A DNA stretch of 56,650 bases, filler included, from Jimgerdemannia flammicorona (lineage: Eukaryota), in assembly GCA_003990765.1 (NCBI GenBank). It is 3 parts of 3 records of this genome, joined end to end, with 100 filler letters (N's around TTAATTAATTAA, not from the genome) between each part and the next. Parts side by side here need not be neighbours in the genome. Positions count along the whole stretch, not along the records: positions 1 to 18,821 come from RBNJ01002104.1; 2 more parts are not named here. One strand, 5' to 3'. Positions 1 through 56,650 of the stretch are shown here, one piece after another. Under the pieces are notes generated by a model. The model had not been told where the DNA came from. It saw nothing but the letters and a program-made list of their open reading frames with translations, and ran no database searches. How positions within the stretch are numbered: position 1 is the first letter of the stretch; each line of letters opens with the position of its first letter. Position numbers and translations under genes: made by a program.

Positions 1-199
1 AAAAAAAAAAAAAAAAAAAAAAAAAATACTTATAATACTTATAAGTTGAGGAGTATAGCATGGAATATTATTTAAAGAAGACTGGATATTGTTTAAAGAA
101 GTCTGATTTGAAGTATCACCAATACTGAAAAATACTAATAACTGATCTATTGATATTAATGTTAATATAATATATGTATAGATGTATATATATATATAT

Positions 200-656
200 T
201 GTAATAGTTGATCCAAATTAAGAATATGAATCAGAGGAATTAGATATTTGATCATAGTATCTGAACTCAATTCCCAATATAGTATAGTTATACAAATGGC
301 AGTCTGTTGTTTTGCAACTGTTAAAGTTTTCGCAACTGTTAAACTCTTCACATATATTGAAGATTTTTTCAGATACTGAAAGATTCAATACTCACAGAAA
401 GTAACTCATAACTTAACTACCCTATAGCTAGCAAAACTTGTATAAATAACCCAATATCTTAGAGTAAATAAACCTTAGATTGAAATAGTTCAAAGTAAAG
501 AAAAAGTAAAGGAACTAGTAAAGCCTATAGGTAGATATACATACTTTGAACTCACCCACTTCTATATCTCAAGGACTCTGCAGAGTTAAAGAAGGTCAAG
601 TTTTTAAGATACAGAAATCCAACATACTTCTAAGGTTAAGCATTCACTCTGTTACA
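200..656 (+). repeat. 5' LTR of family A element
   Basis: TGTAATAG...CTGTTACA; colinear with 8465-8920, differences mostly transitions. Confidence 0.95.
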
Positions 657-2837
657 ACTTGGTGCCCATTGACTAATAATTTAAGATAAATCCCTCACTT
701 TTAAGCTAAATAATGAAAAACCACTATCATCTGAATAACCATATAAATTAAACCAAGATACCCAGACAAGATAGATATGAGACCACTAGTATTTCATAGT
801 TATACTTCAGACAAGTCAATCATTACCTTCATTGATGATTTTAAACAATATGCTGTTATAAGGTATCTGATAGTAAGGCAGCAAGTAACCCTCATACCCT
901 TCAGCCTCTAAGGACCAGCAAGAGCAGTATTTACAGCTATGATTCATATAGGAAATGATGATGATGCCATGCTAGCAATACAGAAGATCTGGCTTTGAGC
1001 CATATACTATATAGATAAGATCAAGCAGATACTGAAGGATCAGCTCAATACAATATATCAAAGAATGAGTGAGGATCCAAACACATTCTATACTAGAATC
1101 TGATATTAGATAATTCTTGCAGATTATACTGCCACTATCAGAGATCAAGTAGTCAAAGCAATCTTTATAAAAGGAATCTATCTGGAGATAGTTCTGACCA
1201 TCTGCTCATCACCAATAGTCCTAGATCTGATACAGAAGGTCACCTATGTCCAGCAATACTGGATAGCCAGATATCTATAAGACTATATAATAGAGAGAGT
1301 TGCTGGAGTCAGAATTAAAGCACTCAAAGCAACCAGTATGATCTCTATTACAGTAATTAATTAAAACACACCTCAGCTAAGAGCTACTGAATAGCAGAGA
1401 AATAGCAATCCTATAGAAAAACTTGCCAGAAAGTTTGCTAAAATGATAGTCCACCTAGAAGATGTGATAAAGAAAATTAAAGGAAGAGACTACTGCTCAG
1501 TTTAGAAATTTACTGCTACCTTAGACAAGAAGAGAGATATCTACTATACTTGCAGAGAAGAGGGCCACTACTCATATAAATGTATAAGTGAAACCAAATA
1601 CAAGGTACAGCTAAGTAATGCTACTCAAAATAAGAAATAGGCCAATATCATCACCTTTGAAGAAATTGGAGAGTCTGATGAAGAGGAGTGGAAGGCTTAC
1701 TCTGTATAGACTACTAAGAAGAATGTCTGCAAAGAACCCTATAAGAGACCACCAGGGAGACTTAAGAAGAACTCTGTGGAAAAACAGATAGAGACTGCTA
1801 TAGAAAGTTAAGATGAAAAAATGAATTAAGATATGGAGCTAGAACAGGCTGTTCAAGATATCATCTGAGGAACTACTCTAGCTAGTAAAGGAGAAAAGGA
1901 GAAGAAGCTTTACAAAACCAAGACCTTCAAGTATAATATCTTCAAGGATCTCAGTCAACAAAAGGTCAATGCAACCTTTGGCCAGCTGATAGAGATATCT
2001 ACATTCAGACAGCAAATGAGATATAGACTTACTGAAATAATCAAGAAGTAAGAATAGAAGATAACTGAGGCCAATAATATTCAAGAAGACTCAGGAGAAG
2101 AAAGTGAAGACAACTGTAAAACCTCTAACTATGCAACCTATCAAATTGAAGACAGAGTCTTTGAGGCTATCATTGATACAGGAGCAGGAGGATGTCTTTT
2201 CAGCAAGAAAGCAACAGACTGCCTAGGTTGGAAAGTTGAAGAAGTAACCAAATTAGTATTTATTACAGTAGATAGTATAAGAGCTACACCTCTGAGAAAG
2301 ATCCAAGATATCTCCATCAAGTTTGGAGAAGCAACCATTCCAGTGGATGTAATTATAACTAATGTAACTAACTATGACATTCTTATTAGCAATTAATAGC
2401 TTTACAAAGCTAAGGCAATAATTGATCTAAATGTACAAAAGATGCAAATCATCTACCATAGACAGAAGATGCAAATTCCCATCAATGTCAATAAAGGAGT
2501 CCTGTCTGAGATAGAGAAAGAAAAGAGTGAACAAGAGGAAGCTTACATAGTGACAACTCAGAAAAAGAAGAAGAAAATCAGATAGATGAGTGAAGAAGAA
2601 TGGTACAAGAAGATCATAGAAGGATATATACTATAAGAAGTCTGCCTTCATAGAATCTGAATGTACTATATGGAGCATATCAATGAGTATTACTAGTATA
2701 CTAATAAAATTAAGAAGATCTACTATGAAAGAAGAGAGAAGGCTCTTAAGAAACAGACAAGAGAAGAAAAGAAATTAGAAAAAGAAGAGAATAATAAACC
2801 ACCAGCTCTCCTTGAAGACAGTGACAATGAAGAGAAA

Positions 2838-3250
2838 ATCAAGATCAAGATTCAGAAAATTTATCCTGATACAGTCTTATCAGAATATAAGTCAGAAAAT
2901 GCAACTGGAATAGATATTACCACAGTAGAGAAAACTATACTCAAACTGCAGACAACTATCCTACTTGCAACTGGTCTAGAGATAACTATTCCAAAGGACC
3001 ATATTGGGATCCTCAAGACAAGAAGCAGCCTAACTAAGAGCAAAATCACAATTAAAGGAGAAGTCATCAATTTGGATTATATTAGAGAAATACTATTTAT
3101 TTCTAGGAATGACAATCCTATAATTTCATTCTCAATCAAGAAGAAGGACTGACTGGTATAGATATTGATCTTCTCAGTTCTTCAGCCAAGAATCATAGAA
3201 GTCAAGAAGTTGGAAAAAACAGAAAGAGGAAAAAGATTCAGATCTACAGA
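2838..3250 (+). pseudogene. dUTPase domain in pol (between protease and RT)
   Basis: Translation IKIQKIYPDTVLSEYKSENATGIDI...LLATGLEITIPKDHIGILKTRSSL...GEVINLDYIREI...TERGKRFRSTE; degenerate trimeric dUTPase motifs 1-5. Confidence 0.9.
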
Positions 3251-3689
3251 AAGAGGAGTATTCATCAGTACCAAGATCATCAAGCTGTAGTATAAGAAGG
3301 AGAAAACTATAAATAAGCACAGCTATACTATTGGAAACAAATTCCCACTCAAGACAGAGCTCAAGAAAATACTGTATAAATTTAAGGATATTCTTGCTAT
3401 AGACTTCAAGAATATCAAAAGAAAGACTCTATACTACTATTATAACATAGATATGAGAGATACCAAACCAATTTACCAGAAGGTAAGATCTGTCCCATCA
3501 GCCTACCAAGAGTGGCTCAAAGAAGAAATCAAGCAGATAGAAGAAGTCAGTATCATCAAGAAGACCAATAGCCCCTAGTCTTCACCAGTTGTACTAGCTC
3601 TAAAGAAAGGAAGTAAGTCTGGAGAATTTGCTCCAAGACTATGTATTGATTACAGAAAGCTCAACATAGTCACTAAGAAGGATCACCAA

Positions 3690-5714
3690 TGTAAGCACAC
3701 AACCTCCAAGTCACCAAAATCACATGTCACCCTCTGAACAAAGCCACTGAAATCACATGCGATCTCTGAACAAATCAGGAAATCACCTGCTTGATCATGA
3801 AGCTGAGTCAAACTGAAGTCATGGAATACAAGATTTATATAAACAGAATCTTACCAATCAGGACCAAATATATATATACCGAGTACCGAGACATGTCAAA
3901 CAGAAAATCAAAACAAACAATAACCACAACTTCTGAACATACCCAAACATGACCAGTGAGATCTACAACTGCATCTGTGCTGACATTTGGAATGCTATTA
4001 TCAACTGAGCCACACCCCCTCTACCCCTCATGAATATCCATAGCCTAGCACCCCTTTACTTTGTAGAAGCCCGATAGAATGCCCTGAACATACTTAATGA
4101 GGCCCACCAGATCGGACAAATCTCAAGCTACTACCAGATTGGCTGCCTCTTGGAAGATATGGTCAAACACCACCATGATACAGACATTACTCAGATGTCT
4201 CAACACCAGAAGCTCATTGCTCACAAATATTGAGAACTCTTCTATGAGTATAGCACTGTTATTCCCCACCTCTAAGTTACCATAGCTGAAATGGTTGCTA
4301 CCCTATCCTATGACCAAATCAATAACATGATACAAGAACTCAATCACAAGTACCTTGAGTATGTTGAAACTACAGACAGAACCTTCCCACACCCCAATGA
4401 TCATATCCTGCAAATGCCCCAAGTCAGATATACTATGAAGGACATCTATGATATAATCTACTTCAACAAAGACAAAGTAGAAGACAATGATCCCTTTAAT
4501 GCTGACATGACCTCAAGCCAAGGATCTCTACCAACTCTGATCACACCACCAACCTTGCCAATGAACTTACAACAATTCATAACAGTATATAAGACTTATT
4601 GGGACAATGACCACTAGTATGAATACCAACCTGCATTCACTCCCAATTACTTCAACTACAATGAAGAGACTGGAGAACATAACCTGTACCTCCAGACAAC
4701 CCTTGAGACTGAACCAACCACTCCACTACCCAAGTACGAGCAACATAAACCACAGCCACCAGCATATTACAACCCTGTGACTCATAGTACTATAACCTAC
4801 AGAAGGTATACAGACAGTAAATCTGATGAAAGCAAAGACAATACATCTCTCCTCTGCCCACCAATACCTTATCCAGCATATGAGATGGATGATGTTATCT
4901 TGTAGGATGGAGATGAAGTTTCAATGTATTATTACCTCAGCCAACAAGAAGAAGTAATCTGCAAACCACTTTTCCTAGACAACTATTTCATCAGAGATGA
5001 TATCATTGATGGTGATATTATTGAAGACTACCCAGATAGCGTCTAAACCTATAAATAGCTTAACAGTCATAGTATAATTAGATTAGCCTTGTATGACATG
5101 ACTGTGAACTGACTCAGCAGTCAGAAAATCTCTTGACATTTCAGATCACTCTTGTACTATATGACTATATTCTGACTCAGCAAGGCACTTAGTGCTACAT
5201 CCATATCTAGCATAGTCCAGATAGCCCCTCACTAGTATAAATACCCCCTCTCCCAGACCTCAGAATCTCAGACCTAAATGATTTGAACACACTTCCCCAC
5301 AATATTCCTTTACACAACTACTCCTAGTATAGCAATATCATAAATAGCAAATAAACCTATTTAATAATCCATAAACCACTCTTAAGTAAAATCTGCTCTC
5401 CATTAGGTTCCACTCCTAACCCTGTCACGAAATTTTCTAATTGGGTATTGTCTGCAGCAATACGCCAATTCAACTAAGCTGGCCTTAGTTTCTTGAACTT
5501 TCTGAAATATGAAAAATCCTAAACATCCAGAACTAGTCCGAAAAAGGACTTTGGTTGAGACATCAACCCAATCTTGAAATCAATAAGCATAGAGGATGTA
5601 CTCTATATGAAATTGATCTTGACTATAAGAAAACAGTCTTCCAGAATATCCAGAACTTCCAGAAAACTCTTTCAGAACTATATAACAGTTACTCTAAAAA
5701 GCAACCCTCTTACA
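3690..5714 (+). mobile_element. 2,025-bp solo LTR (family B type) inserted into the RT of element A
   Basis: Termini TGTAAG...CTTACA; exact 5-bp TSD ACCAA (3685-3689, 5715-5719). The RT frame resumes on both sides. The start and the 4993-5290 block match the LTR that follows the PPT at 14846. Confidence 0.93.
3949..5046 (+). pseudogene. ~365-codon ORF of unknown function inside LTR U3, broken by several stops
   Basis: ATG 3949, the ORF-track segment 4291-4617 and TAA 5044-5046 share one frame. Internal stops are TGA/TAG/TAA, consistent with single transitions. Lies upstream of the LTR TATAAATA at ~5236. Confidence 0.8.
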
Positions 5715-8018
5715 ACCAACTACTACCCCTCATAAATGACATCCTTATAACTCTGAGAGATAAAGTATAATACTATAGCACCTTGGATCTATACTCAGAA
5801 TTTTACCAAATCAGACTCACAGAAACAGTAAGTGAGAAATCAGCCTTCATCACTCTAGATAAAATCTATATCTATCTATAAATATCATTTGAAATATGCA
5901 ATACCCCTACAAGCTTCTAGTGAATGATGAACAAAATCTTCTATTATGATATGAGAAGATAGATGATGGTTTATATAGACAATATTATCATCTACAGCAA
6001 AATAGCTGAGAAATATCTGCAGCACATCCAGCAGATGATGGAGAAGCTGAGACAGCATAGTCTTTATATTAAATCTAAGAAGTACAAGTTTGCAGAAATC
6101 GAAATTATCTATCTTGGCCATATTATCAATTGAGATAGAATATACACAGACTCTCTCAAGATACAAATAGTAGCAGTATACCCAAGACCCACTACTATTA
6201 CTGAAGTCCAAGCCTTTATAGGACTTGTCTTATATTACTACTGATTTATTAGAGGATTCTTCAATATTGCAGACCCAATCTATGAACTCAATAAGAAGGA
6301 TACTAAGTTCCAATAGACTGACAGGCAACAGAAAGTATTTAATGAACTTAAGATCAGACTGACTTAGATACCTATTCTCAGAAGATCTGATTGAACTCAA
6401 GAATTCATCCTGTAGACAGATATAAGTACCTAGAGACTAGGAGCAGTCCTAGCTCGAAAGAAAGACAAAGTAGAGTATGTCATTATATATCTAAGCTGAG
6501 AAACCCAAAGAGCTGAAAAAGAATATGAATCCTATAAGTTGGAATGTCTTGCAGTCATCTAGACAGTGGAAAAGTTTCACTACTACTTTGCCAAAAGACA
6601 CTTCACCATTTAGATAGACCACTTAGCCCTTACTTAGCTACTGACTACTGGGTAACCCAAAGGAATCTATGCCAGATTGATTATAAAGTTGCAAGTATAT
6701 GATGTAACCATTGTGTACTACCTAGGAAGAATCAATGCTAATGTAGATACTCTCTCACAGATACTCTGAAAGACTTCCAACCAGTAAATCAATTATAAAT
6801 AAGGAGCTCTACTATGGAATCAATACCTACCTAAGATAGTAAAAGATGCTCCAATATCTGAAAGAATAGATACAAACAATTATCAATAGAACATAGAAAC
6901 AATTTGAAACCAATGGAGAAATATTAAAGAAAGGGAAGCTACTAGTTATACCAGAACATAAGAAGGAGCAAGTAACGAAATCAGTATATAAACTTGACTA
7001 TTTAGGAGGAATGAATATATATGATAAAGCAAAAAGAATAATATAGTGGCCAGGAATAGAGGAAGATATCAGATGATTTGTCAAGATCTGTAATAAATGC
7101 CAGAAATAGAAATAAGATCAATAAAATCAAGCTCCAGGATTAGCATACATAGAACTAGTACTATTTGTCTATATTGTAATAGATGTAATTGGCTTTCTAC
7201 TCTTAACTTTAACTAGTAACCAATACATCATCATCATTATCATAGATCTTTTTATGAAATAGATAGAGGTAGGATCCCTTAAGGAAGCCAATATATAGTC
7301 AATTACTGATTTCTTTTATAAAGAAGTTATCTGCTAATTCAAGACCCCAACACAAGTAACTACAGACAAAGGAACAGAATTTGTGAATTAGTTCTTTGAG
7401 GTTTTCTATAAGAAGTATAAGATTCAGCACATTTAGACTACAGCATATCATCCCTAAGAAAACAGATAGGCAGAAAGGACCAATAAGACCCTCAAGAATG
7501 TTATCATCAAGATCTGCAATAACTATGAAAACTGGGATCACTATCTGTTAATAGTATTATCTACTCTTCAGGATATTCAATCATAAAGTACCCATTTCAT
7601 CTCTCAGGAAATTCTGTTTAGAGAAGAAAGTTCCTAAGAAATCCTATTGTCTAATAGAGATACTGTATGAAAATATATGGATAGAGAGATATGGAGACTA
7701 CATCAAATCAGAAAGAAGACCAAGGATTATATAACCAAGGTACAGATACTATAATAGAATAATGTAGAAAAGATTCACAAGCTCTTGAAGATTATCAAGA
7801 TAGGAGACAAAGTCCTTATATATCAGAATATGGTAGAAGCTTCATGGTCATAAAAACTGGAGCCTAAGTGAGAAGAACCTTATCTTGTGCAAGATATAAA
7901 AGAGATCACCTTTTGGCTATAAAAACTCTCAGACACAATCATCTTTACTACCATTTACTGAAACTAAAGCTAACCAACAGAGTACTGCTACAGCTCTCAA
8001 GATCATCAGTACTATACA

Positions 8019-8427
8019 ATGAGCCATAGAAAGACAATGGTGTACTACTGAGCTGCTAACTATAGAGGAATCCTTTGACAGTATACAAAGTATAATCCAG
8101 ACCCACTTATTACAAATCTCATACTTTAAGGTCTATCAGAATCAAACTGAGTTTCAAGAATACTTCAAGTTGGAACAGCTACTGAACTCACAGCCAGAGA
8201 TGGGAAAAGAAGACTAGATTAGAGAGTGCTAGCTCTCTCATACTCAGATTACAACTGCCAAATGAGTCAACAAGATATTCAAAAATGATGAGCCAGCTCT
8301 AGCCCATCTTTGCAAAGTAGTTCCAGGAGACTTTGGATATATCAAGAGATAATACTAAGAGTATATAATGACACAAATCATACAATATAAGGAGATATAG
8401 ATTATAGAGGTCTGGGAGTTTGAATAG
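8019..8427 (+). pseudogene. Extra ORF remnant between integrase and PPT of element A
   Basis: ...QEYFKLEQLLNSQPEMGKED*IREC*LSHTQITTAK*VNKIFKNDEPALAHLCKVVPGDFGYIKR...EVWEFE*; probably one frameshift near 8150. Confidence 0.65.
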
Positions 8428-8464
8428 AGTGTTTTAGAGATAAATCATCTATTCAGGAGGAAGT

Positions 8465-8920
8465 TGTGACAGTTGATCTGAATTAGGAATATGAATCAGA
8501 AGAATTAGATATTTGATCACAATATCTGAACCTAATTCTCAATATAGTATAGTTATACAAATAGCAGTTGGTTGTTTTACAACTGTTAAAGTTTTCATGA
8601 ATGTTAAATTCTTCACAGATGTTGAAAATTTTGCAGATACTAAAAGATTCAATACTTGCAGAAAGTGACTCATAACTTAGCCACTCTATAGCTAGTAAAA
8701 CTTATATAAATAACCTAATATCTTAGAGTGAATAAACCTCAGATCAAAATAGTTTAAAGCAAAGAGAAAGCAAAGAAACTAGTAAAGTCTGTAGGCAGAT
8801 ATACTTTGAACTCACTCACCCCCACATCTCAAGGACTCCACAGGATCAAAGAAGATCAAGTTTTCAAGATATAGAAATCTGATATATATACTTCTAAGAT
8901 TAAGCATCTACTATATTACA
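8465..8920 (+). repeat. 3' LTR of family A element
   Basis: TGTGACAG...TATTACA directly after the PPT; matches 200-656. Confidence 0.95.
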
Positions 8921-9034
8921 ATATATATATTCATATTAGTATTTGTAAATGTACTTATGAATATTTTTCTTTTATGTTTCTCTGTTTATATATATAAGTG
9001 AATTATATAATAAGTTTTGTTTATTCATAAGATT

Positions 9035-9163
9035 CAAATTCAGTAATTCAAATTCAGTGGTTCAAATTCAGTGATTTGAATTAATCATGTGATGAATTTA
9101 ATTAGTTTGAATCAGAAATAGTCACAATTTAAACTGGTTCAAACTGACTCATTTAGAGCACTA
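9035..9163. mobile_element. Right end of a MITE of the TAGTGCTC-TIR family
   Basis: Three TCAAATTCAGT subterminal repeats, then GACTCATTTAGAGCACTA, the reverse complement of the TIR at 20359. Confidence 0.6.
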
Positions 9164-9490
9164 TTTATTACTAATAAGAGATAGTGAAGAGATAAGATTT
9201 ATATTTATAATTTATATTTTATAAAAAAAAAAAAAAAACTTAGATTTTATTAATATATTTAAGAATTTTACTTGAGAAGTTATTTGGATTGAGTCAAGTC
9301 TAATTTATTTTGATAAATATAGAGCAGTTGTTGTATTTAGATAGTTATATTAGAGCTAGTATATAAAATAACAATAGCTTGAGTTTAATTCATTTAGAGC
9401 AATTGACTCATTCTTTATTATTTTAATTTTCTCATTTCCAATATATCCTTAGACATAAGCTCAGTAACTCCAGATATTATCAGCAACAAG

Positions 9491-11784
9491 TGGGGGTACT
9501 GCTCCAGAGGAGAATGGCCTGCCCTGGAATTTTTAAAAGAGGATGGCTGTTGTTGAGGAGGTGTTGGAGGAAATGTCACAGATGTATGATGAGATTATTA
9601 GCTCTGAAGAGTGGATGGGGGGCCAGTGGCTAGGTCTGGTGTCCTTATTGTTCAAGAATAAGAGAATAAAGGAGGATTGGAGGAACTGGCAGCCAATTAT
9701 ACTCCTGGATATGAATTATAAGCTGGTGATGAAGATCCTCATTGCCAGACTACAAGAAGTGGCTTAGCAGGTCTTAGGGAAGGAGCAGCATGAATTTGTG
9801 AAGAGCTGCTTAATCAGAGATAGCATGGCATGGGTCTATAGTATTATTGAGGGAGTAAGGGTAGCAGGAGTGAATGGCCAACTAGTCTTCTTGAATCAGA
9901 AGAAGGCTTATGATAGAGTGAGGAGAGTATGGCTCACTAAGATATTGGGGTACATTGGGATCCCTGGGAACATTTGCCATTCACTCATTAGTCTGCTGGA
10001 AAGAAGTAGTGCAGCTATCCTGACTAATAGCTATAGGGAGGCAGTTTTTCTGCTAAGGAGAGGAGTACTGCAGAGTGACCTGCTCTTACCAATTCTTTAT
10101 ACCTTTACTCTGGAGCCATTGTTGGATAGAATTTAGTACAGGGTAGGGGAACTGAATATATTGGGGGTTAATTGGAAAGTGAGAGCCTTTGCAGATGATA
10201 TAGTGGTTAGGCTGGGCTCTATGGTAGATGTAGCAGTGCTGAAAGAGATGATGGAATAGTATGAGAGGTACTCAGAGATAAAGCTTAACTAGTACAAGTG
10301 TGAGATAATGGTGCTTGGTGAAGGGGTGGTCAGGGGGGATATCATTGGAAAAATAGTTCCTGCAGGAGAGATGGTTCAGTATCTAGATATCTACTTTTCT
10401 GTCTATAGCTCCCTGCTACCCAGAGAGTAGTGGGAATGTAAGATTGTAGAATAGAGTAAGGCACTGATTGATTGGAGTGGTAGATATATGTCACTAGTAA
10501 GGAGGGTGATGGTTCTGAATGTATACTGGTTGCCAAAGCTGTGGTATATAGGATACCACCTGAACTTCCCTAGCTGGGTGGTTAAGAGACTCCTCAAGAT
10601 AGCCTGCTTCTGGGTCTGAGCTGGGTGGTGCAGTCAGATAGGGTGGGAGATACTGATGATACTGCTGGATTATGGCAGACTTGGTCTGGTGGACCTTACA
10701 AAACACCTGGTCTGTTTGAGAGTATAGTAAATGAAGTATGCTGGTGAGCTGAGGGGGGGGGAATGGGTGCCTCTGATGCAATGGCTGTAGAAGATGCAGG
10801 TGTTACTGAGGGGTAGGTCTGGGGACTTGCTTTCCTTGGTAGCTCTGGAGAGTAGCTGGAGAATGTGATATAAAGAATTCTGGTGGGGAGTGGTAGATGG
10901 AGCACATTGCATTGACATCTGTTGGAGGGAAGCTAAAGGTGAGGAGGGTTGGGAGCTGGCAATGCAGAGGTGAGACCATCTCTTGCTGGGAGATAATCTA
11001 GTAGAGGACTTTTAGTTAGAGGATAGTATGGAGTGTCTTAGGGCTTAAGGGCAGGATCTCTGGCCCAGGGCCTGGCAGAAAGCTAGTATTGGAGAAGGAT
11101 GGAACTGGGCTGGTGTGTGGTCATGGAATATAGCAGTGATGAGATGGCTCCTGCCTAAGTATTGGGTGGTGTGGTGGCAGTTTTTATAGTGAAATGTGAT
11201 ATTGAACTTCTGATTGGAGTATCTTATAGCAGGTGGTAAATTTGAGTATAAGGAGTATTATGATATAGAGCAGGAGAGAGGGGTGGTGCAGATCCCAGAA
11301 CATGGTTAGGAGAGTGCAAGAGTATGGAGATGTTCTGGAGGATAATTGGAGGGAGGCTGGGGGTTCCTATACTAGACCCAGTGCATGAGAAGAGGTGGGG
11401 AGCCCTACAGTCTAGATTGGTGGACAGGGTGGGGAATGAGTGACTGATGGTAGAGTGGGCCTTAGCAGTATGGGTCAGGCTTACTAAATATTAGCAGAGT
11501 GTCTTTGAGAAGAGTTCCAGGTTGGCAGCAGAGTTGAGGGAGGCACAGTAGGAGAGACTGGTGCTGGATCTTCTGAATGGTTGGTGGATAGATTGGAGAC
11601 CCAAGGGGGGGAGTCAGAAGGGGAGGAGTCAGAAGGGGCTAGTGAAGAGGATTGTACTAAAGAGTAGTGGGTAAGTTGTGGTATCAGAGATGGGAGTTAC
11701 TCTTGCGAGAGATGGAGGGGGGAAATCTCTCAGAGGGATTGGATAGTGGACTACAATACAGTATTCATAAAGATGTAGAGGGGG
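9491..11784 (+). mobile_element. 5'-truncated L1/Tx1-type LINE (RT plus C-terminal region)
   Basis: DWRNWQPIILLDMNYK, FLNQKKAYDRV, RGVLQSDLLLPILY, AFADDIVV; homologous to 35680-37737; no poly(A) of its own, runs directly into the 1.2-kb element. Confidence 0.92.
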
Positions 11785-12992
11785 CTCCTTTCTCTGCTAC
11801 CTTACTGATCACAAGGTTTGGTAGGTGACCTTCCAAGTCCCCTTTCCCCTATTATTACCCCCTCTACCTCAGGTTGGTTTGCTGTGCCTGCATGGGCATG
11901 GTGGGAGGAGGGCAATGGTGATGAGTTACCCCTTTATTGGTGTTGGATCGGTGTCTTCTCTACTTTTTTGTAGTTTCTGGTATCTTCAGCTGTATCTGGA
12001 GTGCATCTGTTTTGGTGTGGCACCTTCTTCCTTTTGCCATCGCCAATAAGGTGCTGTCTTGGTGTGTCTCAGGCTACATAGGAAGTCGGCTGACCTTGGG
12101 CATCAAGTGCTCAGTATAGGTTACCTGCAGGTCCTCAGTGTCTATAGTAGGGCCCTCTGGCTTTGGCAAGCTTCCTGGTGAGCGTGGTTCTGGCATAGGT
12201 GACTGTTTTTCAGGTGATATTGGGATGGGAGAGAGGGGAGATGGCCATCACAGATAGGAGGAAGGGTGATTATGGTAAACCAGTAGGGTGCCAGGCTGGG
12301 GGCAGTCATCAGGGCTGGGGTAGACAATATTTTGGTAGGGCCTTTCAATTGGCTGGTGGGGAGTGGAGTGGTGCAGGGGCCAGCATCCTGGCTGTACTCA
12401 ACTGGAACCGGGAGCTGATGTGGCAATGCGATTGAGGCCCGCAGGCTTGGGGAGTGGGACCTTTCTCATTTAGCAGTACCCGACTAGAACTGGAAGCTGA
12501 CATGGTAATGTGATTGAGGCCTGCAGGCTTGGGGAGTGGGAGTGGGGTCTCTTTAGGCCCTAGCCCATGTGTAAGTCCTTTGAGGAAGGTGCTGCATGTA
12601 AGTCCTTTATTCACCCACTTTGAATCTACTTTGCTATCTATTGGTTGGTTGGGGGGTTTTTTCTTTGCCTCAGGCTTTCTTTTGGGGTTTGGGGGACTAT
12701 TCTTTATTCAGTCCCAGCACTGCTAGATCTGACACGTAGGTGTGCTCTTGCATGTAAATGATGATCCAGTCCTGGTGAGCAGACAAGTCTAGTCTATATT
12801 GTGGGGGTCAACATAGCCAGTATTTGACAGGTATAGCTGGAGTGGTGGGACTGCTGGATAATTTAGTAACCTAGGTTAATAGGGGGATATTGTTCGGTGG
12901 GTAGTGGGGGAGGATTTTGGCCTATATAGTCTAGGTTCTCTTTCAATAAAAATCTGCAGGACTATGAGTCTATTAAAAAAAAAAAAAAGAAA
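11785..12992 (+). mobile_element. ~1.2-kb non-coding poly(A) retroposon, copy 1 (subtype I)
   Basis: Starts CTCCTTTCTCTGCTACCTTACT and ends AATAAAAATCTGCAGGACTATGAGTCTATT(A)n; homologous to four other copies in the window. Confidence 0.9.
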
Positions 12993-15943
12993 GCTCAAGT
13001 ACTCTAAGAAATCCTGAGCAGTAATGATGTTGACAAGTATCCTGGTATCATTAATATCAACTGAAAGATAATGCTATCTACTACAAGAACAGATTGTATG
13101 TTCCAAACAATCAAGATCTCTGAAGGATTATCCTATTCAAATATCATGATACCCCTACAGCCAAATATCTAGAATTTGATAAATATTATGAAGTTATTTT
13201 CTGAAACTTCTATTAACCTCACATAGCAGACCAGCTAAAGACCTACATTACTTCTTGTAATGCCTGCCAATACAACAAGTCCTCAATACTAGCAAAACCT
13301 GGCCTACTCTACCCTATCCCAGTACCATTTACTAATTGGAGACAAATCTCAATGGACTTCATTATACAACTACTCCAAACCAAGAACAGAAAGATGCAAT
13401 TATTGTCTTCATGGACTACCTTAGCAAATAAGCCCACTTTTTATCAACTACTACTACCATAATAGCACCAGACATTGCTACACTCTTATATGACAACATC
13501 TTCTGCTATCATAGTCTTCCTAAGATTATTATTAGTGATCAAGACCTGGAATTTATCAGCCATTTTTGAAAAGCCCTCCATGCATACCTTGGAATAAAAC
13601 TTGCACTATCTACAGCCTTCCACCTCAAAACTGATGGTCAAACTGAAAGAATGAACTAAACTCTGGAATAAATACTAAGAAACTATGTTTCTTACAGACA
13701 AGATGATTGGCATGAACACCTCACTACAGTTGAGTTTACCTATAACAATAGTAAGCAAGCCTCTCTTGAAATGACCCCATTCTTCACCAATACTAAACAA
13801 AATCCAAATACTCCTCTGATACTTATCCAAACCACTGATGAACTCTCCACTGTTGAAGCTGTTGAAGAATTCCTGCTCTGAATGTGCAATTTAAGCTAGA
13901 TTGCAATCAAGAATTTATCCTGAGCTTAAGAACAATAATCATAATATATCAACTAGCACTGATGAGAAGAAACTTTTGATATTGGAGAAAAGGTCCTACT
14001 AGATATTTGAGGATACTAAGTTGATAACCTCAAGCACAGACTATCTACAAAGTGAAACAGCAAATTTATTAGACCATTTGAAGTCATTGCATAAGTCTTG
14101 CCTACTTTCTACAAATTGGTACTATCAAATACTATTAAGATTTACTCAGTCTTCAATGTCCAGTGTCTCAAATGATACAATGAAAATAATGATGAGCTAT
14201 TCCCAAACTGAACCACAGAACCACCTATATCTGTCATTATTAATGACCAAGAAGAATACAAAGTTGAACAAATTCTCAACAAATGTAGCCACAAGAACCA
14301 TCCAGAGTACCTTGTCAAATGGAAAAGTTATCTGATCTATGATATAATATGGAAACCTAAGACTAATCTCCAGAATGCTACTGACTTAGTTTAGGAATAT
14401 GATTCCTTAAACAACTGAAATCCAAACACTCCTACACCTATCAGTATATATTATATATTACTCTTCAGAACATCATAATCATCATGAACAAAATCAAGAA
14501 CTCAGCAAGTCAAGACAAAATGAATACTGACCCTCTAGAAAAATAGCAAAACTAAAAGCCAGCCTATTCTCCCTGTACCACTGGTGGGAAACAAGATATT
14601 TAAAAAGATTTCTTAGAGAAAATTCTCCAGTAGTAAATAATATCAGAATCACTTCTGGTGCATAGTATTAAACATACAACCCTTTAATATACAAATTCAA
14701 CACATTAGGTAACTGTACTATAAGTATACCACTTTCTGAAAAAATTAGACATTACTGGACTTTTGATCATCCAAATAGTGTAACAATACTAGACCCAAAC
14801 TAGAAGGCCTCTGATAAGGATGTCAAAAGCTAAGAAGGGGAGAGTTATAAGCATACAACTCCTAAGCCACCAAAATCATATGTCATCCTCAGAACTAATT
14901 TGAAAACCACATGTGAAGACTACAAAACAAGTTACTAAAGAAGATTACCCAGTTACACAAAATATACCAGTAAGCATGAGAACCTACTGTCAAGATACAA
15001 GAATACCAGAAGAAGTACTACAACTATAAGACCAATTCTAAATCTCTACAACTAGTTTTGGTATACTGTACTATTATAAAAGAAAACTGAAGTACCAAAC
15101 TCAAACTGAGATGAGAAGAACCCTATCTCATCTATCAGAGATTCATAAACTATACTTATCAACTCAGGGCCAAGATATATTATAACTATATAAGACTCAT
15201 CACTTAGTAGAAGCAAAATACATTTGAATAACCCCATTTACTCTATCTATATTACCTTCATTAGAGAATAACAGATACTTCATCTAAACTCAAGAAAGCT
15301 GACATTGTCAAAACCAATCTCAAGTCTATCCATGTGATAGATATTACTACTAGAAATTATCTCAGATTATAGAAAATATCATTTCTAAGAGGTTTGAATC
15401 CCCAGTATGACATTGAGAGTCCTTGCCCTAGACAAGAATGGCCAGTCCTTGCAAATGTGCCAGCAGTCCAAAAAAAAAAGAGAACTAAGATCTGTTATCC
15501 TTATACAACTGCTACTATCAAGGACAGTCTTAATTTTGCAAGAGATAGAGGTAACAATACCTTAAAACTAATGATATTAAAAGTCAGAAACCGCTCAGAC
15601 TTTACCAGAGATGATATCATTAATAGTAATATCATTAAAGACTACCCAGACAGTATCTAAATCTATAAATAGCCTAACAGTCATTAGTATAGTTAGATTA
15701 GCCTCATGTAATATAACTGTGAACTGACTTAGCAGCCAGATAATCTCTTGACATATCAGATCATACTTGTACTATGTAACTATATTCTGACTCAGTAAGG
15801 TACTAAGTACTATATCTATATTCAGTATAGTCTAGATAGCCCCTCACTAGTATAAATACCCCCTCCCTCAAATCTCAGAATCTCAGACTTAAAGACTTGA
15901 ACAGACTTGAATACAACTTCTGAGCACTTCTTTACAATATCTC
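12993..15943 (+). mobile_element. 3' part of a chromodomain Ty3/Gypsy element (family B): integrase, chromodomain, PPT, 3' LTR
   Basis: YITSCNACQYNK, ISMDFI, IISDQD, AFHLKTDGQTER; chromodomain EEYKVEQILNK...EYLVKWKSY at ~14250-14380; PPT AAGAAGGGGAGAG 14832-14844; LTR from 14846, cut by a LINE at 15944. Confidence 0.92.
14846..15943 (+). repeat. 3' LTR of element B (truncated) with an ORF remnant in U3
   Basis: First ~60 bp match 3690-3750 and 15606-15905 match 4993-5290; the middle is unrelated; TATAAATA at 15851. Confidence 0.85.
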
Positions 15944-18821
15944 TTTTTTTTTTTTTTTTTTTTTTTTATAGTTACTTGGACTCTGCCATTTATTACCAGT
16001 CTATTAATAAGTTTACAGTATCTCCTCTTACTACTCAATCCCTATAGGGGAGCCTCTCTCTGTATCATCATAAATAAAGACTATCTTCTCACCTGCTACT
16101 CCTATCCTCCCTCCACTCTGCCTACAGATCTTCTCCACTAAGTGATGCCTTCAATCACCCTATAACCCCAACCAAGCCACCAGCCTGTCAAGGTATCTTC
16201 CATAAGACTATGCTAGTGCAACAACTGGTCCCCCAAGCCAAGCCTCCTCCCATCTTTAAAAATAAATAGCCAGTGACTGGCCAGCCTCACCCAAATTGCC
16301 AAAACCCAGCCTAAGGTAAGCCACTCCTTTCTCACCCCCCCCCCACCAGTCTATCCCTCAAATCCTCCCACTGACCCCATGTGCCATTTCCCCTATATTA
16401 CTCCCAAACAATCCCCAATAGCCCACTAAAAGTCACTAAGTACCTCACACTCTCCTAGCCAATATTCAGGTATCTGTATATATCCCTCTTCCTGCCCTAC
16501 ATTGTAACACTCCTCACAGTCAAAGTAACCCCCTTTGATAAGGTAACCCAAGTAGAAGTTAAGCATTACATTCCTCCTCAGTATGCACCACCAGACCACC
16601 CAGTACTTTGATAGTATCCACTTCCTCACCTCTGCACTCCAGGCCCATATACTATATCAGTTCCACTCTTCTCTGATACCCACTCTCTGCTATCTGCTAG
16701 ATCACAGATTCTGGCCTTGTCTCCTTTGGTAATCTATCTCATTACTAATGTCAAACTCAATTTAGAAAATGCCTCTCAGCAACACTTGGTCCCATCTCCA
16801 CATCACCAGGTCCCAAGCCACCTCTCCTTCATTATCCTGTCAATAAATTCCAATGCAGTGCACCCCCTCTACTACTCTCTACCAGAAGCCTTTGTATCAC
16901 AATTGTGCAGTATTCTGAAGCCCAACTAATGATAAGAGATCACCTGTCAAGTCTCTTAGTGAGGATCTTATCTCCCAGACTTTCTGCAATAGGGAGACCC
17001 AACTGCCCCCTCTCAATTCTACCACTCTCTTTAACCACTATACTCTCAAGTAGTGTAGTCTCTTCAGAAAGTCAACCAGCCTAAGCCCTCCTCTTGCCAC
17101 CAGTAAGAATAAGACCTTCCAACTTATCTGACTCCTTCTTCCAGCCCAGATCCACCCCTTGGCCAGCTTCATCAATCACTTCACTACCCAGGCTGGGAAG
17201 TCCATATGATAAGCCAGATACCACAACTTTGGCAGCCAATAGATGTTCAAAATCAAGACATGCCCTGCTAGAGATAAGTAGCAACCCCCCCCAGCTCCAC
17301 AGGGCCTCCCCCCAGATTCCAACCCTCTGCTCCCACCAAAGTCTAGATAGTACTGACCCATATACTGACAAATAAATATCCAAGTACTACACTATCTTAC
17401 CAGTAGGGATAATTGTTCCAATAACATCCCCTCCCACCAGACCATTACCCAACACCATTGTTTCACACTTATGCTAATTGAGTTTAGCCCCAGAGTTCTC
17501 CTCATACCACTCCACCATCTCCTTGAGCTCCTTAATATCTGCAATAGACCCTAGGCCAACCATTATGTTATCTGCAAAGGCCCCAACTTTTCACCCAATT
17601 CCAAAAACAGAGAGCCCTACTATCTTCTGCCTAATTCTATCTATTAGGGACTCCAGGGAAAGAATATATAGAATGGGAGATAGTGGGTTCCCCTGGGGCA
17701 CACCCTTATCTAGGAGAAATGATACCCCTCTATGTTCATTATATATGAGTGCAGCCCTACTCTCTTCCAGTAGACTGATTATTGCTGATCTGAACTGATG
17801 GGGTACTCCAGTCCTATCCAATACTTTTACCAGCCAGACTTACTGCATCTGGTCATAAGCCTTCTTCTGGTCTAAGAAGACCAGTTTCCCATCCAGTCCA
17901 CAAGCTCATACCCCTTCAATAACTCTATATACCTAGGCTGTGCTATCTCTAATGAGCTGGCCTCCTACAAAGCCTCTCTGCTCAATATCCAAGACTTGCT
18001 GGGCCACCTTCTGTAGCCTCATGACCACCACCTTAGTTACCAACTTTCTGTTCATGTCTAGTAGCATAATTAGCTGCCAGTTCTTCTAGTCCTCTCTCCT
18101 TCCTTTGTTCTTGTAAAGCAATATCACTAGCTCCAGATCCTGCACCCCCACCCATCTCTCTGTCTGTAATATAAAGTTATACAATATTATCATCTTACTC
18201 AGTACTCCTGGAACTCCCACCATCTTCTTCCAGAAGTCCCAGAGCAGACCATCCTCTCCAGGTACCATGCCCAGGGTTGTCACAGTAAGAACCTGGTGGA
18301 TCTCTTCCTCTTGTACTGACAACACTAAGTCACCCAGCCCATCTACTCATGGAGAGTGCCAATCTTCCAATGCCCAGTCAATGGCAGCAGCATCTGCCCC
18401 ACCCTCCTCCTCACTCCACAATCCACTCCATCACTCTTTTAATGAACCAAGAATGTCTTGTATACTATATACTAGTATACCATCAGAGTCAAGCACCCCT
18501 TCCCACCTTTACTGTACCCTTCTCACCTGAAGGACCCTTATGAGATACTTAGAGGGCCTCTCCCCTTCCTCCAAACCCTGTCAATGAAGCCATGCTGCCA
18601 AGCTCTATACCTTTGCCTCCTCCTCATCCTACAGTACCTGTTGTAATTCTCCAACCTCCATTTTCACCCTCATTAATCTCCAATCCTCTCTCCCCTCTAC
18701 CATCACTAGCTCTACCCAATTCTCCAAGAGTCTAGTCAGTCTAACAGAAGCCCATCTCACCTATCACCTTCTCTGCTTCCCAGCCTCCCTACTAGCCTCA
18801 CTTCAGTAGCTCCCTTTTTTT
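15944..18821 (-). mobile_element. L1/Tx1-type LINE, 3' half with poly(A) tail, running to the contig end
   Basis: Poly(T) 15944-15967; minus-strand VPGEDGLLWDFWKK, KGVPQGNPLSPILY, FDCEECYNVG...PEYWLGEC. Confidence 0.93.
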
Positions 18822-18921
18822 NNNNNNNNNNNNNNNNNNNNNNNNNNNNNNNNNNNNNNNNNNNNTTAATTAATTAANNNNNNNNNNNNNNNNNNNNNNN
18901 NNNNNNNNNNNNNNNNNNNNN
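18822..18921. other. Artificial contig-joining spacer
   Basis: 44 N + TTAATTAATTAA (stops in all six frames) + 44 N. Confidence 0.98.
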
Positions 18922-20195
18922 TTTTTTATAATAGAATTAAGTCTTTACAAATTTTAATTAAAGGGAATCTAGACTATATAGGTCAAACCCCTCTCCCACC
19001 CCCCTCTCTCTAAGTACTATTCTTTTATTAATCTAGGCTACTAAATTATTCAGCAGTCCTACTATTCTAGCTATGTATGATAAATATATATACTATCTCT
19101 CACTATATAGATCAGACTTATTTACTCACTGAGACTAGATAATCATACTAATAATGCAAGAGTATACCTATATATCAAATCTAGCTACACTGAGACTGAG
19201 TAATAAATAGTCTTCTGAATTGGAAATAAAATTCTAAAAAAGGAGAAAACCCCCCAATCAATTAACAAAAAGCAGAGAGAATTCAAAATAGGTGAATAAA
19301 GAACTAAAATACAAAACTCTCTCCAAAGGACTAATATATAGGCTAAGGCCTGAAAAGACTCCAATTCTACTCTCTGAGTCTATAGGCCATAATTTTATTA
19401 CTATATCAGCTTCTAGTTCCAGTCAGGTACTATTTAATAAAAAAGATCTCAATCTCTAAGCCTATAGGTCTCAATCATATTACGATATCAGCTTCTAGTT
19501 CCAGTCAGGTACTATTTAATAAAAAAGATCTCAATCTCTAAGCCTATAGGTCTCAATCATATTACTATATCAGCTCTTAGTTCTAGTTAGATATAGCTAA
19601 GATACTAGTCTCTATACTACTCTACCTTCAGTCAGCCAATTAGAAGACTTTATCAAGATAGTATCTATAATTCTCTAATAGCTATCACTAGTCTAGTATC
19701 TGACTAGTCTACTATAATCACTCTTCCACCAATCTGTAATAGCCATTGTCTCTCTTATCTCAATACTACCTCAAAAACAGTCACCTATATCAGAACTATA
19801 CTTATCAGGAAGCTTGCCAAAGCTCAGAAGGTCCTACCACAAATACTGACAATCTCTAGATAACTATACCAATACTTAAAACTCAAGATTAGCTGACTCT
19901 CTATATAGCCTAAGAGATACTGAGATAATATATAGTTGATGATAGTAAAATAAAGAAGGCATTACACTATAATAAATATATCCTAGATATAGTCAGAAGT
20001 ATCAAAAACTATAAAAAAGTGAGAAAGTACTAATTTAATATTATTAAAGAAATAACTCACTACCATTGTCTTCCTTCCTCTACCCTTTAATAGATACAGC
20101 AAACTATACTAGGGTAGAGGGGATAAGGTTAGAGAAAAAGATATTCAGACAATTATCTGCTGATATCTTGTAACTAGTATAGTAGTAGAGAAAGA
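18922..20195 (-). mobile_element. ~1.2-kb non-coding retroposon, copy 2 (subtype I, three internal repeat units)
   Basis: Reverse complement colinear with 11785-12992; ~82-bp unit present three times at ~19370-19595. Confidence 0.88.
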
Positions 20196-20358
20196 AACAG
20201 TTGAGATATTTCTTAGCTATCTTACTATAGATGATCATATTATCTATATAGACCATCATTCATTTTTCTATATCTTCTCAGAAGATCTTATTTATCATTC
20301 TCTAGAGTATTGGACATTCTGAATAATATTCTTAGATAGATATAGATTCTGTCTGGAG

Positions 20359-20470
20359 TAGTGCTCTAAATGAGTCAATTCAAATCCCCCCCTAGGGGGA
20401 TTGGATAGGGGGTGAGTTCACTGTACTTATATGGGATAGATGGGTGTAATAAAGGAAGAGTCCAAGTGAC

Positions 20471-20511
<41 letters not shown>

Positions 20512-20981
20512 AGTCAATTCAAATCTATTTAATTTTAAGTAGCTTATAGGTGATACAATTTCAATATATTAATATTATTGTTTTAATTTCCAAATTAGAT
20601 AATAAAATATTATTATCAATAACTTGATAAAATATTTGAATGATCATAGTATCATTTTAAAGCCCTTAAAGAGACCTTTCTAGTAATATCAAGAATACTG
20701 AAATCAGATAATATATTACCAAGTTATTAATGAAAACAATCTTATGAAGAAATTTCCAAAATTGATAAGTCAAATGTTTTTCTTAATAACTCAGTAATAC
20801 ATCATCCCATTTTAATATTCTTGGTATCATTAGGAAGACCATACTAAGGGCTTTCAAATTATATCATGATTATCAAAATTTCATCAAGTTATTGATATAA
20901 ATATTTAATTATCTAATTTGGAAATAAAAATAATAATATTGATACTTTGAATTGATTTAAATCAACTCATTCAGAGCTCTA
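20359..20981. mobile_element. Fold-back MITE (hAT-like)
   Basis: TIRs TAGTGCTCTAAATGAGT / ACTCATTCAGAGCTCTA; 8-bp TSD GTCTGGAG / GTCTAGGG; interior is a long imperfect palindrome centred at ~20755. Confidence 0.85.
20387..20509 (+). mobile_element. Extremely 5'-truncated LINE (about 87 nt plus poly(A))
   Basis: Matches the LINE 3' end at 37838-37925; TSD (AAA)TGAGTCAATTCAAATC at 20368-20386 and 20507-20525. Confidence 0.92.
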
Positions 20982-22250
20982 GTCTAGGGTAATGAAGGCT
21001 GACTTTTCACTGGCTTCCTTGGTAAGGCTGATTTGATTAAATACTAAGTATAAATCTAAGATAGTATAGTATTATACTTTATCTCCTAGTGTTACCAGGA
21101 TGTTACTGATGAGGAGCAGTGGTTGATAATTCTTTTTAGTAACTTTGTTGAGTTTTCTATAGTCTGTACAGAGTCTTGGGGCAAATTCTTCTAGCTTGTT
21201 TCCTTTCTTTGGGACTAGTATAATTGGTATAAATCTAAAAACTAATAACTTTTTTGATAATACCAGCTTCTTTTATCTAATTTATTTTTTTTCTGAGCCA
21301 TTCATAATATGCTGGTGGAATTAGTCTTGCCCTTTGGTAGATTGGCTCAGTATCTCCTATATCTATAACATAATAGTAGTGTGGTGTCTTTTATTTAATA
21401 TTCTTAAAATCAGTAGTAAGGATATCTCCAAATTTATATAGTAGCTTCTTGAGTTTCTTTTTAAATAGAAATTCATTTCTAAAAGTATAGCTATATATGC
21501 TTATCTGTAATTTCCTTCTTTTTGTAGTCTAATTTAGTAATATTAGTACTGTTAAAAACTCGTTTTTCTATAGATCCAAATCCTCTCCTTTCTCTTCTAT
21601 TTTCTAGCTTCTTGATATTCCAAATCTTAGATTGCAGTATCTGAAAGATCAGTATTTATATGAGTTAGTCTTTCTTTTGTGACTATAAATAGGATTGAAA
21701 AGTTATAGTTTCTACCATTAAGCAAGATTTCTCTAATATAATCAGAATTAATAACTCCTCTTTCAATCAAAATTTCACTCTTTGCTAGACTGCTGCTTGT
21801 CTCAAATATTCCATTATAATTCTTGAAAATAGTTATTACTAGACTAGTTATAAGTAGGATTATTGTCTGATGTTTAAGAACTGTCTTCTCAATTGTTATA
21901 ATATCTATTTCAGCCACATTTTCTGACTTATATTCTGGCAGAACTGCATTAGAGTAAATCCTCTAAATATTGATCTTGATTTCTTCTTCATCATCACTAT
22001 TCTCTAGAAAAGCTGATGGTTCATCTAGTTAGTCTTCTATTTCTTACCAATTCTGTCTTCTTTTCTTCTTTTTATAATGAATCTTATGGATCTTAGCAAT
22101 ATATTGATAGCACTTATCTATATGCGTCATATGGTATATTTGAATTTTATGAGGACATACTTCTTATGGGACATATTCTTCATCAATCTTCTTTCATCAG
22201 TCTTCTTTCCTGATCTATCTGACCCTGAGTAGTTACCATATAGGCTTCTT

Positions 22251-22904
22251 AATTTTTTTTTTTTTTTTTTTATAGTCCCTTGGACTGCCTTTTATTACTG
22301 ATGTCTATAATTCTAACAATACAATGTCCCCTCCACCCTCAACCAATGCCCCGTAGATCCAACCCTCCCCCCTCGACCTCTCCCTGCCTGAGCACTACCC
22401 AGTTACCCACTACCTGAATCCTCCCACCACTCTTCCAGGAGATACACTGCACCAAACCCCTGCGGTACCCCCCACCCAGCCCCCAACCTTGCCACCAGCT
22501 ATTCAAAATGTCCAATAGCAATTATTCCCAATGTGCTACCTTGTCCCCAACCCCAACCCACCACCCCTCCTCAAAGACATGAACCCAATGTCCAGCTAAC
22601 TCAACATATATGGCCAAAGCCCAACCAAGGGTCAGCCATTCATCCCCAACCCCACCCACCAGTCACCAGTGGAGGTCTCCCCATCTCCCCCCTTTCTCTC
22701 CCTCTGAGGCACCCAGCCCTAACTGGTCCATAATATATCTCCAAAACTCCTCCAAAACTTCGCACTCACCAAACCAATGTTCAGGTGTTTGTACCATGCC
22801 TCCCTCCTGACCAATGCCAAAACAATCCTTGCACTCGAACACTCCACTGGCTACCAAGTGCCCAGACTGATAGTTCAACATCACATTCTGCTGTAGGACA
22901 TACC
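22251..22904 (-). mobile_element. 5'-truncated LINE
   Basis: Poly(T) tail; FECKDCFGIG...PEHWFGEC; 16-bp TSD ACCATATAGGCTTCTT (22235-22250, 22905-22920). Confidence 0.93.
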
Positions 22905-25484
22905 ACCATATAGGCTTCTTCTTACTTGCCATCTTCTTTCTCTATCTTTGAGAGTACTTCTTTATTAATATTAATAGGAATTCATATCTTTTATTCTTGA
23001 TAGATAATCTGCATTTTCTAGAAATTTATGTTAATTATAGCCTTTGCTTTGTAAAGCCACTAGTTGCTCCTCTAAACATGATAGAGATATCTCAAATCTT
23101 CTTTAGAGGGGTGACTCTTGTATTATCTGCTATAATGAATATCAATTTTATAGCTTTTTTAATTTTCCAACCAAGACAGTCTATAGCTGTCTTACTGGAG
23201 AGGTATTCTTTTCTTTCTATATTAATGATAGCTTCAAGGATCCTGTCCTCAATCTGGTAGCTAATATATATAGAGATCTTATAGTTGTCTTCTTTACTTT
23301 ATTCACCTAAATTCTTCTATACATTATTGGCTTCAACTATCTTCTACTCTTAATTCTTAACTATTTCTGAGAGTCTCAATCTTATTTACTATCTTGAGAT
23401 AGAGATTTCTGTCAACTCTCTAAAGGTTGTATTGACCTTTTGCTAGAGAGATCCTTGAAGATATAATATTAAAAGGAATTTCTCTTTTGTAGCTTCTTCC
23501 TCTTTTCTTTTTCAATATTATGAGTATTACCTTAGATAATATCTTCAACTACTTATTTGAGTTCTATATCTCAATTCATTTTTTCAGCTATAATTTCAAT
23601 TTTTGTAGATACTTCTGTCTGTTCTTCTACAGACTATTCTACTACTTTCTTTTTAGATCTTCCTGGTGGCCTCTTGTAGGGTTTCTGACAGACATTCTTT
23701 TTAGAGATATGTAAGGACTAGATAAGCTTCTCATTATTTCTCTTCCTCTGAATCTCTAATCTCTCAAAGGTGATAGTATTGGTCTATTTATAGTTCCTGA
23801 TAGCATTGTTTGGCTGAGTCTTATACTTAGTCTCACTCATATATTTATAGGAGTAGTGGCCTTCTCTGTAAGTACAGTAGATTTCTCTCTTCTTATCTAT
23901 AGTAGTGGTAAACATCTCAACTGAGCAACAATCTCTTCCTCTGATTTTCTTTACTATATCTTCCAGATGAGTAGTTATTTCAGCAAACTTTTTTACAAGT
24001 TCCTCCATATCATCACTATTCCTTTTACTACTATATAACCTTAAATTGAGATATATTTCAATTGATTATAGTTATAGGAATTACACTGGTCCCCTTGGGT
24101 ACCTCAATTTTAACTTCTATAACTCTCTTTATTATGTAGTCTTGAGAGTATCTGACTATCTAATATTGCTGAGCATAAGTTACCTTCTGTGCTACGTTCA
24201 GAACTATTAGTACTAATCAGATTGCCATAGCTATCTCTGTTTGAATTTCTTTCATAAAGATTGCTTCAGCTACTTCATTTCAATAATATTAGCATAATTG
24301 ATCAATAGTAGATTTAGATATAGAAGATATTTGGGGCTTCATTTATTCCTTAATAGATATTATTGAATTAGTTCTTCAGAACCTACTTTATTTTATCTAT
24401 ATAGTAGGTAGCTTGCAACCAGGTCTTCTATATTATCAATATTAAAGCATTATTATTTTCAGTATGATTTATAGCTATAAATTTAGTTCTTAATAATCCT
24501 TGGGGACTAAATAGTATTAGAACCACTTGTTATTGAGCTGATAGAGTCTTTATAGTAGTATATTGTTTGAAATAATTAAGGAAGGTAATAACTTATTCAT
24601 TAGTTTATAGAATACTAGTAATCTTATATCTATCTTTTCTATATGTCTTGATTTTATTTGAGTATGTATTTAGATAGTAGTTGTTGTTTATTATTTAGCT
24701 TAAAAGTGAGAGATTTATCTTGAATTACTAGTTAATAAGTACTAAGTTATAACATAGCAGATATATACTAGCAAAAGTATGGTAAATTTCTTTATCTTGA
24801 ATACTTGATCTGATTTGACTCTTCAGAGTCCTTGGGTATAGGGGTGGGTAAGTTTGAAGTATATTTATCTACAGACTTACTAGTTTCTTATCTCTTTGCT
24901 TGAACTATTTTAATCTGCGATTTATTTACTCTATATACTAGAGATATTTATATAAGTTTATATATAGGCTATATAATAACTGTGTAACTTAGTAGAGTGA
25001 GGAGTAGAGAAGAAGAGTAGAGTATTGTTTATTATTTTAGATAGTACATATTTATATATTGTATAATATAACTTAAAGATAATATAGTTGTATATATATA
25101 AGTCACATTATTGAAATATTAAAATAATAGAAATTTCAATATTCTTAATCAATGAGATAATATGCAATATAAGTAAAAATACAATATATTGCAAGAATAT
25201 AGTATAACTAAGTAATAACTATAAAATGACTGTGAATGCACTAAAAGAATACTATCTACCTAGACTTAAAACATGAGAAACTATAGTGAAAATAAAGGAT
25301 ATAGAAAGATTCCAATAGTAGAAAATCTCAAATATAGAAGAAGAAAGAAAGAATAATGCAATATAATACTTGAAGAGAGAGAAATATAAAGAGATATATT
25401 GTATTATTTTTCTGCTTCTTTTTTGTTATAATATATCTCATAATTATCTATTATCTATTACTGATATATATATATAGTTTATTA

Positions 25485-25585
25485 TAAGACTCATTTCTTT
25501 AGTACATTGCTTAAATTTAGGTCCTATAAGGACTTTGGTGAGTGAATCTGCAATTATATACTCTATAGAGATATATTCTAAGTAT
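25485..25585 (-). pseudogene. Copia RNase H C-terminal fragment
   Basis: LEYISIEYIIADSLTKVLIGPKFKQCTKEMSL (Copia ADxLTK motif). Confidence 0.8.
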
Positions 25586-27279
25586 TGTGATGAGCAATAG
25601 AATTGTACTACCAAATTCATAAATTGGCCATATATCATATCTAGTGCACTAAGCAACCAAGACTACTTTACTGCACCAATCTGTATAATTAGCCAGAGAT
25701 ACCAGAAACAGTATGTTTATCTGTACTAAGGAGGTACACTATACTAAGTGAGTACACCATACCCAGTGGGTACACTGTATCCTCCAGGAATACTTACTAT
25801 AGATAGTAATCTATAGTTAGCAATATAGTAATCAGTAGCAATCACAACTGTATAAATTACCTCAGAGACAAGAGTGAATAAACCTCAGTTTGAAAAGTTG
25901 AAGCAAACCAAAAAAGCCTCTAAATATTGAGCATTGGTCCCCTTTTACCTACTCTGGTCCACTTTCCAATACAAAGATTGATTAGTATACTTACCAGATA
26001 AGCCTGAAGATTTGCTAACAAAGTTCAAGAAAGAACTTTGCCACCTTTCAAAGAGAAATTCACTACTTAAGAAATAAGTCACTGATTCTAAGTTACCCAC
26101 ATTCCCAGAGAGCCCACTATATGGAACCTTACTATAAGCCAGTCTATTAGATGCAACTTTGCAGTAATTCATTCATACAAACAAAGCCAGTCTTTGAGGT
26201 AACTTGCCAAGAATCTGCAACACCTGAGTTATCTGCACTATCTGAGTTATTATTCAAGAAGCCTGCTGATTCCAGAGAATCTGTACCAAATCAAGTTATC
26301 CACCAAATCACATGAGGAACCCATCATACTATAGAGAGATCACTACACCAAAATCATCATGCCAAGATTGTCATACAGAAATTGCATACTTTTGGAGATC
26401 ACTATACTATACAAAAGATCATCATATATACTTTTAGAGAACAGCTGCACCACAAATTTCTGCTACTCCCAGAGAACTGCCCCAATAAGGAAATCAGCAT
26501 ACAAATTCCTTGCAGATATCCAGCTTTGACTATTATACCACTTAACACCAAGGACCTTAGGAAACTTAGAACATTTTGTTGCTTTTGACAAAGTAACTAG
26601 AGGTTCAAGCCAAACTACATCAACTCCCAACCTTGTAATTTGCCTCTATTGAGTCAGGCATATTACAAATGAGAACTCAACTAAGAAGATTTCAAAATTC
26701 CAGATGGATGAGGCACCATAGGTGCTGAAGTCTGTCCCAGACTTTGCGAGCTTGGGGAGGACTATTAAGAGTTGATTTCTGCTGTCTAGAAAGTGATGGC
26801 AAACTTTATTTGTCTTAAAAATAGTGGTTTTACATGTAACTGTGAATTCATCTGTCTAAGACATATGTGTGAGACATTTGTATAAAATATAGTAATAAAA
26901 GTGTCTCTGCTCTCATAGAGTTCCCTTAGCCAAAAAAGATTAGCAGTGAGCCCAAAGTAGAAGTAAGAAAAAAAGAAAAAAAAAAAAACCCCCCTGGTGG
27001 CCAGGGCCATTGGGGAAAAGAAGAACCCATAATAAGGAAATGGAAAGAGTGAGAATGGGTAGGAAACCAACTCTTCATGGTCCTCCCCAAGCTCATAAAG
27101 TCTGGGACAGACTTTGGCACCTACAGTGCCTTGTCCATCCGGGACTAAGCTTTGCTTGGTCTTGGACCATTTCAGAGTTAGTTGTTCATAGATTGGAGAT
27201 GAGTGGGGCACTGGGCTAGCATAGTGGCCTTGTACCAGAGGACTGTGTATACTAAAGATTTTGCCCAAGAGGTCTTGGA

Positions 27280-28200
27280 AAGAACTGGTGACCTGTGGGA
27301 TAGATGGTAGTGATGTTCAAAAGTGGTCTTGGAGCTCCAGTTCCTGCTCTCTAGGACTTCATCAACAGGAGTTCCCCCTTCCAATGGCTCAGTGGAGGAT
27401 TCTGCCTGAACAGAATGAGGGCAGTGGATGGAGTCGATGCCAGTGGCCACTATGCATTCTGAAAACCAGTTGCGAAGGCAGTCAGTGATTAAGTTATGAT
27501 AGGGAGAGTATGTGCTGATAAAGAGGCAGTCTCTGTCATATTGTCATATGGTGGGCATAGGGGTTCTGTTTCATGTGTCCAGTAGTAGATCCAGTATACT
27601 GGGCACATGTCCTTATCCTCCAGAAGTACCAGGATAGAGCAGGAGGTTTTGAAGAGAGAGTCAGGCATACATTCCTTGGTCATGTCTGCAGTGAGAACCA
27701 TTTTGGCAGGCCAGTCACCTAGGCCACCACAGAAATCCATGGTCACCCAATATTGGGCAAAGTAACTTGCAATATGCCATGATATGCAAAGCACAAAAAG
27801 GATATGGGTTTTCTTGCCATGTAGGATCTACTGCTTGATAGAGTCAAAGGGGCCCAAAGAGGCCAACCAGTAGATGAGAACAGAGACATCCCACTGCTGG
27901 GCCTTATCCTTGGGTAGGGGGGGGCATAAGTTGTCTGCCCCCCAGATGAGGTGAGAGACTGTAGGGAGTTTGGAGAAATAGACACTATTGACAGCAGGGG
28001 TCCATTAGCTGATGGTGGTGTGGATGCTGTAGAGTTGTCAGGTACTTATGTCCTTATGAAAGAGATGGGCAAGGTAGTTCATCTGCTGCTCAGTAGATGT
28101 ACAAAGGGGATCAATATACTATTGACAACACCAACAGATATAGTACTGGTAGGCAGACTCATAGTTTTTGCAGGAAGAGGTCCAGATACTGATGCAGATG
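27280..28200 (-). pseudogene. DIRS tyrosine recombinase remnant
   Basis: LCISWHIAS, TKE, MCPV, PHSVQAESST, RNWSSKTTFEHHY (degenerate R-K-HxxR-W-Y set). Confidence 0.85.
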
Positions 28201-28354
28201 AGATTGTGAGCTGGCTCTGCCAGGACCATGGTGTCTGGGGAGTGCTGCTGATTAGCCAGGCAAGGGCATCCCAATGGCATGTCTGTATGGCCACCATCAG
28301 AGCCCAATGTGGAAGGAGAATCAGGGGGGCTACTGCCATCCCCAGGAGTTTGGG

Positions 28355-28600
28355 CCACTAGCTCTGTTGTGGCCAGAAAGGGATGATGAGGATGAGGTGA
28401 GAGCATTGGTCCTCCTTCACCTTGCAGAGTATATGATTGATCAGGATCCAAGGAGGGTTTACATATGCCCCAGTTGGAGGCCAGTGGTATTGAAAAGCAT
28501 CCATCCCCAAGGTTTTGGAGTCAGCCCACCAGCTATAGAAGAGGGGGGTCTGTATGGTCATTCATGAGGTAAATAGGTTGAGTTGAACCGGGCCCCACAG
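28355..28600 (-). pseudogene. DIRS Dam-like N6-adenine methyltransferase domain
   Basis: DAFQYHWPPTGAYVNPPWILINHILCKVKEDQ...LIIPFWPQQS (NPPW motif). Confidence 0.88.
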
Positions 28601-28659
28601 GTGGTGTAGGCATTGGAATACTGCTGGGTGCAGCTTCCAGTCATTGGGGTCAGGATGGA

Positions 28660-29480
28660 GGCAGCTTAAAAAGTCTGCCTAAATATTCTCCAAACCTGAG
28701 AGGTATTCTGTGAAGAGGTGAATGCAATGTGTCATGCAGATTGAGTGGATACATGTTGCAATAGTATAGAGGTGGTGGAGAGAGCCTTTCTGTTTGTTGA
28801 CAAATGCCTGTATGGTCATATTGTCTGTCCGGACCAGGACCATATGGTTCCACCAGTGGTGTGAGTTGATCTGGAGGGCAAAGAGAACTGTCTTCAACTC
28901 ATGGTAGTTGATGGACAGGCAGTACTCTGAGGATGTCCAGGTGCTGGCTGCCTGCCATACAGTATGACTGATGTTGGTAGTAGAGGAGGAGATCTTGAAA
29001 CCCCATCCCACATTGCTGGCATCTGTGTCCATCATGATCTTGGGGACCTCGGTGAGGAGAGAGTAGCTGTTCTATCCCAACAGTTCATGGGACCACCAAT
29101 GGAGGTTGGTCAATGATGCCTGGGAAAGTGTCATCCATCTATTTCAATCGGAGTGGTAGAGGGCGGCCTGTATATCACAGATGAGTGCCCAAATATGAAA
29201 GTGTGCAGAGAAGATGGCCTGGGTCGTGGAATTGCAGAGGCCAATCAGAGAGGCCACCTTGTGGATCGGGATACTGGGTTTGGAGGCCCAATGAAGGAGG
29301 GAGGCTATCTTCTTGCAGATCTTGTATACCTTGTCCCTTGGCAGGCATAGCTCCATAGCATTGGTATCTATCAGGAACCAAAGGAATGTCTGAACTTGCT
29401 TGGGGTCCCATGTACATTTCATCAGATGGAAGAGGAACCCCAAGGTCTCCAGATGGTTGCAGATCATCTTAGTGGTGGGT
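28660..29480 (-). pseudogene. DIRS RT C-terminus plus RNase H
   Basis: HLETLGF...KCTWDPKQVQTFLWFLID; MDTDASNVGWG, INYHELKTV, VRTDNMT, YLSGLENI*ADFLS. Confidence 0.9.
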
Positions 29481-29689
29481 GTTGTTGCATCTGGCCCTGG
29501 TGTCCAGCTTCGGAAGCTGCCCCACTGACTTGGGGTACAGTTCTGAGAAGATTGGGGAGAGTGGTGGAAGTCAGGGCATTGGTCACCCTGGGATCCATTT
29601 CCCCAGCCCTGGCTCCTAGAGGTGAATTTGCCATGGGCAGAGGAGGAGTTGTTCCAAGAGGTGGAGGGCTTGCTAGAGGCTGCTCGAAC

Positions 29690-30528
29690 CATAAGTCAGT
29701 GTTTCTGATATCTTGCATCATCCTGGAAGTGGCAGATGAAGTTAGTGCTGAAGAGGTTGCCATCATACTCAGAGTCAGATGTGACCATGTGGCATACAGA
29801 GATAAGGGTGGAGGACCATCCTGCAGCTTTGGTTAGGTCGACCCAATGGCAGATACAGATGCTTTCTACCTTATAGAATCCAATCTGAAGGGAGTCTTGG
29901 AGTTTTTCCACTATAGGGATAATGACAGTATCATGGACCAAGCCTTGGTGAACATTGGCCCCATCACTCTATGGTTCAAGGGTATGGAGGAGAATGGTGA
30001 TGGGGTGGAGCATGTTGTAGATTGCACATTGTGAGTTGGCAAGGATGCGGTTGGCATCTTAAGTGGCTTTGGAGAAATCATCAAGGAATGCCTCATCAAT
30101 GGAGAGAGTTTGAAAGACACCACCCTTGGGCTCCAGGTTGTGGCAGATGAGCTTCCTAAGGCTGAGAGGGGTGTGCATGGATGTATTTAGTGAGAATGAC
30201 ATTGGTGAAGGTGGGTGGGACATGAAAATGGCTGAGAGCTCTTGTTCTTGTGGCTGTGAGGAATTTCTCATCACTGCCATATTGTCAACAGGGGCATTGT
30301 CATCCATATCATCAGGGTGCCCATCAGGTCCAGAGACTGGGCCCCTGGCACATCCCATTTGTCAGAGGAAGAGAGAATTGATGATATGCTGTTGTTCACA
30401 TTTAATCACAATAGCTGGATCTGGCAGTGCAGGGCGGAGGCTGACTGTGACCACCTCAGAGACCTGCTGAATGAACTTGGCCCATTCAACCAAGGCAGCC
30501 TGTTATTGTTGTTGTTGAAGTTGTTCAT
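29690..30528 (-). pseudogene. DIRS ORF1 (gag-like) remnant
   Basis: In-frame segments 30059-30358 and 29696-29941 lie between the left ITR and pol; assignment is by position. Confidence 0.65.
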
Positions 30529-31662
30529 GGTTCATAGTCAGAAAAGTTTGGAGGGTTAAAAGTAAGAAGGTGAACTGCCAAGCTTTCAAAATGGCTAAGG
30601 GAACTCTATGGGAGCAGGGACATTGTTATTACTATGTTTTACACAAATGTCTCACACATATATCTTAGACAGATAAATTCACAGTTACATGTAAAACCAC
30701 TATTTCTAAGACAAATAAAGTATATCATTGCTTTCTAGATGGCAGAAACCAACTCTGAAATAGTCTGAGACCAAGTGAAGCTTAGTCACTGTAACTTTTC
30801 AGCTCATAAGAACCCACAGTCAAACTGGATATATTTGATACAACACCAATCTCTGTCACTATAGAAGAACCAGTCATCACCAGCATCTGGATAGGAAGAG
30901 AAGTAATCACTTCAAGACTTGCTAAAGAGCAAATAGATATAGTCCCAGGATTCTTTGATATCAGACAAGGAACTATCTGGAGTGAGTATGACAAGAAGGA
31001 TGATAAAAAAGACATCCTGGTCAAAGCTCTACAAGGACTCCTTCAAGGATAGGAAAGATCCAAAGAAAGAAGGCCAGTTAAAGAAGAAAAGAAAAATAGG
31101 AGCAAAATTCAAGACCTTAGTTCCAAGTTGGACCAATTGGTTAAACAGATTGAAAAACTTACCACATGTGAAAATTGGAGCTATTAAGACAACAGAGGAT
31201 ACCAACCACAGAGGAACCAAGGTTATCCACCAAGAGATAATAAGAACTACCAGCAAGAAGAAAGAAAATACCCTGCCCAAGACAGAGCCCAAGTCCAATG
31301 CTTTTACTATAGATAATTAAGACACTATGCCACTAAATGTAACAAGAAGAAGTGACTGAAGGAATTCAAAACTACTAAACTGAAGGAATGAAACCCAGTA
31401 CAAGAAGACTGAAGCCCATCCTGTCGAAGATTTTGAAGAGAAAAGCAACAGTGAAGACTACAGTGACCTAGACTTATACCCAGCCAAAGTCAGTATCTGA
31501 AAGACAGTCTACCCAGTAGACAAAAGGAAGAGACCTATTGGAAGGTCATCCAGGAATATCAGCAGAAGAATTATCCAAGAAGAAGATGAAGAACATGAAG
31601 AGAAGCAAGTAGAAACACCTCCCCAGACTCCCTCACCTTTTGTCTCTGAGACAAATAAGTTG

Positions 31663-32145
31663 CACCTTTCACCAGTAACATTCAGGTGATATAAGACTCA
31701 GATAACACTTTCTGTAATATTTTTGGTAAAAGGAGACTATCAATATAAACAGCAATGAATATGCTGGTGAGCATGTCAGCCAGGGGAGCAGCAGTGCCTT
31801 TGACTGGCAGCATGTAGAGAGGAGGCAGGGAGCCAGTTTGAGGATGCCAGAGCCTTCTAGGGTTAGCTGTAGCATTAGTGGTAGAGGGAGGGGTGGATTG
31901 AGGTAACAAGGAGGGGGGAGGATAACCCTTGCTAACAAGATCAAGATGGAGAGAATGGCATCTGGTCTGAATTGTTGGTTGGGACTAGGGAAGATATTGA
32001 CAGCTTCTATTAGGGAATAGAGAGGGGCCCCCATAGGAGGGTTGGGCATAGAGTAGGGGCTGGGGATGTGACTGCTGATAGAGCTGTGCTGGGGATCTGG
32101 AAAAAAATCCAGATGTGATAGTTATTGACAGATCAGGACAGGCAT
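31663..32145 (+). mobile_element. 5' end of an older, diverged LINE copy
   Basis: Begins with the same CACCTTTCACCAGTAACATTCAGGTG as 32146 and continues into degenerate ORF1 sequence. Confidence 0.8.
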
Positions 32146-32227
32146 CACCTTTCACCAGTAACATTCAGGTGACACAAGACTCAGACAACACTTTCGACAA
32201 TGTTTTTGGTGAAAGGTGACTAGTAAC

Positions 32228-34255
32228 ATGGAGAGCAATGACCATACAGGTGCACATACTAGGTCGGGTAGATCTAGGGCCTTCAACTGGCAGCAGGTGG
32301 GAAGGGGTTATGGCCTGGGGATGGGGGCTTTTGGAGGACCAAAGAATGGAGAAGGCTCTGGAGGGAGACCAGTGTCTGGTGGCAATGGGGGAAGATCTGG
32401 TCTCCCGAGCTTCACTGATAAGATTAAGGGGAGTGGGTGGCCAGCTGGTAATAGGGCTGGTGCTGCTGAGGAGAAAGGCAAGGTGAGCCTTGGGAGGGAG
32501 GGCAGTGCTCTGGCTGGGAGTCCAGGTGTAGGGGCTGGAGGTGCTGTGGCTGGGGGTGTGACTGTTGATGGGAGTGTGACAGGGAATCAGAAAAAAAAAG
32601 GAGATGTGATGGCTGATGGCCAGGGGGGGCAGGGGTTCCCAATGCAGAAGGGGGACCTGGCGGATGGTATAATGGGGCTGACAGTGACCCCATTGCTCAA
32701 GAAGTCGATCTCGGAGTTTGCAGTGACCTTGTGCTTCCAGGGCTTAGTGGTGACAGCGAGGATGGTCCTGGGGCTTGTCTCAAAGCAGGTGGCTGGGGCA
32801 GCCTCGGTGAAGTTCTTGAAGGGTCTGGAGGGAGTCGAGGTGGGATTTGAGGAGGCCAGTCCACTAGATGAGGCACTGAAGACTGGAGTCATGGTTGGGG
32901 AGGTGGTGGTCCCCATGGTGCAGTGCTTGTGATGGGACCCCAGAGTGGTGCAGCTTCTGGTGAAGGGGGTGCCCACAGTGACCAAGGAGGAGACTAGGAA
33001 GCGGGTGGAGGAGGTGATGATTGAGTATGGTGACATGGTGGACATTGGCTTTCAAGTGTGGGAGGGGATGATGATCAGGACGGATGATATTGACGTCAGG
33101 ATTCGGCTGGCAGGAAAGAATGCCACGGGGAAGGCAAGTGACTGGCCTTCTGTGCTGATGTGGGGGGTATTCATCTGTAAGGTATCGAGGGTGAAGGGGA
33201 GTAAGGAGGAGGAGGAGGACTTATTGGAGGCACTGGAGGAGATGAGTGGAGCTGTAGAGAGGAGGGCGAGGGCCTGGAAGATGTATGAGGAGTCGACACA
33301 TCTGGAGGTTGTGGAGGGGAAGTGCATCTGCATGAACAAAGGGCAGTGGGAGCAGACACAGGGGCATAGGAGGCAGAGGGAGTTACTGGCGAGTATGACA
33401 GCCGAGGTGAAGAAGAAGGCAGTTGGGGCTGAGGTGTCTGGGGGTGTCGAGGCCAGTGTCTGGGCTAGTAATGGGGTAGGGGAGGTGGAGGTAGGCAAGG
33501 AAGGAGATGGGAAGGTGCTGAGCAAGGACCCTTTTGCTGATGGCACCCTTGAGGTCTGGGAGCCGGAATTGGACTCCACCCCCCCCCCTCTGATCAGGAG
33601 GGGCCCAGCTGCAAAGAGAAGAGCATCAGAGGATGTGATGATGAAGGGGGCCCAGCGAGTGCATTTTGGGGTCCCTGATGTGGTGAAAGGGGGATAAGTG
33701 GTAGCGGCTGGCGAGGATGAGCTGGTGGATATCCCTGAGGAGGAGTGGGATGAGGCTGCCAGTGTGGGTGCTGACACCACAATGTTGGATACAGGATGGC
33801 CAGGGTCTCCTGGAGGGAAGGAGGTAGGAAACTTGCTGTGGATGAGCAAGGTGATGGATAACCTCGTGGCTGATGCATTGGGAGAAGTGGACCTGCAGGT
33901 TATGCCTGAGGGGCCCTGGGAGAGGATTCTGCATAGTGAGGGAGTAGTGGAGGTGCTGAAGGGGGAGATTCTTGTGATCCTCTTAAAGGAGGAGGGATAT
34001 GAGGTTTATGAGGTGAGGAAGGCGGAGCTGGTGGTGGCTGCAGGTGAGCAGGCAATATACTGCTGGGCTGAGTGGCATGGTTTGTAGCTCTAGAGGGAGG
34101 CCTGTCTGGAGTATCAAGAGGAATTTGAGGAGAGGGAAGATGAGGTGATGGTAGAACTCCTGGGAGGATTAGAGGCTCGGGAAGCTGGGGATAGGGAACT
34201 AGCTGCTGAATGTGAATTGGACTTGGTGTAGGAGGAGCTGAATGTGGACTTGTAG
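32228..34255 (+). pseudogene. LINE ORF1 (about 675 codons, few premature stops)
   Basis: ORF-track segments 32216, 32945 and 33698 share one frame; RRM-like segment VQLLVKGVP...YGDMVDI...VRIRL...WPSVL. Confidence 0.8.
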
Positions 34256-34286
34256 AGGATGGGATTACTTTCTAACATTATTCCTT

Positions 34287-37200
34287 ATGAACAGTACAAC
34301 TAACATTTTCTCTTTGAATGTGAATGGGCTGAGGGGGTCTGGACAGCATAAGAACATTTTTACTTGGCTCAAGGGATTGGAGGCTGATCTCTTTTTACTA
34401 CAGAATGTGCGGTGTGAGGATGAGGATGATTGGGTAAAGTGGACTATGGAATGGGGCAGGGCTTCTGCTTGGTTTGGAAAAGTGGCGATTCTGGTGAGGA
34501 AGGGTAGAGGTGACTTGGAGGGAATCAGGAGCTGGGGTGACTGTTTGGTCTGGGGCGATTGGCAGTGGCCAGGGTGGAAGTCAGTGAGGGTTGGCTCTTG
34601 CTACTGCCCTGCAGTTAGGGGTGAGAGGATTGCTTGGATTGAGGAGCTGCTAGAGGAGGGTATTCTCTTGGCAGAAGGGGTCGATGTGATTGGGGGGGAC
34701 TTTAATATGGTTCAGAATCAGTGTCTGGACTGCACTGATGGTAGGAGGAGTGCAGGAGGGAGAAGTGGAGGCCTGGATGTATGGGAGGAGGTGGAGAGGT
34801 TGAGCTTCTTAGGAGATATGGGTAGAACATGATGGGGTGACTCCAGGGTCTATATGTATTGGGTGAATGGCTTGGGTACAAGGATTGACTGGATTCTGAT
34901 GGCAGAATGCTGGGGGTCTGATGTCTGGAAGGTATTGGAGGTGGAATGGTGCCCATGGTCTGATCACTGGGGACTGTTGGGACAGGGGCATCTGGACATT
35001 GGTACCTCAACTCCTCCCTACTAGCTGAGAAGGGGTTGTGGGATTCTTGGGTAGAGGACATTCAGGCAAAAGTTTCATGCTGGCAGTGTGAGGGATTGTC
35101 AGTGGATGTTCAGTGGATGAGATTGAAAGAGGCTGCAAGGGTCTATTGGGGAGAGGCTGGGAGTGAAGCTGGGAGAAGAAGGAGGAAGTACACAAGGTGT
35201 GCTTCCAGCAGGCTGAGGAGATTGCAAATGGATTGGGCTGGCTTGCTTACTTCTGATGGGGTGGAGGATTGGAGGTTGGCATGGATTAGATTGGAGGTAT
35301 TGGAACTGCAACAGGTGCTGAGAGAAGAGGAGGAGGTGCATATGCGAGGTATGGCTGCTAGGCTATGGTGGCAGGGGCTTGAGGAGGGAGAGCGGCCTAC
35401 TAGATATTTATCCTGTTTGCTCAATGCAAGGAGGGTGAGACATTGGTGAGATGGAGTCCTCGATGCCAATGGGGACATGGTGCATGGCACACAACAAATC
35501 CTAGGGGTTTTGAAAGAGAGATAGCAGGGTTTGTGGAGTGAGGATGAAGGGGGTGCTGATGAGTTGGCTATTGAAGAGGCATTAGGAGAATGGAGGCCAC
35601 CACAAGTGGCTGGACTGGATGACTTGGCCTTGCTGGTGCGAGATGAGGAAGTCCAGAGTGTCCTTGCAGCAACTAAGACTGGAACAGCACCAGGGGAGGA
35701 TGGACTACCATGGGACTTCTGGAAGAAGATAGTCAAGGTCTCTGGCATTCTGGGGGAGATGACTGCTCTCTGTGATCATGTTCTTCAGAGTGGTGAATGG
35801 GTTGGGGAGCAGGACCTTGGGCTAGTGACTTTATTATACAAGGACAAGGGGAGAAGAGAAGACTGGAAGAACTGGCAGCCGATTATGCTTTTGGACATAG
35901 ACAGGAAGATGGTAACTAAGGTGGTTGTTGCAAGGCTGCAGAAGGTTGCCCAACAGGTGCTGGGGGAGGAGCAGTGGGGCTTTGTTGGAGGAAGGCTTAT
36001 TAGAGATGGGACTGCTTGGGTGCATGGGGTCATTGAAGGGGCCTAGGCTTGTGGCCTGGATGGGAGGTTGGTCTTTTTGGATCAGGAGAAGGCCTATGAC
36101 TGGGTCTGGCGGGTTTGGCTGGGCAAGGTGTTGGGTCGTATTGGTGTTCCCCCTGGATTTCGGGCTTCTATGGTGAATCTGCTCACTTGAGGAGAGGGGC
36201 TCCTCAGGGGGACCCCTTGTCCCCTATTCTTTATGCTCTCTCATTGGAACCGTTAATGGATAGGATTTGCCAGAAGGTGGTGGGGCTCTCTATCTATGGC
36301 ATAGTATGGAAGGTGGGGGCCTTTGCAGATGATATGGTGGTTGGCCTTGGGTCAGTGGTAGATGTCAAGGCACTCCAGGAGATAGTAGAATGGTATGAGG
36401 TTCACTCTGGGGCGAAGCTCAACTGGCATAAGTGTGAGACCATGGTGCTAGGGAATGGACTGGTGGGAGGGGACATCATTGGAACAATTGTCCCTACTGG
36501 TGAGGTGGTACGTTATCTGGGCATCTTTCTCTCTGTATATAGTTCTGTCTTGCCATGAGTGTAGTGGGAGAGCAGGGTGGCTATTTGGGGAGAGGCCCTT
36601 CGAGGTTGGGGAGGCCACCATATCTCTCTAGCAGGGCGGGTTTCAATTCTGAATATATACTGGTTTCCCAAGCTGTGGTATGTGACATATCACCTAGACT
36701 TCCCAGCTTGGGTGGTGAAGAGGCTGATGAAGGTGGCTAGAGATTGGATTTGGGCAGGGAGGAGGTCCCAGATCAGTTGGGATGCTCTTGCGATGCTGGT
36801 GGACAGGGGAGGTCTTGGCCTTGTGGATTTCCCTAAGAGGTTGCACTGCTTGTGAGCCTGGTGGCTGAAGAGAGCAGCTGAACTGCAGGGAGGGGGTTGG
36901 GTACTTCTGATGCAGAAGGTGTGGGAGATGAGAACCTCCCCCCGAGGGTCCTCAGGAGATCTACTCTCTTTGGTAGGGCTCAATGGAATTTGGCAGCTGC
37001 GGTTTAAGGGCTTTTGGTGGGGAGTGGTCGATGGAGCACACCGAATTGGTCTGCGCTGACAAGGCAATGAGGGGGAGGTAGTGTGGGGTCCTCATATGTG
37101 GCAATGGGATAGACTGCTTCTGGGGGGTGCTCCACTTGTTACTTTTGATATTGAGGATGGAGTGGAGTGTTAGTGGGGTCTTGGCCAAGACCTTTGGCCA

Positions 37201-37737
37201 AGCAGTTGACAGGTAGTCAGGATTGGTGAGGAGTGGGACTGGGCTGGTATCTGGTCTTGGAGAACTGAGGTGTGGTGGTGGCTTCCCCCCAAGTTCTGGG
37301 TGGTGTGGTGATGAATGCTGTAGAGGAATGTCATGCTGAATTTCCACACCAAGCATCTGGATGGTGGCAGTTTGATTGTAAGGAGTGTTACAATGTAGAG
37401 CAAGTTGGGGGTTTGGTGCAGATGCCGGAACATTGGCTGGGGGAGTGTGAGGTTTTGGGGGACTTTTGGGTTGTAATAGGGAATAGCCTGGGTGTGGAGT
37501 GCAGGCCAGCGGGTGAAGGGGATCACTGGGAGGACTTGAGATCTTGGCTGGTGGGGGGGGTGGGTGATAGTTGGCTCACTGTCAGGTGGGTGTTAGCAGT
37601 TTGGGTGGGTCTGGTGGGACATTGGCTATTTGTGTTTGAGGAGGGGCAGCAGATGAGCCTGCAGGAGAAGGTTGTAAGGTGGGAGGAGCTGTTGGGGGAT
37701 CTGTTGACTGGATGGTGGATAGGTTGGGGTCCCTCAG
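34287..37737 (+). pseudogene. LINE ORF2 (APE endonuclease + reverse transcriptase)
   Basis: SLNVNGLR, GGDFN, RIDWIL, SDH; APGEDGLP, NWQPIMLL, LDQEKAYD, QGDPLSP, AFADD, RYLGI; CKEC...PEHWLGEC. Confidence 0.95.
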
Positions 37738-37837
37738 NNNNNNNNNNNNNNNNNNNNNNNNNNNNNNNNNNNNNNNNNNNNTTAATTAATTAANNNNNNN
37801 NNNNNNNNNNNNNNNNNNNNNNNNNNNNNNNNNNNNN
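37738..37837. other. Artificial contig-joining spacer
   Basis: 44 N + TTAATTAATTAA + 44 N, identical to 18822-18921. Confidence 0.98.
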
Positions 37838-38848
37838 ATAGTTACTTGGACTTATCCTTTATTATACCCATCTATCCTATAAAATACAATAAACCCACCC
37901 CCTATTCAATCCCCCTAGGGGGGCCCCTCCCCCCTACCCCTTCTTGATGAAACACCACTCTATCAAATATAATTCCAACCCTCCCACCACTCTGTTTGCA
38001 TATCCTTGTCACCAAACCACACTGCCACCCCCCTGAGAGACTCCAACCTATCTACCATCTAGTCAACAGATCCCCCAACAGCTCCTCTCACCTTACAACC
38101 TTCTCCTGCAGGCTTATCTGCCATTCCTCCTTAAACACAAATAGCCAATGTTCCACCAGCCCCACTCAAACTGCTAACACCTACCCAACAGTGAGCCAAC
38201 TATCACCCACCCCCCCCACCAGCCGAGATCTCAAGTCCTCCCAGTGATCTCCATCACCCGCTGACCTGCACTCTACCCCTAGTCTATTCCCTATCTCAAC
38301 CCAAAAGTCCCCCAAAACCTCACACTTCTCCAGCCAATGTTCCGGTATCTGCACCAAACCCCCAACTTGCCCTACATTGTAACACTCCTCACAATCAAAA
38401 CAACCACCATCCACCAGATGCTCGGTGTGAAAATTCAGCATGACATTCCTCCACAGCATTCGCCACCACACCACTCAGAACTTGGGGGAAAGCCACCACC
38501 ATACCTCAGCACTCCAAGACCAGATACCAGCCCAGTCCCACTCCTCGCTGATCCTGACTACCTGCCAACCACTCAGCCAAAGGTCTTGGCCAAAACTCTG
38601 CTGACACTCTACTCCATCCCCAATATCAAAAGTAATAAGTGGAGTATCCCCCAAAAGCAGTCTATCCTATCGCTATATACAAGGACCCCACAACTCCTCC
38701 CCCTCATTGCCTTGCTAGCGCAGACCAATTCAGTGAGCTCCATCAACCACTCCCCACCAAAAGCCCTTAAATTGCAGCCACTGAATTCCATGAAGCCCTA
38801 CCAGAGAGAGTAGATCTCCTGAGGACCCTCGGAGGGAGGTTCTCATCT
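37838..38848 (-). mobile_element. 5'-truncated LINE 3' fragment
   Basis: Closely similar to 36925-37737 on the opposite strand and includes the 3' UTR ending AATAAAGGATAAGTCCAAGTAACTAT. Confidence 0.93.
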
Positions 38849-41800
38849 CTCTATATAAATATTTCTATAAGTTATAATAAAGAGAAAGTAATTAAATCTG
38901 AAAAATTCTAGTAAATCTAAAGTAGCTTGAAGAGATACTTGTAGATTTAAGTGGTGCTCAGAATGAACCAAATTGATTTAATTTAAATTATATAAATTAA
39001 GATCCAATTCAATTCAATTTAATTCAAATCTAAAATTTTTAAATTTTAGCTTAAGTTTAGTAACTAAAAAGTAATTATATATTTTCTATAATAGCTATTT
39101 TTCAGATAACATCACTGTTACTAATTTTGAATTAAATCTTACTATTATATCCACTATTATGTTCAAAGTTTATACATATAATAGTTCTAGTTTCTTTAAG
39201 AGAAAATAGCTAAGATTAGTAATTCTGATAAATCTAAAGTAACTCAAAGAGATACTTATAAATTTAAGTATTCTTAAAGAAATTCTAAGAGAAAAATATT
39301 CTGAGCTTTATTCAAGCAGAGAATAAGGATATTTATACAGAATCTGAAAGAAAGATCTGGAAGAATCTTAGAAAAGAAGAGAAAAGCTAAGAAATAGGTT
39401 CTTAGCAAAGATGACTAATATGTAGAATTCTATAATATTTCAAAAAAAATCTATAACTAGCTAAGATAAGATACTTGGTACTGAGAAAAGACAAGAATGT
39501 TCTAGTGATGTCTTGATATTAAGAGAAGATTTCTAGACATCCAGAAGGTGCTGAAATATGATAGAATATATATAAAAAAAATAAGAAAATTTTAGCAAAA
39601 AGATACAAAAAAGTACTAAGACTAAAATATAACTATGAAATTATTACATTTCTCTCTCCTTAAAAACTAACATTCTCATTGAGTTCTTAAGTAATACAAG
39701 ACTAAATATAATTAACCAAAATTTCTCAAACTTATATTAATGTATTAGTAAGAACTAGTTATCCTTATAGTACAGAGGGTTTATTATCAGACTAATTAAC
39801 TAGGAGAAGTTCTAATCTAGCTAGTAGCTTTATTTTGATAGACTTCTTATTCACTAGATATTCTGCTAATTCTGGGTTTCTAAAGTAAAATTTTAATATA
39901 TAAGGTACTAATTATTATTATAAATCATTAATAATTTAAGAAAGTTACTATAGAGATTGAGTAATATATTTTATCTCAAAGTCTTGAACTAGGTCTTGAG
40001 AGTTCTTAAGATTGATCAGTAGTTTCCAGATAGTATTATATTCAGAGTAGTCCATCTACTTGACTAGATATTCAAAATAATGATAGTAGATTTACTTATT
40101 AAGAATTTTCTTGACTTTATACTCAATATAGTCTTTAATAATTATAAGGACAGATGGCTTGGAAATTTGACTGAAGTAGGGTGGTGACTGGTTCCAGATC
40201 TTAAGATATAATATATAAAAGACTATATATACTTTTATAGTTTCAGATAGTTTAAGATAGTAGGAGAATATAAAGACTTATTTAGTAATCTTAAAGGGTC
40301 TAATATACTTTGGTTAAAATTTGTTTAATAGGTAGTTAACTTGAGATTATATCTTGAGATTCTCAGTAGATAGTAGAACTTGATCTCTAATAGTATAGAT
40401 AATATTATAATGTTTCTTGTTAATATATTTGGCTTAATACTATTGGGCCTTCTAAAGATTTATAGTAGTAATCTTAAGTAGCTTATCTATTTTATCTGTG
40501 AGGTTCTTAGTAGTAGAGACTTATATTTAACTACTTTTCTTAAAAAAGAACTAAACTTATAGAGATCTCAGGATCTTGATCATGGAGTAGTCAAAAAGAG
40601 AAAGACTTATAGATTATTAGATAGTATATATTATTGTATATATATAAACTTTATATAAGTTAAGTAATAGTCTCAATTATCTTACTTATAAGAAATATAA
40701 TTTCTGAGCATTTGTTCTGGAGTTCTGTTCATATACTAGTTTGTCTATTATTTTGTAGGTAAAAAGTGGTAAATATAGCCAATTAGATTCCCAGGGTCTT
40801 GAAAAGAGTTTATCAAAAGTGATTAGTAAACTTGAGATTATGATTACTGATAATTATTTATAATAGACTATAGTGATAAAAGATAGACTTGAAGAAGATT
40901 CTTATAATCTTAAGTACAGTAGCATTAGTAGTAGTTAGTTCAGCAATCATAGTCTTGATCAGATAGTTAATAAATACAATGATAGCATCAATACTAGATT
41001 GGGTTTATGGTAGTTGAGTTATAAAGTTCATTATAACTTATTTAAATTTTTTAGTTAGAATTAATAGTTATAATAAATCAGTTAGTACTTGATTAGTAGA
41101 CTTATTATACTGATAGAGATTATAGCTAATAATATAGTTTTTGATTTTCTTGACCATACTTGATCAATAGTAGTAATACTAGATATTTTTGACTATTTTC
41201 TCAATTTCAAGATAATCTGTGAGAGGGAAGTCATAGTGTTCTTATAGGATCTTATAGTATAGATTTATATTATTAGATAGATAGACTTGATCTTGATGGT
41301 AGATCAGATTGTCCTTAATAGAATATATATCCTTGAGCTCATTTGAGAAAACTTTAGTAGCAATAGTATCTTTTTAGTAAGCTTACTTGATTTGGTCTAG
41401 AAATTCAGATGCCAAGGTAACTTATATATATATATAATTGTATGAGATCTAGATATCTAGATAAGATATCTGATACTATAAGTATCTTGCCAGACTTGTA
41501 GTTAATTATCAGATTAAAGATTTAGAGCTTTAGGCTCTACTTGACTTATAGATATAACAGAATAAGTTGGATATTGATATACTTAAGAGATTAATGATCA
41601 GTAATGATATCAAACTTAATATCTTCTAGATAGTATTATCAGTGGTCTAGTATATATATTATTATTAGTAGCTCTTTCTCATAGGTGGCTAGCTTTTATT
41701 CAACTAGAGCTAACTTATATGACTTAAAGGTAATAGGGCAATGTCCTTTACCATTATTTTATGATAGAACTGCTCTAATAGCAAAATTTGATATATTAGT

Positions 41801-42580
41801 AGTAATAGTGAATTTTAGACTTAGATCTATATTATATAGGACTAGAGTATAGATTAGGTAGTTCTTGAGTTCTTGGAAGACTTATTGATAAAAGAGATCT
41901 CAGATATAGGGTATATAGTGATTAGAGTGAGATGCCTACCTTATGAGATTAGTCAGTGACTTAGCAATACTAAAGAAGTTTCTGATAAAGTAACAATAAT
42001 AGTCAGCTAGATTAAAAAAGAACTGAAGTTCTGTAAGATTCAATAGAATAGAATATTCTTAAATTATCTCTATCTTATATAAGTCTATTTAAATTTCTTA
42101 TATAGAGATAATGTGGCTAAGATATTCAACTTATTTTTTGAAAAATTCATATTTTTTAAGCTTTGTATAAAGCTTATATTTTTACAAGATCTTCAGAACT
42201 ACTCAGATATACTTGAGATATTCTTCTTTAGTTATATTAAAGATCAGAATATTATCAAGATATATTAATAAGAAGATAAATAGTCAGTTCTTGAATATTT
42301 TATTCATAAGAGTCTAGAATATAATAGATATATTAGTAAGATTAAATGTTAGGACTAGAAATTTATAGAGTCTAAAGGGGGTTATAAATATAGTCTTGGA
42401 GATATCTTCTAGCTTGATTTGAATTTGGTGGTATCCTGATATAAGGTTTAACTTAGTAAAGTACTTGATATTCTTAAGAGTATTAAAAATTTGATCAATC
42501 AAAGGTAGTAGATATTGATTCTTGACTATAAGTTTATTGAGTATAGTAGTCTATATATATTTATAGAACAGCTTTGTGTA

Positions 42581-43778
42581 CTCCTTTCTCTACTATCTTA
42601 TCAGTCACAATAGTTTAATAGGTAATCTTCTAAGTTTACTTCCACAACTAATACTCTCTCTACCTTGGATTGGTTTTCTGTACCTATTGTAGGACAGTGG
42701 AAAAGAGGCAATAGTGATGAGTTGCCTCTTTATCAGTATCAGATTAGTGTCTTTTTCACTTTTTCACAGTTTCTAGTGCCTTTGGCTGCATCTGGGGTAT
42801 ACTCATTTTAGTATAGTACCTTCTTCCTTTTGCTGTCACCAACAAGATATTGTCTTAGTATATTATAAGTTATATAGGGAGTTGGCTGATCTTGGGTATC
42901 AAGTGCCTAATATAGGTTATCTATAGATTCTTGATATCTGTGATGGGGTCCTCTGACTTTGGCAAGCTTTTTGATGAGCATAGTTCTGACATAAGTGACT
43001 GTTTCTTGAGTGATATCAAGATAAAAGAGAAGATGGCTATTACAGATAGATGGAAGAGCAATAACAGTAAACCAGTAGGATACCAGGCTGGGAGTAGTTA
43101 TTGGGCTGGGGTGGGTACTGCTTTGGTGGGGACTTTTGATTAGTATAGGGTAGTTAGATAGTAGGTATCACTCTCAGCTTCTTTTGACAATTCATAGAGT
43201 TGGGTCTCAGTCATTAAGAGGGGCTGGAGGGCCCAAGACTACCTATATCAGATATCTTGGCTGCACTTAACTAGAACTGAGAGCTGACATGGTAATATAA
43301 TTGAGGCTTACAGACTTGAGTAGTAGGATATTAGGGATCTCCTCTCATCTCATGTGTAAGTTCTCTACTTATCTTACTTGAGAGAACCAGGTCCTATCTA
43401 TCATTTTGTACTTTGAGGAGGGTTTTTTCTTTATATATCATTTCTACTTGAGGTAGCAGAGGCTATTCTATTCAGCTTAGACATAGTTTTGTATATATAT
43501 TGGAGTTTCAGATATATGCTTTTAGTTATTAGTATATGGCTGAGTTCTCTCTGATAGTAGGGAGAGTATAGTGTACAGAATGAGGTACAGGCCACTATAG
43601 GCCCTACTATATCTGATATGGTCAAGCTACTGGATGATAGCTAGCTTAGGTTTAATGGGAGAACAGTACTCAGTGAGTAGTAAGAGAGAGTTTTGGCCTA
43701 TATAGTCTAGGTTCCCTTCCAATAAAAATCTGCAAGACTCTGAGTTTATAAAATAAAAATAAAAAATAAAAAATAAAA
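42581..43778 (+). mobile_element. ~1.2-kb non-coding retroposon, copy 3 (subtype II)
   Basis: Same 5' and 3' ends; A-rich tail; degenerate TSD ATA(T/C)ATTTATAGA; interrupts the RT of element E. Confidence 0.88.
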
Positions 43779-44120
43779 TACATTTATAGAGTACTATTCT
43801 TCTTTTTGATAAATAGGAATAGTGAGCTATAAGAGGATTTTCTTAATTGAATAGCTCCTTATATAAGTAGTTTTTCTAGTTCTTTCTTAATTACTTCAAT
43901 TTTAAGAGATAATATATAATATATATTTTTTGGATAGTATAGCTCCTAGAGTCAGTTCAATTTCATAATCAACTTCTTATATACATAGATAATAGACCAG
44001 ATAGCTTATCTAAGAAGATATCCTTAAATTCTTCAAGTAATAACTCGATACTTTTATTAATTAATAGCTTCTTGTCTTACTTCTTAGAGCAGACTATTGC
44101 AATAAAGGTATGCACTATAC

Positions 44121-45312
44121 CTCTTTCTCTGCTACCTTACTGGTCACAATGATTTGGTAGACAACCTTCCGAGTCTACTTTCTACAATTATTACCTCCTC
44201 TATCTTGAGTTGGTTTGCTGTACCTATTGCAGGGCAGTGGGAGAGAGGCAATGGTGATGAGTTGCCCCTTTATTAGTGTCAGATCAGTGTCTTCTCTACT
44301 TTTTCATAGTTTCTGATACCTTTGGCTGTATCTGAAGTATATCTATTTTGGTGTGGCACCTTCTTCCTTTTGCTATTGCCAATAAGGTACTGTCTTGGTG
44401 TGTCTTAGACTATATAGGGAGTTAGCTGACCTTGGGTATCAAGTGCTCAGTATAGGTTACCTATAGATCCTTAGTACCTATAGTGGGGCCCTCTGGCTTT
44501 AGTGAGCTTTCTGGCAAGTACAGTTCTGGTGTAGGTAACTGCTTTTCAGATATTGTCAGGATGGGAGGGGAGATGATCATCACAGATAGGAGGAAGGGTG
44601 ATTATGGTGAACTAGTAGAGTACTAGGCTGAGAGCAGTCATTGGGGCTGGGGCAGGTACTGCTTTGGTGGAGCCTTTTGATTGGTATGGAGCAGTTAGGT
44701 AATATGTATCACTCTTAGCTTCTTTTGGTGATTCAGCAGGTTAGGCCCTGGTCATTGGGGGGGGGGTTGGGGGGTCCAAGGCTATCCATTTCAGATATCT
44801 TGGCTGTATTCAACTAGAACTGAGAGCTGATACAGCAATATGATTGAGGCCCACAGGCTTGAGTAATGGGGTATTGGGGGTCTTCTCCCACCTCATATAT
44901 AAGTCTTTTACTCATCTCAACTGAGAGAACCAGACCCTACCCACTGTGATGTACTTTTATGAGAGTTTTTCTTTACCTGTCATTCTCTTTGAGGTAGCAG
45001 GGGCTACATATTCTATTCAGCTTGGGTATAGCCTTATATATATGTTGGGGTCTCAGGTATGCACTTTTGGTCATTGGCATATGGCTGGGTTCTCCCTGGT
45101 AGTAGGGAGAGCATAGTGTACAGAATGAGGTGTAGGCTAACATAGGCCCTGCTGCATCTGATATAGTTGAGCTGCTGGACAATAGCTAGTCTAGATTAAT
45201 GAGGGGGCAGTGCTTGATGGGTAGTGGGGGAGGGTTTTGGCCTATATAGTCTAGATTTTCTTTTAATAAAAAATCTGCAGGACATTGAGTCTATTAAAAA
45301 AAAAATAAAAAA
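44121..45312 (+). mobile_element. ~1.2-kb non-coding retroposon, copy 4 (subtype II)
   Basis: Exact 18-bp TSD AATAAAGGTATGCACTAT (44101-44118, 45313-45330); poly(A) tail. Confidence 0.93.
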
Positions 45313-45799
45313 AATAAAGGTATGCACTATCTTCTTGAGTACTTTCTTATATTATATTGCTAATAGTATTACTATCTGAGTTTTATTTACAGGCTTATCT
45401 GTCTTGATAGTGATATTAACTCCTTCTTGAAGTAGAGTAACTTTATTTTATTATCAATTAATATTCAGATTGTACTTTATAAGTCAGAGTTTTCCTAAGA
45501 TCAAATTATAATATCTTAGTGATATGATCTCAAAGTTTACTTATTCTCAATATTTCTAAATATTAATGGATAGTTTGGCTGCAATTAACTCAATAGAATA
45601 TAGTGTACCATCTATAATAACTATGCCATCATTCTTGGATACAGACTTGGTGAGAATCTTGAGGTTTTCAATGAGATTCTAGTTGATAAAGTTCTCTATA
45701 GCTCTGCTATCTATAAGTACTTGAACTTCTTTTTTCTTAACTAGATCTTTGAAAATAAGCATTTCTTAAGCTTAATTTTCAGTAAGACTTACTACTTGA

Positions 45800-46013
45800 T
45801 CAGTACTACCAAAATCTTTCTAATCTTACTTGGTTTCAGATAGTTCTTAGACTTCTATAATTTTAGATTGACTGACTTTTTCTAGGATCATTTGTGTGAC
45901 TTAATTTCTTTTCTTAACTGTATAGTCTTAATTCTTCTAATTAATAAGTAAGACTTGAACTTGTTCTTGATAGTCTGAATTAATAATATTAGTGCTAATA
46001 TCTAAATAATATT

Positions 46014-46086
<73 letters not shown>

Positions 46087-47470
46087 GACTCAAAGTTCTA
46101 TGGATTTTTATTAAAAGAGAACCTAGACTATATAGACCAAAACCCTCTCCCACTACCCATCAAGCACTGCTCCCCCATTAATCTAAGCTAGCTATTATCT
46201 AGTAGCTTGACTATACCAGATACAGTAGGGCTTATAGTGACCCATACTTCATTCTGCACACCATGCTCTTCCTACTACCAGAGAGAACTCAGCTATATGC
46301 TGGTAACTGAAAGTATATGCCTGAGACCCCAACATATGTACAAGGCTACACTCAAGCTAAATAGAATAGCCTCTACCACTCCAAAGAGAATAATAGGTAA
46401 AGAAAAACCCTCATTAAAGTATATCACAGTAGATAGAGCTTGGTTCTTCCAGTCAAGATGAGTAAAGGACTTATATGTGAGATGGGAGGAGAACTCCAAT
46501 ACCCCACTACTCAAGCCTGTAGGCCTCAATCACATTGCTGTATCAGCTCTCAGTTCTAGTTAAGTATAGCCAAGATGCCTGAAATGGGTAGCCTCAGGCC
46601 CTCTGATCCCCCCCAATGACCAGGGCTCAACTCACTGAATTGTCAAAAAAACTAAGAGTGATACCTACTACCTAACTGCTCAGTACCAATCAGAAGGCCC
46701 CATCAAAGCAGTACCTGCCCTAGTCTCAATAACTACTCCTAGTCTGGCACTCTACTAGTTCACCACAATCATTCTTTTTCCTATCTGTAATGGCCATCTC
46801 CCCTCTCATTCTGACAACACTCAAAAAACAGTCACTTATGTCAGAACTGTACTTACCAGGAAGCTCACTAAAGCCAGAAGGTTCTACCATAGGCACTGAG
46901 GACCTATAGGTAATCTATACTGGGCACTTAATGTCTAAGGTCAGCCAACTCTCTATATAACCCATAATGTACTGAGACAGTATCTTGTTGGTGATAGCAA
47001 AAGGAAGAAAGTATCACACCAAAATAGATGCACTCCAGATACAGCTGAAGGTACTAGAAACTACAAAAAAGTGGAAAAAACACTGATTGGATACCAATAA
47101 AGGGGCAACTCATCACCATTGCCTCTCTCTCACTGTTCTATAATAGGTATAGTAAACCAATCCAAGGTAGAGGGGGTAATAATTATAGAAAGTAGACTTG
47201 GAAGGTTGCCTACCAAACTATTGTAACCAGTAAGGTAGCAGAGAAAGAGATATATATATTAAATAATATTTGACACTAAGTTCTGATTATGGTACAATTC
47301 TAGCATAATATCTTTCAGAATATTAGACTATAATTTCAGTAAGTACCAGAGTTCAGCCTTTGGCTGAAATAGTAAGTAACTTGTTTGACAGAGTATAGGT
47401 TAAGACAAATGGCTTCTTTTATTGATATTGAGAGATCTGGGCCTTTGGATGAAGTTTCTTGATCTTAAGT
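45800..47470 (-). pseudogene. dUTPase of element E (between gag and protease), split by retroposon copy 5
   Basis: LKIKKLHPKAQI...EAICLNLYS...YARIVP*SELSVKYYL | DISTNIINSDYQEQVQVLLIN...VTQMIL...DFGSTD. Confidence 0.88.
46017..47259 (-). mobile_element. ~1.2-kb non-coding retroposon, copy 5 (subtype II)
   Basis: 66-nt poly(T); exact 14-bp TSD TAAATAATATTTGA (46003-46016, 47260-47273). Confidence 0.93.
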
Positions 47471-48879
47471 TCAGATTGACTGATAGTGGGGTTAATAGGT
47501 ATATTTTTGGACAATATAGTAACTAGTTTTGAGAGTTTACTAGTCTTCTTAGAATATTTGGTTATAATGTATCCTATTTGGTAATAAAAGAAACAAGCTC
47601 CAGATTTCTTCAGGCAGTCTTTCTCTTCAGGAGTAAGCTTGTTATTTTTCTTATTTATAGTATCTAGGTCCATTAGTGCTGGGCCAACTACTTTGGATTG
47701 GTACTTGTGATAGTTCTTAAAGTAGTTCTTCTTATAATATTCTAGTTCAAAGCAGTTACTAAATGTGATGATATCAAACCTATTAGTAATTCTTATGGCT
47801 TTATTGAGGGTCTGTGGCTCTTCTAGCTCAATCTTAACTTATGTGTTTTCTTTCAGGTCTCAGATATAGTAGTCTATCTTTTCATCTTCAGATATTGCTA
47901 GTAGTTCAAGTAGAATTGACAGAAATTATATAATATAGCTTTGTATAGACTTAAGTTGTTTGATATTTACTAGCTTATCTTAGGCTAGTTTGATAGTATT
48001 AGCAGACTTGAACTACTAATAGAGGGCTTTCTTAAGGGATTTCCAGTTCTAGATTCTTATTTTTGAGTATATAGAAGTATAATTACATATACTACCAGAT
48101 AGTTATATATATTTCCTCAGAAAAGTATAGTAGCAAATTGAACTTGCATATCTTCTTCTATTCTTGTGAGTTCAAAGTATTGGTCCAATTAGAAGGTTCA
48201 TACATCTATAGTTAGACCTCCTTGGTGACTATTAAAGGTATCTGGCTTTAGTAGCTTAAAACTAACTAGTATAGTAATAAGATATAATATAGCTACAGTT
48301 CTGGTCTTCTGATATTTTAGTTATACTTAAAGTTATTGAATTTTATAGACTATGGTGGTAATTATATTCTCTAGATTAACTTATAGTTCTGTACCATCTG
48401 TTTCTTCTATAGCAGAGAGGTCTGAATAGTAGGCTGGTTTTTCTATATATCTCATTTTAGACTTATCTGTTTGACTATTTTACACCTATATTTAGAGGCA
48501 AGATTTTAAAAGTTTATAACTTTTAAAATTACAATAGCTTTTAAAAAAAAATTTACCATATAATAATTCTACTTTTAGTATTTTTTTTTTTTTTTTAAAC
48601 AAATTGAGATATATTTTTAACAGAAAAACAATGTTTCAAAAATCATTTTTTTCAAACCTTAATTTGTCTGCTAAATGATTTTAAAAGATAATCTTATCTA
48701 CAGTCAAAGAAATATAACTAGTTGTAACTAGTTTTAGAATTTGTATAAGGTTTCTTAATAAGATAAGATATAATGATACTACTGCTATTAAATGTAATAG
48801 TTTTAATTTTTTTAAGAGAAAGTAGCTAAAACTGGTAATTCTGACAGGTCTAAAGTAGCTCAAAGAGATACTTGTAGAT

Positions 48880-48942
48880 AGTGCTCCTAATGAATCAAAT
48901 AAAATTAAAGACTAATTTGATTTGATTTATTTAGAAGTACTA
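48880..48942. mobile_element. Minimal ~63-bp MITE in the 5' LTR of element E
   Basis: TAGTGCTCCTAATGAATCAAAT...ATTTATTTAGAAGTACTA; flanked by CTTGTAGA / CTTATAAG; absent from the partner LTR (empty site CTTATAAA at ~39256). Confidence 0.75.
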
Positions 48943-49457
48943 CTTATAAGTTTAATTATTCTTGAAGAAATTCTGAGAGAAAAATATTCTAAGCTTTATT
49001 CAAGTAAAGAACAAGAATATTTATATAATATCTGAAAGGAAGATTCAGAAAAATCTCAGAAGAGAAGAGAAAAACCAAGAAATAGATTCTCAGCAAAAAT
49101 GACTAATAGAATTCAATAATATTCCAAAAGATTCTATAACTAGCTAAGATAAAATACTTAGTATCAAGAAAAGATAAAAATCTTCTAGTGATGTCTTGGT
49201 ACCAAGAGAAGATTTCTAGGTATTCAGAAGATACTGGAACATAGTAGAGTATATAAGAAAAGACAAGAAAAGACTAATAAAAAGATGTGAAAAAGTACTA
49301 AGACTAAAATATAACTGTGAAATTATTATAGCTCACTACTATATTCAAAGTTCTTATAGTTATATTTGAAGCTCTTGGCTTGGTTCACATATTGGCTAAT
49401 TATATTCAAAGCTAAGCAATAGATAAAATATATAAATAAGCTGTTTAAACTACTGCT

Positions 49458-49524
<67 letters not shown>

Positions 49525-49789
49525 CTAATAACTTTTAAACTTATATTGAATCTTTTTTTTACTATTTTGAGAATATAAATAATGTAATCAGCAAGACTGT
49601 TATTTTGTTTAATAATAATATATATTATGATAACTATAAGAAATATATATAAAAAATAATAATTATATATTAAATAATTTATCTCAGTCATCCAACCTCT
49701 GGTCACTATCTCTTCTACTATTATCTCTCTGACTACCATCAGTCTAGCCACTACTAGCCTGGTCACTACTAGCTTATCCACTATTTCAA

Positions 49790-52700
49790 AGTAAAGAAAT
49801 TATCTTTATATAAGTTATTTCAATTATAGATAATATAGTACCTATATTGGTCATCTTGAATTCTCAGCATAGAGTTCCTTTACTTTATTAAGCCTATTCT
49901 TACTGGCTATGATAATGATATCAACCTATATACCAATGAATGCTATACTATCATTATAATACTAGATGTATATATAATTGTCTACTTCACAATACTTGAA
50001 TCTATTATTAAGAAGATGTTTATCAATTCTTTTATTCTATAAGTATACTACTTACTTAATATTATATAACTCTTTATATAGTTTGCATATAAGCTTGCCA
50101 TTCTGGTTGTCATATAGTTCATATTCTTGTAGTTGACAAATATATAGTTCAGTATCTATGTCATCATTCAGAAAGACTATCTTAATGTCTATCTGATGGA
50201 TTTCTAGATTATATAGTATGCTGATTACAAGAAGTATTCTAAGTGAAGTAAGCTTGAATACTAGTAAAATTTTTTTGTCATAATTAATGCTATAATTTTG
50301 CAAATAATCCTTAGCAATAAAATAAGCTTTATATCACTTTATATCACTATTTGTATTGTATTTTATCCTATATACCCACTTGGATCTGATTACTTGACAA
50401 TTGGGAGAAAGAGATATAAGATCTCATATACTATTCTTGATAAATAAATCATATTCCTCATCTATCACTTGTTTCTATTTCTTACTGTCAGGATTAATTA
50501 TAGCTTCATTATATATACTTGGCTTGCTGAAAGATATTATAATATATATATATTTATATACTTTGGCATAGCTCATATGGCCCTTACATTATTATGAGAG
50601 CTTATTAATATATTCTAATAATTTCCCAATTCTGAACAAGTTTCTTACCAAATGTTTGAGTACTTTTTATCCTTTATAGAGGTAGAGGATCTCTCATTAT
50701 TGGAGGATTTACTGTCATCTTCATCCTTGATCTTCATCATCTTTAGCTCAGGCTTAGGTATATATATGTATATAGTAGTTGAAAAAAATAATTTTGATTG
50801 ACTGCTAGAGAAATGGATAATGATTGTACTAATTGCTGCATTTATGTTAGACTAGGATATAGATGTAGAGGTTTTGACTGATACTTCTATGCAAAGTTCT
50901 AAGCTATTTTCTTTTTCTCTGAACTATATATTATATAAAATAACTATATGTTACTTATATGAATCCCATAACTGATATACTTTATCAGAATACTCAAGAA
51001 ATATATACTTGCTTACCTTGGGTTTGAATTTATTCTAGATAGTATTACTTTTATTAAGGATATATGCCTTATAACTGAATATATATAGATAGGATACATT
51101 GAGTTTGGATCTACTTCATAATTCTTTAGAAGTAAGATTATCATTTCTGAAATACTTATTATTGCTGGAGTTCTTACTTAGCAATTGAGATATATACTGA
51201 TTATATATATATACTATAGTACTTATTACTTCAGCTTAATAAGAATATGATAGTCTGGTAGTATTGATCATTATATGCACTATTTCTATAGCTATATAGT
51301 TAAATTGCTCAGCCACACTATTCTGCTGAGACATATAGAGAGATATTGTTTAATGACTTATATTATATTTTATTAAGAATTGCTTGAATATATAGTTGAT
51401 GTATTTATATATATTATCTAATCATATAGTATATATTCTATGTTCTGTCTTATTCTCAGAAATTACTTTAAATTCTTTAAATTTATCCAAAGCTTTACTC
51501 TTTATTGATAGAAGGTATATATATATCTTATATATATAATTATCAATAAATGTGAGAAAGTATCTCTTATTAGAGTGCAATAGTATATCTATATATTCAT
51601 ATGTATGAGGTTGAGGATCCTTGATATATACTTTAATCATTCTTTAAATAGTTACTGGGATATTTTATTTGTTATATAATCCTTGTAAAAGAAATTATCA
51701 TATATATATATATATATCAGCAATCTATTGATAGATTCACTCCTTATTATATATTCAAGACTTATCTTATCAATATATCCTAAGCATTGATGCTATATAT
51801 TGGATATATTAGGTGTAGTTATTATATATATAGAAGTTTTTGTATTATTCAGTATACTATTGATTATATAAAGATTGCCATATTTTGAGACTATCATTAA
51901 CCTCTTGTTGTTATATGAATTATATACTATTATACTCTTTGAATATATATATATCTCTTTATTACCATGCGTCATTATTTTGCCTATAGAGAAGAGGTTC
52001 TTTCCTATCTCTGAAGCATATAGTATGTCCACAAGAGTAGCAGTAGATTCAATGATATTTTTATAGAGATATATACTGATATCTCTCCTTTCTTGAGCAT
52101 AGATGACATTATTATCTCCCAACTTGATGGGTATAGAGTATTCAAATAGTTAATATATAAAGAACTATTTTTTATATAGTATCATATATTATATAGCTCT
52201 GGAATCCATTAATTAGATATCATTATCATCAACTATATTTGCTATATATGTATTTGGTGGATATATAGTTGACAGTTTTTCTATCCATATTGCTGATAGT
52301 ATTTATATCATTACTTTTTATTGGGTGAAAAGTGTTTTGTTTTTACTATTGACCAAAATTTATAGATAATAGATTAGTGTTTGGTAGTAGATCTCACACT
52401 AGCAGAACTGGTGCTAGTAGGACTTTTCAGCCTAAAATTGTCATTCTTGCCAGGCTTTGTAGATGTGGAAGTACTGGTGGCTTGTATAAAAAATAGATTA
52501 CTGCTTTTATCAGTTTCAGTGATATTTACATTACTATATTTCTCTTGATAGTTTCTATTACTTCCACATTATCAATTCTGACTTTTTCCATACTTTTTAC
52601 TACTCTCCTAGTTATTTTCCCAGTGATAACATTGGTACTTCCTATGTCTATACTTATTATAGTATTCACAATAACCATTATACTTAGTTAATTGGCTCTT

Positions 52701-53565
52701 ATATTATTGAGCTTGGGTTTGAGTTCATTGGCTTTATTGACTACACCTTTGATCTTATTTGGTACTGTATCTATAGAACCTATAGAATGTTCTTTTGTCA
52801 TCATTGCTACTATTTTCTTAGCATATTTCCTCATTCATGAGGCTCATTATAATATAGGCATAGTCCAAAAGACTGCTGCTCTTATATATAGCTGTAATGA
52901 CAATATTATATATATCCAGAAGTTCTCTTATAAGTACTATAACCTTATCTTTATTACTAATATAATTCATAGATATACTGAGAGAATTTACTTGATTTAT
53001 CAGATCATTAATATGACTGACATATTTATAGATATTCTTCTTAGACTTTATTTGAAGATTGAATAGCTGAGATTTTAGGTGGAATCTATTCAATATAGAT
53101 ACTTACATATAATAATTACATAGAGCTTCCCATATCTTATTAATTATATTCATATATATTTGTAGCTTTATATACTCTGCCAAGCCTGTATTTATCAAGA
53201 AGATTCATTATATGGAATATACAAATAGTATAGTCTTTCTTATCAAAGATCAGAACAGATCTCTTGGCTATATTTATACTTATAATAAGGACTGCTCTCA
53301 TTACTCAAATATTTGCAATTGGCATATCTATATTGTTAGGTTATTTATTACTTGATATTTCTAGTGTATATAATTATATAGTATTTATTTATAAAGTATA
53401 TATACTATAGCTACTTAATACTAGTGGAGCTTATAATCTTTATTAGAAAGAGGGATATTTTTATTAAGCTTACATAGGATGTATATTTTATACATTACTG
53501 ATGGATGATATAAGATTGATAAAATCACTAATTATATATTAATATATTAAGTTACCATCTCAATA
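49790..53565 (-). mobile_element. Decayed Ty1/Copia element (5' LTR, gag, PR, IN, RT), 3' end missing
   Basis: PBS remnant AGATTATAAGCTC (compare Copia GGTTATGGGCCC) at 53427-53439; UBN2-like gag; LMDSRAI protease; RYFLTFIDNY integrase; LEIHQIDIKIVFLNDDID RT. Confidence 0.9.
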
Positions 53566-53571
53566 TTATAT

Positions 53572-54122
53572 AGTAGTCTATTTGATATAGTAATTTATTT
53601 AGTATTTTTCAGTAATTAATTCTTATAATATTATCTCTTGAACTAAGAAGTGATCTGGCTATTAACTTAATAATATAGTTCTTTATAGAGTATCTATAAT
53701 AGTTTATAGAAATAAAGCTGATAACTAGAATAACTAATTAATAGCAGATAGTATGTATAAAGATAAATAATATCTTCAAAAATCAGATAATAGTCTATAT
53801 AGCAGTTTGTTTATCCTCTTCAAAATTGGATGGCAATAGTCTATATAATGGTTTATATATTGTTTTCTTTGGGTGATAGTCTGTACAGTGGTCTGTTTGA
53901 TATAGTGGTTTATTCAGTATTTTTCAGCAATTAATTCTTATAATATTGTCTCTCAAACTAAAAAGTAATCTGGCTATTAACTTAATGATACAGTTCTTTC
54001 TAAAGCATCTATTATTCAATACTAATAGTTTACAGAAATAAGATTGACAACTGAAATAACCAATTAATAATAAATAGTATAGAGATAAATAATGTTTTCA
54101 AAAATCAGGTAATAGTCTATAC
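53572..54122. repeat. Tandem duplication of a ~230-bp AT-rich unit (period ~316 bp)
   Basis: 53572-53800 aligns with 53888-54122. Confidence 0.85.
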
Positions 54123-54505
54123 TAGTGCTCCCAAATGAATCAAATCAATTCAAATCGAATTGAATTGAGGGTTAAACGAGTCAAATCGAATTGGGGATTT
54201 TTCAATTTGAATCAATTTGAATCGAATCAAAAGTCGAATCAAATTGAGGGTCTGATTTGAACCCTAAATTTCAAAATGCAATAGCTCAGCGTAAACTCAT
54301 CCAAATCTAACGTACTTTAGCTTGTTAGAATCACATTAATACAGTGAACCTAACAAGCTAAAATACATTAAATTTAGATGAGTTTTCGTCGAGTTATTAC
54401 ATTTTGAAAATTAAGGTTCGAATCGAACTTCAAATCAAATTGGACCTTTGATTTGATTTGAATCAAATCAAATTGGACCCTTGATTCGATTCATTGAGAG
54501 CACTA
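54123..54505. mobile_element. Fold-back MITE (hAT-like)
   Basis: TIRs TAGTGCTCCCAAATGAATC / GATTCATTGAGAGCACTA; TCGAA/TCAAA subterminal repeats; internal palindrome ~54245-54445. Confidence 0.88.
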
Positions 54506-54507
54506 GT

Positions 54508-54922
54508 TGTAATATAGTAGATATAACCTCAGAAGTATAGTGAATTCTAAAATTTATATAAAGAGAAAAAAAGTATATAAAGAAGACTTTTTTGACTAAG
54601 CTGAACTAACTGAGGTTTATTTACTTTAAAATATTAAGTTATTTATACAGATTTATATACTAATTCTGCTACTAAATATGAGGCTAAGTAATAAGTTATT
54701 TTATGTAAAATTCCAAGTAGAATTCTATCTATATCTCAGGTAGAATTTTATATAAAATCCTATCTAAAGTTCATAAAAGTAATAACAGTTTTACTGATAA
54801 TATTTTAGATACATATAATATGTAGTAAAGGTAATTTCTACACTATAATAAATTAGAAAATTGAATTTAGATATCATGATCAAATGTCTATATTCTGTTT
54901 TTATTTTATACCATATATCACA
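54508..54922 (-). repeat. Solo-LTR remnant related to family A
   Basis: TGTAATATAGTAGAT... and AGGTTTATTTACTTTAAAATATTAAGTTATTTATAC are reverse complements of blocks in the family A LTRs. Confidence 0.6.
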
Positions 54923-54996
54923 ATATTAAAAGTTATTAGAATAATTCTCTCAACTTTTATTAATTAGAATATTTAATAATAATAGTTAGTTAGAAT

Positions 54997-55351
54997 TAGT
55001 ACTCTTAAATAAATTGAATCAATTTGAATCAAATCAAATTAAGAGTCATTCAAATCAAATTAAATTGGGGATTTTTTAATTTGAATTAAGTTCAAATTGA
55101 ATTAAATTTGAATTAAATTAAGAGTCTAATTTGAACCCTATTTTTCAAAATATAATAACTCAACAAATATATATCCAAATTCAATGATCTTTAGCTTGTT
55201 ATATTCTCCTATATAAGGGAAATCTAACAAGCTATAGATCATTGAATTTGGATGTGTATTCATCAAGTTATTATATTTTGAAAAATAGGGTTTGAATTGG
55301 ACCTCAAATTGAATTGGACCTTTAATTCAATTTGATTCATTGGGAGTACTA
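54997..55351. mobile_element. Fold-back MITE (hAT-like)
   Basis: TIRs TAGTACTC.../...GAGTACTA; 8-bp TSD GTTAGAAT / GTTAAAAT; internal palindrome ~55130-55295. Confidence 0.88.
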
Positions 55352-56031
55352 GTTAAAATATAGATAAAAAGTCAGAAGACAAAAAGTCAAAGTATAGATA
55401 AGAAGTTAAAAAATTATAGAAAGTTAAATATATATATCTTTTATATACTTTAAAGTAAAAGTTCTTTTATTTAAAGAGGTTTATTGATAACTATATAAAA
55501 TATATATAATAATATTATATATATTAGATATTGATACAGAGTTATAATATCTAATTACAGTTATCAAATCATATCATTTCAAAATAAGTTAAGCAATTTT
55601 TATTTACAAACTATTTATAGATAGAAAATAGTAAAACAAACCCAATATAAATAATTTTTATTTTTCTAGTAAACTCTTGATCAATATATGTCCTTAAATA
55701 GCTATATATCCAAACTATATTTCATAGTATGAACTTGAACAGTCACGGACATGACTAGTACTGCGAACTGATTTTTATTTTTGTGATGGTTGATCTTTAA
55801 GTTGATCTTCAGATGAAGACAGGTCTTGGAAAAGGAAAAGGAAAAGTGATATCTTTTAGCTTGTGGGTGTGTTGGTGTTGCAGGTAATTGGTGCTTAAAT
55901 TAGAAGGTGGTGGAGTTGTTTGTCCATTGTTGTGTTGAATCTGTTGCTCGACGTTTCGTACGTTGGTGGCTTAGTCTTGCATGAAAGTCACTTTGCCGAA
56001 CCCTTGTTCGGCTGCGACACCCTCTAGCTAT

Positions 56032-56090
56032 GCTAGTTACACAACTCACCACGCTAGTTACACGACTCACTCGTCTTTTACACGACTCAC
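56032..56090. repeat. Three short direct repeats upstream of the TPR gene
   Basis: GCTAGTTACACAACTCAC, GCTAGTTACACGACTCAC, TTACACGACTCAC at 20-21-bp spacing. Confidence 0.8.
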
Positions 56091-56444
56091 TATGTGAACA
56101 GGCAACATGAGGCAATAGACGTTATTTGGTTATTAAATATGCATGTCTCATAACCAAAGTCTCCACATTGGAAAAAGCAACCCCAACATTTGCGACCCAA
56201 CCCTTCAGGCGGCTCACGATTTACGAATGCTTTCTCGGGCTCAATATATACGCTGCATGCAGTCCCTCCTTGTGAGCCGTGGAATTGACACGAATTGGCA
56301 CGCATGAGGCACTCATCTGAAACACGAGACTGATATTCCCGCATCATGATATCATGGATCAATTAGGTATAAGTGGGTGAGTTTTCTCTGCGTTGCCCCG
56401 ATTTTACATCAGTCGCCCCCAAAATTTTATAACCTCAACAGACC

Positions 56445-56650
56445 ATGCAAGCTCAAGACCTCACCAATTTGCAGAGGGAGGGCAACGAGCGGTTCCGGCA
56501 CAAGAATTACATCGGCGCAATCGAGAGCTACACCGCAGTCCTGGAGAAGAAACCGGACGATGCCGTCGTGCTATCCAACCGCGCTCAAGCGTACTTGAAC
56601 CTTTCGCAGTTTCGCGAGGCGCTGAGCGACGCCGAAGCGGCGGTGGGGTT
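56445..56650 (+). CDS. N-terminus of a TPR-repeat protein (runs off the window end)
   Basis: MQAQDLTNLQREGNERFRHKNYIGAIESYTAVLEKKPDDAVVLSNRAQAYLNLSQFREALSDAEAAVG; GNxxF/AxxxY/SNRA TPR pattern; ACCATG context; CpG intact. Confidence 0.9.
   Translation, partial: MQAQDLTNLQREGNERFRHKNYIGAIESYTAVLEKKPDDAVVLSNRAQAYLNLSQFREALSDAEAAVG

Follow-up and report, generated by a model that had tools for sequence, protein, structure and literature searches.

Retrotransposon LTRs are treated as non-coding control regions and masked in annotation, and a solo LTR passes for a dead remnant. A 2-kb unit in the genome of Jimgerdemannia flammicorona (assembly GCA_003990765.1) raises the question whether such an LTR can carry a protein-coding gene within its U3 region. 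A preliminary description, made from the DNA alone, had read the unit in this way, and we followed it up by computational analysis. The window, i.e. the whole stretch of DNA analyzed, measures 56,650 nucleotides, filler included, and consists of three parts joined end to end, of which positions 1 to 18,821 come from RBNJ01002104.1; all coordinates refer to this window. The explanation that we favor, with a probability of roughly 0.6, is that the unit is a solo LTR of a chromodomain Ty3/Gypsy family, one subfamily of which would carry a genuine U3 accessory gene of about 365 codons that is dead in the copy seen here.

The unit at 3690-5714 and a related LTR

The unit starts with the letters TGTAAG at 3690 and ends with TTACA at 5714, and it is, as first described, a TG...CA unit with an exact 5-bp target-site duplication:

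3685..3689, no strand: target-site duplication, left copy, ACCAA (sequence read directly; empty-site length in run X7)
3690..5714, + strand: solo LTR of 2025 bp, chromovirus-type Ty3/Gypsy, TG...CA, nested in the reverse transcriptase (RT) of an older element
5715..5719, no strand: target-site duplication, right copy, ACCAA (sequence read directly; empty-site contigs)

A Pfam search of the six-frame translations of the window, in which stop positions were replaced by X, found transposon domains only and no host gene. In this search, the flanks of the unit proved to be the two halves of a Ty3/Gypsy RT, with RVT_1, RNase H, and integrase domains downstream and a dUTPase upstream. Two contigs of the host family, from sequencing runs X7 and X1, skip the unit. 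In the X7 contig, exactly 8 letters separate 3683 from 5722, the length expected of an empty target site with a single ACCAA copy; the shorter side of the joint is 105 letters. The X1 contig is weaker, since it skips from 3663 to 5729 with 35 other letters in between and a shorter side of 31 letters. The family of the unit is highly repeated, with 2787 contigs in run X1, and differs from the window almost exclusively by transitions. The unit would go back to an element that inserted into the RT gene of an older Gypsy element with a dUTPase, LTR-LTR recombination having then left a solo LTR.

A related LTR is found at 14846, as the 3′ LTR of what we call element B. Pfam places an H2C2 integrase domain, a Tf2-type SH3 domain (SH3_Tf2-1), and a chromodomain (Chromo) upstream of it. 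The relevant features are:

14832..14844, + strand: polypurine tract (PPT) AAGAAGGGGAGAG of element B (chromovirus), directly before the 14846 LTR
14846..15933, + strand: 3′ LTR of element B; it has the ends and the promoter block of the family, but its 680-nt U3 core is unrelated and the ORF body is missing
3690..3762, + strand: 5′ terminal block in common with the 14846 LTR, pairing with 14846-14916
4985..5325, + strand: promoter-proximal block in common with the 14846 LTR, into which the ORF extends with its final 19 codons and its stop

The 5′ block shows 82% nucleotide identity over 51 nt and 93% identity over 73 nt when both sequences are coded as purines and pyrimidines, and in element B it directly follows the PPT of the chromodomain-integrase internal region. 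Positions 4985-5294 match 15599-15908 over about 310 nt with 85% nucleotide identity, or 97.7% over 311 nt in purine/pyrimidine coding, and the alignment extends to about 5325. The shared blocks differ almost only by transitions. Both ends of the unit had been said to match those of the 14846 LTR. This holds for the 5′ end, over 73 nt, but the 3′ ends of the two LTRs are not comparable because a poly-T/LINE insertion at about 15934 breaks the 3′ side of the 14846 LTR.

The body of the ORF (about 3763-4984) is absent from the 14846 LTR, where tblastn found its last 19 residues only. No alternative gene was found in this LTR either; the frame of the ORF tail contains 13 stops in 270 codons versus 20 and 15 in the other two frames. 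Because so closely related an LTR lacks the gene body, the gene marks one LTR subfamily and is dispensable in cis for transposition; ORF-less subfamilies such as the 14846 type would manage without it. The original inference of an accessory gene therefore stands as regards a genuine frame in one LTR, but the gene is not common to the family.

A decayed reading frame and its homologues

The coding potential of the unit lies in a single frame:

3949..5046, + strand: accessory ORF in decayed form (365 codons and a stop codon), interrupted by stops at codons 20, 43, 95, 109, 223, and 319

As had been proposed, there is one reading frame from the ATG at 3949 to the TAA at 5046. It contains 6 internal stops (7 with the last codon), compared with 18 and 38 in the other plus-strand frames of the same span, any last-codon stop included. 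Mononucleotide shuffles of the frame gave 19.8 ± 4.2 stops, and only 1 of 5000 had 6 or fewer. Two homologues have intact frames. The first, P0003 (128 aa), aligns without gaps to codons 1-128, shares the Met start, and is identical at 104 of 128 positions (81%). The second, P0002 (247 aa), covers codons 115-365 with 150 of 251 residues identical (60%), 201 of 251 positive, and only two gaps, each of 2 residues; the stop and the C-terminal tail are common to P0002 and the window copy. P0002 starts at a Met facing codon 115, and its N-terminal part may be missing or may have been lost in that copy. Both are partial proteins from short public contigs, and their frames are open, although the homologue set carries an ascertainment bias since protein databases take in open frames only. 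They were the only matches when homologues were sought in three length classes (1 of 308, 1 of 29, and 0 of 793 candidates), in searches that covered about 5.8 billion proteins, and each forms a singleton cluster; their contigs measure 998 and 1180 nt. Two metagenome scans and a viral-contig scan with the ORF alignment, like three DNA-pattern scans (two viral, one prokaryote-genome), returned neither homologue DNA nor a full-length element with the ORF. The comparison with these homologues confirmed that the frame 3949-5046 is a decayed genuine protein-coding gene.

All 6 internal stops face Arg or Trp in P0003 or P0002. The stops had been explained as single transitions, which is correct for five of the six; the TAA at codon 109, which faces Arg in the homologue, requires two. 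Over codons 1-128, the window copy differs from P0003 at 24 positions, and C>T/G>A decay accounts for 19 of them. A G stands at position 4076 in nearly every other copy; it makes up 916 of 920 depth units in run X1, and with it the codon reads TGG again. This position is among the 40 listed of 495 variable sites in the comparison of sequencing runs, which bear on two of the six stops. C>T/G>A hypermutation would thus have turned Arg and Trp codons of the window copy into six stops. Judged by its sequence, the window copy of the ORF is dead, because it contains these stops and its differences from P0003 are mostly of the C>T/G>A type. As a practical point, rare intact copies in metagenome protein sets can validate decayed frames in transition-hypermutated repeats.

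The product is an orphan, with no Pfam family, no PDB relative, and no confident fold. A Pfam search with the ORF protein gave 0 families at E values up to 10, the best hit in a PDB sequence search had an E value of 0.2, and the ESM Atlas held a usable match for neither part of the protein. A structural comparison with Foldseek had been suggested, and against the PDB it gave 0 matches at E ≤0.001; the best, at E 0.9, were generic helical bundles matched by a low-confidence model. AlphaFold2 (AF2) reached a mean pLDDT of 32 with the 3-sequence alignment, and a pLDDT of 51 with a pTM of 0.46 for P0003 alone; it placed helices in residues 3-141, at low confidence. The protein character given in the preliminary description was borne out in its composition, while the helical N-terminal half was seen in low-confidence models only. 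The C-terminal part has a pI of 4.05, 46 acidic versus 10 basic residues, 9% Tyr, and 10% Pro. The product would accordingly consist of an N-terminal part of about 140 residues with a helical appearance, followed by some 225 residues that are strongly acidic, rich in Tyr and Pro, and probably disordered. Short-motif scans for PPxY, LPxY, P[ST]AP, YPx(1-3)L/I, LxxLL, basic runs, and CCHC found none that was conserved between the homologues. Our best guess, a tentative and rather unlikely one, is a protein that acts in trans for the element, as an acidic activator or adaptor. That it acts against silencing or on chromatin, as was first suggested, is speculation.

Possible maintenance of the gene and its place in the LTR

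A genuine frame could still be a passenger, an ORF that was captured or newly arose, rides in one LTR subfamily, and is useless to the element; P0002 and P0003 would then be open merely because these copies are young. We consider this possible although not likely. It would fit with the 14846 LTR, whose family ends and promoter are intact although the ORF body is missing, with the fact that the two homologues are all there is and both are partial singletons, and with a protein that has no family, fold, or conserved short motif and a low-complexity tail modelled as disordered. On the other hand, the frame is open in two lineages at about 60% residue identity with in-frame gaps only, stop and C-terminal tail are common to the two lineages, and P0003 has the Met start of the window copy. 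A host-gene relative was found neither among the approximately 5.8 billion proteins nor in an exhaustive profile search of 1.84 billion representatives with the C-terminal 247 positions, which returned only P0002 itself. Furthermore, the changes are mostly conservative. When we simulated neutral, transition-biased divergence to about 60% identity, positives averaged ~0.74 compared with the 0.80 observed (201 of 251), and the chance of finding no stop in 249 codons was about 0.02. However, the 40% divergence from P0002 is in part due to decay of the window copy itself, and after subtracting this the neutral chance of no stop rises to 0.07-0.19, which makes the absence of stops weakly improbable under the passenger explanation and is not decisive. 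Purifying selection on the ORF is suggested at most.

The position of the gene relative to the LTR promoter follows from these features:

3836..3843, + strand: TATA-like motif, some 110 nt before the ORF begins, a candidate promoter of the ORF itself
5236..5243, + strand: TATA box TATAAATA, presumably the core promoter, part of 26 nt that do not differ between the two LTRs
5350..5355, + strand: candidate poly(A) signal AATAAA (sequence read directly), with the R/U5 border probably near 5375

The ORF had been placed upstream of a TATA box at about 5236, and indeed it ends 190 nt upstream of this box, which is identical in both LTRs. Because the conserved TATA box lies downstream of the ORF, we presume that U3 runs from 3690 to about 5280 and that the gene, located between the 5′ terminal block and the TATA promoter, most probably lies wholly within it. 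At 5282, read depth jumps about 400-fold in run X5, which is a weak hint since the RNA nature of this run is a guess; among the DNA-type runs there is no similar jump, as X1 and X3 fall at this position and X7 rises about 3-fold. Each of the sequencing runs carries at most 0.11 of the query words, and none is recorded as RNA. The ORF itself is covered at low depth in X5. It could be expressed from its own promoter in the 5′ part of U3 together with the poly(A) signal of the LTR, or through a subgenomic RNA extending into the 3′ LTR. A second AT run is present at 3868-3879, upstream of the ORF start.

The AT-rich motifs also allow for a different arrangement, in which transcripts start at 3836-3879 and the ORF, although real, lies in R or in the 5′ leader, where it would come first among the cistrons of the genomic RNA, or of a short RNA that terminates in the LTR. 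The TATA-like runs 70-110 nt upstream of the ATG and the AATAAA downstream at 5350 are compatible with such transcripts. Nevertheless, we regard this as improbable: no part of either LTR type, the ORF-less one included, is better conserved than the TATA block at 5236, the depth jump at 5282 is a weak hint against it, AT-rich motifs arise readily in a C>T-decayed copy, so that the motif at 3836-3843 may itself be a product of this decay, and about 1.5 kb would be an unusual length for R.

That the gene lies in U3 presupposes that the 2-kb unit is one LTR. Blastn against the window found no internal direct repeat in the unit, the matches being the unit itself and the two blocks of the 14846 LTR, and no terminal repeats enclosing a PBS and a PPT were found within it; a search in purine/pyrimidine coding gave only matches of 20-48 nt, a chance length. 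In run X3, the PPT of element B, with two transitions, precedes 3690 in 4 contigs, and a PBS-like motif, TTGGTAGCAGCAG..., which starts with TGG, follows position 5716 in 2 contigs; these loose ends are short contigs in which ORF-type and ORF-less LTRs are indistinguishable, the termini being common to both. The motif TTGGTAGCAGCAG is absent from the window, which contains no tRNA gene that could match it, and Rfam and tRNA scans of the window gave no matches. Neither blastn, tblastn, nor the purine/pyrimidine-coded search revealed a second ORF-type LTR copy within the window. These data support the unit as a single LTR that was inserted whole, as first proposed. A caveat raised at the outset was that the unit is instead a non-autonomous element of the TRIM/LARD type, complete with its own short LTRs, and its length of 2 kb is indeed long for a fungal-type LTR. 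This reading, like that of a chance TG...CA pair around a chance frame, is strongly disfavored and very improbable, given the lack of internal direct repeats beyond chance length in either coding, the PPT directly before the first base in element B and other copies, the PBS-like motif directly after the last bases, and the homologues P0002 and P0003, which exclude a chance frame.

If the favored reading of a solo LTR with a U3 accessory gene is correct, the gene would be copied into both LTRs in each round of reverse transcription. A more far-reaching version, which we consider doubtful, is that every ORF-type LTR, solo LTRs included, is a gene cassette for an acidic trans-regulator that is exploited by ORF-less LTRs. 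Such a cassette would comprise its own upstream promoter, the 365-codon ORF, and the poly(A) signal of the LTR; the regulator would drive the promoter of the element or counter silencing, and ORF-less subfamilies such as that of the 14846 LTR would benefit in trans.

Genes in LTRs and accessory ORFs of retrotransposons

To our knowledge, a gene inside an LTR is otherwise known mainly from a few retroviruses. The sag gene of MMTV is a superantigen ORF in the U3 of a betaretroviral LTR, and nef of HIV/SIV and bel/tas of foamy viruses overlap U3. The frame described here resembles sag, and more loosely nef and bel/tas, in being a sizeable ORF inside the LTR and upstream of the LTR promoter, and it would for that reason be duplicated with the LTR, doubled in each replication cycle, and kept in solo LTRs, possibly in thousands of them. 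The resemblance does not extend to sequence or fold, since Pfam, PDB, and Foldseek searches showed no relation to these proteins, and unlike in retroviral U3 proteins, no signal or membrane segment was noticed in the ORF protein on inspection by eye. The carrier also differs, as it is a chromodomain-type Ty3/Gypsy element in a TE-rich, AT-rich genome. In searches of the openly accessible literature, ORFs inside LTRs were essentially those of MMTV and foamy virus, with no retrotransposon case. If the cassette version were true, the ORF-type LTR would be the retrotransposon counterpart of sag, nef, and tas. If the gene is functional, the evolution of accessory genes in U3 would not be limited to vertebrate retroviruses, solo LTRs would be a possible reservoir of expressed protein, and ORF-less and ORF-bearing subfamilies would relate to each other as non-autonomous to autonomous elements.

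Extra genes are also known from other LTR retrotransposons. One is brtn of Botrytis Boty/BcGypsy1 (10.1101/2021.04.13.439636). According to Vicient & Casacuberta 2020, additional ORFs (aORFs), such as those of Grande, RIRE2, and Retand and env-like ORFs, lie most often between pol and the 3′ LTR (PMC7264820). The ORF in the window is like these aORFs an extra gene beyond gag-pol that occurs in many copies and has no defined function, but as far as that account goes it differs in its location, after the PPT and inside an LTR bounded by TG...CA and a target-site duplication rather than in the internal region (PMC7264820).

A parallel for the structure of the LTR is crapaud, a fungal chromovirus of Podospora, whose LTR subfamilies, in the portion of the source at hand, share their 3′ half and termini and have unrelated U3 cores before the TATA box (PMC10787394). 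The unit and the 14846 LTR differ in the same modular manner, but the variable U3 of crapaud is shorter than 200 bp and that portion describes no coding capacity for it, whereas the core here measures 0.7-1.25 kb and one version of it is a gene (PMC10787394). Recombination between LTRs could swap a U3 gene between subfamilies as a module.

The unit as a single inserted LTR

The unit under study begins with TGTAAG, ends with TTACA and has ACCAA on either flank, the flanks being the two halves of the reverse transcriptase (RT) of element A, an older Ty3/Gypsy element. The features that concern us here are as follows.

Unit, elements A and B, and shared LTR blocks
199-9150: element A (Pfam: dUTPase, RT, RNase H, integrase)
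~199-900 and 8464-9150: LTR pair of element A, 79-87% identical over matched blocks (199-626 versus 8464-8886)
3690-5714: the unit, a solo LTR
3949-5046 (+): decayed reading frame (ORF) inside the unit
Downstream of the unit: 3' part of element B, a chromovirus (Pfam: integrase H2C2, Tf2-type SH3, chromodomain)
14832-14844: polypurine tract (PPT) of element B, with the 3' LTR starting at 14846
3690-3762 versus 14846-14916: shared 5' block, 82% identity over a 51-nt blastn match, 93% in purine/pyrimidine coding over 73 nt
4985-5294 versus 15599-15908: shared promoter block, 85.5% nucleotide and 97.7% purine/pyrimidine identity, the alignment extending to ~5325

Contigs of four public sequencing runs (X1, X3, X5 and X7) were aligned to 3500-5900 at a likeness of at least 80%, and two contigs of the element A family were of the empty-site type, without the unit. 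In the better one (X7, shorter side 105 letters), positions 3683 and 5722 are separated by exactly 8 letters, as expected if the duplicated site is present once; the other, weaker one (X1) has 35 unmatched letters between its sides. A short-LTR non-autonomous element is excluded, since blastn against the window found no internal direct repeat: apart from the self-match, the unit hit only two blocks, both within the LTR of element B. Thus, the flanks, the empty site and the lack of an internal repeat bear out the preliminary description of the unit as one TG...CA LTR with a 5-bp target site duplication.

The family is highly repeated, with 2787 X1 contigs aligned. In X3, the PPT sequence of element B, with two transitions, lies directly before 3690 in four contigs, and two contigs run on past 5716 into TTGGTAGCAGCAG..., a primer-binding-site-like motif; LTRs with the gene body (ORF-type) and those without it (ORF-less) are indistinguishable at both places. 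Single low-depth X3 contigs join unit position 5338, or 4488, to a fresh LTR start (TGTAAG...), and are probably nested insertions of the family into its own LTRs.

The LTR of element B has the termini, the promoter block and the last 19 ORF codons plus stop in common with the unit, and the high purine/pyrimidine identity compared to the lower nucleotide identity indicates that the two are close relatives differing almost only by transitions. The earlier claim that the unit ends match this LTR therefore holds for the 5' and promoter blocks, but the ~680-nt core between them is unrelated and without a coding frame (13, 15 and 20 stops per 270 codons). The break at ~4985-4992 recurs in a contig of another organism (X5 record 22), indicating that ORF-type and ORF-less LTRs are discrete subfamilies. 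The fungal chromovirus crapaud has comparably modular U3 subfamilies (PMC10787394), although there the variable part is shorter than 200 bp and the passages describing it mention no coding capacity, whereas here it contains a coding core.

A decayed gene inside the LTR

The ORF runs from ATG 3949 to TAA 5046 (365 codons) with six internal stops, versus 18 and 38 in the other plus frames and 10, 27 and 29 in the minus frames over the same span. Shuffled sequences contained 19.8 ± 4.2 stops, and six or fewer in only 1 of 5000. Among ~5.8 billion proteins there were two relatives, both partial and open throughout.

Homologues of the ORF product
P0003 (JGI, 1180-nt contig): 128 aa, ORF codons 1-128, same Met start, 104/128 identical, 114/128 positive, no gaps
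P0002 (ENA, 998-nt contig): 247 aa, codons 115-365 to the shared stop, 150/251 identical, 201/251 positive, two 2-residue gaps

All six stops lie opposite Arg (codons 20, 95 and 109) or Trp (codons 43, 223 and 319) in these homologues. The ORF product differs from P0003 at 24 residues: 18 differences are explained by a single C>T or G>A change in the window copy and one by a double change, while one is another transition and four need a transversion. Of 495 variable sites, 40 were listed for a check at the DNA level, two of the six stop sites among them: position 4076 is G in 916 of 920 X1 depth units, which restores TGG, and position 4273 is C in all aligned contigs of X3, X5 and X7. Differences between the window and other copies are overwhelmingly transitions; for X1 they comprise 80 A>G, 116 T>C, 62 C>T and 41 G>A changes versus 21 transversions. 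Between the unit and the LTR at 14846, too, decay is almost purely by transitions. It strikes Arg (CGN) and Trp (TGG) codons above all, and fits a RIP-like process or methyl-cytosine deamination acting on repeats. With far fewer stops than in shuffled sequences, and all six opposite Arg or Trp in open homologues, the reading frame noticed before is confirmed as a genuine coding sequence inside the LTR, amplified with it.

As a substitute for dN/dS, neutral transition-biased evolution was simulated on the window's own sense codons. At ~60% residue identity, the mean fraction of positives was ~0.74 versus 0.80 observed, and 249 codons stayed free of stops with a probability of ~0.02, rising to 0.07-0.19 when part of the divergence was charged to decay of the window copy (identity 0.72-0.81); these probabilities are subject to ascertainment bias, as protein databases contain open frames only. 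Together with the in-frame-only gaps, the simulation is suggestive of purifying selection, but not decisive.

A 19-codon upstream frame (3893-3952) starts at ATG 3893, and its TGA overlaps the ORF start (ATGA); in a decayed copy this may be chance. X5 record 21, a 9601-nt high-depth contig from a run only guessed to be RNA, carries near its start just a 209-nt ORF core (4564-4772, 37 other letters) with unrelated sequence on both sides, and this core may belong to a diverged relative of the gene that sits in a different setting.

Probable position in U3 and the encoded protein

The ORF ends 190 nt upstream of TATAAATA at 5236-5243, a box inside a 26-nt stretch identical between both LTR types, with AATAAA downstream at 5350. 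We infer that U3 spans 3690 to ~5280, R ~5280-5375, and U5 the remainder to 5714. In X5, if it is RNA as guessed, the depth rise from ~10 to ~4280 at 5282 is a weak hint of a start site; the DNA-type runs have no comparable step, as depth falls in X1 and X3 and rises ~3-fold in X7. The structural reading of a gene carried by an LTR, most probably within its U3, is well supported. From such a position, reverse transcription would copy the ORF into both LTRs.

According to PMC7264820, the extra ORFs that plant LTR retrotransposons carry mostly lie between pol and the 3' LTR, and a methods passage on fungal brtn in 10.1101/2021.04.13.439636 gives no LTR location. In the open-access literature searched, no retrotransposon LTR was described as harbouring a protein gene. 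The nearest functional analogues, without homology to the ORF, are retroviral U3 genes. These include sag, while nef and bel/tas overlap U3; MMTV sag is expressed from a subgenomic RNA reading the 3' LTR. One guess is that the ORF would be expressed in the same fashion. Another is that it would use its own promoter: TATA-like runs (3836-3843 and 3868-3879) are found 70-110 nt ahead of the ATG, and the poly(A) signal of the LTR follows downstream. Every LTR would then be a gene cassette.

A Pfam search of the ORF product with E values up to 10 gave no family, its best PDB sequence hit had an E of 0.2, the ESM Atlas gave no usable match, and an exhaustive profile search with the C-terminal 247 positions found no relative beyond P0002. 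AF2 models were poor, the mean pLDDT reaching 32 over the full length and 51 when only the N-terminal 128 residues were modelled; helices were predicted over residues 3-141 and little structure beyond. The Foldseek comparison suggested in the preliminary description brought up generic helical bundles only (best E 0.9). Of the two halves proposed there, the acidic C-terminal one stands (247 residues, pI 4.05, 46 acidic versus 10 basic, 9% Tyr, 10% Pro), whereas the helical N-terminal one appears only in these low-confidence models. Late-domain, NLS and zinc-knuckle motifs conserved between the homologues were not found. A helical domain followed by a tail rich in acidic and aromatic residues would suggest a trans-acting activator or adaptor, a guess of rather low probability; the anti-silencing action of the preliminary description is neither supported nor excluded. 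The observation of a gene-bearing LTR itself is confirmed.

Surrounding retroelements

The window holds decayed retroelements nested in one another; its sequence is AT-rich, and its GC skew is locally strong. Pfam found transposon domains only, and the tRNA and Rfam scans gave 0 tRNA genes and 0 families. The dUTPase domain of element A (~2883-3234) lies between protease and RT, and another dUTPase fragment is found at 21630-21962 (minus strand). The poly-T run (15934-15960) at which the LTR of element B is cut presumably represents the poly(A) end of a LINE-like element; the C-rich stretch that interrupts the LTR there (region 15934-19000) has a minus-strand RT fragment (17594-17839), and the missing 3' part of this LTR was not found within the window. 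On the plus strand, a G-rich relative with RVT_1 starts with 9669-10313 and extends further (region 9669-13000), and its 3' part (11844-12988) resembles a ~1540-bp unit in two tandem copies at 42640-45308 (65-83% identical mutually or to the reference copy over matched blocks). An 82-bp unit forms three tandem copies at 19371-19616 (67-90% identical to the first), and a Ty1/Copia remnant with RVT_2, a Pol beta-barrel domain and copia-type gag lies at 50055-53102 on the minus strand.

Follow-up and report, generated by a model that had tools for sequence, protein, structure and literature searches.

What is the poly(A)-tailed 1.2-kb sequence that begins at position 11785 of this stretch of Jimgerdemannia flammicorona DNA, and by what route did it come to be repeated there? 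The window, that is, the whole stretch analysed, comprises 56,650 nt in three N-separated contigs. The sequence is a repeated, non-coding 1.2-kb mobile element, unusual yet of an already known kind, and it probably belongs to a family of non-LTR retroposons, about 1.2 kb long, that encode no protein, are non-autonomous and of the RNA polymerase II (Pol II) type, and depend on LINEs. The preliminary description of the locus had placed five copies over the three contigs, and a blastn search with the first of them (c1) as the query recovers all five at these places, with at least one copy on every contig and with unrelated flanks:

11785..12992, plus strand: c1, subfamily A, the least decayed copy; body 11785-12974, poly(A) 12975-12988, then GAAA
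18922..20203, minus strand: c2, subfamily A, the most decayed copy; tail cut by the contig end at 18922, shared start at 20195
42571..43777, plus strand: c3, subfamily B; shared start at 42583, A-rich tail interrupted
44119..45312, plus strand: c4, subfamily B; shared start at 44120, exact 18-bp target-site duplication (TSD) on both sides
46017..47259, minus strand: c5, subfamily B; poly(A) of 66 nt (46017-46082), exact 14-bp TSD on both sides

The family is read from these five copies, all of which are heavily decayed; the pairwise identity among c3, c4, and c5 is 76 to 82% over about 1200 bp. The sole gene in the window, a flanking SET/TPR gene, has its nearest named relatives in the Endogonales, at only 37 to 39% identity.

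The copies have a common start, CTC/CCTCTTTCTCTGCTACC. The 5' motif TTTCTCTRCTAYY has nine matches in the window at up to one mismatch, where 1.4 are expected, and five of the nine are the copy starts themselves, each with 0 mismatches. At the other end, the copies show the common order AATAAA, about 25 nt, GAGTCTATT, and poly(A), and the 3' motif CCTATATAGTCTAG is found in all five, in line with the earlier observation that the copies end in AATAAA and poly(A). The AATAAA lies 30 to 31 nt upstream of the tail, and the poly(A) lengths are 14 to 66 nt. The 5' end had been called invariant, which is true of the shared start in all five copies but not of what precedes it, as four of the five carry 1 to 12 extra bases upstream. 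These are a single A between the TSD and the shared start in c4, the ten nucleotides ATATATATAT in c5 (47250-47259), eight nucleotides in c2 (20196-20203), after which host-repeat homology resumes, and twelve nucleotides in c3 (42571-42582), if the candidate TSD of that copy is real. The extra 5' bases vary between copies, suggesting several source loci.

The exact TSDs of 14 and 18 bp previously reported at two copies are confirmed. Both the c4 duplication AATAAAGGTATGCACTAT (44101-44118 / 45313-45330) and the c5 duplication (46003-46016 / 47260-47273) occur in the window at their two flanking places only, and the c4 flank match is equalled by 0.3% of random windows. The candidate 16-nt TSD of c3 (42555-42570 / 43778-43793), with 13 identities and 3 transitions, has a score equalled by 17% of random windows and is not significant alone. 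A search at both flanks found no TSD for c1 alone, and a statistically solid TSD is present in two of the four copies that have both flanks.

The extent of the unit is also visible in public sequencing runs. In all four runs, which are of DNA or unknown type and had small shares (0.05-0.15), cover is zero over 11400-11741, rises sharply near 11784, and stops near 12995. The preliminary description had considered that longer copies might reveal the sequence as only the 3' UTR of an autonomous LINE, whereas the TSDs bracket the 1.2-kb unit and the cover starts at the shared 5' end. One run (X1) contributes 1064 contig pieces, and across the runs there are hundreds to about a thousand distinct pieces, whose upstream loose ends at 11781 and 11784 differ among themselves. 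The family is apparently very abundant, judging from these run contigs, which are summaries and may derive from relatives. Pattern scans of a metagenome contig collection with a conserved 3' stretch and a conserved 5' stretch gave 0 matches, and none of the literature matches listed describes a comparable element in Mucoromycota or Endogone.

The five copies fall into two subfamilies, A (c1 and c2) and B (c3, c4, and c5), whose middles differ. Three parts are common to both, namely a 5' module (about 590 bp), an 82-bp unit in one to three copies, and a 3' module (about 140 bp):

11785..12375 (c1 coordinates), plus strand: 5' module of about 590 nt, with the polypyrimidine start CTCCTTTCTCT and a T5-6 run near position 180
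12385..12548 (c1 coordinates), plus strand: 82-bp tandem unit, with 1 transversion between the subfamilies; its surroundings are not conserved
12850..12974 (c1 coordinates), plus strand: 3' module of about 125 to 140 nt, ending in GAGTCTATT and carrying AATAAA at -30/-31 relative to the tail

The 82-bp unit is present about twice in c1, 2.6 times in c2 (19371-19587), and once each in c3, c4, and c5. Between the subfamilies, the two modules and the 82-bp unit differ by 0 to 5 transversions per 100 columns, compared with 18 to 27 per 100 columns, plus gaps, outside the conserved modules. Module exchange, instead of selection, could explain why the 5' and 3' modules are better conserved.

The decay of the copies is dominated by transitions, with 303 transitions versus 38 transversions among the two-state columns of the shared modules. 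The CpG-rich ancestor proposed earlier is upheld in part: 31 dinucleotide sites trace to CpG, 26 of them with both TG and CA and 5 keeping CG, but C>T changes are seen outside CpG as well. An apparent CpG island in the 5' module was rejected, as the excess disappears when the same three copies are used over the full length, giving an observed/expected CpG ratio of 0.33 to 0.43 along the whole element.

The element is non-coding. After reversal of the C>T/G>A changes, the restored consensus has no stop-free frames beyond chance, the longest (171 and 166 aa) being equalled by 12% and 23% of shuffles, which agrees with the absence of a shared ORF in the preliminary description. The possibility raised there that the consensus encodes a protein finds no counterpart in the searches, with 0 Pfam matches at E<0.01 for 21 frames of at least 55 aa and no homologue found with a 107-aa frame. 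Likewise, the earlier statement that there is no recognisable tRNA, 5S, or 7SL head is supported by ARAGORN, which reports 0 tRNA genes, and by Rfam, which had been proposed as a check and yields no family: nothing reaches the gathering score in the whole window, and nothing in the element has E<0.04. A Vax2os1_3 match (E 0.043, 23.9 bits versus a gathering score of 50) was rejected as chance, as were two miRNA matches and a RAGATH-8 match at E>0.7 in a permissive Rfam search of c1 and c3 to c5. There are 11 B-box-like sites in the window and 0 inside the copies.

All five copies have the T5-6 run near position 180, which would stop RNA polymerase III (Pol III). Together with the AATAAA signal and the missing Pol III head, this run fits the earlier proposal of a probably Pol II-transcribed, non-autonomous element, and the 5' module may be an internal promoter region.

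The likely source of the mobilising enzymes is a LINE family with the following traces in the window:

9481..11784, plus strand: 5'-truncated LINE fragment, fused head-to-tail to c1
15944..18821, minus strand: presumed partner-family LINE copy, with its own AATAAA and a poly(A) tail at 15944-15967
20474 (plus strand) and 22271 (minus strand): further LINE ends of the partner-family type
34242-34829 and 35525-36555, plus strand: partner-family endonuclease (EN) and reverse transcriptase (RT) ORFs, with the domains Exo_endo_phos and RVT_1

The nearest solved structure to the LINE RT is the human L1 ORF2p (E 1.4e-7), and three LINE 3' ends in the window carry AATAAA at -25 to -27 and poly(A). The earlier assignment to L1-type target-primed reverse transcription fits these data, given the poly(A) tails, the TSDs of 14 and 18 bp, and the APE- and RT-encoding LINEs with similar tails nearby. 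Because the element and LINE 3' ends have no significant similarity other than AATAAA and a terminal (C)TAT(T), the helper LINE is assigned by co-residence and by one junction.

At this junction, the start of c1 is joined directly to a LINE 3' end that carries its own AATAAA-like signal, and the LINE does not continue into the element. Compared with its family, the LINE fragment is missing the poly(A) and roughly the last 8 to 20 nt. The LINE and c1 together lie between the two copies of a candidate TSD of 33 to 34 nt (9457-9489 / 12991-13024), which is decayed: 24 positions are identical, 6 differ by transitions and 3 by transversions, and there are 2 gaps. At this pre-specified place it has p ~0.037, being equalled by about 3.7% of random windows, and the same flank has better-scoring chance matches elsewhere in the window. 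A nested insertion with a small deletion could explain the junction equally well.

We infer the following cycle. A source copy would be transcribed by Pol II from a promoter within the 5' module of about 590 nt, with initiation either on the shared CTCTTTCTCT start itself or a few bases before it. The presumably capped RNA would be cleaved and polyadenylated about 25 nt past its own AATAAA, and the EN/RT of a co-resident LINE, APE-type and poly(A)-tailed, would then bind this poly(A) RNA in trans. Target-primed reverse transcription by this enzyme at a nicked, A/T-rich site would insert the copy, leaving the tail and a TSD of variable length. Most copies would be full length because the RNA is short, and once inserted they decay through C>T/G>A transitions affecting both strands.

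It is rather improbable, though the most probable of the other explanations, that the element is an internally deleted derivative, consisting of the 5' UTR and 3' UTR, of an autonomous LINE family not represented in the window, which would have retained the promoter and the 3' recognition end of its parent. The modular layout, with conserved 5' and 3' modules and a variable or replaced middle, agrees with such an origin, and so do the LINE-like strand composition and the AATAAA/poly(A) end. However, no ORF remnant was detected, the 5' motif TTTCTCTRCTAYY was not found in the LINE regions of the window, and a blastn search of the element against the window LINEs at word size 7 returned poly(A) matches only. 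A search in a purine/pyrimidine alphabet, which ignores transitions, gave at most 83 bits for the true queries, below the reversed controls, which reached 93 bits. Pieces of the element also had no match in all other sequence of the 56-kb window.

The retrocopied cellular ncRNA that the preliminary description offered as an alternative is considerably less plausible. Under this explanation, the copies would stem from one highly expressed ncRNA gene and would not form a self-propagating family, similar to WEIRD of Magnaporthe, an ncRNA of about 1.1 kb that is found solely as the 5' part of LINE chimeras and has been argued to be no transposon (PMC2104539). A non-coding, polyadenylated sequence of about 1.2 kb with a defined 5' end would be expected of such a gene, and the capture of the 1.1-kb ncRNA by LINE reverse transcription sets a fungal precedent (PMC2104539). 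The explanation is nevertheless unlikely because there are two diverged subfamilies, with different middles and unequal counts of the 82-bp unit, and because the public runs hold so many distinct contig pieces. The differing extra 5' bases, with the several source loci that they suggest, also argue against a single gene, and solo copies have their own tail and TSD, unlike WEIRD. The WEIRD/MINE chimeras, in which LINE reverse transcription fused the ncRNA to a LINE, are flanked by direct repeats, and the c1-LINE junction may be of this kind, although WEIRD forms the 5' part of its chimera whereas the element here forms the 3' part, with the LINE on the 5' side.

The many stems and structured nature attributed to the element earlier do not withstand comparison with dinucleotide shuffles. 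Folding z-scores range from +1.65 (the 5' 596 nt of c1) to -0.32, with values of +0.82, +0.40, and +0.28 for the 5' end and -0.32 and -0.23 for the 3' end of the transition-restored consensus, indicating a stability no greater than that of shuffled sequence. The three stems named in the preliminary description do pair in 74 of 85 cells, compared with 23 to 44 when slid, but this pairing is unusable as evidence, since the sequences counted are the ones from which the stems had been read and symmetric decay confounds the result. The compensatory-looking changes are all C:G to T:A, exactly what arises when both arms decay symmetrically by C>T/G>A. A consensus fold of the 82-bp unit (8 units, -5.7 kcal/mol) was likewise rejected, its compensatory pairs being only C:G to U:A. 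If the element were a structured RNA retroposon, with its exact 5' end cut by a self-cleaving HDV-like ribozyme as in some LINEs, this would account for the same shared start in five copies and for the pairing of the three stems, but such a reading is highly unlikely in view of the unremarkable folding, the decay of both stem arms, the lack of any credible ribozyme or other Rfam family in the element at E up to 1 to 5, and the extra upstream bases in four of the five copies, which 5' cleavage would remove.

To our knowledge, few LINE-dependent retroposons of the Pol II type that are long, non-coding, and without a small-RNA head have been described (Sadhu in Arabidopsis, Eg-R1 in powdery mildew, and SVA/LAVA in apes). 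Sadhu, Eg-R1, and SVA are close analogues, and the family described here is a new one. Eg-R1 has a length of about 700 bp, which is shorter than the element here. With classical SINEs, the family shares non-autonomy, LINE dependence, tails, and flanking TSDs, but it has no Pol III head, contains internal Pol III terminators, and at 1.2 kb is several-fold longer; a 3' tail shared with a LINE, another trait of classical SINEs, is not detectable in comparison with the LINEs of this window. The earlier characterisation as unusually long thus applies relative to classical SINEs, but Sadhu, SVA, and WEIRD are comparable in length.

The Sadhu elements of Arabidopsis are about 900 bp long and non-coding, with a poly(A) tract and TSDs of 7 to 16 bp, and 39 sequences are reported (PMC2848041). 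Sadhu and the family here are alike in being non-coding elements of about 0.9 to 1.2 kb with poly(A), variable TSDs, and several diverged subfamilies, in having neither A/B boxes nor a resemblance to tRNA, 5S, or other small RNAs, and in starting with a conserved motif and a stretch of pyrimidines. For Sadhu, as here, mobilisation by LINEs and a promoter within the element have been proposed. The two are unrelated in sequence: the Sadhu 5' motif CAATCGTTSC, allowing up to 2 mismatches, has 36 matches versus 39 expected in the window and 0 at the copy starts. Unlike the plant-hosted Sadhu, the family here is fungal, has an internal tandem unit, and is far more numerous than 39 sequences, judged from the run contigs.

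Eg-R1 of Blumeria graminis has more than 3000 copies, and its insertions are reported to lack genomic poly(A) stretches (PMC6022598), whereas the copies here have tails of 14 to 66 nt. Both are fungal, SINE-like without A/B boxes, essentially non-coding, and high-copy, with abundant LINEs around them. Pol II transcription is suggested for each, since both have an AAUAAA signal and T runs in their interior at which Pol III would terminate. Eg-R1, which is likened here by its description, differs in having a small peptide ORF and an ascomycete host without such C>T decay.

The SVA elements are 0.7 to 4 kb long with TSDs of 4 to 20 bp, and 63% are full length, compared with about 5% of the human helper LINE (PMC3287187). 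The SVA/LAVA elements of hominoids resemble the family here in being non-autonomous, non-coding, and of the Pol II type, with a CT-rich 5' start, a variable internal tandem region, AATAAA and poly(A), and TSDs, in being mostly full length while copies of the helper LINE are mostly truncated, and in the occurrence of extra or transduced 5' bases. SVA is built from recognisable older repeats (Alu-like and SINE-R), whereas the element here matches nothing else in the window; its tandem unit is 82 bp in one to three copies, and it begins with a CT-rich run of 11 nt in place of the hexamer array of SVA.

A tentative further suggestion, which we regard as unlikely, concerns the 5' module, which has stayed nearly transversion-free between two old subfamilies with replaced middles: it might be a dedicated functional unit that combines an internal Pol II promoter with an RNA element recruiting LINE proteins efficiently in trans, making the family an independent fungal counterpart of SVA. 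If true, such a counterpart would have arisen in an early-diverging, Mucoromycota-like lineage and become one of its commonest repeats, and the LINE-c1 junction would be a template-switch product tying the element directly to its helper.

The family opens no long-standing question. Annotation pipelines would label it "unknown", and it is worth adding to the repeat library of this genome. A further unrelated, apparently abundant family in which a CT-rich start and conserved 5' module are combined with a variable tandem unit and a polyadenylation signal of its own would support the repeated origin of this layout wherever poly(A)-recognising LINEs are active.

A blastn search of the window with the sequence 11785-12992 recovers four further copies of the element, a noncoding poly(A) repeat of about 1.2 kb. 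The five copies form two subfamilies, A (c1 and c2) and B (c3, c4, and c5), and the B copies are 76 to 82% identical to one another over about 1,200 bp.

Copies of the element
11785-12992 (+): c1, subfamily A
18922-20203 (-): c2, subfamily A
42571-43777 (+): c3, subfamily B
44119-45312 (+): c4, subfamily B
46017-47259 (-): c5, subfamily B

The five-way alignment yields a common start, C(T/C)(C/T)TTTCTCTGCTACC, and a common end, where AATAAA is followed by about 25 nt, GAGTCTATT, and then poly(A). With transitions allowed, the start motif has nine matches at no more than one mismatch (1.4 expected); the five copy starts are among these nine and match it without any mismatch. The tail measures 14 nt in c1 and 66 nt in c5, consists of interrupted runs in c3 and c4, and is cut off by the contig end in c2. 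An exact 18-bp repeat found nowhere else in the window flanks c4 (44101-44118 and 45313-45330), and an exact 14-bp repeat flanks c5, its sequence being confined to those two places in the window. These results bear out the core of the preliminary description, a multicopy repeat with shared ends, poly(A), and target-site duplications (TSDs).

The two TSD copies of c4 are still identical despite five G/C positions each, and c4 itself differs from its sisters by about 18 to 24%; either much of this divergence is older than the insertion, or the short duplicated flanks were spared by the decay. Three independent insertions, two with their own exact TSD, lie within 4.7 kb (42571-47259) in a tract of 27 to 37% GC, a clustering that suggests either a marked bias toward A/T-rich targets or a hot spot at this locus. 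A T run (18813-18821) closes contig 1 and another (18922-18927), the poly(A) of c2 read on the opposite strand, opens contig 2; the contigs may be neighbours in the genome, with the break falling at a homopolymer. Other poly(A)/poly(T) tracts, with no AATAAA in the preceding 70 nt, lie at 1-26, 9223-9238, 26976-26988, 48581-48596, and 49459-49524 (the last an A run next to a T run), and some of them may be tails of other retroposons.

The number of extra bases before the shared start varies by copy, with 1 nt in c4, 10 nt in c5, 8 nt in c2, where another host-repeat copy (5840-6018) shows the point at which host homology ends, and 12 nt in c3, given its candidate TSD. Such bases would be expected if different source loci initiate slightly upstream of the shared start, or if untemplated nucleotides are added at the 5' junction; the available text of PMC3287187 documents the two processes for SVA and L1. 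After ribozyme trimming they would not be expected.

Contigs of four public sequencing runs, which hold small shares of the element's words, were matched to 11400-13100 at 85% likeness. All four have zero cover at 11400-11741, an onset at about 11784, and an end at about 12995. Run X1 alone places 1064 contig pieces there. Depth in these runs does not give a copy number, since relatives or the source sample may be among them. Immediately upstream, at 11781 and 11784, the loose ends are not alike between records, and some records change to subfamily-B sequence at 12320. The run data support a discrete unit that has inserted independently many times, and the family is real and well delimited.

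To describe its layout, we compared c1 and c4 by transversions alone, a class that the decay does not produce.

Transversions per 100 alignment columns, c1 against c4
Columns 20-619, 5' module: 0 to 5
Columns 620-719, middle: 27, many gaps
Columns 720-819, spanning the 82-bp unit: 1 (over 60 aligned columns)
Columns 820-919, junction that follows the 82-bp unit: 7 (over 58 aligned columns, gaps)
Columns 920-1219, middle: 18 to 21, many gaps
Columns 1220-1335, 3' module: 1 to 2 (two bins)

Subfamily B copies have a single 82-bp unit, c1 has about two, and c2 has 2.6. From this profile and the varying unit number, the family is modular: two conserved modules, about 590 nt at the 5' end and about 140 nt at the 3' end, enclose a variable region that carries a small tandem array.

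No frame in c1 exceeds 120 aa. Since every copy is heavily altered by C>T and G>A changes (303 transitions and 38 transversions at two-state columns of the shared modules), C and G were restored at such columns before the frame search, giving sequences of 1266 and 1171 nt with 56 to 59% GC. The longest stop-free frames in them, both on the C-rich minus strand, are 171 and 166 aa, lengths that 12% and 23% of shuffles attain. The 21 real frames of at least 55 aa from the five copies have no Pfam match at E<0.01, and no homologue was found for a 107-aa frame. ARAGORN detects no tRNA gene in the window, and Rfam gives nothing at gathering score, with permissive E values returning chance-level matches only. 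The earlier statement that the copies have no shared open reading frame and no recognisable tRNA, 5S, or 7SL head is upheld. A T5-6 run at about nt 180 of all five copies, which persists after restoration, and AATAAA at -30/-31 relative to the tail argue for Pol II and against Pol III, an argument also made for Eg-R1 of Blumeria graminis in the accessible part of PMC6022598.

Among the alternative identities, the UTR of a LINE was considered against the LINEs of the window, whose domains are Exo_endo_phos and RVT_1. After masking of the copies, a word-size-7 blastn search of the window gives poly(A) matches only, and a transition-blind search in a purine/pyrimidine alphabet scores true queries at 83 bits or less and reversed controls at up to 93 bits. 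The 3' end of the window LINE family reads AATAAA..AGTCCAAG.(A/G)ACTAT-poly(A) at three places.

LINE-family 3' ends
15967 (-)
20474 (+)
22271 (-)

The element has in common with these ends only the signal, the spacing, and the (C)TAT(T) terminus. The element fails the defining tests of a LINE UTR, and no piece of the window LINEs was found in it. A processed pseudogene and a classical SINE are likewise rejected, the element failing the defining test of the former and those of the latter. The LINE nuclease is ExoIII-like, and among solved structures the reverse transcriptase is closest to human L1 ORF2p (E 1.4e-7 vs 2.4e-4 for R2). Given this kinship and the limited likeness of the 3' ends, a helper that recognises poly(A), without need of any particular 3' sequence, is plausible.

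For c1, no TSD of its own was found, and its first base directly follows a 5'-truncated LINE fragment (about 9481-11784), which, by alignment with another copy, extends to an AATAAA-like signal and is without its last bases and tail. In one reading, the reverse transcriptase would have copied the element RNA and then switched to LINE RNA; template jumps of this kind produce Magnaporthe and mammalian chimeras, according to the available text of PMC2104539. In the other reading, c1 would have inserted in the LINE tail with a small deletion. A decayed candidate repeat of 33 to 34 nt around the LINE and c1 (9457-9489 and 12991-13024) is only a lead, as about 3.7% of random windows score equally.

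The copies have 26 dinucleotide sites with both TG and CA and 5 sites still reading CG, so these sites were once CpG. Restoration from the three B copies gives 55% GC and an observed/expected (o/e) CpG ratio of 0.33 to 0.43, even along the element, vs 0.00 to 0.14 in the present copies. The ancestor was thus GC-rich, with CpG far above that of the present copies, in agreement with the CpG-rich ancestor proposed initially. C>T changes are also seen where the next base is A, C, or T. G and C columns are hit alike (183/237 and 120/160), so the decay acted on both strands of DNA and was not RNA or cDNA editing.

The window is eukaryotic and crowded with retroelements, and its three contigs are separated by spacers of N/TTAATTAATTAA (N runs at 18822-18921 and 37738-37837). 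An LTR element with protease and dUTPase domains is present in two copies about 70% identical to each other.

Other features of the window
2058-3149 (+): LTR-retrotransposon pol, dUTPase domain directly after the aspartic protease (Pfam E 3.4e-10)
21630-21962 (-): the same (Pfam E 4.7e-8)
56433-56648 (+): start of a TPR and SET-domain protein (P0001, 513 aa), running off the end

One LINE segment occurs inverted at the end of contig 2 (36925-37737) and the start of contig 3 (38033-38849) with 89% identity, which could be an inverted insertion pair or an assembly effect. CpG is nearly absent (o/e 0.04 to 0.17 per contig; 0.00 to 0.29 in 4-kb bins of 1-56000), TpA is elevated across all repeats of 1-56000, and GC is as low as 25%. 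The exception is the last 650 bp (56001-56650; CpG o/e 1.09, GC 50%), where the SET/TPR gene starts. The closest named relatives of its product in a homologue search are from Endogone sp. FLAS-F59071 and Jimgerdemannia flammicorona, with identities of no more than 37 to 39%, and a protein-atlas look-up likewise indicates Mucoromycota. The host is accordingly read as a fungus of this broad type, though not closely related to any named genome. The decay consists of transitions on both strands, some of them outside CpG. The pattern looks like repeat-targeted cytosine methylation with deamination, or else a process resembling RIP, in such a Mucoromycota-like fungus.

The many stems of the preliminary description show no folding stability beyond shuffles. 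Of 100 dinucleotide shuffles, 95 fold more stably than the first 596 nt of c1 (z +1.65), and the restored consensus gives z values of +0.82 over 590 nt, +0.40 over 150 nt, and +0.28 over 300 nt, with -0.32 and -0.23 for its last 200 nt. The three proposed stems, derived from these same sequences, are paired in 74 of 85 cells vs 23 to 44 with slid partners. All two-sided changes are C:G to T:A, exactly what results when each arm decays on its own by C>T and G>A, and they are therefore rejected as covariation among these five neutrally decaying copies. The folding energy shows no sign of structure, leaving a structured, ribozyme-like reading unsupported.

The best explanation is a non-autonomous, noncoding retroposon of Pol II type that is mobilised by the poly(A) LINEs residing alongside it. 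This retains the retroposon reading originally given, apart from the word "structured". Arabidopsis Sadhu elements, as portrayed in the available text of PMC2848041, are noncoding, about 900 bp long, and poly(A)-tailed, with 7- to 16-bp TSDs and a 5' motif plus polypyrimidine stretch, and they lack A/B boxes; our element works alike, yet by sequence it is not a Sadhu member, and none of the copy starts has the Sadhu motif. The hominoid SVA, for which the accessible part of PMC3287187 reports a CT-rich start, a VNTR, AATAAA, TSDs of 4 to 20 bp, and a full-length share of 63% vs about 5% for L1, ascribed to the shorter RNA, also works alike, yet the element is no SVA by sequence. Eg-R1, judged by its published description, again works alike. 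The element represents a new family, and its kind is known but uncommon.

Follow-up and report, generated by a model that had tools for sequence, protein, structure and literature searches.

The stretch of DNA analysed here (the window; 56,650 nucleotides, filler included, from Jimgerdemannia flammicorona) carries one copy each of two related types of long terminal repeat (LTR). The first, a solo LTR on the plus strand, occupies positions 3690-5714 (2025 bp) and is larger than the initial annotation had implied. Its termini, TGTAAG and CTTACA, provide the TG..CA ends with a short inverted repeat, and it is adjoined on the left (3685-3689) and on the right (5715-5719) by ACCAA, a target-site duplication of 5 bp where 4-6 bp are expected for a Ty3/gypsy chromovirus. 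The host site is the reverse-transcriptase region of a different Ty3/gypsy element, and the empty insertion site is visible in a paralogous element at 21123-21516. Similarly, a contig of sequencing run X1 joins 3663 to 5729, which represents the site without the solo LTR. Beyond the end of the LTR, contigs of run X3 continue into the primer-binding-site-like sequence TGGTAGCAGCAG. No 5' LTR of the family to which the two copies belong was found in the window.

The second copy (hereafter the sister LTR; 14846-15943, plus strand) starts with TATAAGCA, as compared to TGTAAGCA in the solo LTR, and its first letters, TATAAG, are one transition away from a TG start. Upstream of it lies the 3' part of the pol gene of its element (13109-14403, plus strand), recognised by three Pfam domains in the same orientation: an integrase zinc-binding domain (Integrase_H2C2, 13109-13285, E 8.5e-09), a Tf2-1-type SH3 domain (SH3_Tf2-1, 13984-14178, E 6.4e-09) and a chromodomain (Chromo, 14257-14403, E 5.6e-09). 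A polypurine tract read from the sequence, AAGAAGGGGAGAG (14832-14844, plus strand), stands directly upstream of the LTR. Because integrase, chromodomain and polypurine tract precede 14846, the sister is the 3' LTR of a plus-strand chromodomain Ty3/gypsy element.

Position 15943, formerly taken for the end of this LTR, marks the site at which a minus-strand retroelement of non-LTR type inserted; the 3' end of that element (15944-16497), with the poly(A) read as poly-T, cuts the sister LTR. The body of this element extends rightward, with a reverse-transcriptase fragment at 17594-17839, and it aligns continuously with a second copy at 22253-22812. A 14-bp "target duplication" (15930-15943 vs 16011-16024) had suggested a separate 67-bp insertion at 15944-16010, which is ruled out by the continuous alignment of the sequence past 16010 with the other copy of the poly(A) element. 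The rest of the sister LTR was not found when solo positions 5295-5714 were aligned against 15944-30000, the score being at shuffle level; its R-U5 part is lost, and the comparison of the two LTRs covers only the sequence up to 15943. Neither Rfam families nor tRNAs were detected in the window, and a scan for bacterial promoters and terminators was set aside as inapplicable to a eukaryotic element.

A reading frame within the U3 of the solo LTR

Entirely within the U3 of the solo LTR lies a decayed sense open reading frame (ORF; 3757-5046, plus strand) of 429 codons plus stop, with an additional in-frame ATG at 3949 that corresponds to the start of one of its relatives, P0002. The frame contains eight in-frame stops, as opposed to 19 and 38 in the other plus-strand frames. 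Two metagenome proteins are stop-free relatives of this ORF, namely P0001 (247 aa, 61% identity, E 1.4e-93), which has the same C-terminal tail, and P0002 (128 aa, 81% identity, E 5.3e-60). The two proteins span six of the window stops, and at all six they have a sense residue. Both are partial and known as protein sequences, each a single protein, and the contigs that encode them measure 998 and 1180 nt. Because in-frame stops are few and stop-free relatives exist, the solo-type ORF is a real, though decayed, gene.

Searches for a known protein family gave no assignment. The solo ORF has no Pfam family (P0001 and P0002 match no Pfam family at E <= 1), and the solo-type protein yielded neither a PDB sequence match nor an Atlas lead. 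An AlphaFold model from a three-row alignment (mean pLDDT 31.9) is unusable for fold comparison, as is the Atlas model of P0001 (pLDDT 0.39). Among proteins of 248-790 residues, a word-based search queried with the solo ORF found nothing; that range misses both P0001 (247) and P0002 (128). P0003 (E 2.7e-05) was rejected as a further relative, being a repeat protein with a low-complexity match.

Homologous flanks around unrelated cores

The two LTRs have a common start and a common promoter-proximal block, in agreement with the initial annotation. Positions 14848-14898 and 3692-3742 are 82.4% identical over 51 bp, and the match, extended to 3777 in the solo and 14929 in the sister LTR, amounts to 73.6% over 87 columns. 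In the sister this shared 5' block (14846-14929, plus strand) holds an ATG at 14911 and then TGA, where the solo LTR has CGA. The promoter-proximal block (plus-strand positions 15606-15908 in the sister, 4992-5294 in the solo LTR) is 85.5% identical over 304 columns. On the solo side it comprises the end of the ORF with its stop (to 5046), two TATA-like boxes TATAAATA (5050-5057, 5236-5243) and two TGACTCA motifs (5110-5116, 5173-5179) within a 63-bp duplication. The counterparts in the sister are the tail with its stop (to 15660), TATA-like boxes TATAAATA at 15664-15671 and 15851-15858, TGACTTA at 15725-15731 and TGACTCA at 15788-15794, all on the plus strand.

Between these flanks the sister LTR has a U3 core of its own (14930-15605, plus strand), for which no homology to the solo core or the rest of the window could be detected; neither core, indeed, matches anything else in the window. 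A transition-tolerant local alignment of the core DNA scored 96, which is below the mean of 100 shuffles (101.4 +/- 12.3), and in a tblastn search with P0001 and P0002 against the sister LTR the sole match was the 19-residue tail (15601-15657, E = 0.004), so that the middles do not align as proteins beyond that tail. The claim that they are unrelated is thereby borne out. The solo core measures about 1.2-1.25 kb and the sister core about 0.7 kb (707 bp), the borders are abrupt in both LTRs, and no target duplication is visible at them. All differences of this kind lie in the part of the U3 that precedes the TATA box, and the flanks on either side are conserved (the sister being compared only to 15943). 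The two LTRs are accordingly mosaics, in which non-homologous U3 cores are set between homologous flanks.

U3 generally evolves faster than other parts of an LTR (see also PMC10787394), and it could be argued that the middles are orthologous stretches of U3 or ORF that have drifted past recognition while selection held the flanks. We nevertheless disfavour gradual drift and regard it as highly improbable, as the cores are unequal in length (about 1250 vs 707 bp) and show zero residual similarity even when the less decayed P0001 and P0002 are used. Moreover, two within-element LTR pairs of the transposon nest in this window are 83.6% (463 columns) and 82.4% (403 columns) identical, their differences being nearly all transitions. 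The block is at least as alike as these two pairs, so that the flanks of the solo and the sister LTR could have been near-identical at both insertions. Since flanks that match as well as LTRs which started out identical leave little time for the cores to diverge, and since the block is no more diverged than such pairs, the mosaic would have arisen by replacement or recombination rather than by gradual divergence.

Both cores are multi-copy, each being found in many contigs from three or four sequencing runs of different studies; the runs listed share at most 0.11 of sampled words, and none of them is on record as RNA. For the sister core, single positions in run X1 have a coverage of 8-11 contigs, and contigs of X3 and X7 cover it as well. 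Contig depth in X1 reaches 2129 over the block versus about 830 and 200 over the two cores, and in a contig of run X5 (record 18) the match to the solo block sets in only at 4992 itself, the preceding 125 letters being dissimilar. This excess of depth and the X5 contig may reflect further cores. Two IUPAC patterns for the TATA block had 0 matches among viral, metagenome and prokaryote-genome contigs, and protein-based locus searches returned 1 and 178 pattern stretches, of which tblastn confirmed none.

Alternatively, one or both middles could be unrelated transposons nested in an originally short U3, or the product of an assembly join, in which case they would be uninformative on LTR evolution. 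The window is indeed a dense nest with insertions within insertions, both borders are abrupt, and a 14-nt imperfect inverted repeat (3762-3775 and 4985-4998) lies near the borders of the solo core. However, inverted repeats of such quality are common (seven pairs per LTR), the cores have no other match in the window, and their borders lack a visible target duplication. The frame of the solo ORF crosses both borders, and P0001 matches it to the last residue. As regards a join, a contig of run X3 (record 16; 14842-15134) spans the sister LTR start into its core, and in three runs the contigs cover both LTRs without a break in depth. We therefore consider nesting or misassembly very unlikely.

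Coding potential of the sister core

The reading frame of the sister LTR ends, as originally proposed, in the same C-terminus and stop as the solo ORF, the last 19 codons and the stop being common to both frames and situated inside the shared block. The ATG at 14911, counterpart of the solo ATG at 3757, is in frame with this tail; the ATG at 14976, previously given as the start, opens 17 codons only and is out of frame with it. From 14911 the frame contains ten stops, all within the first 150 codons and near the chance rate, and this is barely fewer than the 15 and 14 stops of the other frames. No open stretch in any of the six frames of the sister LTR is longer than the one at 15373-15660 (plus strand; 95 codons plus the shared stop), which runs into the tail. 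For the 76 of its codons that precede the block, P = 0.001-0.0018 (5000 dinucleotide shuffles each), and the 95-codon end has P about 0.002. In addition, other copies represented by contigs have a sense codon in place of the stop at 15229. With the in-frame ATG, the 76 open codons and a sense codon elsewhere at 15229, a second ORF is possible. The in-frame start and the open last 95 codons speak for the suggestion that the middle is the remnant of such an ORF, and the ten stops in the first part speak against it; the sister frame has no relatives among proteins of 30-436 residues, and its open stretch gave no Pfam match and no Atlas lead.

These observations bear on the idea that the U3 serves as a modular slot for coding sequence, with unrelated ORF bodies being swapped by template switching between a constant start and a functional acidic C-terminal peptide. 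It would account for the common in-frame ATG, for the improbably long open stretch that leads into the tail, for the same tail end in an independent protein (P0001), and for the hints of additional contexts upstream of the block given by the X5 contig and the depth excess. On the other hand, just two cores have been seen, the sister frame has the stops and the lack of relatives described above, and the tail is conserved no better than the non-coding DNA that follows it. In the tail, 47 of 55 DNA positions are identical between solo and sister (85%), while the non-coding remainder of the block has 64/74, 68/80 and 81/94 identical positions (85-86%), and five of the eight tail differences are non-synonymous. 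The tail thus shows no special constraint of the kind that the constant peptide supposed earlier would lead one to expect, and we judge the modular coding slot to be unlikely. In a more specific form, copy-choice would exchange unrelated protein bodies while the start codon, within the first 70 bp of the LTR, and an acidic tail of 19 residues stay fixed; the tail would double as the start of the promoter module. Expression and tagging would then be alike for all cargoes, and both LTRs as well as all solo LTRs would carry them; this version we hold to be decidedly unlikely. The exchangeable cargo slot of the initial annotation is partly supported, namely in the mosaic itself with its abrupt borders and two multi-copy cores; a second conserved ORF, further cores, a tail peptide and template switching are suppositions.

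Proposed replacement of the U3 core and comparison with known systems

The account that we consider reasonably probable is that the two LTRs represent two subfamilies of one chromodomain Ty3/gypsy lineage, the solo type with an ORF in its U3 and the sister type with that core replaced. The solo type carries a real accessory ORF, some 370-430 codons long, in sense orientation and wholly in U3, upstream of a putative promoter module of TGACTCA motifs and TATA box. The ORF would be located at the 3' end of the element RNA, and both LTRs receive it whenever the element is reverse-transcribed. The LTR start of the sister type, including the ATG, is the same, as is the promoter-proximal block beginning 19 codons before the ORF stop, while the ORF core of roughly 1.2 kb would have given way to about 0.7 kb of unrelated DNA. 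We infer a single origin of this replacement by non-homologous recombination, after which cores could shift between lineages via copy-choice template switching or gene conversion in the conserved flanks. The shared tail would then be a leftover of the old ORF 3' of the breakpoint, in a block probably kept for cis-acting reasons.

A close likeness is found in crapaud, a chromodomain Ty3/gypsy element of the Podospora anserina complex. According to the passages on its LTRs (PMC10787394), its subfamilies differ in the U3 before the TATA box with the remainder conserved, as is the case here, and recombinant LTRs occur for which template switching or gene conversion was proposed. By contrast, its divergent U3 is below 200 bp, whereas the present cores measure 0.7-1.25 kb, and those passages describe no U3 ORF, whereas one of our cores is a protein-coding ORF. 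Along similar lines, recombinant LTR retrotransposons are described as forming in transposition bursts, with family members exchanging segments during reverse transcription (PMC5668417); for the LTRs studied here the exchange is deduced rather than directly observed.

A sense ORF in U3, and hence present in both LTRs as well as in solo LTRs, is also known in the sag gene of mouse mammary tumour virus (MMTV), an accessory gene dispensable for the replication machinery in the account consulted (PMC12548423). Unlike our ORF, sag is a gene of a vertebrate retrovirus, and there is no sequence relation, P0001 and P0002 having no Pfam match at the threshold given above. The C-terminus of sag is variable, whereas it is the constant part in the solo and sister LTRs. 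Furthermore, the solo ORF is here a gene recognised from its sequence, with partial intact relatives. A second parallel is offered by the additional ORFs (aORFs) of LTR retrotransposons, as reviewed for plants (PMC7264820) and including those of bdelloid elements (PMC5408684) and ORF0 of Retrosat2 (PMC3485330), which are lineage-specific, without assigned function and diverge much faster than gag-pol. Those aORFs are internal, either ahead of gag or in the interval from pol to the 3' LTR, unlike the solo ORF, which lies entirely inside the LTR; the wordings 'in the LTR', 'within the LTR' and 'inside the LTR' do not occur in the plant review (PMC7264820). A limited literature search found no description of a U3 accessory gene outside retroviruses such as MMTV, which leaves the absence of such a description unproven.

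LTRs are usually regarded as non-coding control regions, and LTR pairs serve as neutral clocks. A 2-kb LTR with a full accessory gene in its U3 would place coding capacity in the repeat itself, a point strengthened by a sister LTR in which the gene body appears to have been swapped out between intact flanks. Such a pair would offer a concrete system for studying the gain, the loss and the movement between lineages of retrotransposon accessory genes, and would caution once more against LTR-based dating and family assignment, both of which can fail where LTRs are mosaic.

Finally, the transposon nest in the window is decayed and has almost no CpG left. This decay by CpG loss differs from the classical RIP of crapaud, as far as the passages cited above describe it. 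One-strand G-to-A editing was considered as a cause of the G-poor plus strand and ruled out, the differences from other copies being about symmetric: window A corresponds to contig G at 400 positions, and window T to contig C at 516.

Anatomy of the two LTRs

The solo LTR (3690-5714, 2025 bp, plus strand) starts with TGTAAG, ends with CTTACA and is flanked on both sides by ACCAA. It is inserted within the reverse-transcriptase (RT) region of a plus-strand Ty3/gypsy element with protease, dUTPase, RT, RNase H and integrase domains, whose own LTRs lie at 199-657 and 8464-8921 (+). The insertion site is uninterrupted in a paralogous minus-strand element (21123-21516) and also in a contig of the public sequencing run X1 (joint 3663->5729). 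Beyond the LTR end, contigs of run X3 continue with TGGTAGCAGCAG (a single loose end), which resembles a putative primer-binding site.

The sister LTR begins at 14846 with TATAAGCA, the equivalent of TGTAAGCA in the solo LTR. Since a polypurine tract (14832-14844) immediately precedes it, and a pol remnant ~440 bp upstream carries an integrase zinc-binding domain, a Tf2-1-type SH3 domain and a chromodomain, it is the 3' LTR of a Ty3/gypsy element of the chromodomain kind. A minus-strand non-LTR-type element interrupts it at 15943 with its poly(A) end, and the alignment of this element with a further copy at 22253-22812 is unbroken; alignment of solo positions 5295-5714 against 15944-30000 did not recover the remainder of the sister LTR.

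The anatomy claimed in the initial annotation, two LTRs with common flanks and different middles, is real and can now be better defined from the window itself, two protein relatives and the contigs of public runs. BLASTN aligned a common LTR start (14848-14898 = 3692-3742, 82.4% over 51 bp), a likeness that extends weakly to 3777/14929 (73.6% over 87 alignment columns), and a common promoter-proximal block (15606-15908 = 4992-5294, 85.5% over 304 columns). The cores between these homologous flanks (solo ~1250 bp, sister 707 bp) are not alignable as DNA (transition-tolerant local score 96 vs 101.4 +/- 12.3 in 100 shuffles), and neither has a match elsewhere in the window. Had the middles been divergent forms of one protein, they should align at that level; tblastn with the relatives of the solo ORF (P0001 and P0002) into the sister matched only the 19-residue C-terminal tail (15601-15657, E = 0.004), which argues for unrelated middles.

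The two LTRs of one element are identical at insertion. Those of the interrupted element have since fallen to 83.6% identity over 463 columns (59 transitions, 8 transversions), and a second pair (39253-39655 / 48941-49337) stands at 82.4%. Compared with these values, the 85.5% identity of the block (37 transitions, 5 transversions) means that it could have been near-identical in both LTR types at insertion. The flanks are young relative to the unrelated cores; and because flanks that were possibly near-identical adjoin cores that share nothing, the mosaic needs segmental replacement or recombination, not drift.

Coding potential of the cores and the shared tail

The solo core frame from ATG 3757 to TAA 5044-5046 has 8 stops in 412 codons, vs 19 and 38 in the other plus frames. 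Searched exhaustively with HMMER, a set of 1.84 billion representatives yielded three proteins at E <= 0.001, of which P0003, a weak repeat-protein match, was dropped. P0001 (247 aa, 61% identity, E 1.4e-93) spans the last 251 residues of the ORF and ends in the same tail, while P0002 (128 aa) is 81% identical (E 5.3e-60). Neither contains a stop, and at each of the six window stops within their span (of eight in all) they have a sense residue; both are singletons, known here as protein sequence, from short metagenome contigs of 998 and 1180 nt. For the solo-type protein no Pfam family, PDB relative or Atlas lead was found, and its predicted structure (mean pLDDT 31.9), with helices at about residues 65-205 and otherwise unstructured, is unusable. 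The solo-type ORF is real, and the core that holds it is a true orphan gene housed in an LTR.

In the sister LTR, ATG 14976, formerly proposed as the start of an ORF reaching the shared tail, must be abandoned, since it does not share the tail's frame and opens only 17 codons. The ATG at 14911 is in frame and corresponds in position to solo ATG 3757; it is followed by TGA where the solo LTR has CGA. Its frame holds 10 stops (vs 15 and 14 for the two alternatives), all of the 10 within the first 150 codons, and none of the six frames has an open stretch longer than its last 95 codons (15373-15657). For the 76 open codons before the block, 5000 dinucleotide shuffles each gave P = 0.001 (whole core) and 0.0018 (last 300 nt), and some contigs have a sense codon in place of the stop at 15229. 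Searches of proteins of 136-436 and of 30-135 residues gave no relative of this frame, which also lacks a Pfam hit and a credible Atlas lead.

Solo and sister agree at 47/55 positions in the tail and at 64/74, 68/80 and 81/94 in the non-coding remainder of the block; all eight tail differences are transitions and five change the residue, and this comparison gives no sign that the tail is kept as peptide rather than DNA. Its conservation as DNA would be explained if a perfect 10-bp palindrome, ATGATATCAT, which both LTRs have within the codons of the tail (4997-5006 and 15611-15620), is a protein-binding site, as it may be. Past the tail, the block contains two TATAAATA boxes and, inside a 63-bp duplication, two TGACTCA-type motifs, which are candidate bZIP (AP-1/Gcn4-type) sites. 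The initial annotation saw in U3 an exchangeable cargo slot with template switching at the block and a constant C-terminal peptide. As the tail shows no peptide-level constraint, the second cargo is at most a candidate coding sequence and two cores are the number seen so far, we consider this minority reading improbable.

Further copies and related systems

Contigs of four runs from four studies, placed on the window at >=80% likeness, cover both cores; both LTR types are therefore multi-copy families, not one-off events. At single positions, 21-24 X1 contigs lie over the solo core and 8-11 over the sister core, and the numbers for X3 and X7 are lower; a single X3 contig spans 14842-15134, from the sister LTR start into its core. 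There are hints of further mosaic forms: the summed X1 contig depth is 2129 over the block vs ~830 (solo) and ~200 (sister) over the cores, an X5 contig begins to match the solo block at exactly 4992, its preceding 125 letters being unlike, and X1 loose ends past 5291 resemble the sister's downstream sequence. All three stay hints, because metagenome contig depth does not equal copy number.

The closest system described so far is the Podospora element crapaud, a chromodomain Ty3/gypsy with 14 LTR subfamilies set apart by the stretch of U3 that precedes the TATA box, and with recombinant LTRs for which template switching or gene conversion has been proposed (PMC10787394). Its variable part, however, is <200 bp, and the sections of that account drawn on here describe no ORF in it, whereas the present cores measure ~1250 bp in the solo's case, which is coding, and 707 bp in the sister's. 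MMTV sag, like the solo ORF, lies inside U3 (PMC12548423), whereas the extra ORFs covered by a review of plant LTR retrotransposons are internal (PMC7264820) and Retrosat2 ORF0 lies upstream of gag-pol (PMC3485330), as far as the portions of these sources used here go. A limited literature search found no retrotransposon whose LTR contains a sense ORF in full.

The surrounding retroelement nest

The window is a nest of eukaryotic retroelements, the edge of which is marked by the start of an ordinary, GC-rich TPR-repeat gene (56445-56650, +; TPR_1/TPR_2, E about 1e-8). CpG counts are 0-10 per 2 kb in most of 1-56000 vs 44 in the last 650 bp (56001-56650), TpG and CpA are in excess across the nest, and differences from other copies are mainly transitions; this CpG loss looks like methylation-type decay rather than classical CpA-targeted RIP.

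Two related Ty3/gypsy elements, 199-8921 (+) and 20946-24757 (-), have a dUTPase domain (2883-3236, +; 21630-21962, -) between protease and RT. The LTR pair 39253-39655 / 48941-49337 brackets a minus-strand chromovirus-like element (39976-41316), whose integrase region is distantly related to that of the sister element (58% DNA identity). Poly(A)-tailed non-LTR-type copies lie at 9669-12990 (+), 15944-~19600 (-), 22253-22812, 20389-20510 and 26-38 kb; their sense strand is G-rich (GC skew up to +/-0.48), and three have the same 3' end motif directly before the poly(A). Their 3' region has at least four copies in the window (11784-12990, 42640-43764, 44180-45313 and, inverted, 46065-47254) and is the most abundant piece among the run contigs (depth 960 in X1, 841 in X5). 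Several contig joints start exactly at 11784/11785, as would be expected if that point were the beginning of a tandem unit or of a short element in its own right. Four 44-N runs, in two pairs (18822-18921, 37738-37837) at corresponding places in two inverted repeat copies, are filler joints, and very long homopolymers occur at 46014-46088 (~75 T) and 49454-49524 (~50 T, then ~20 A).
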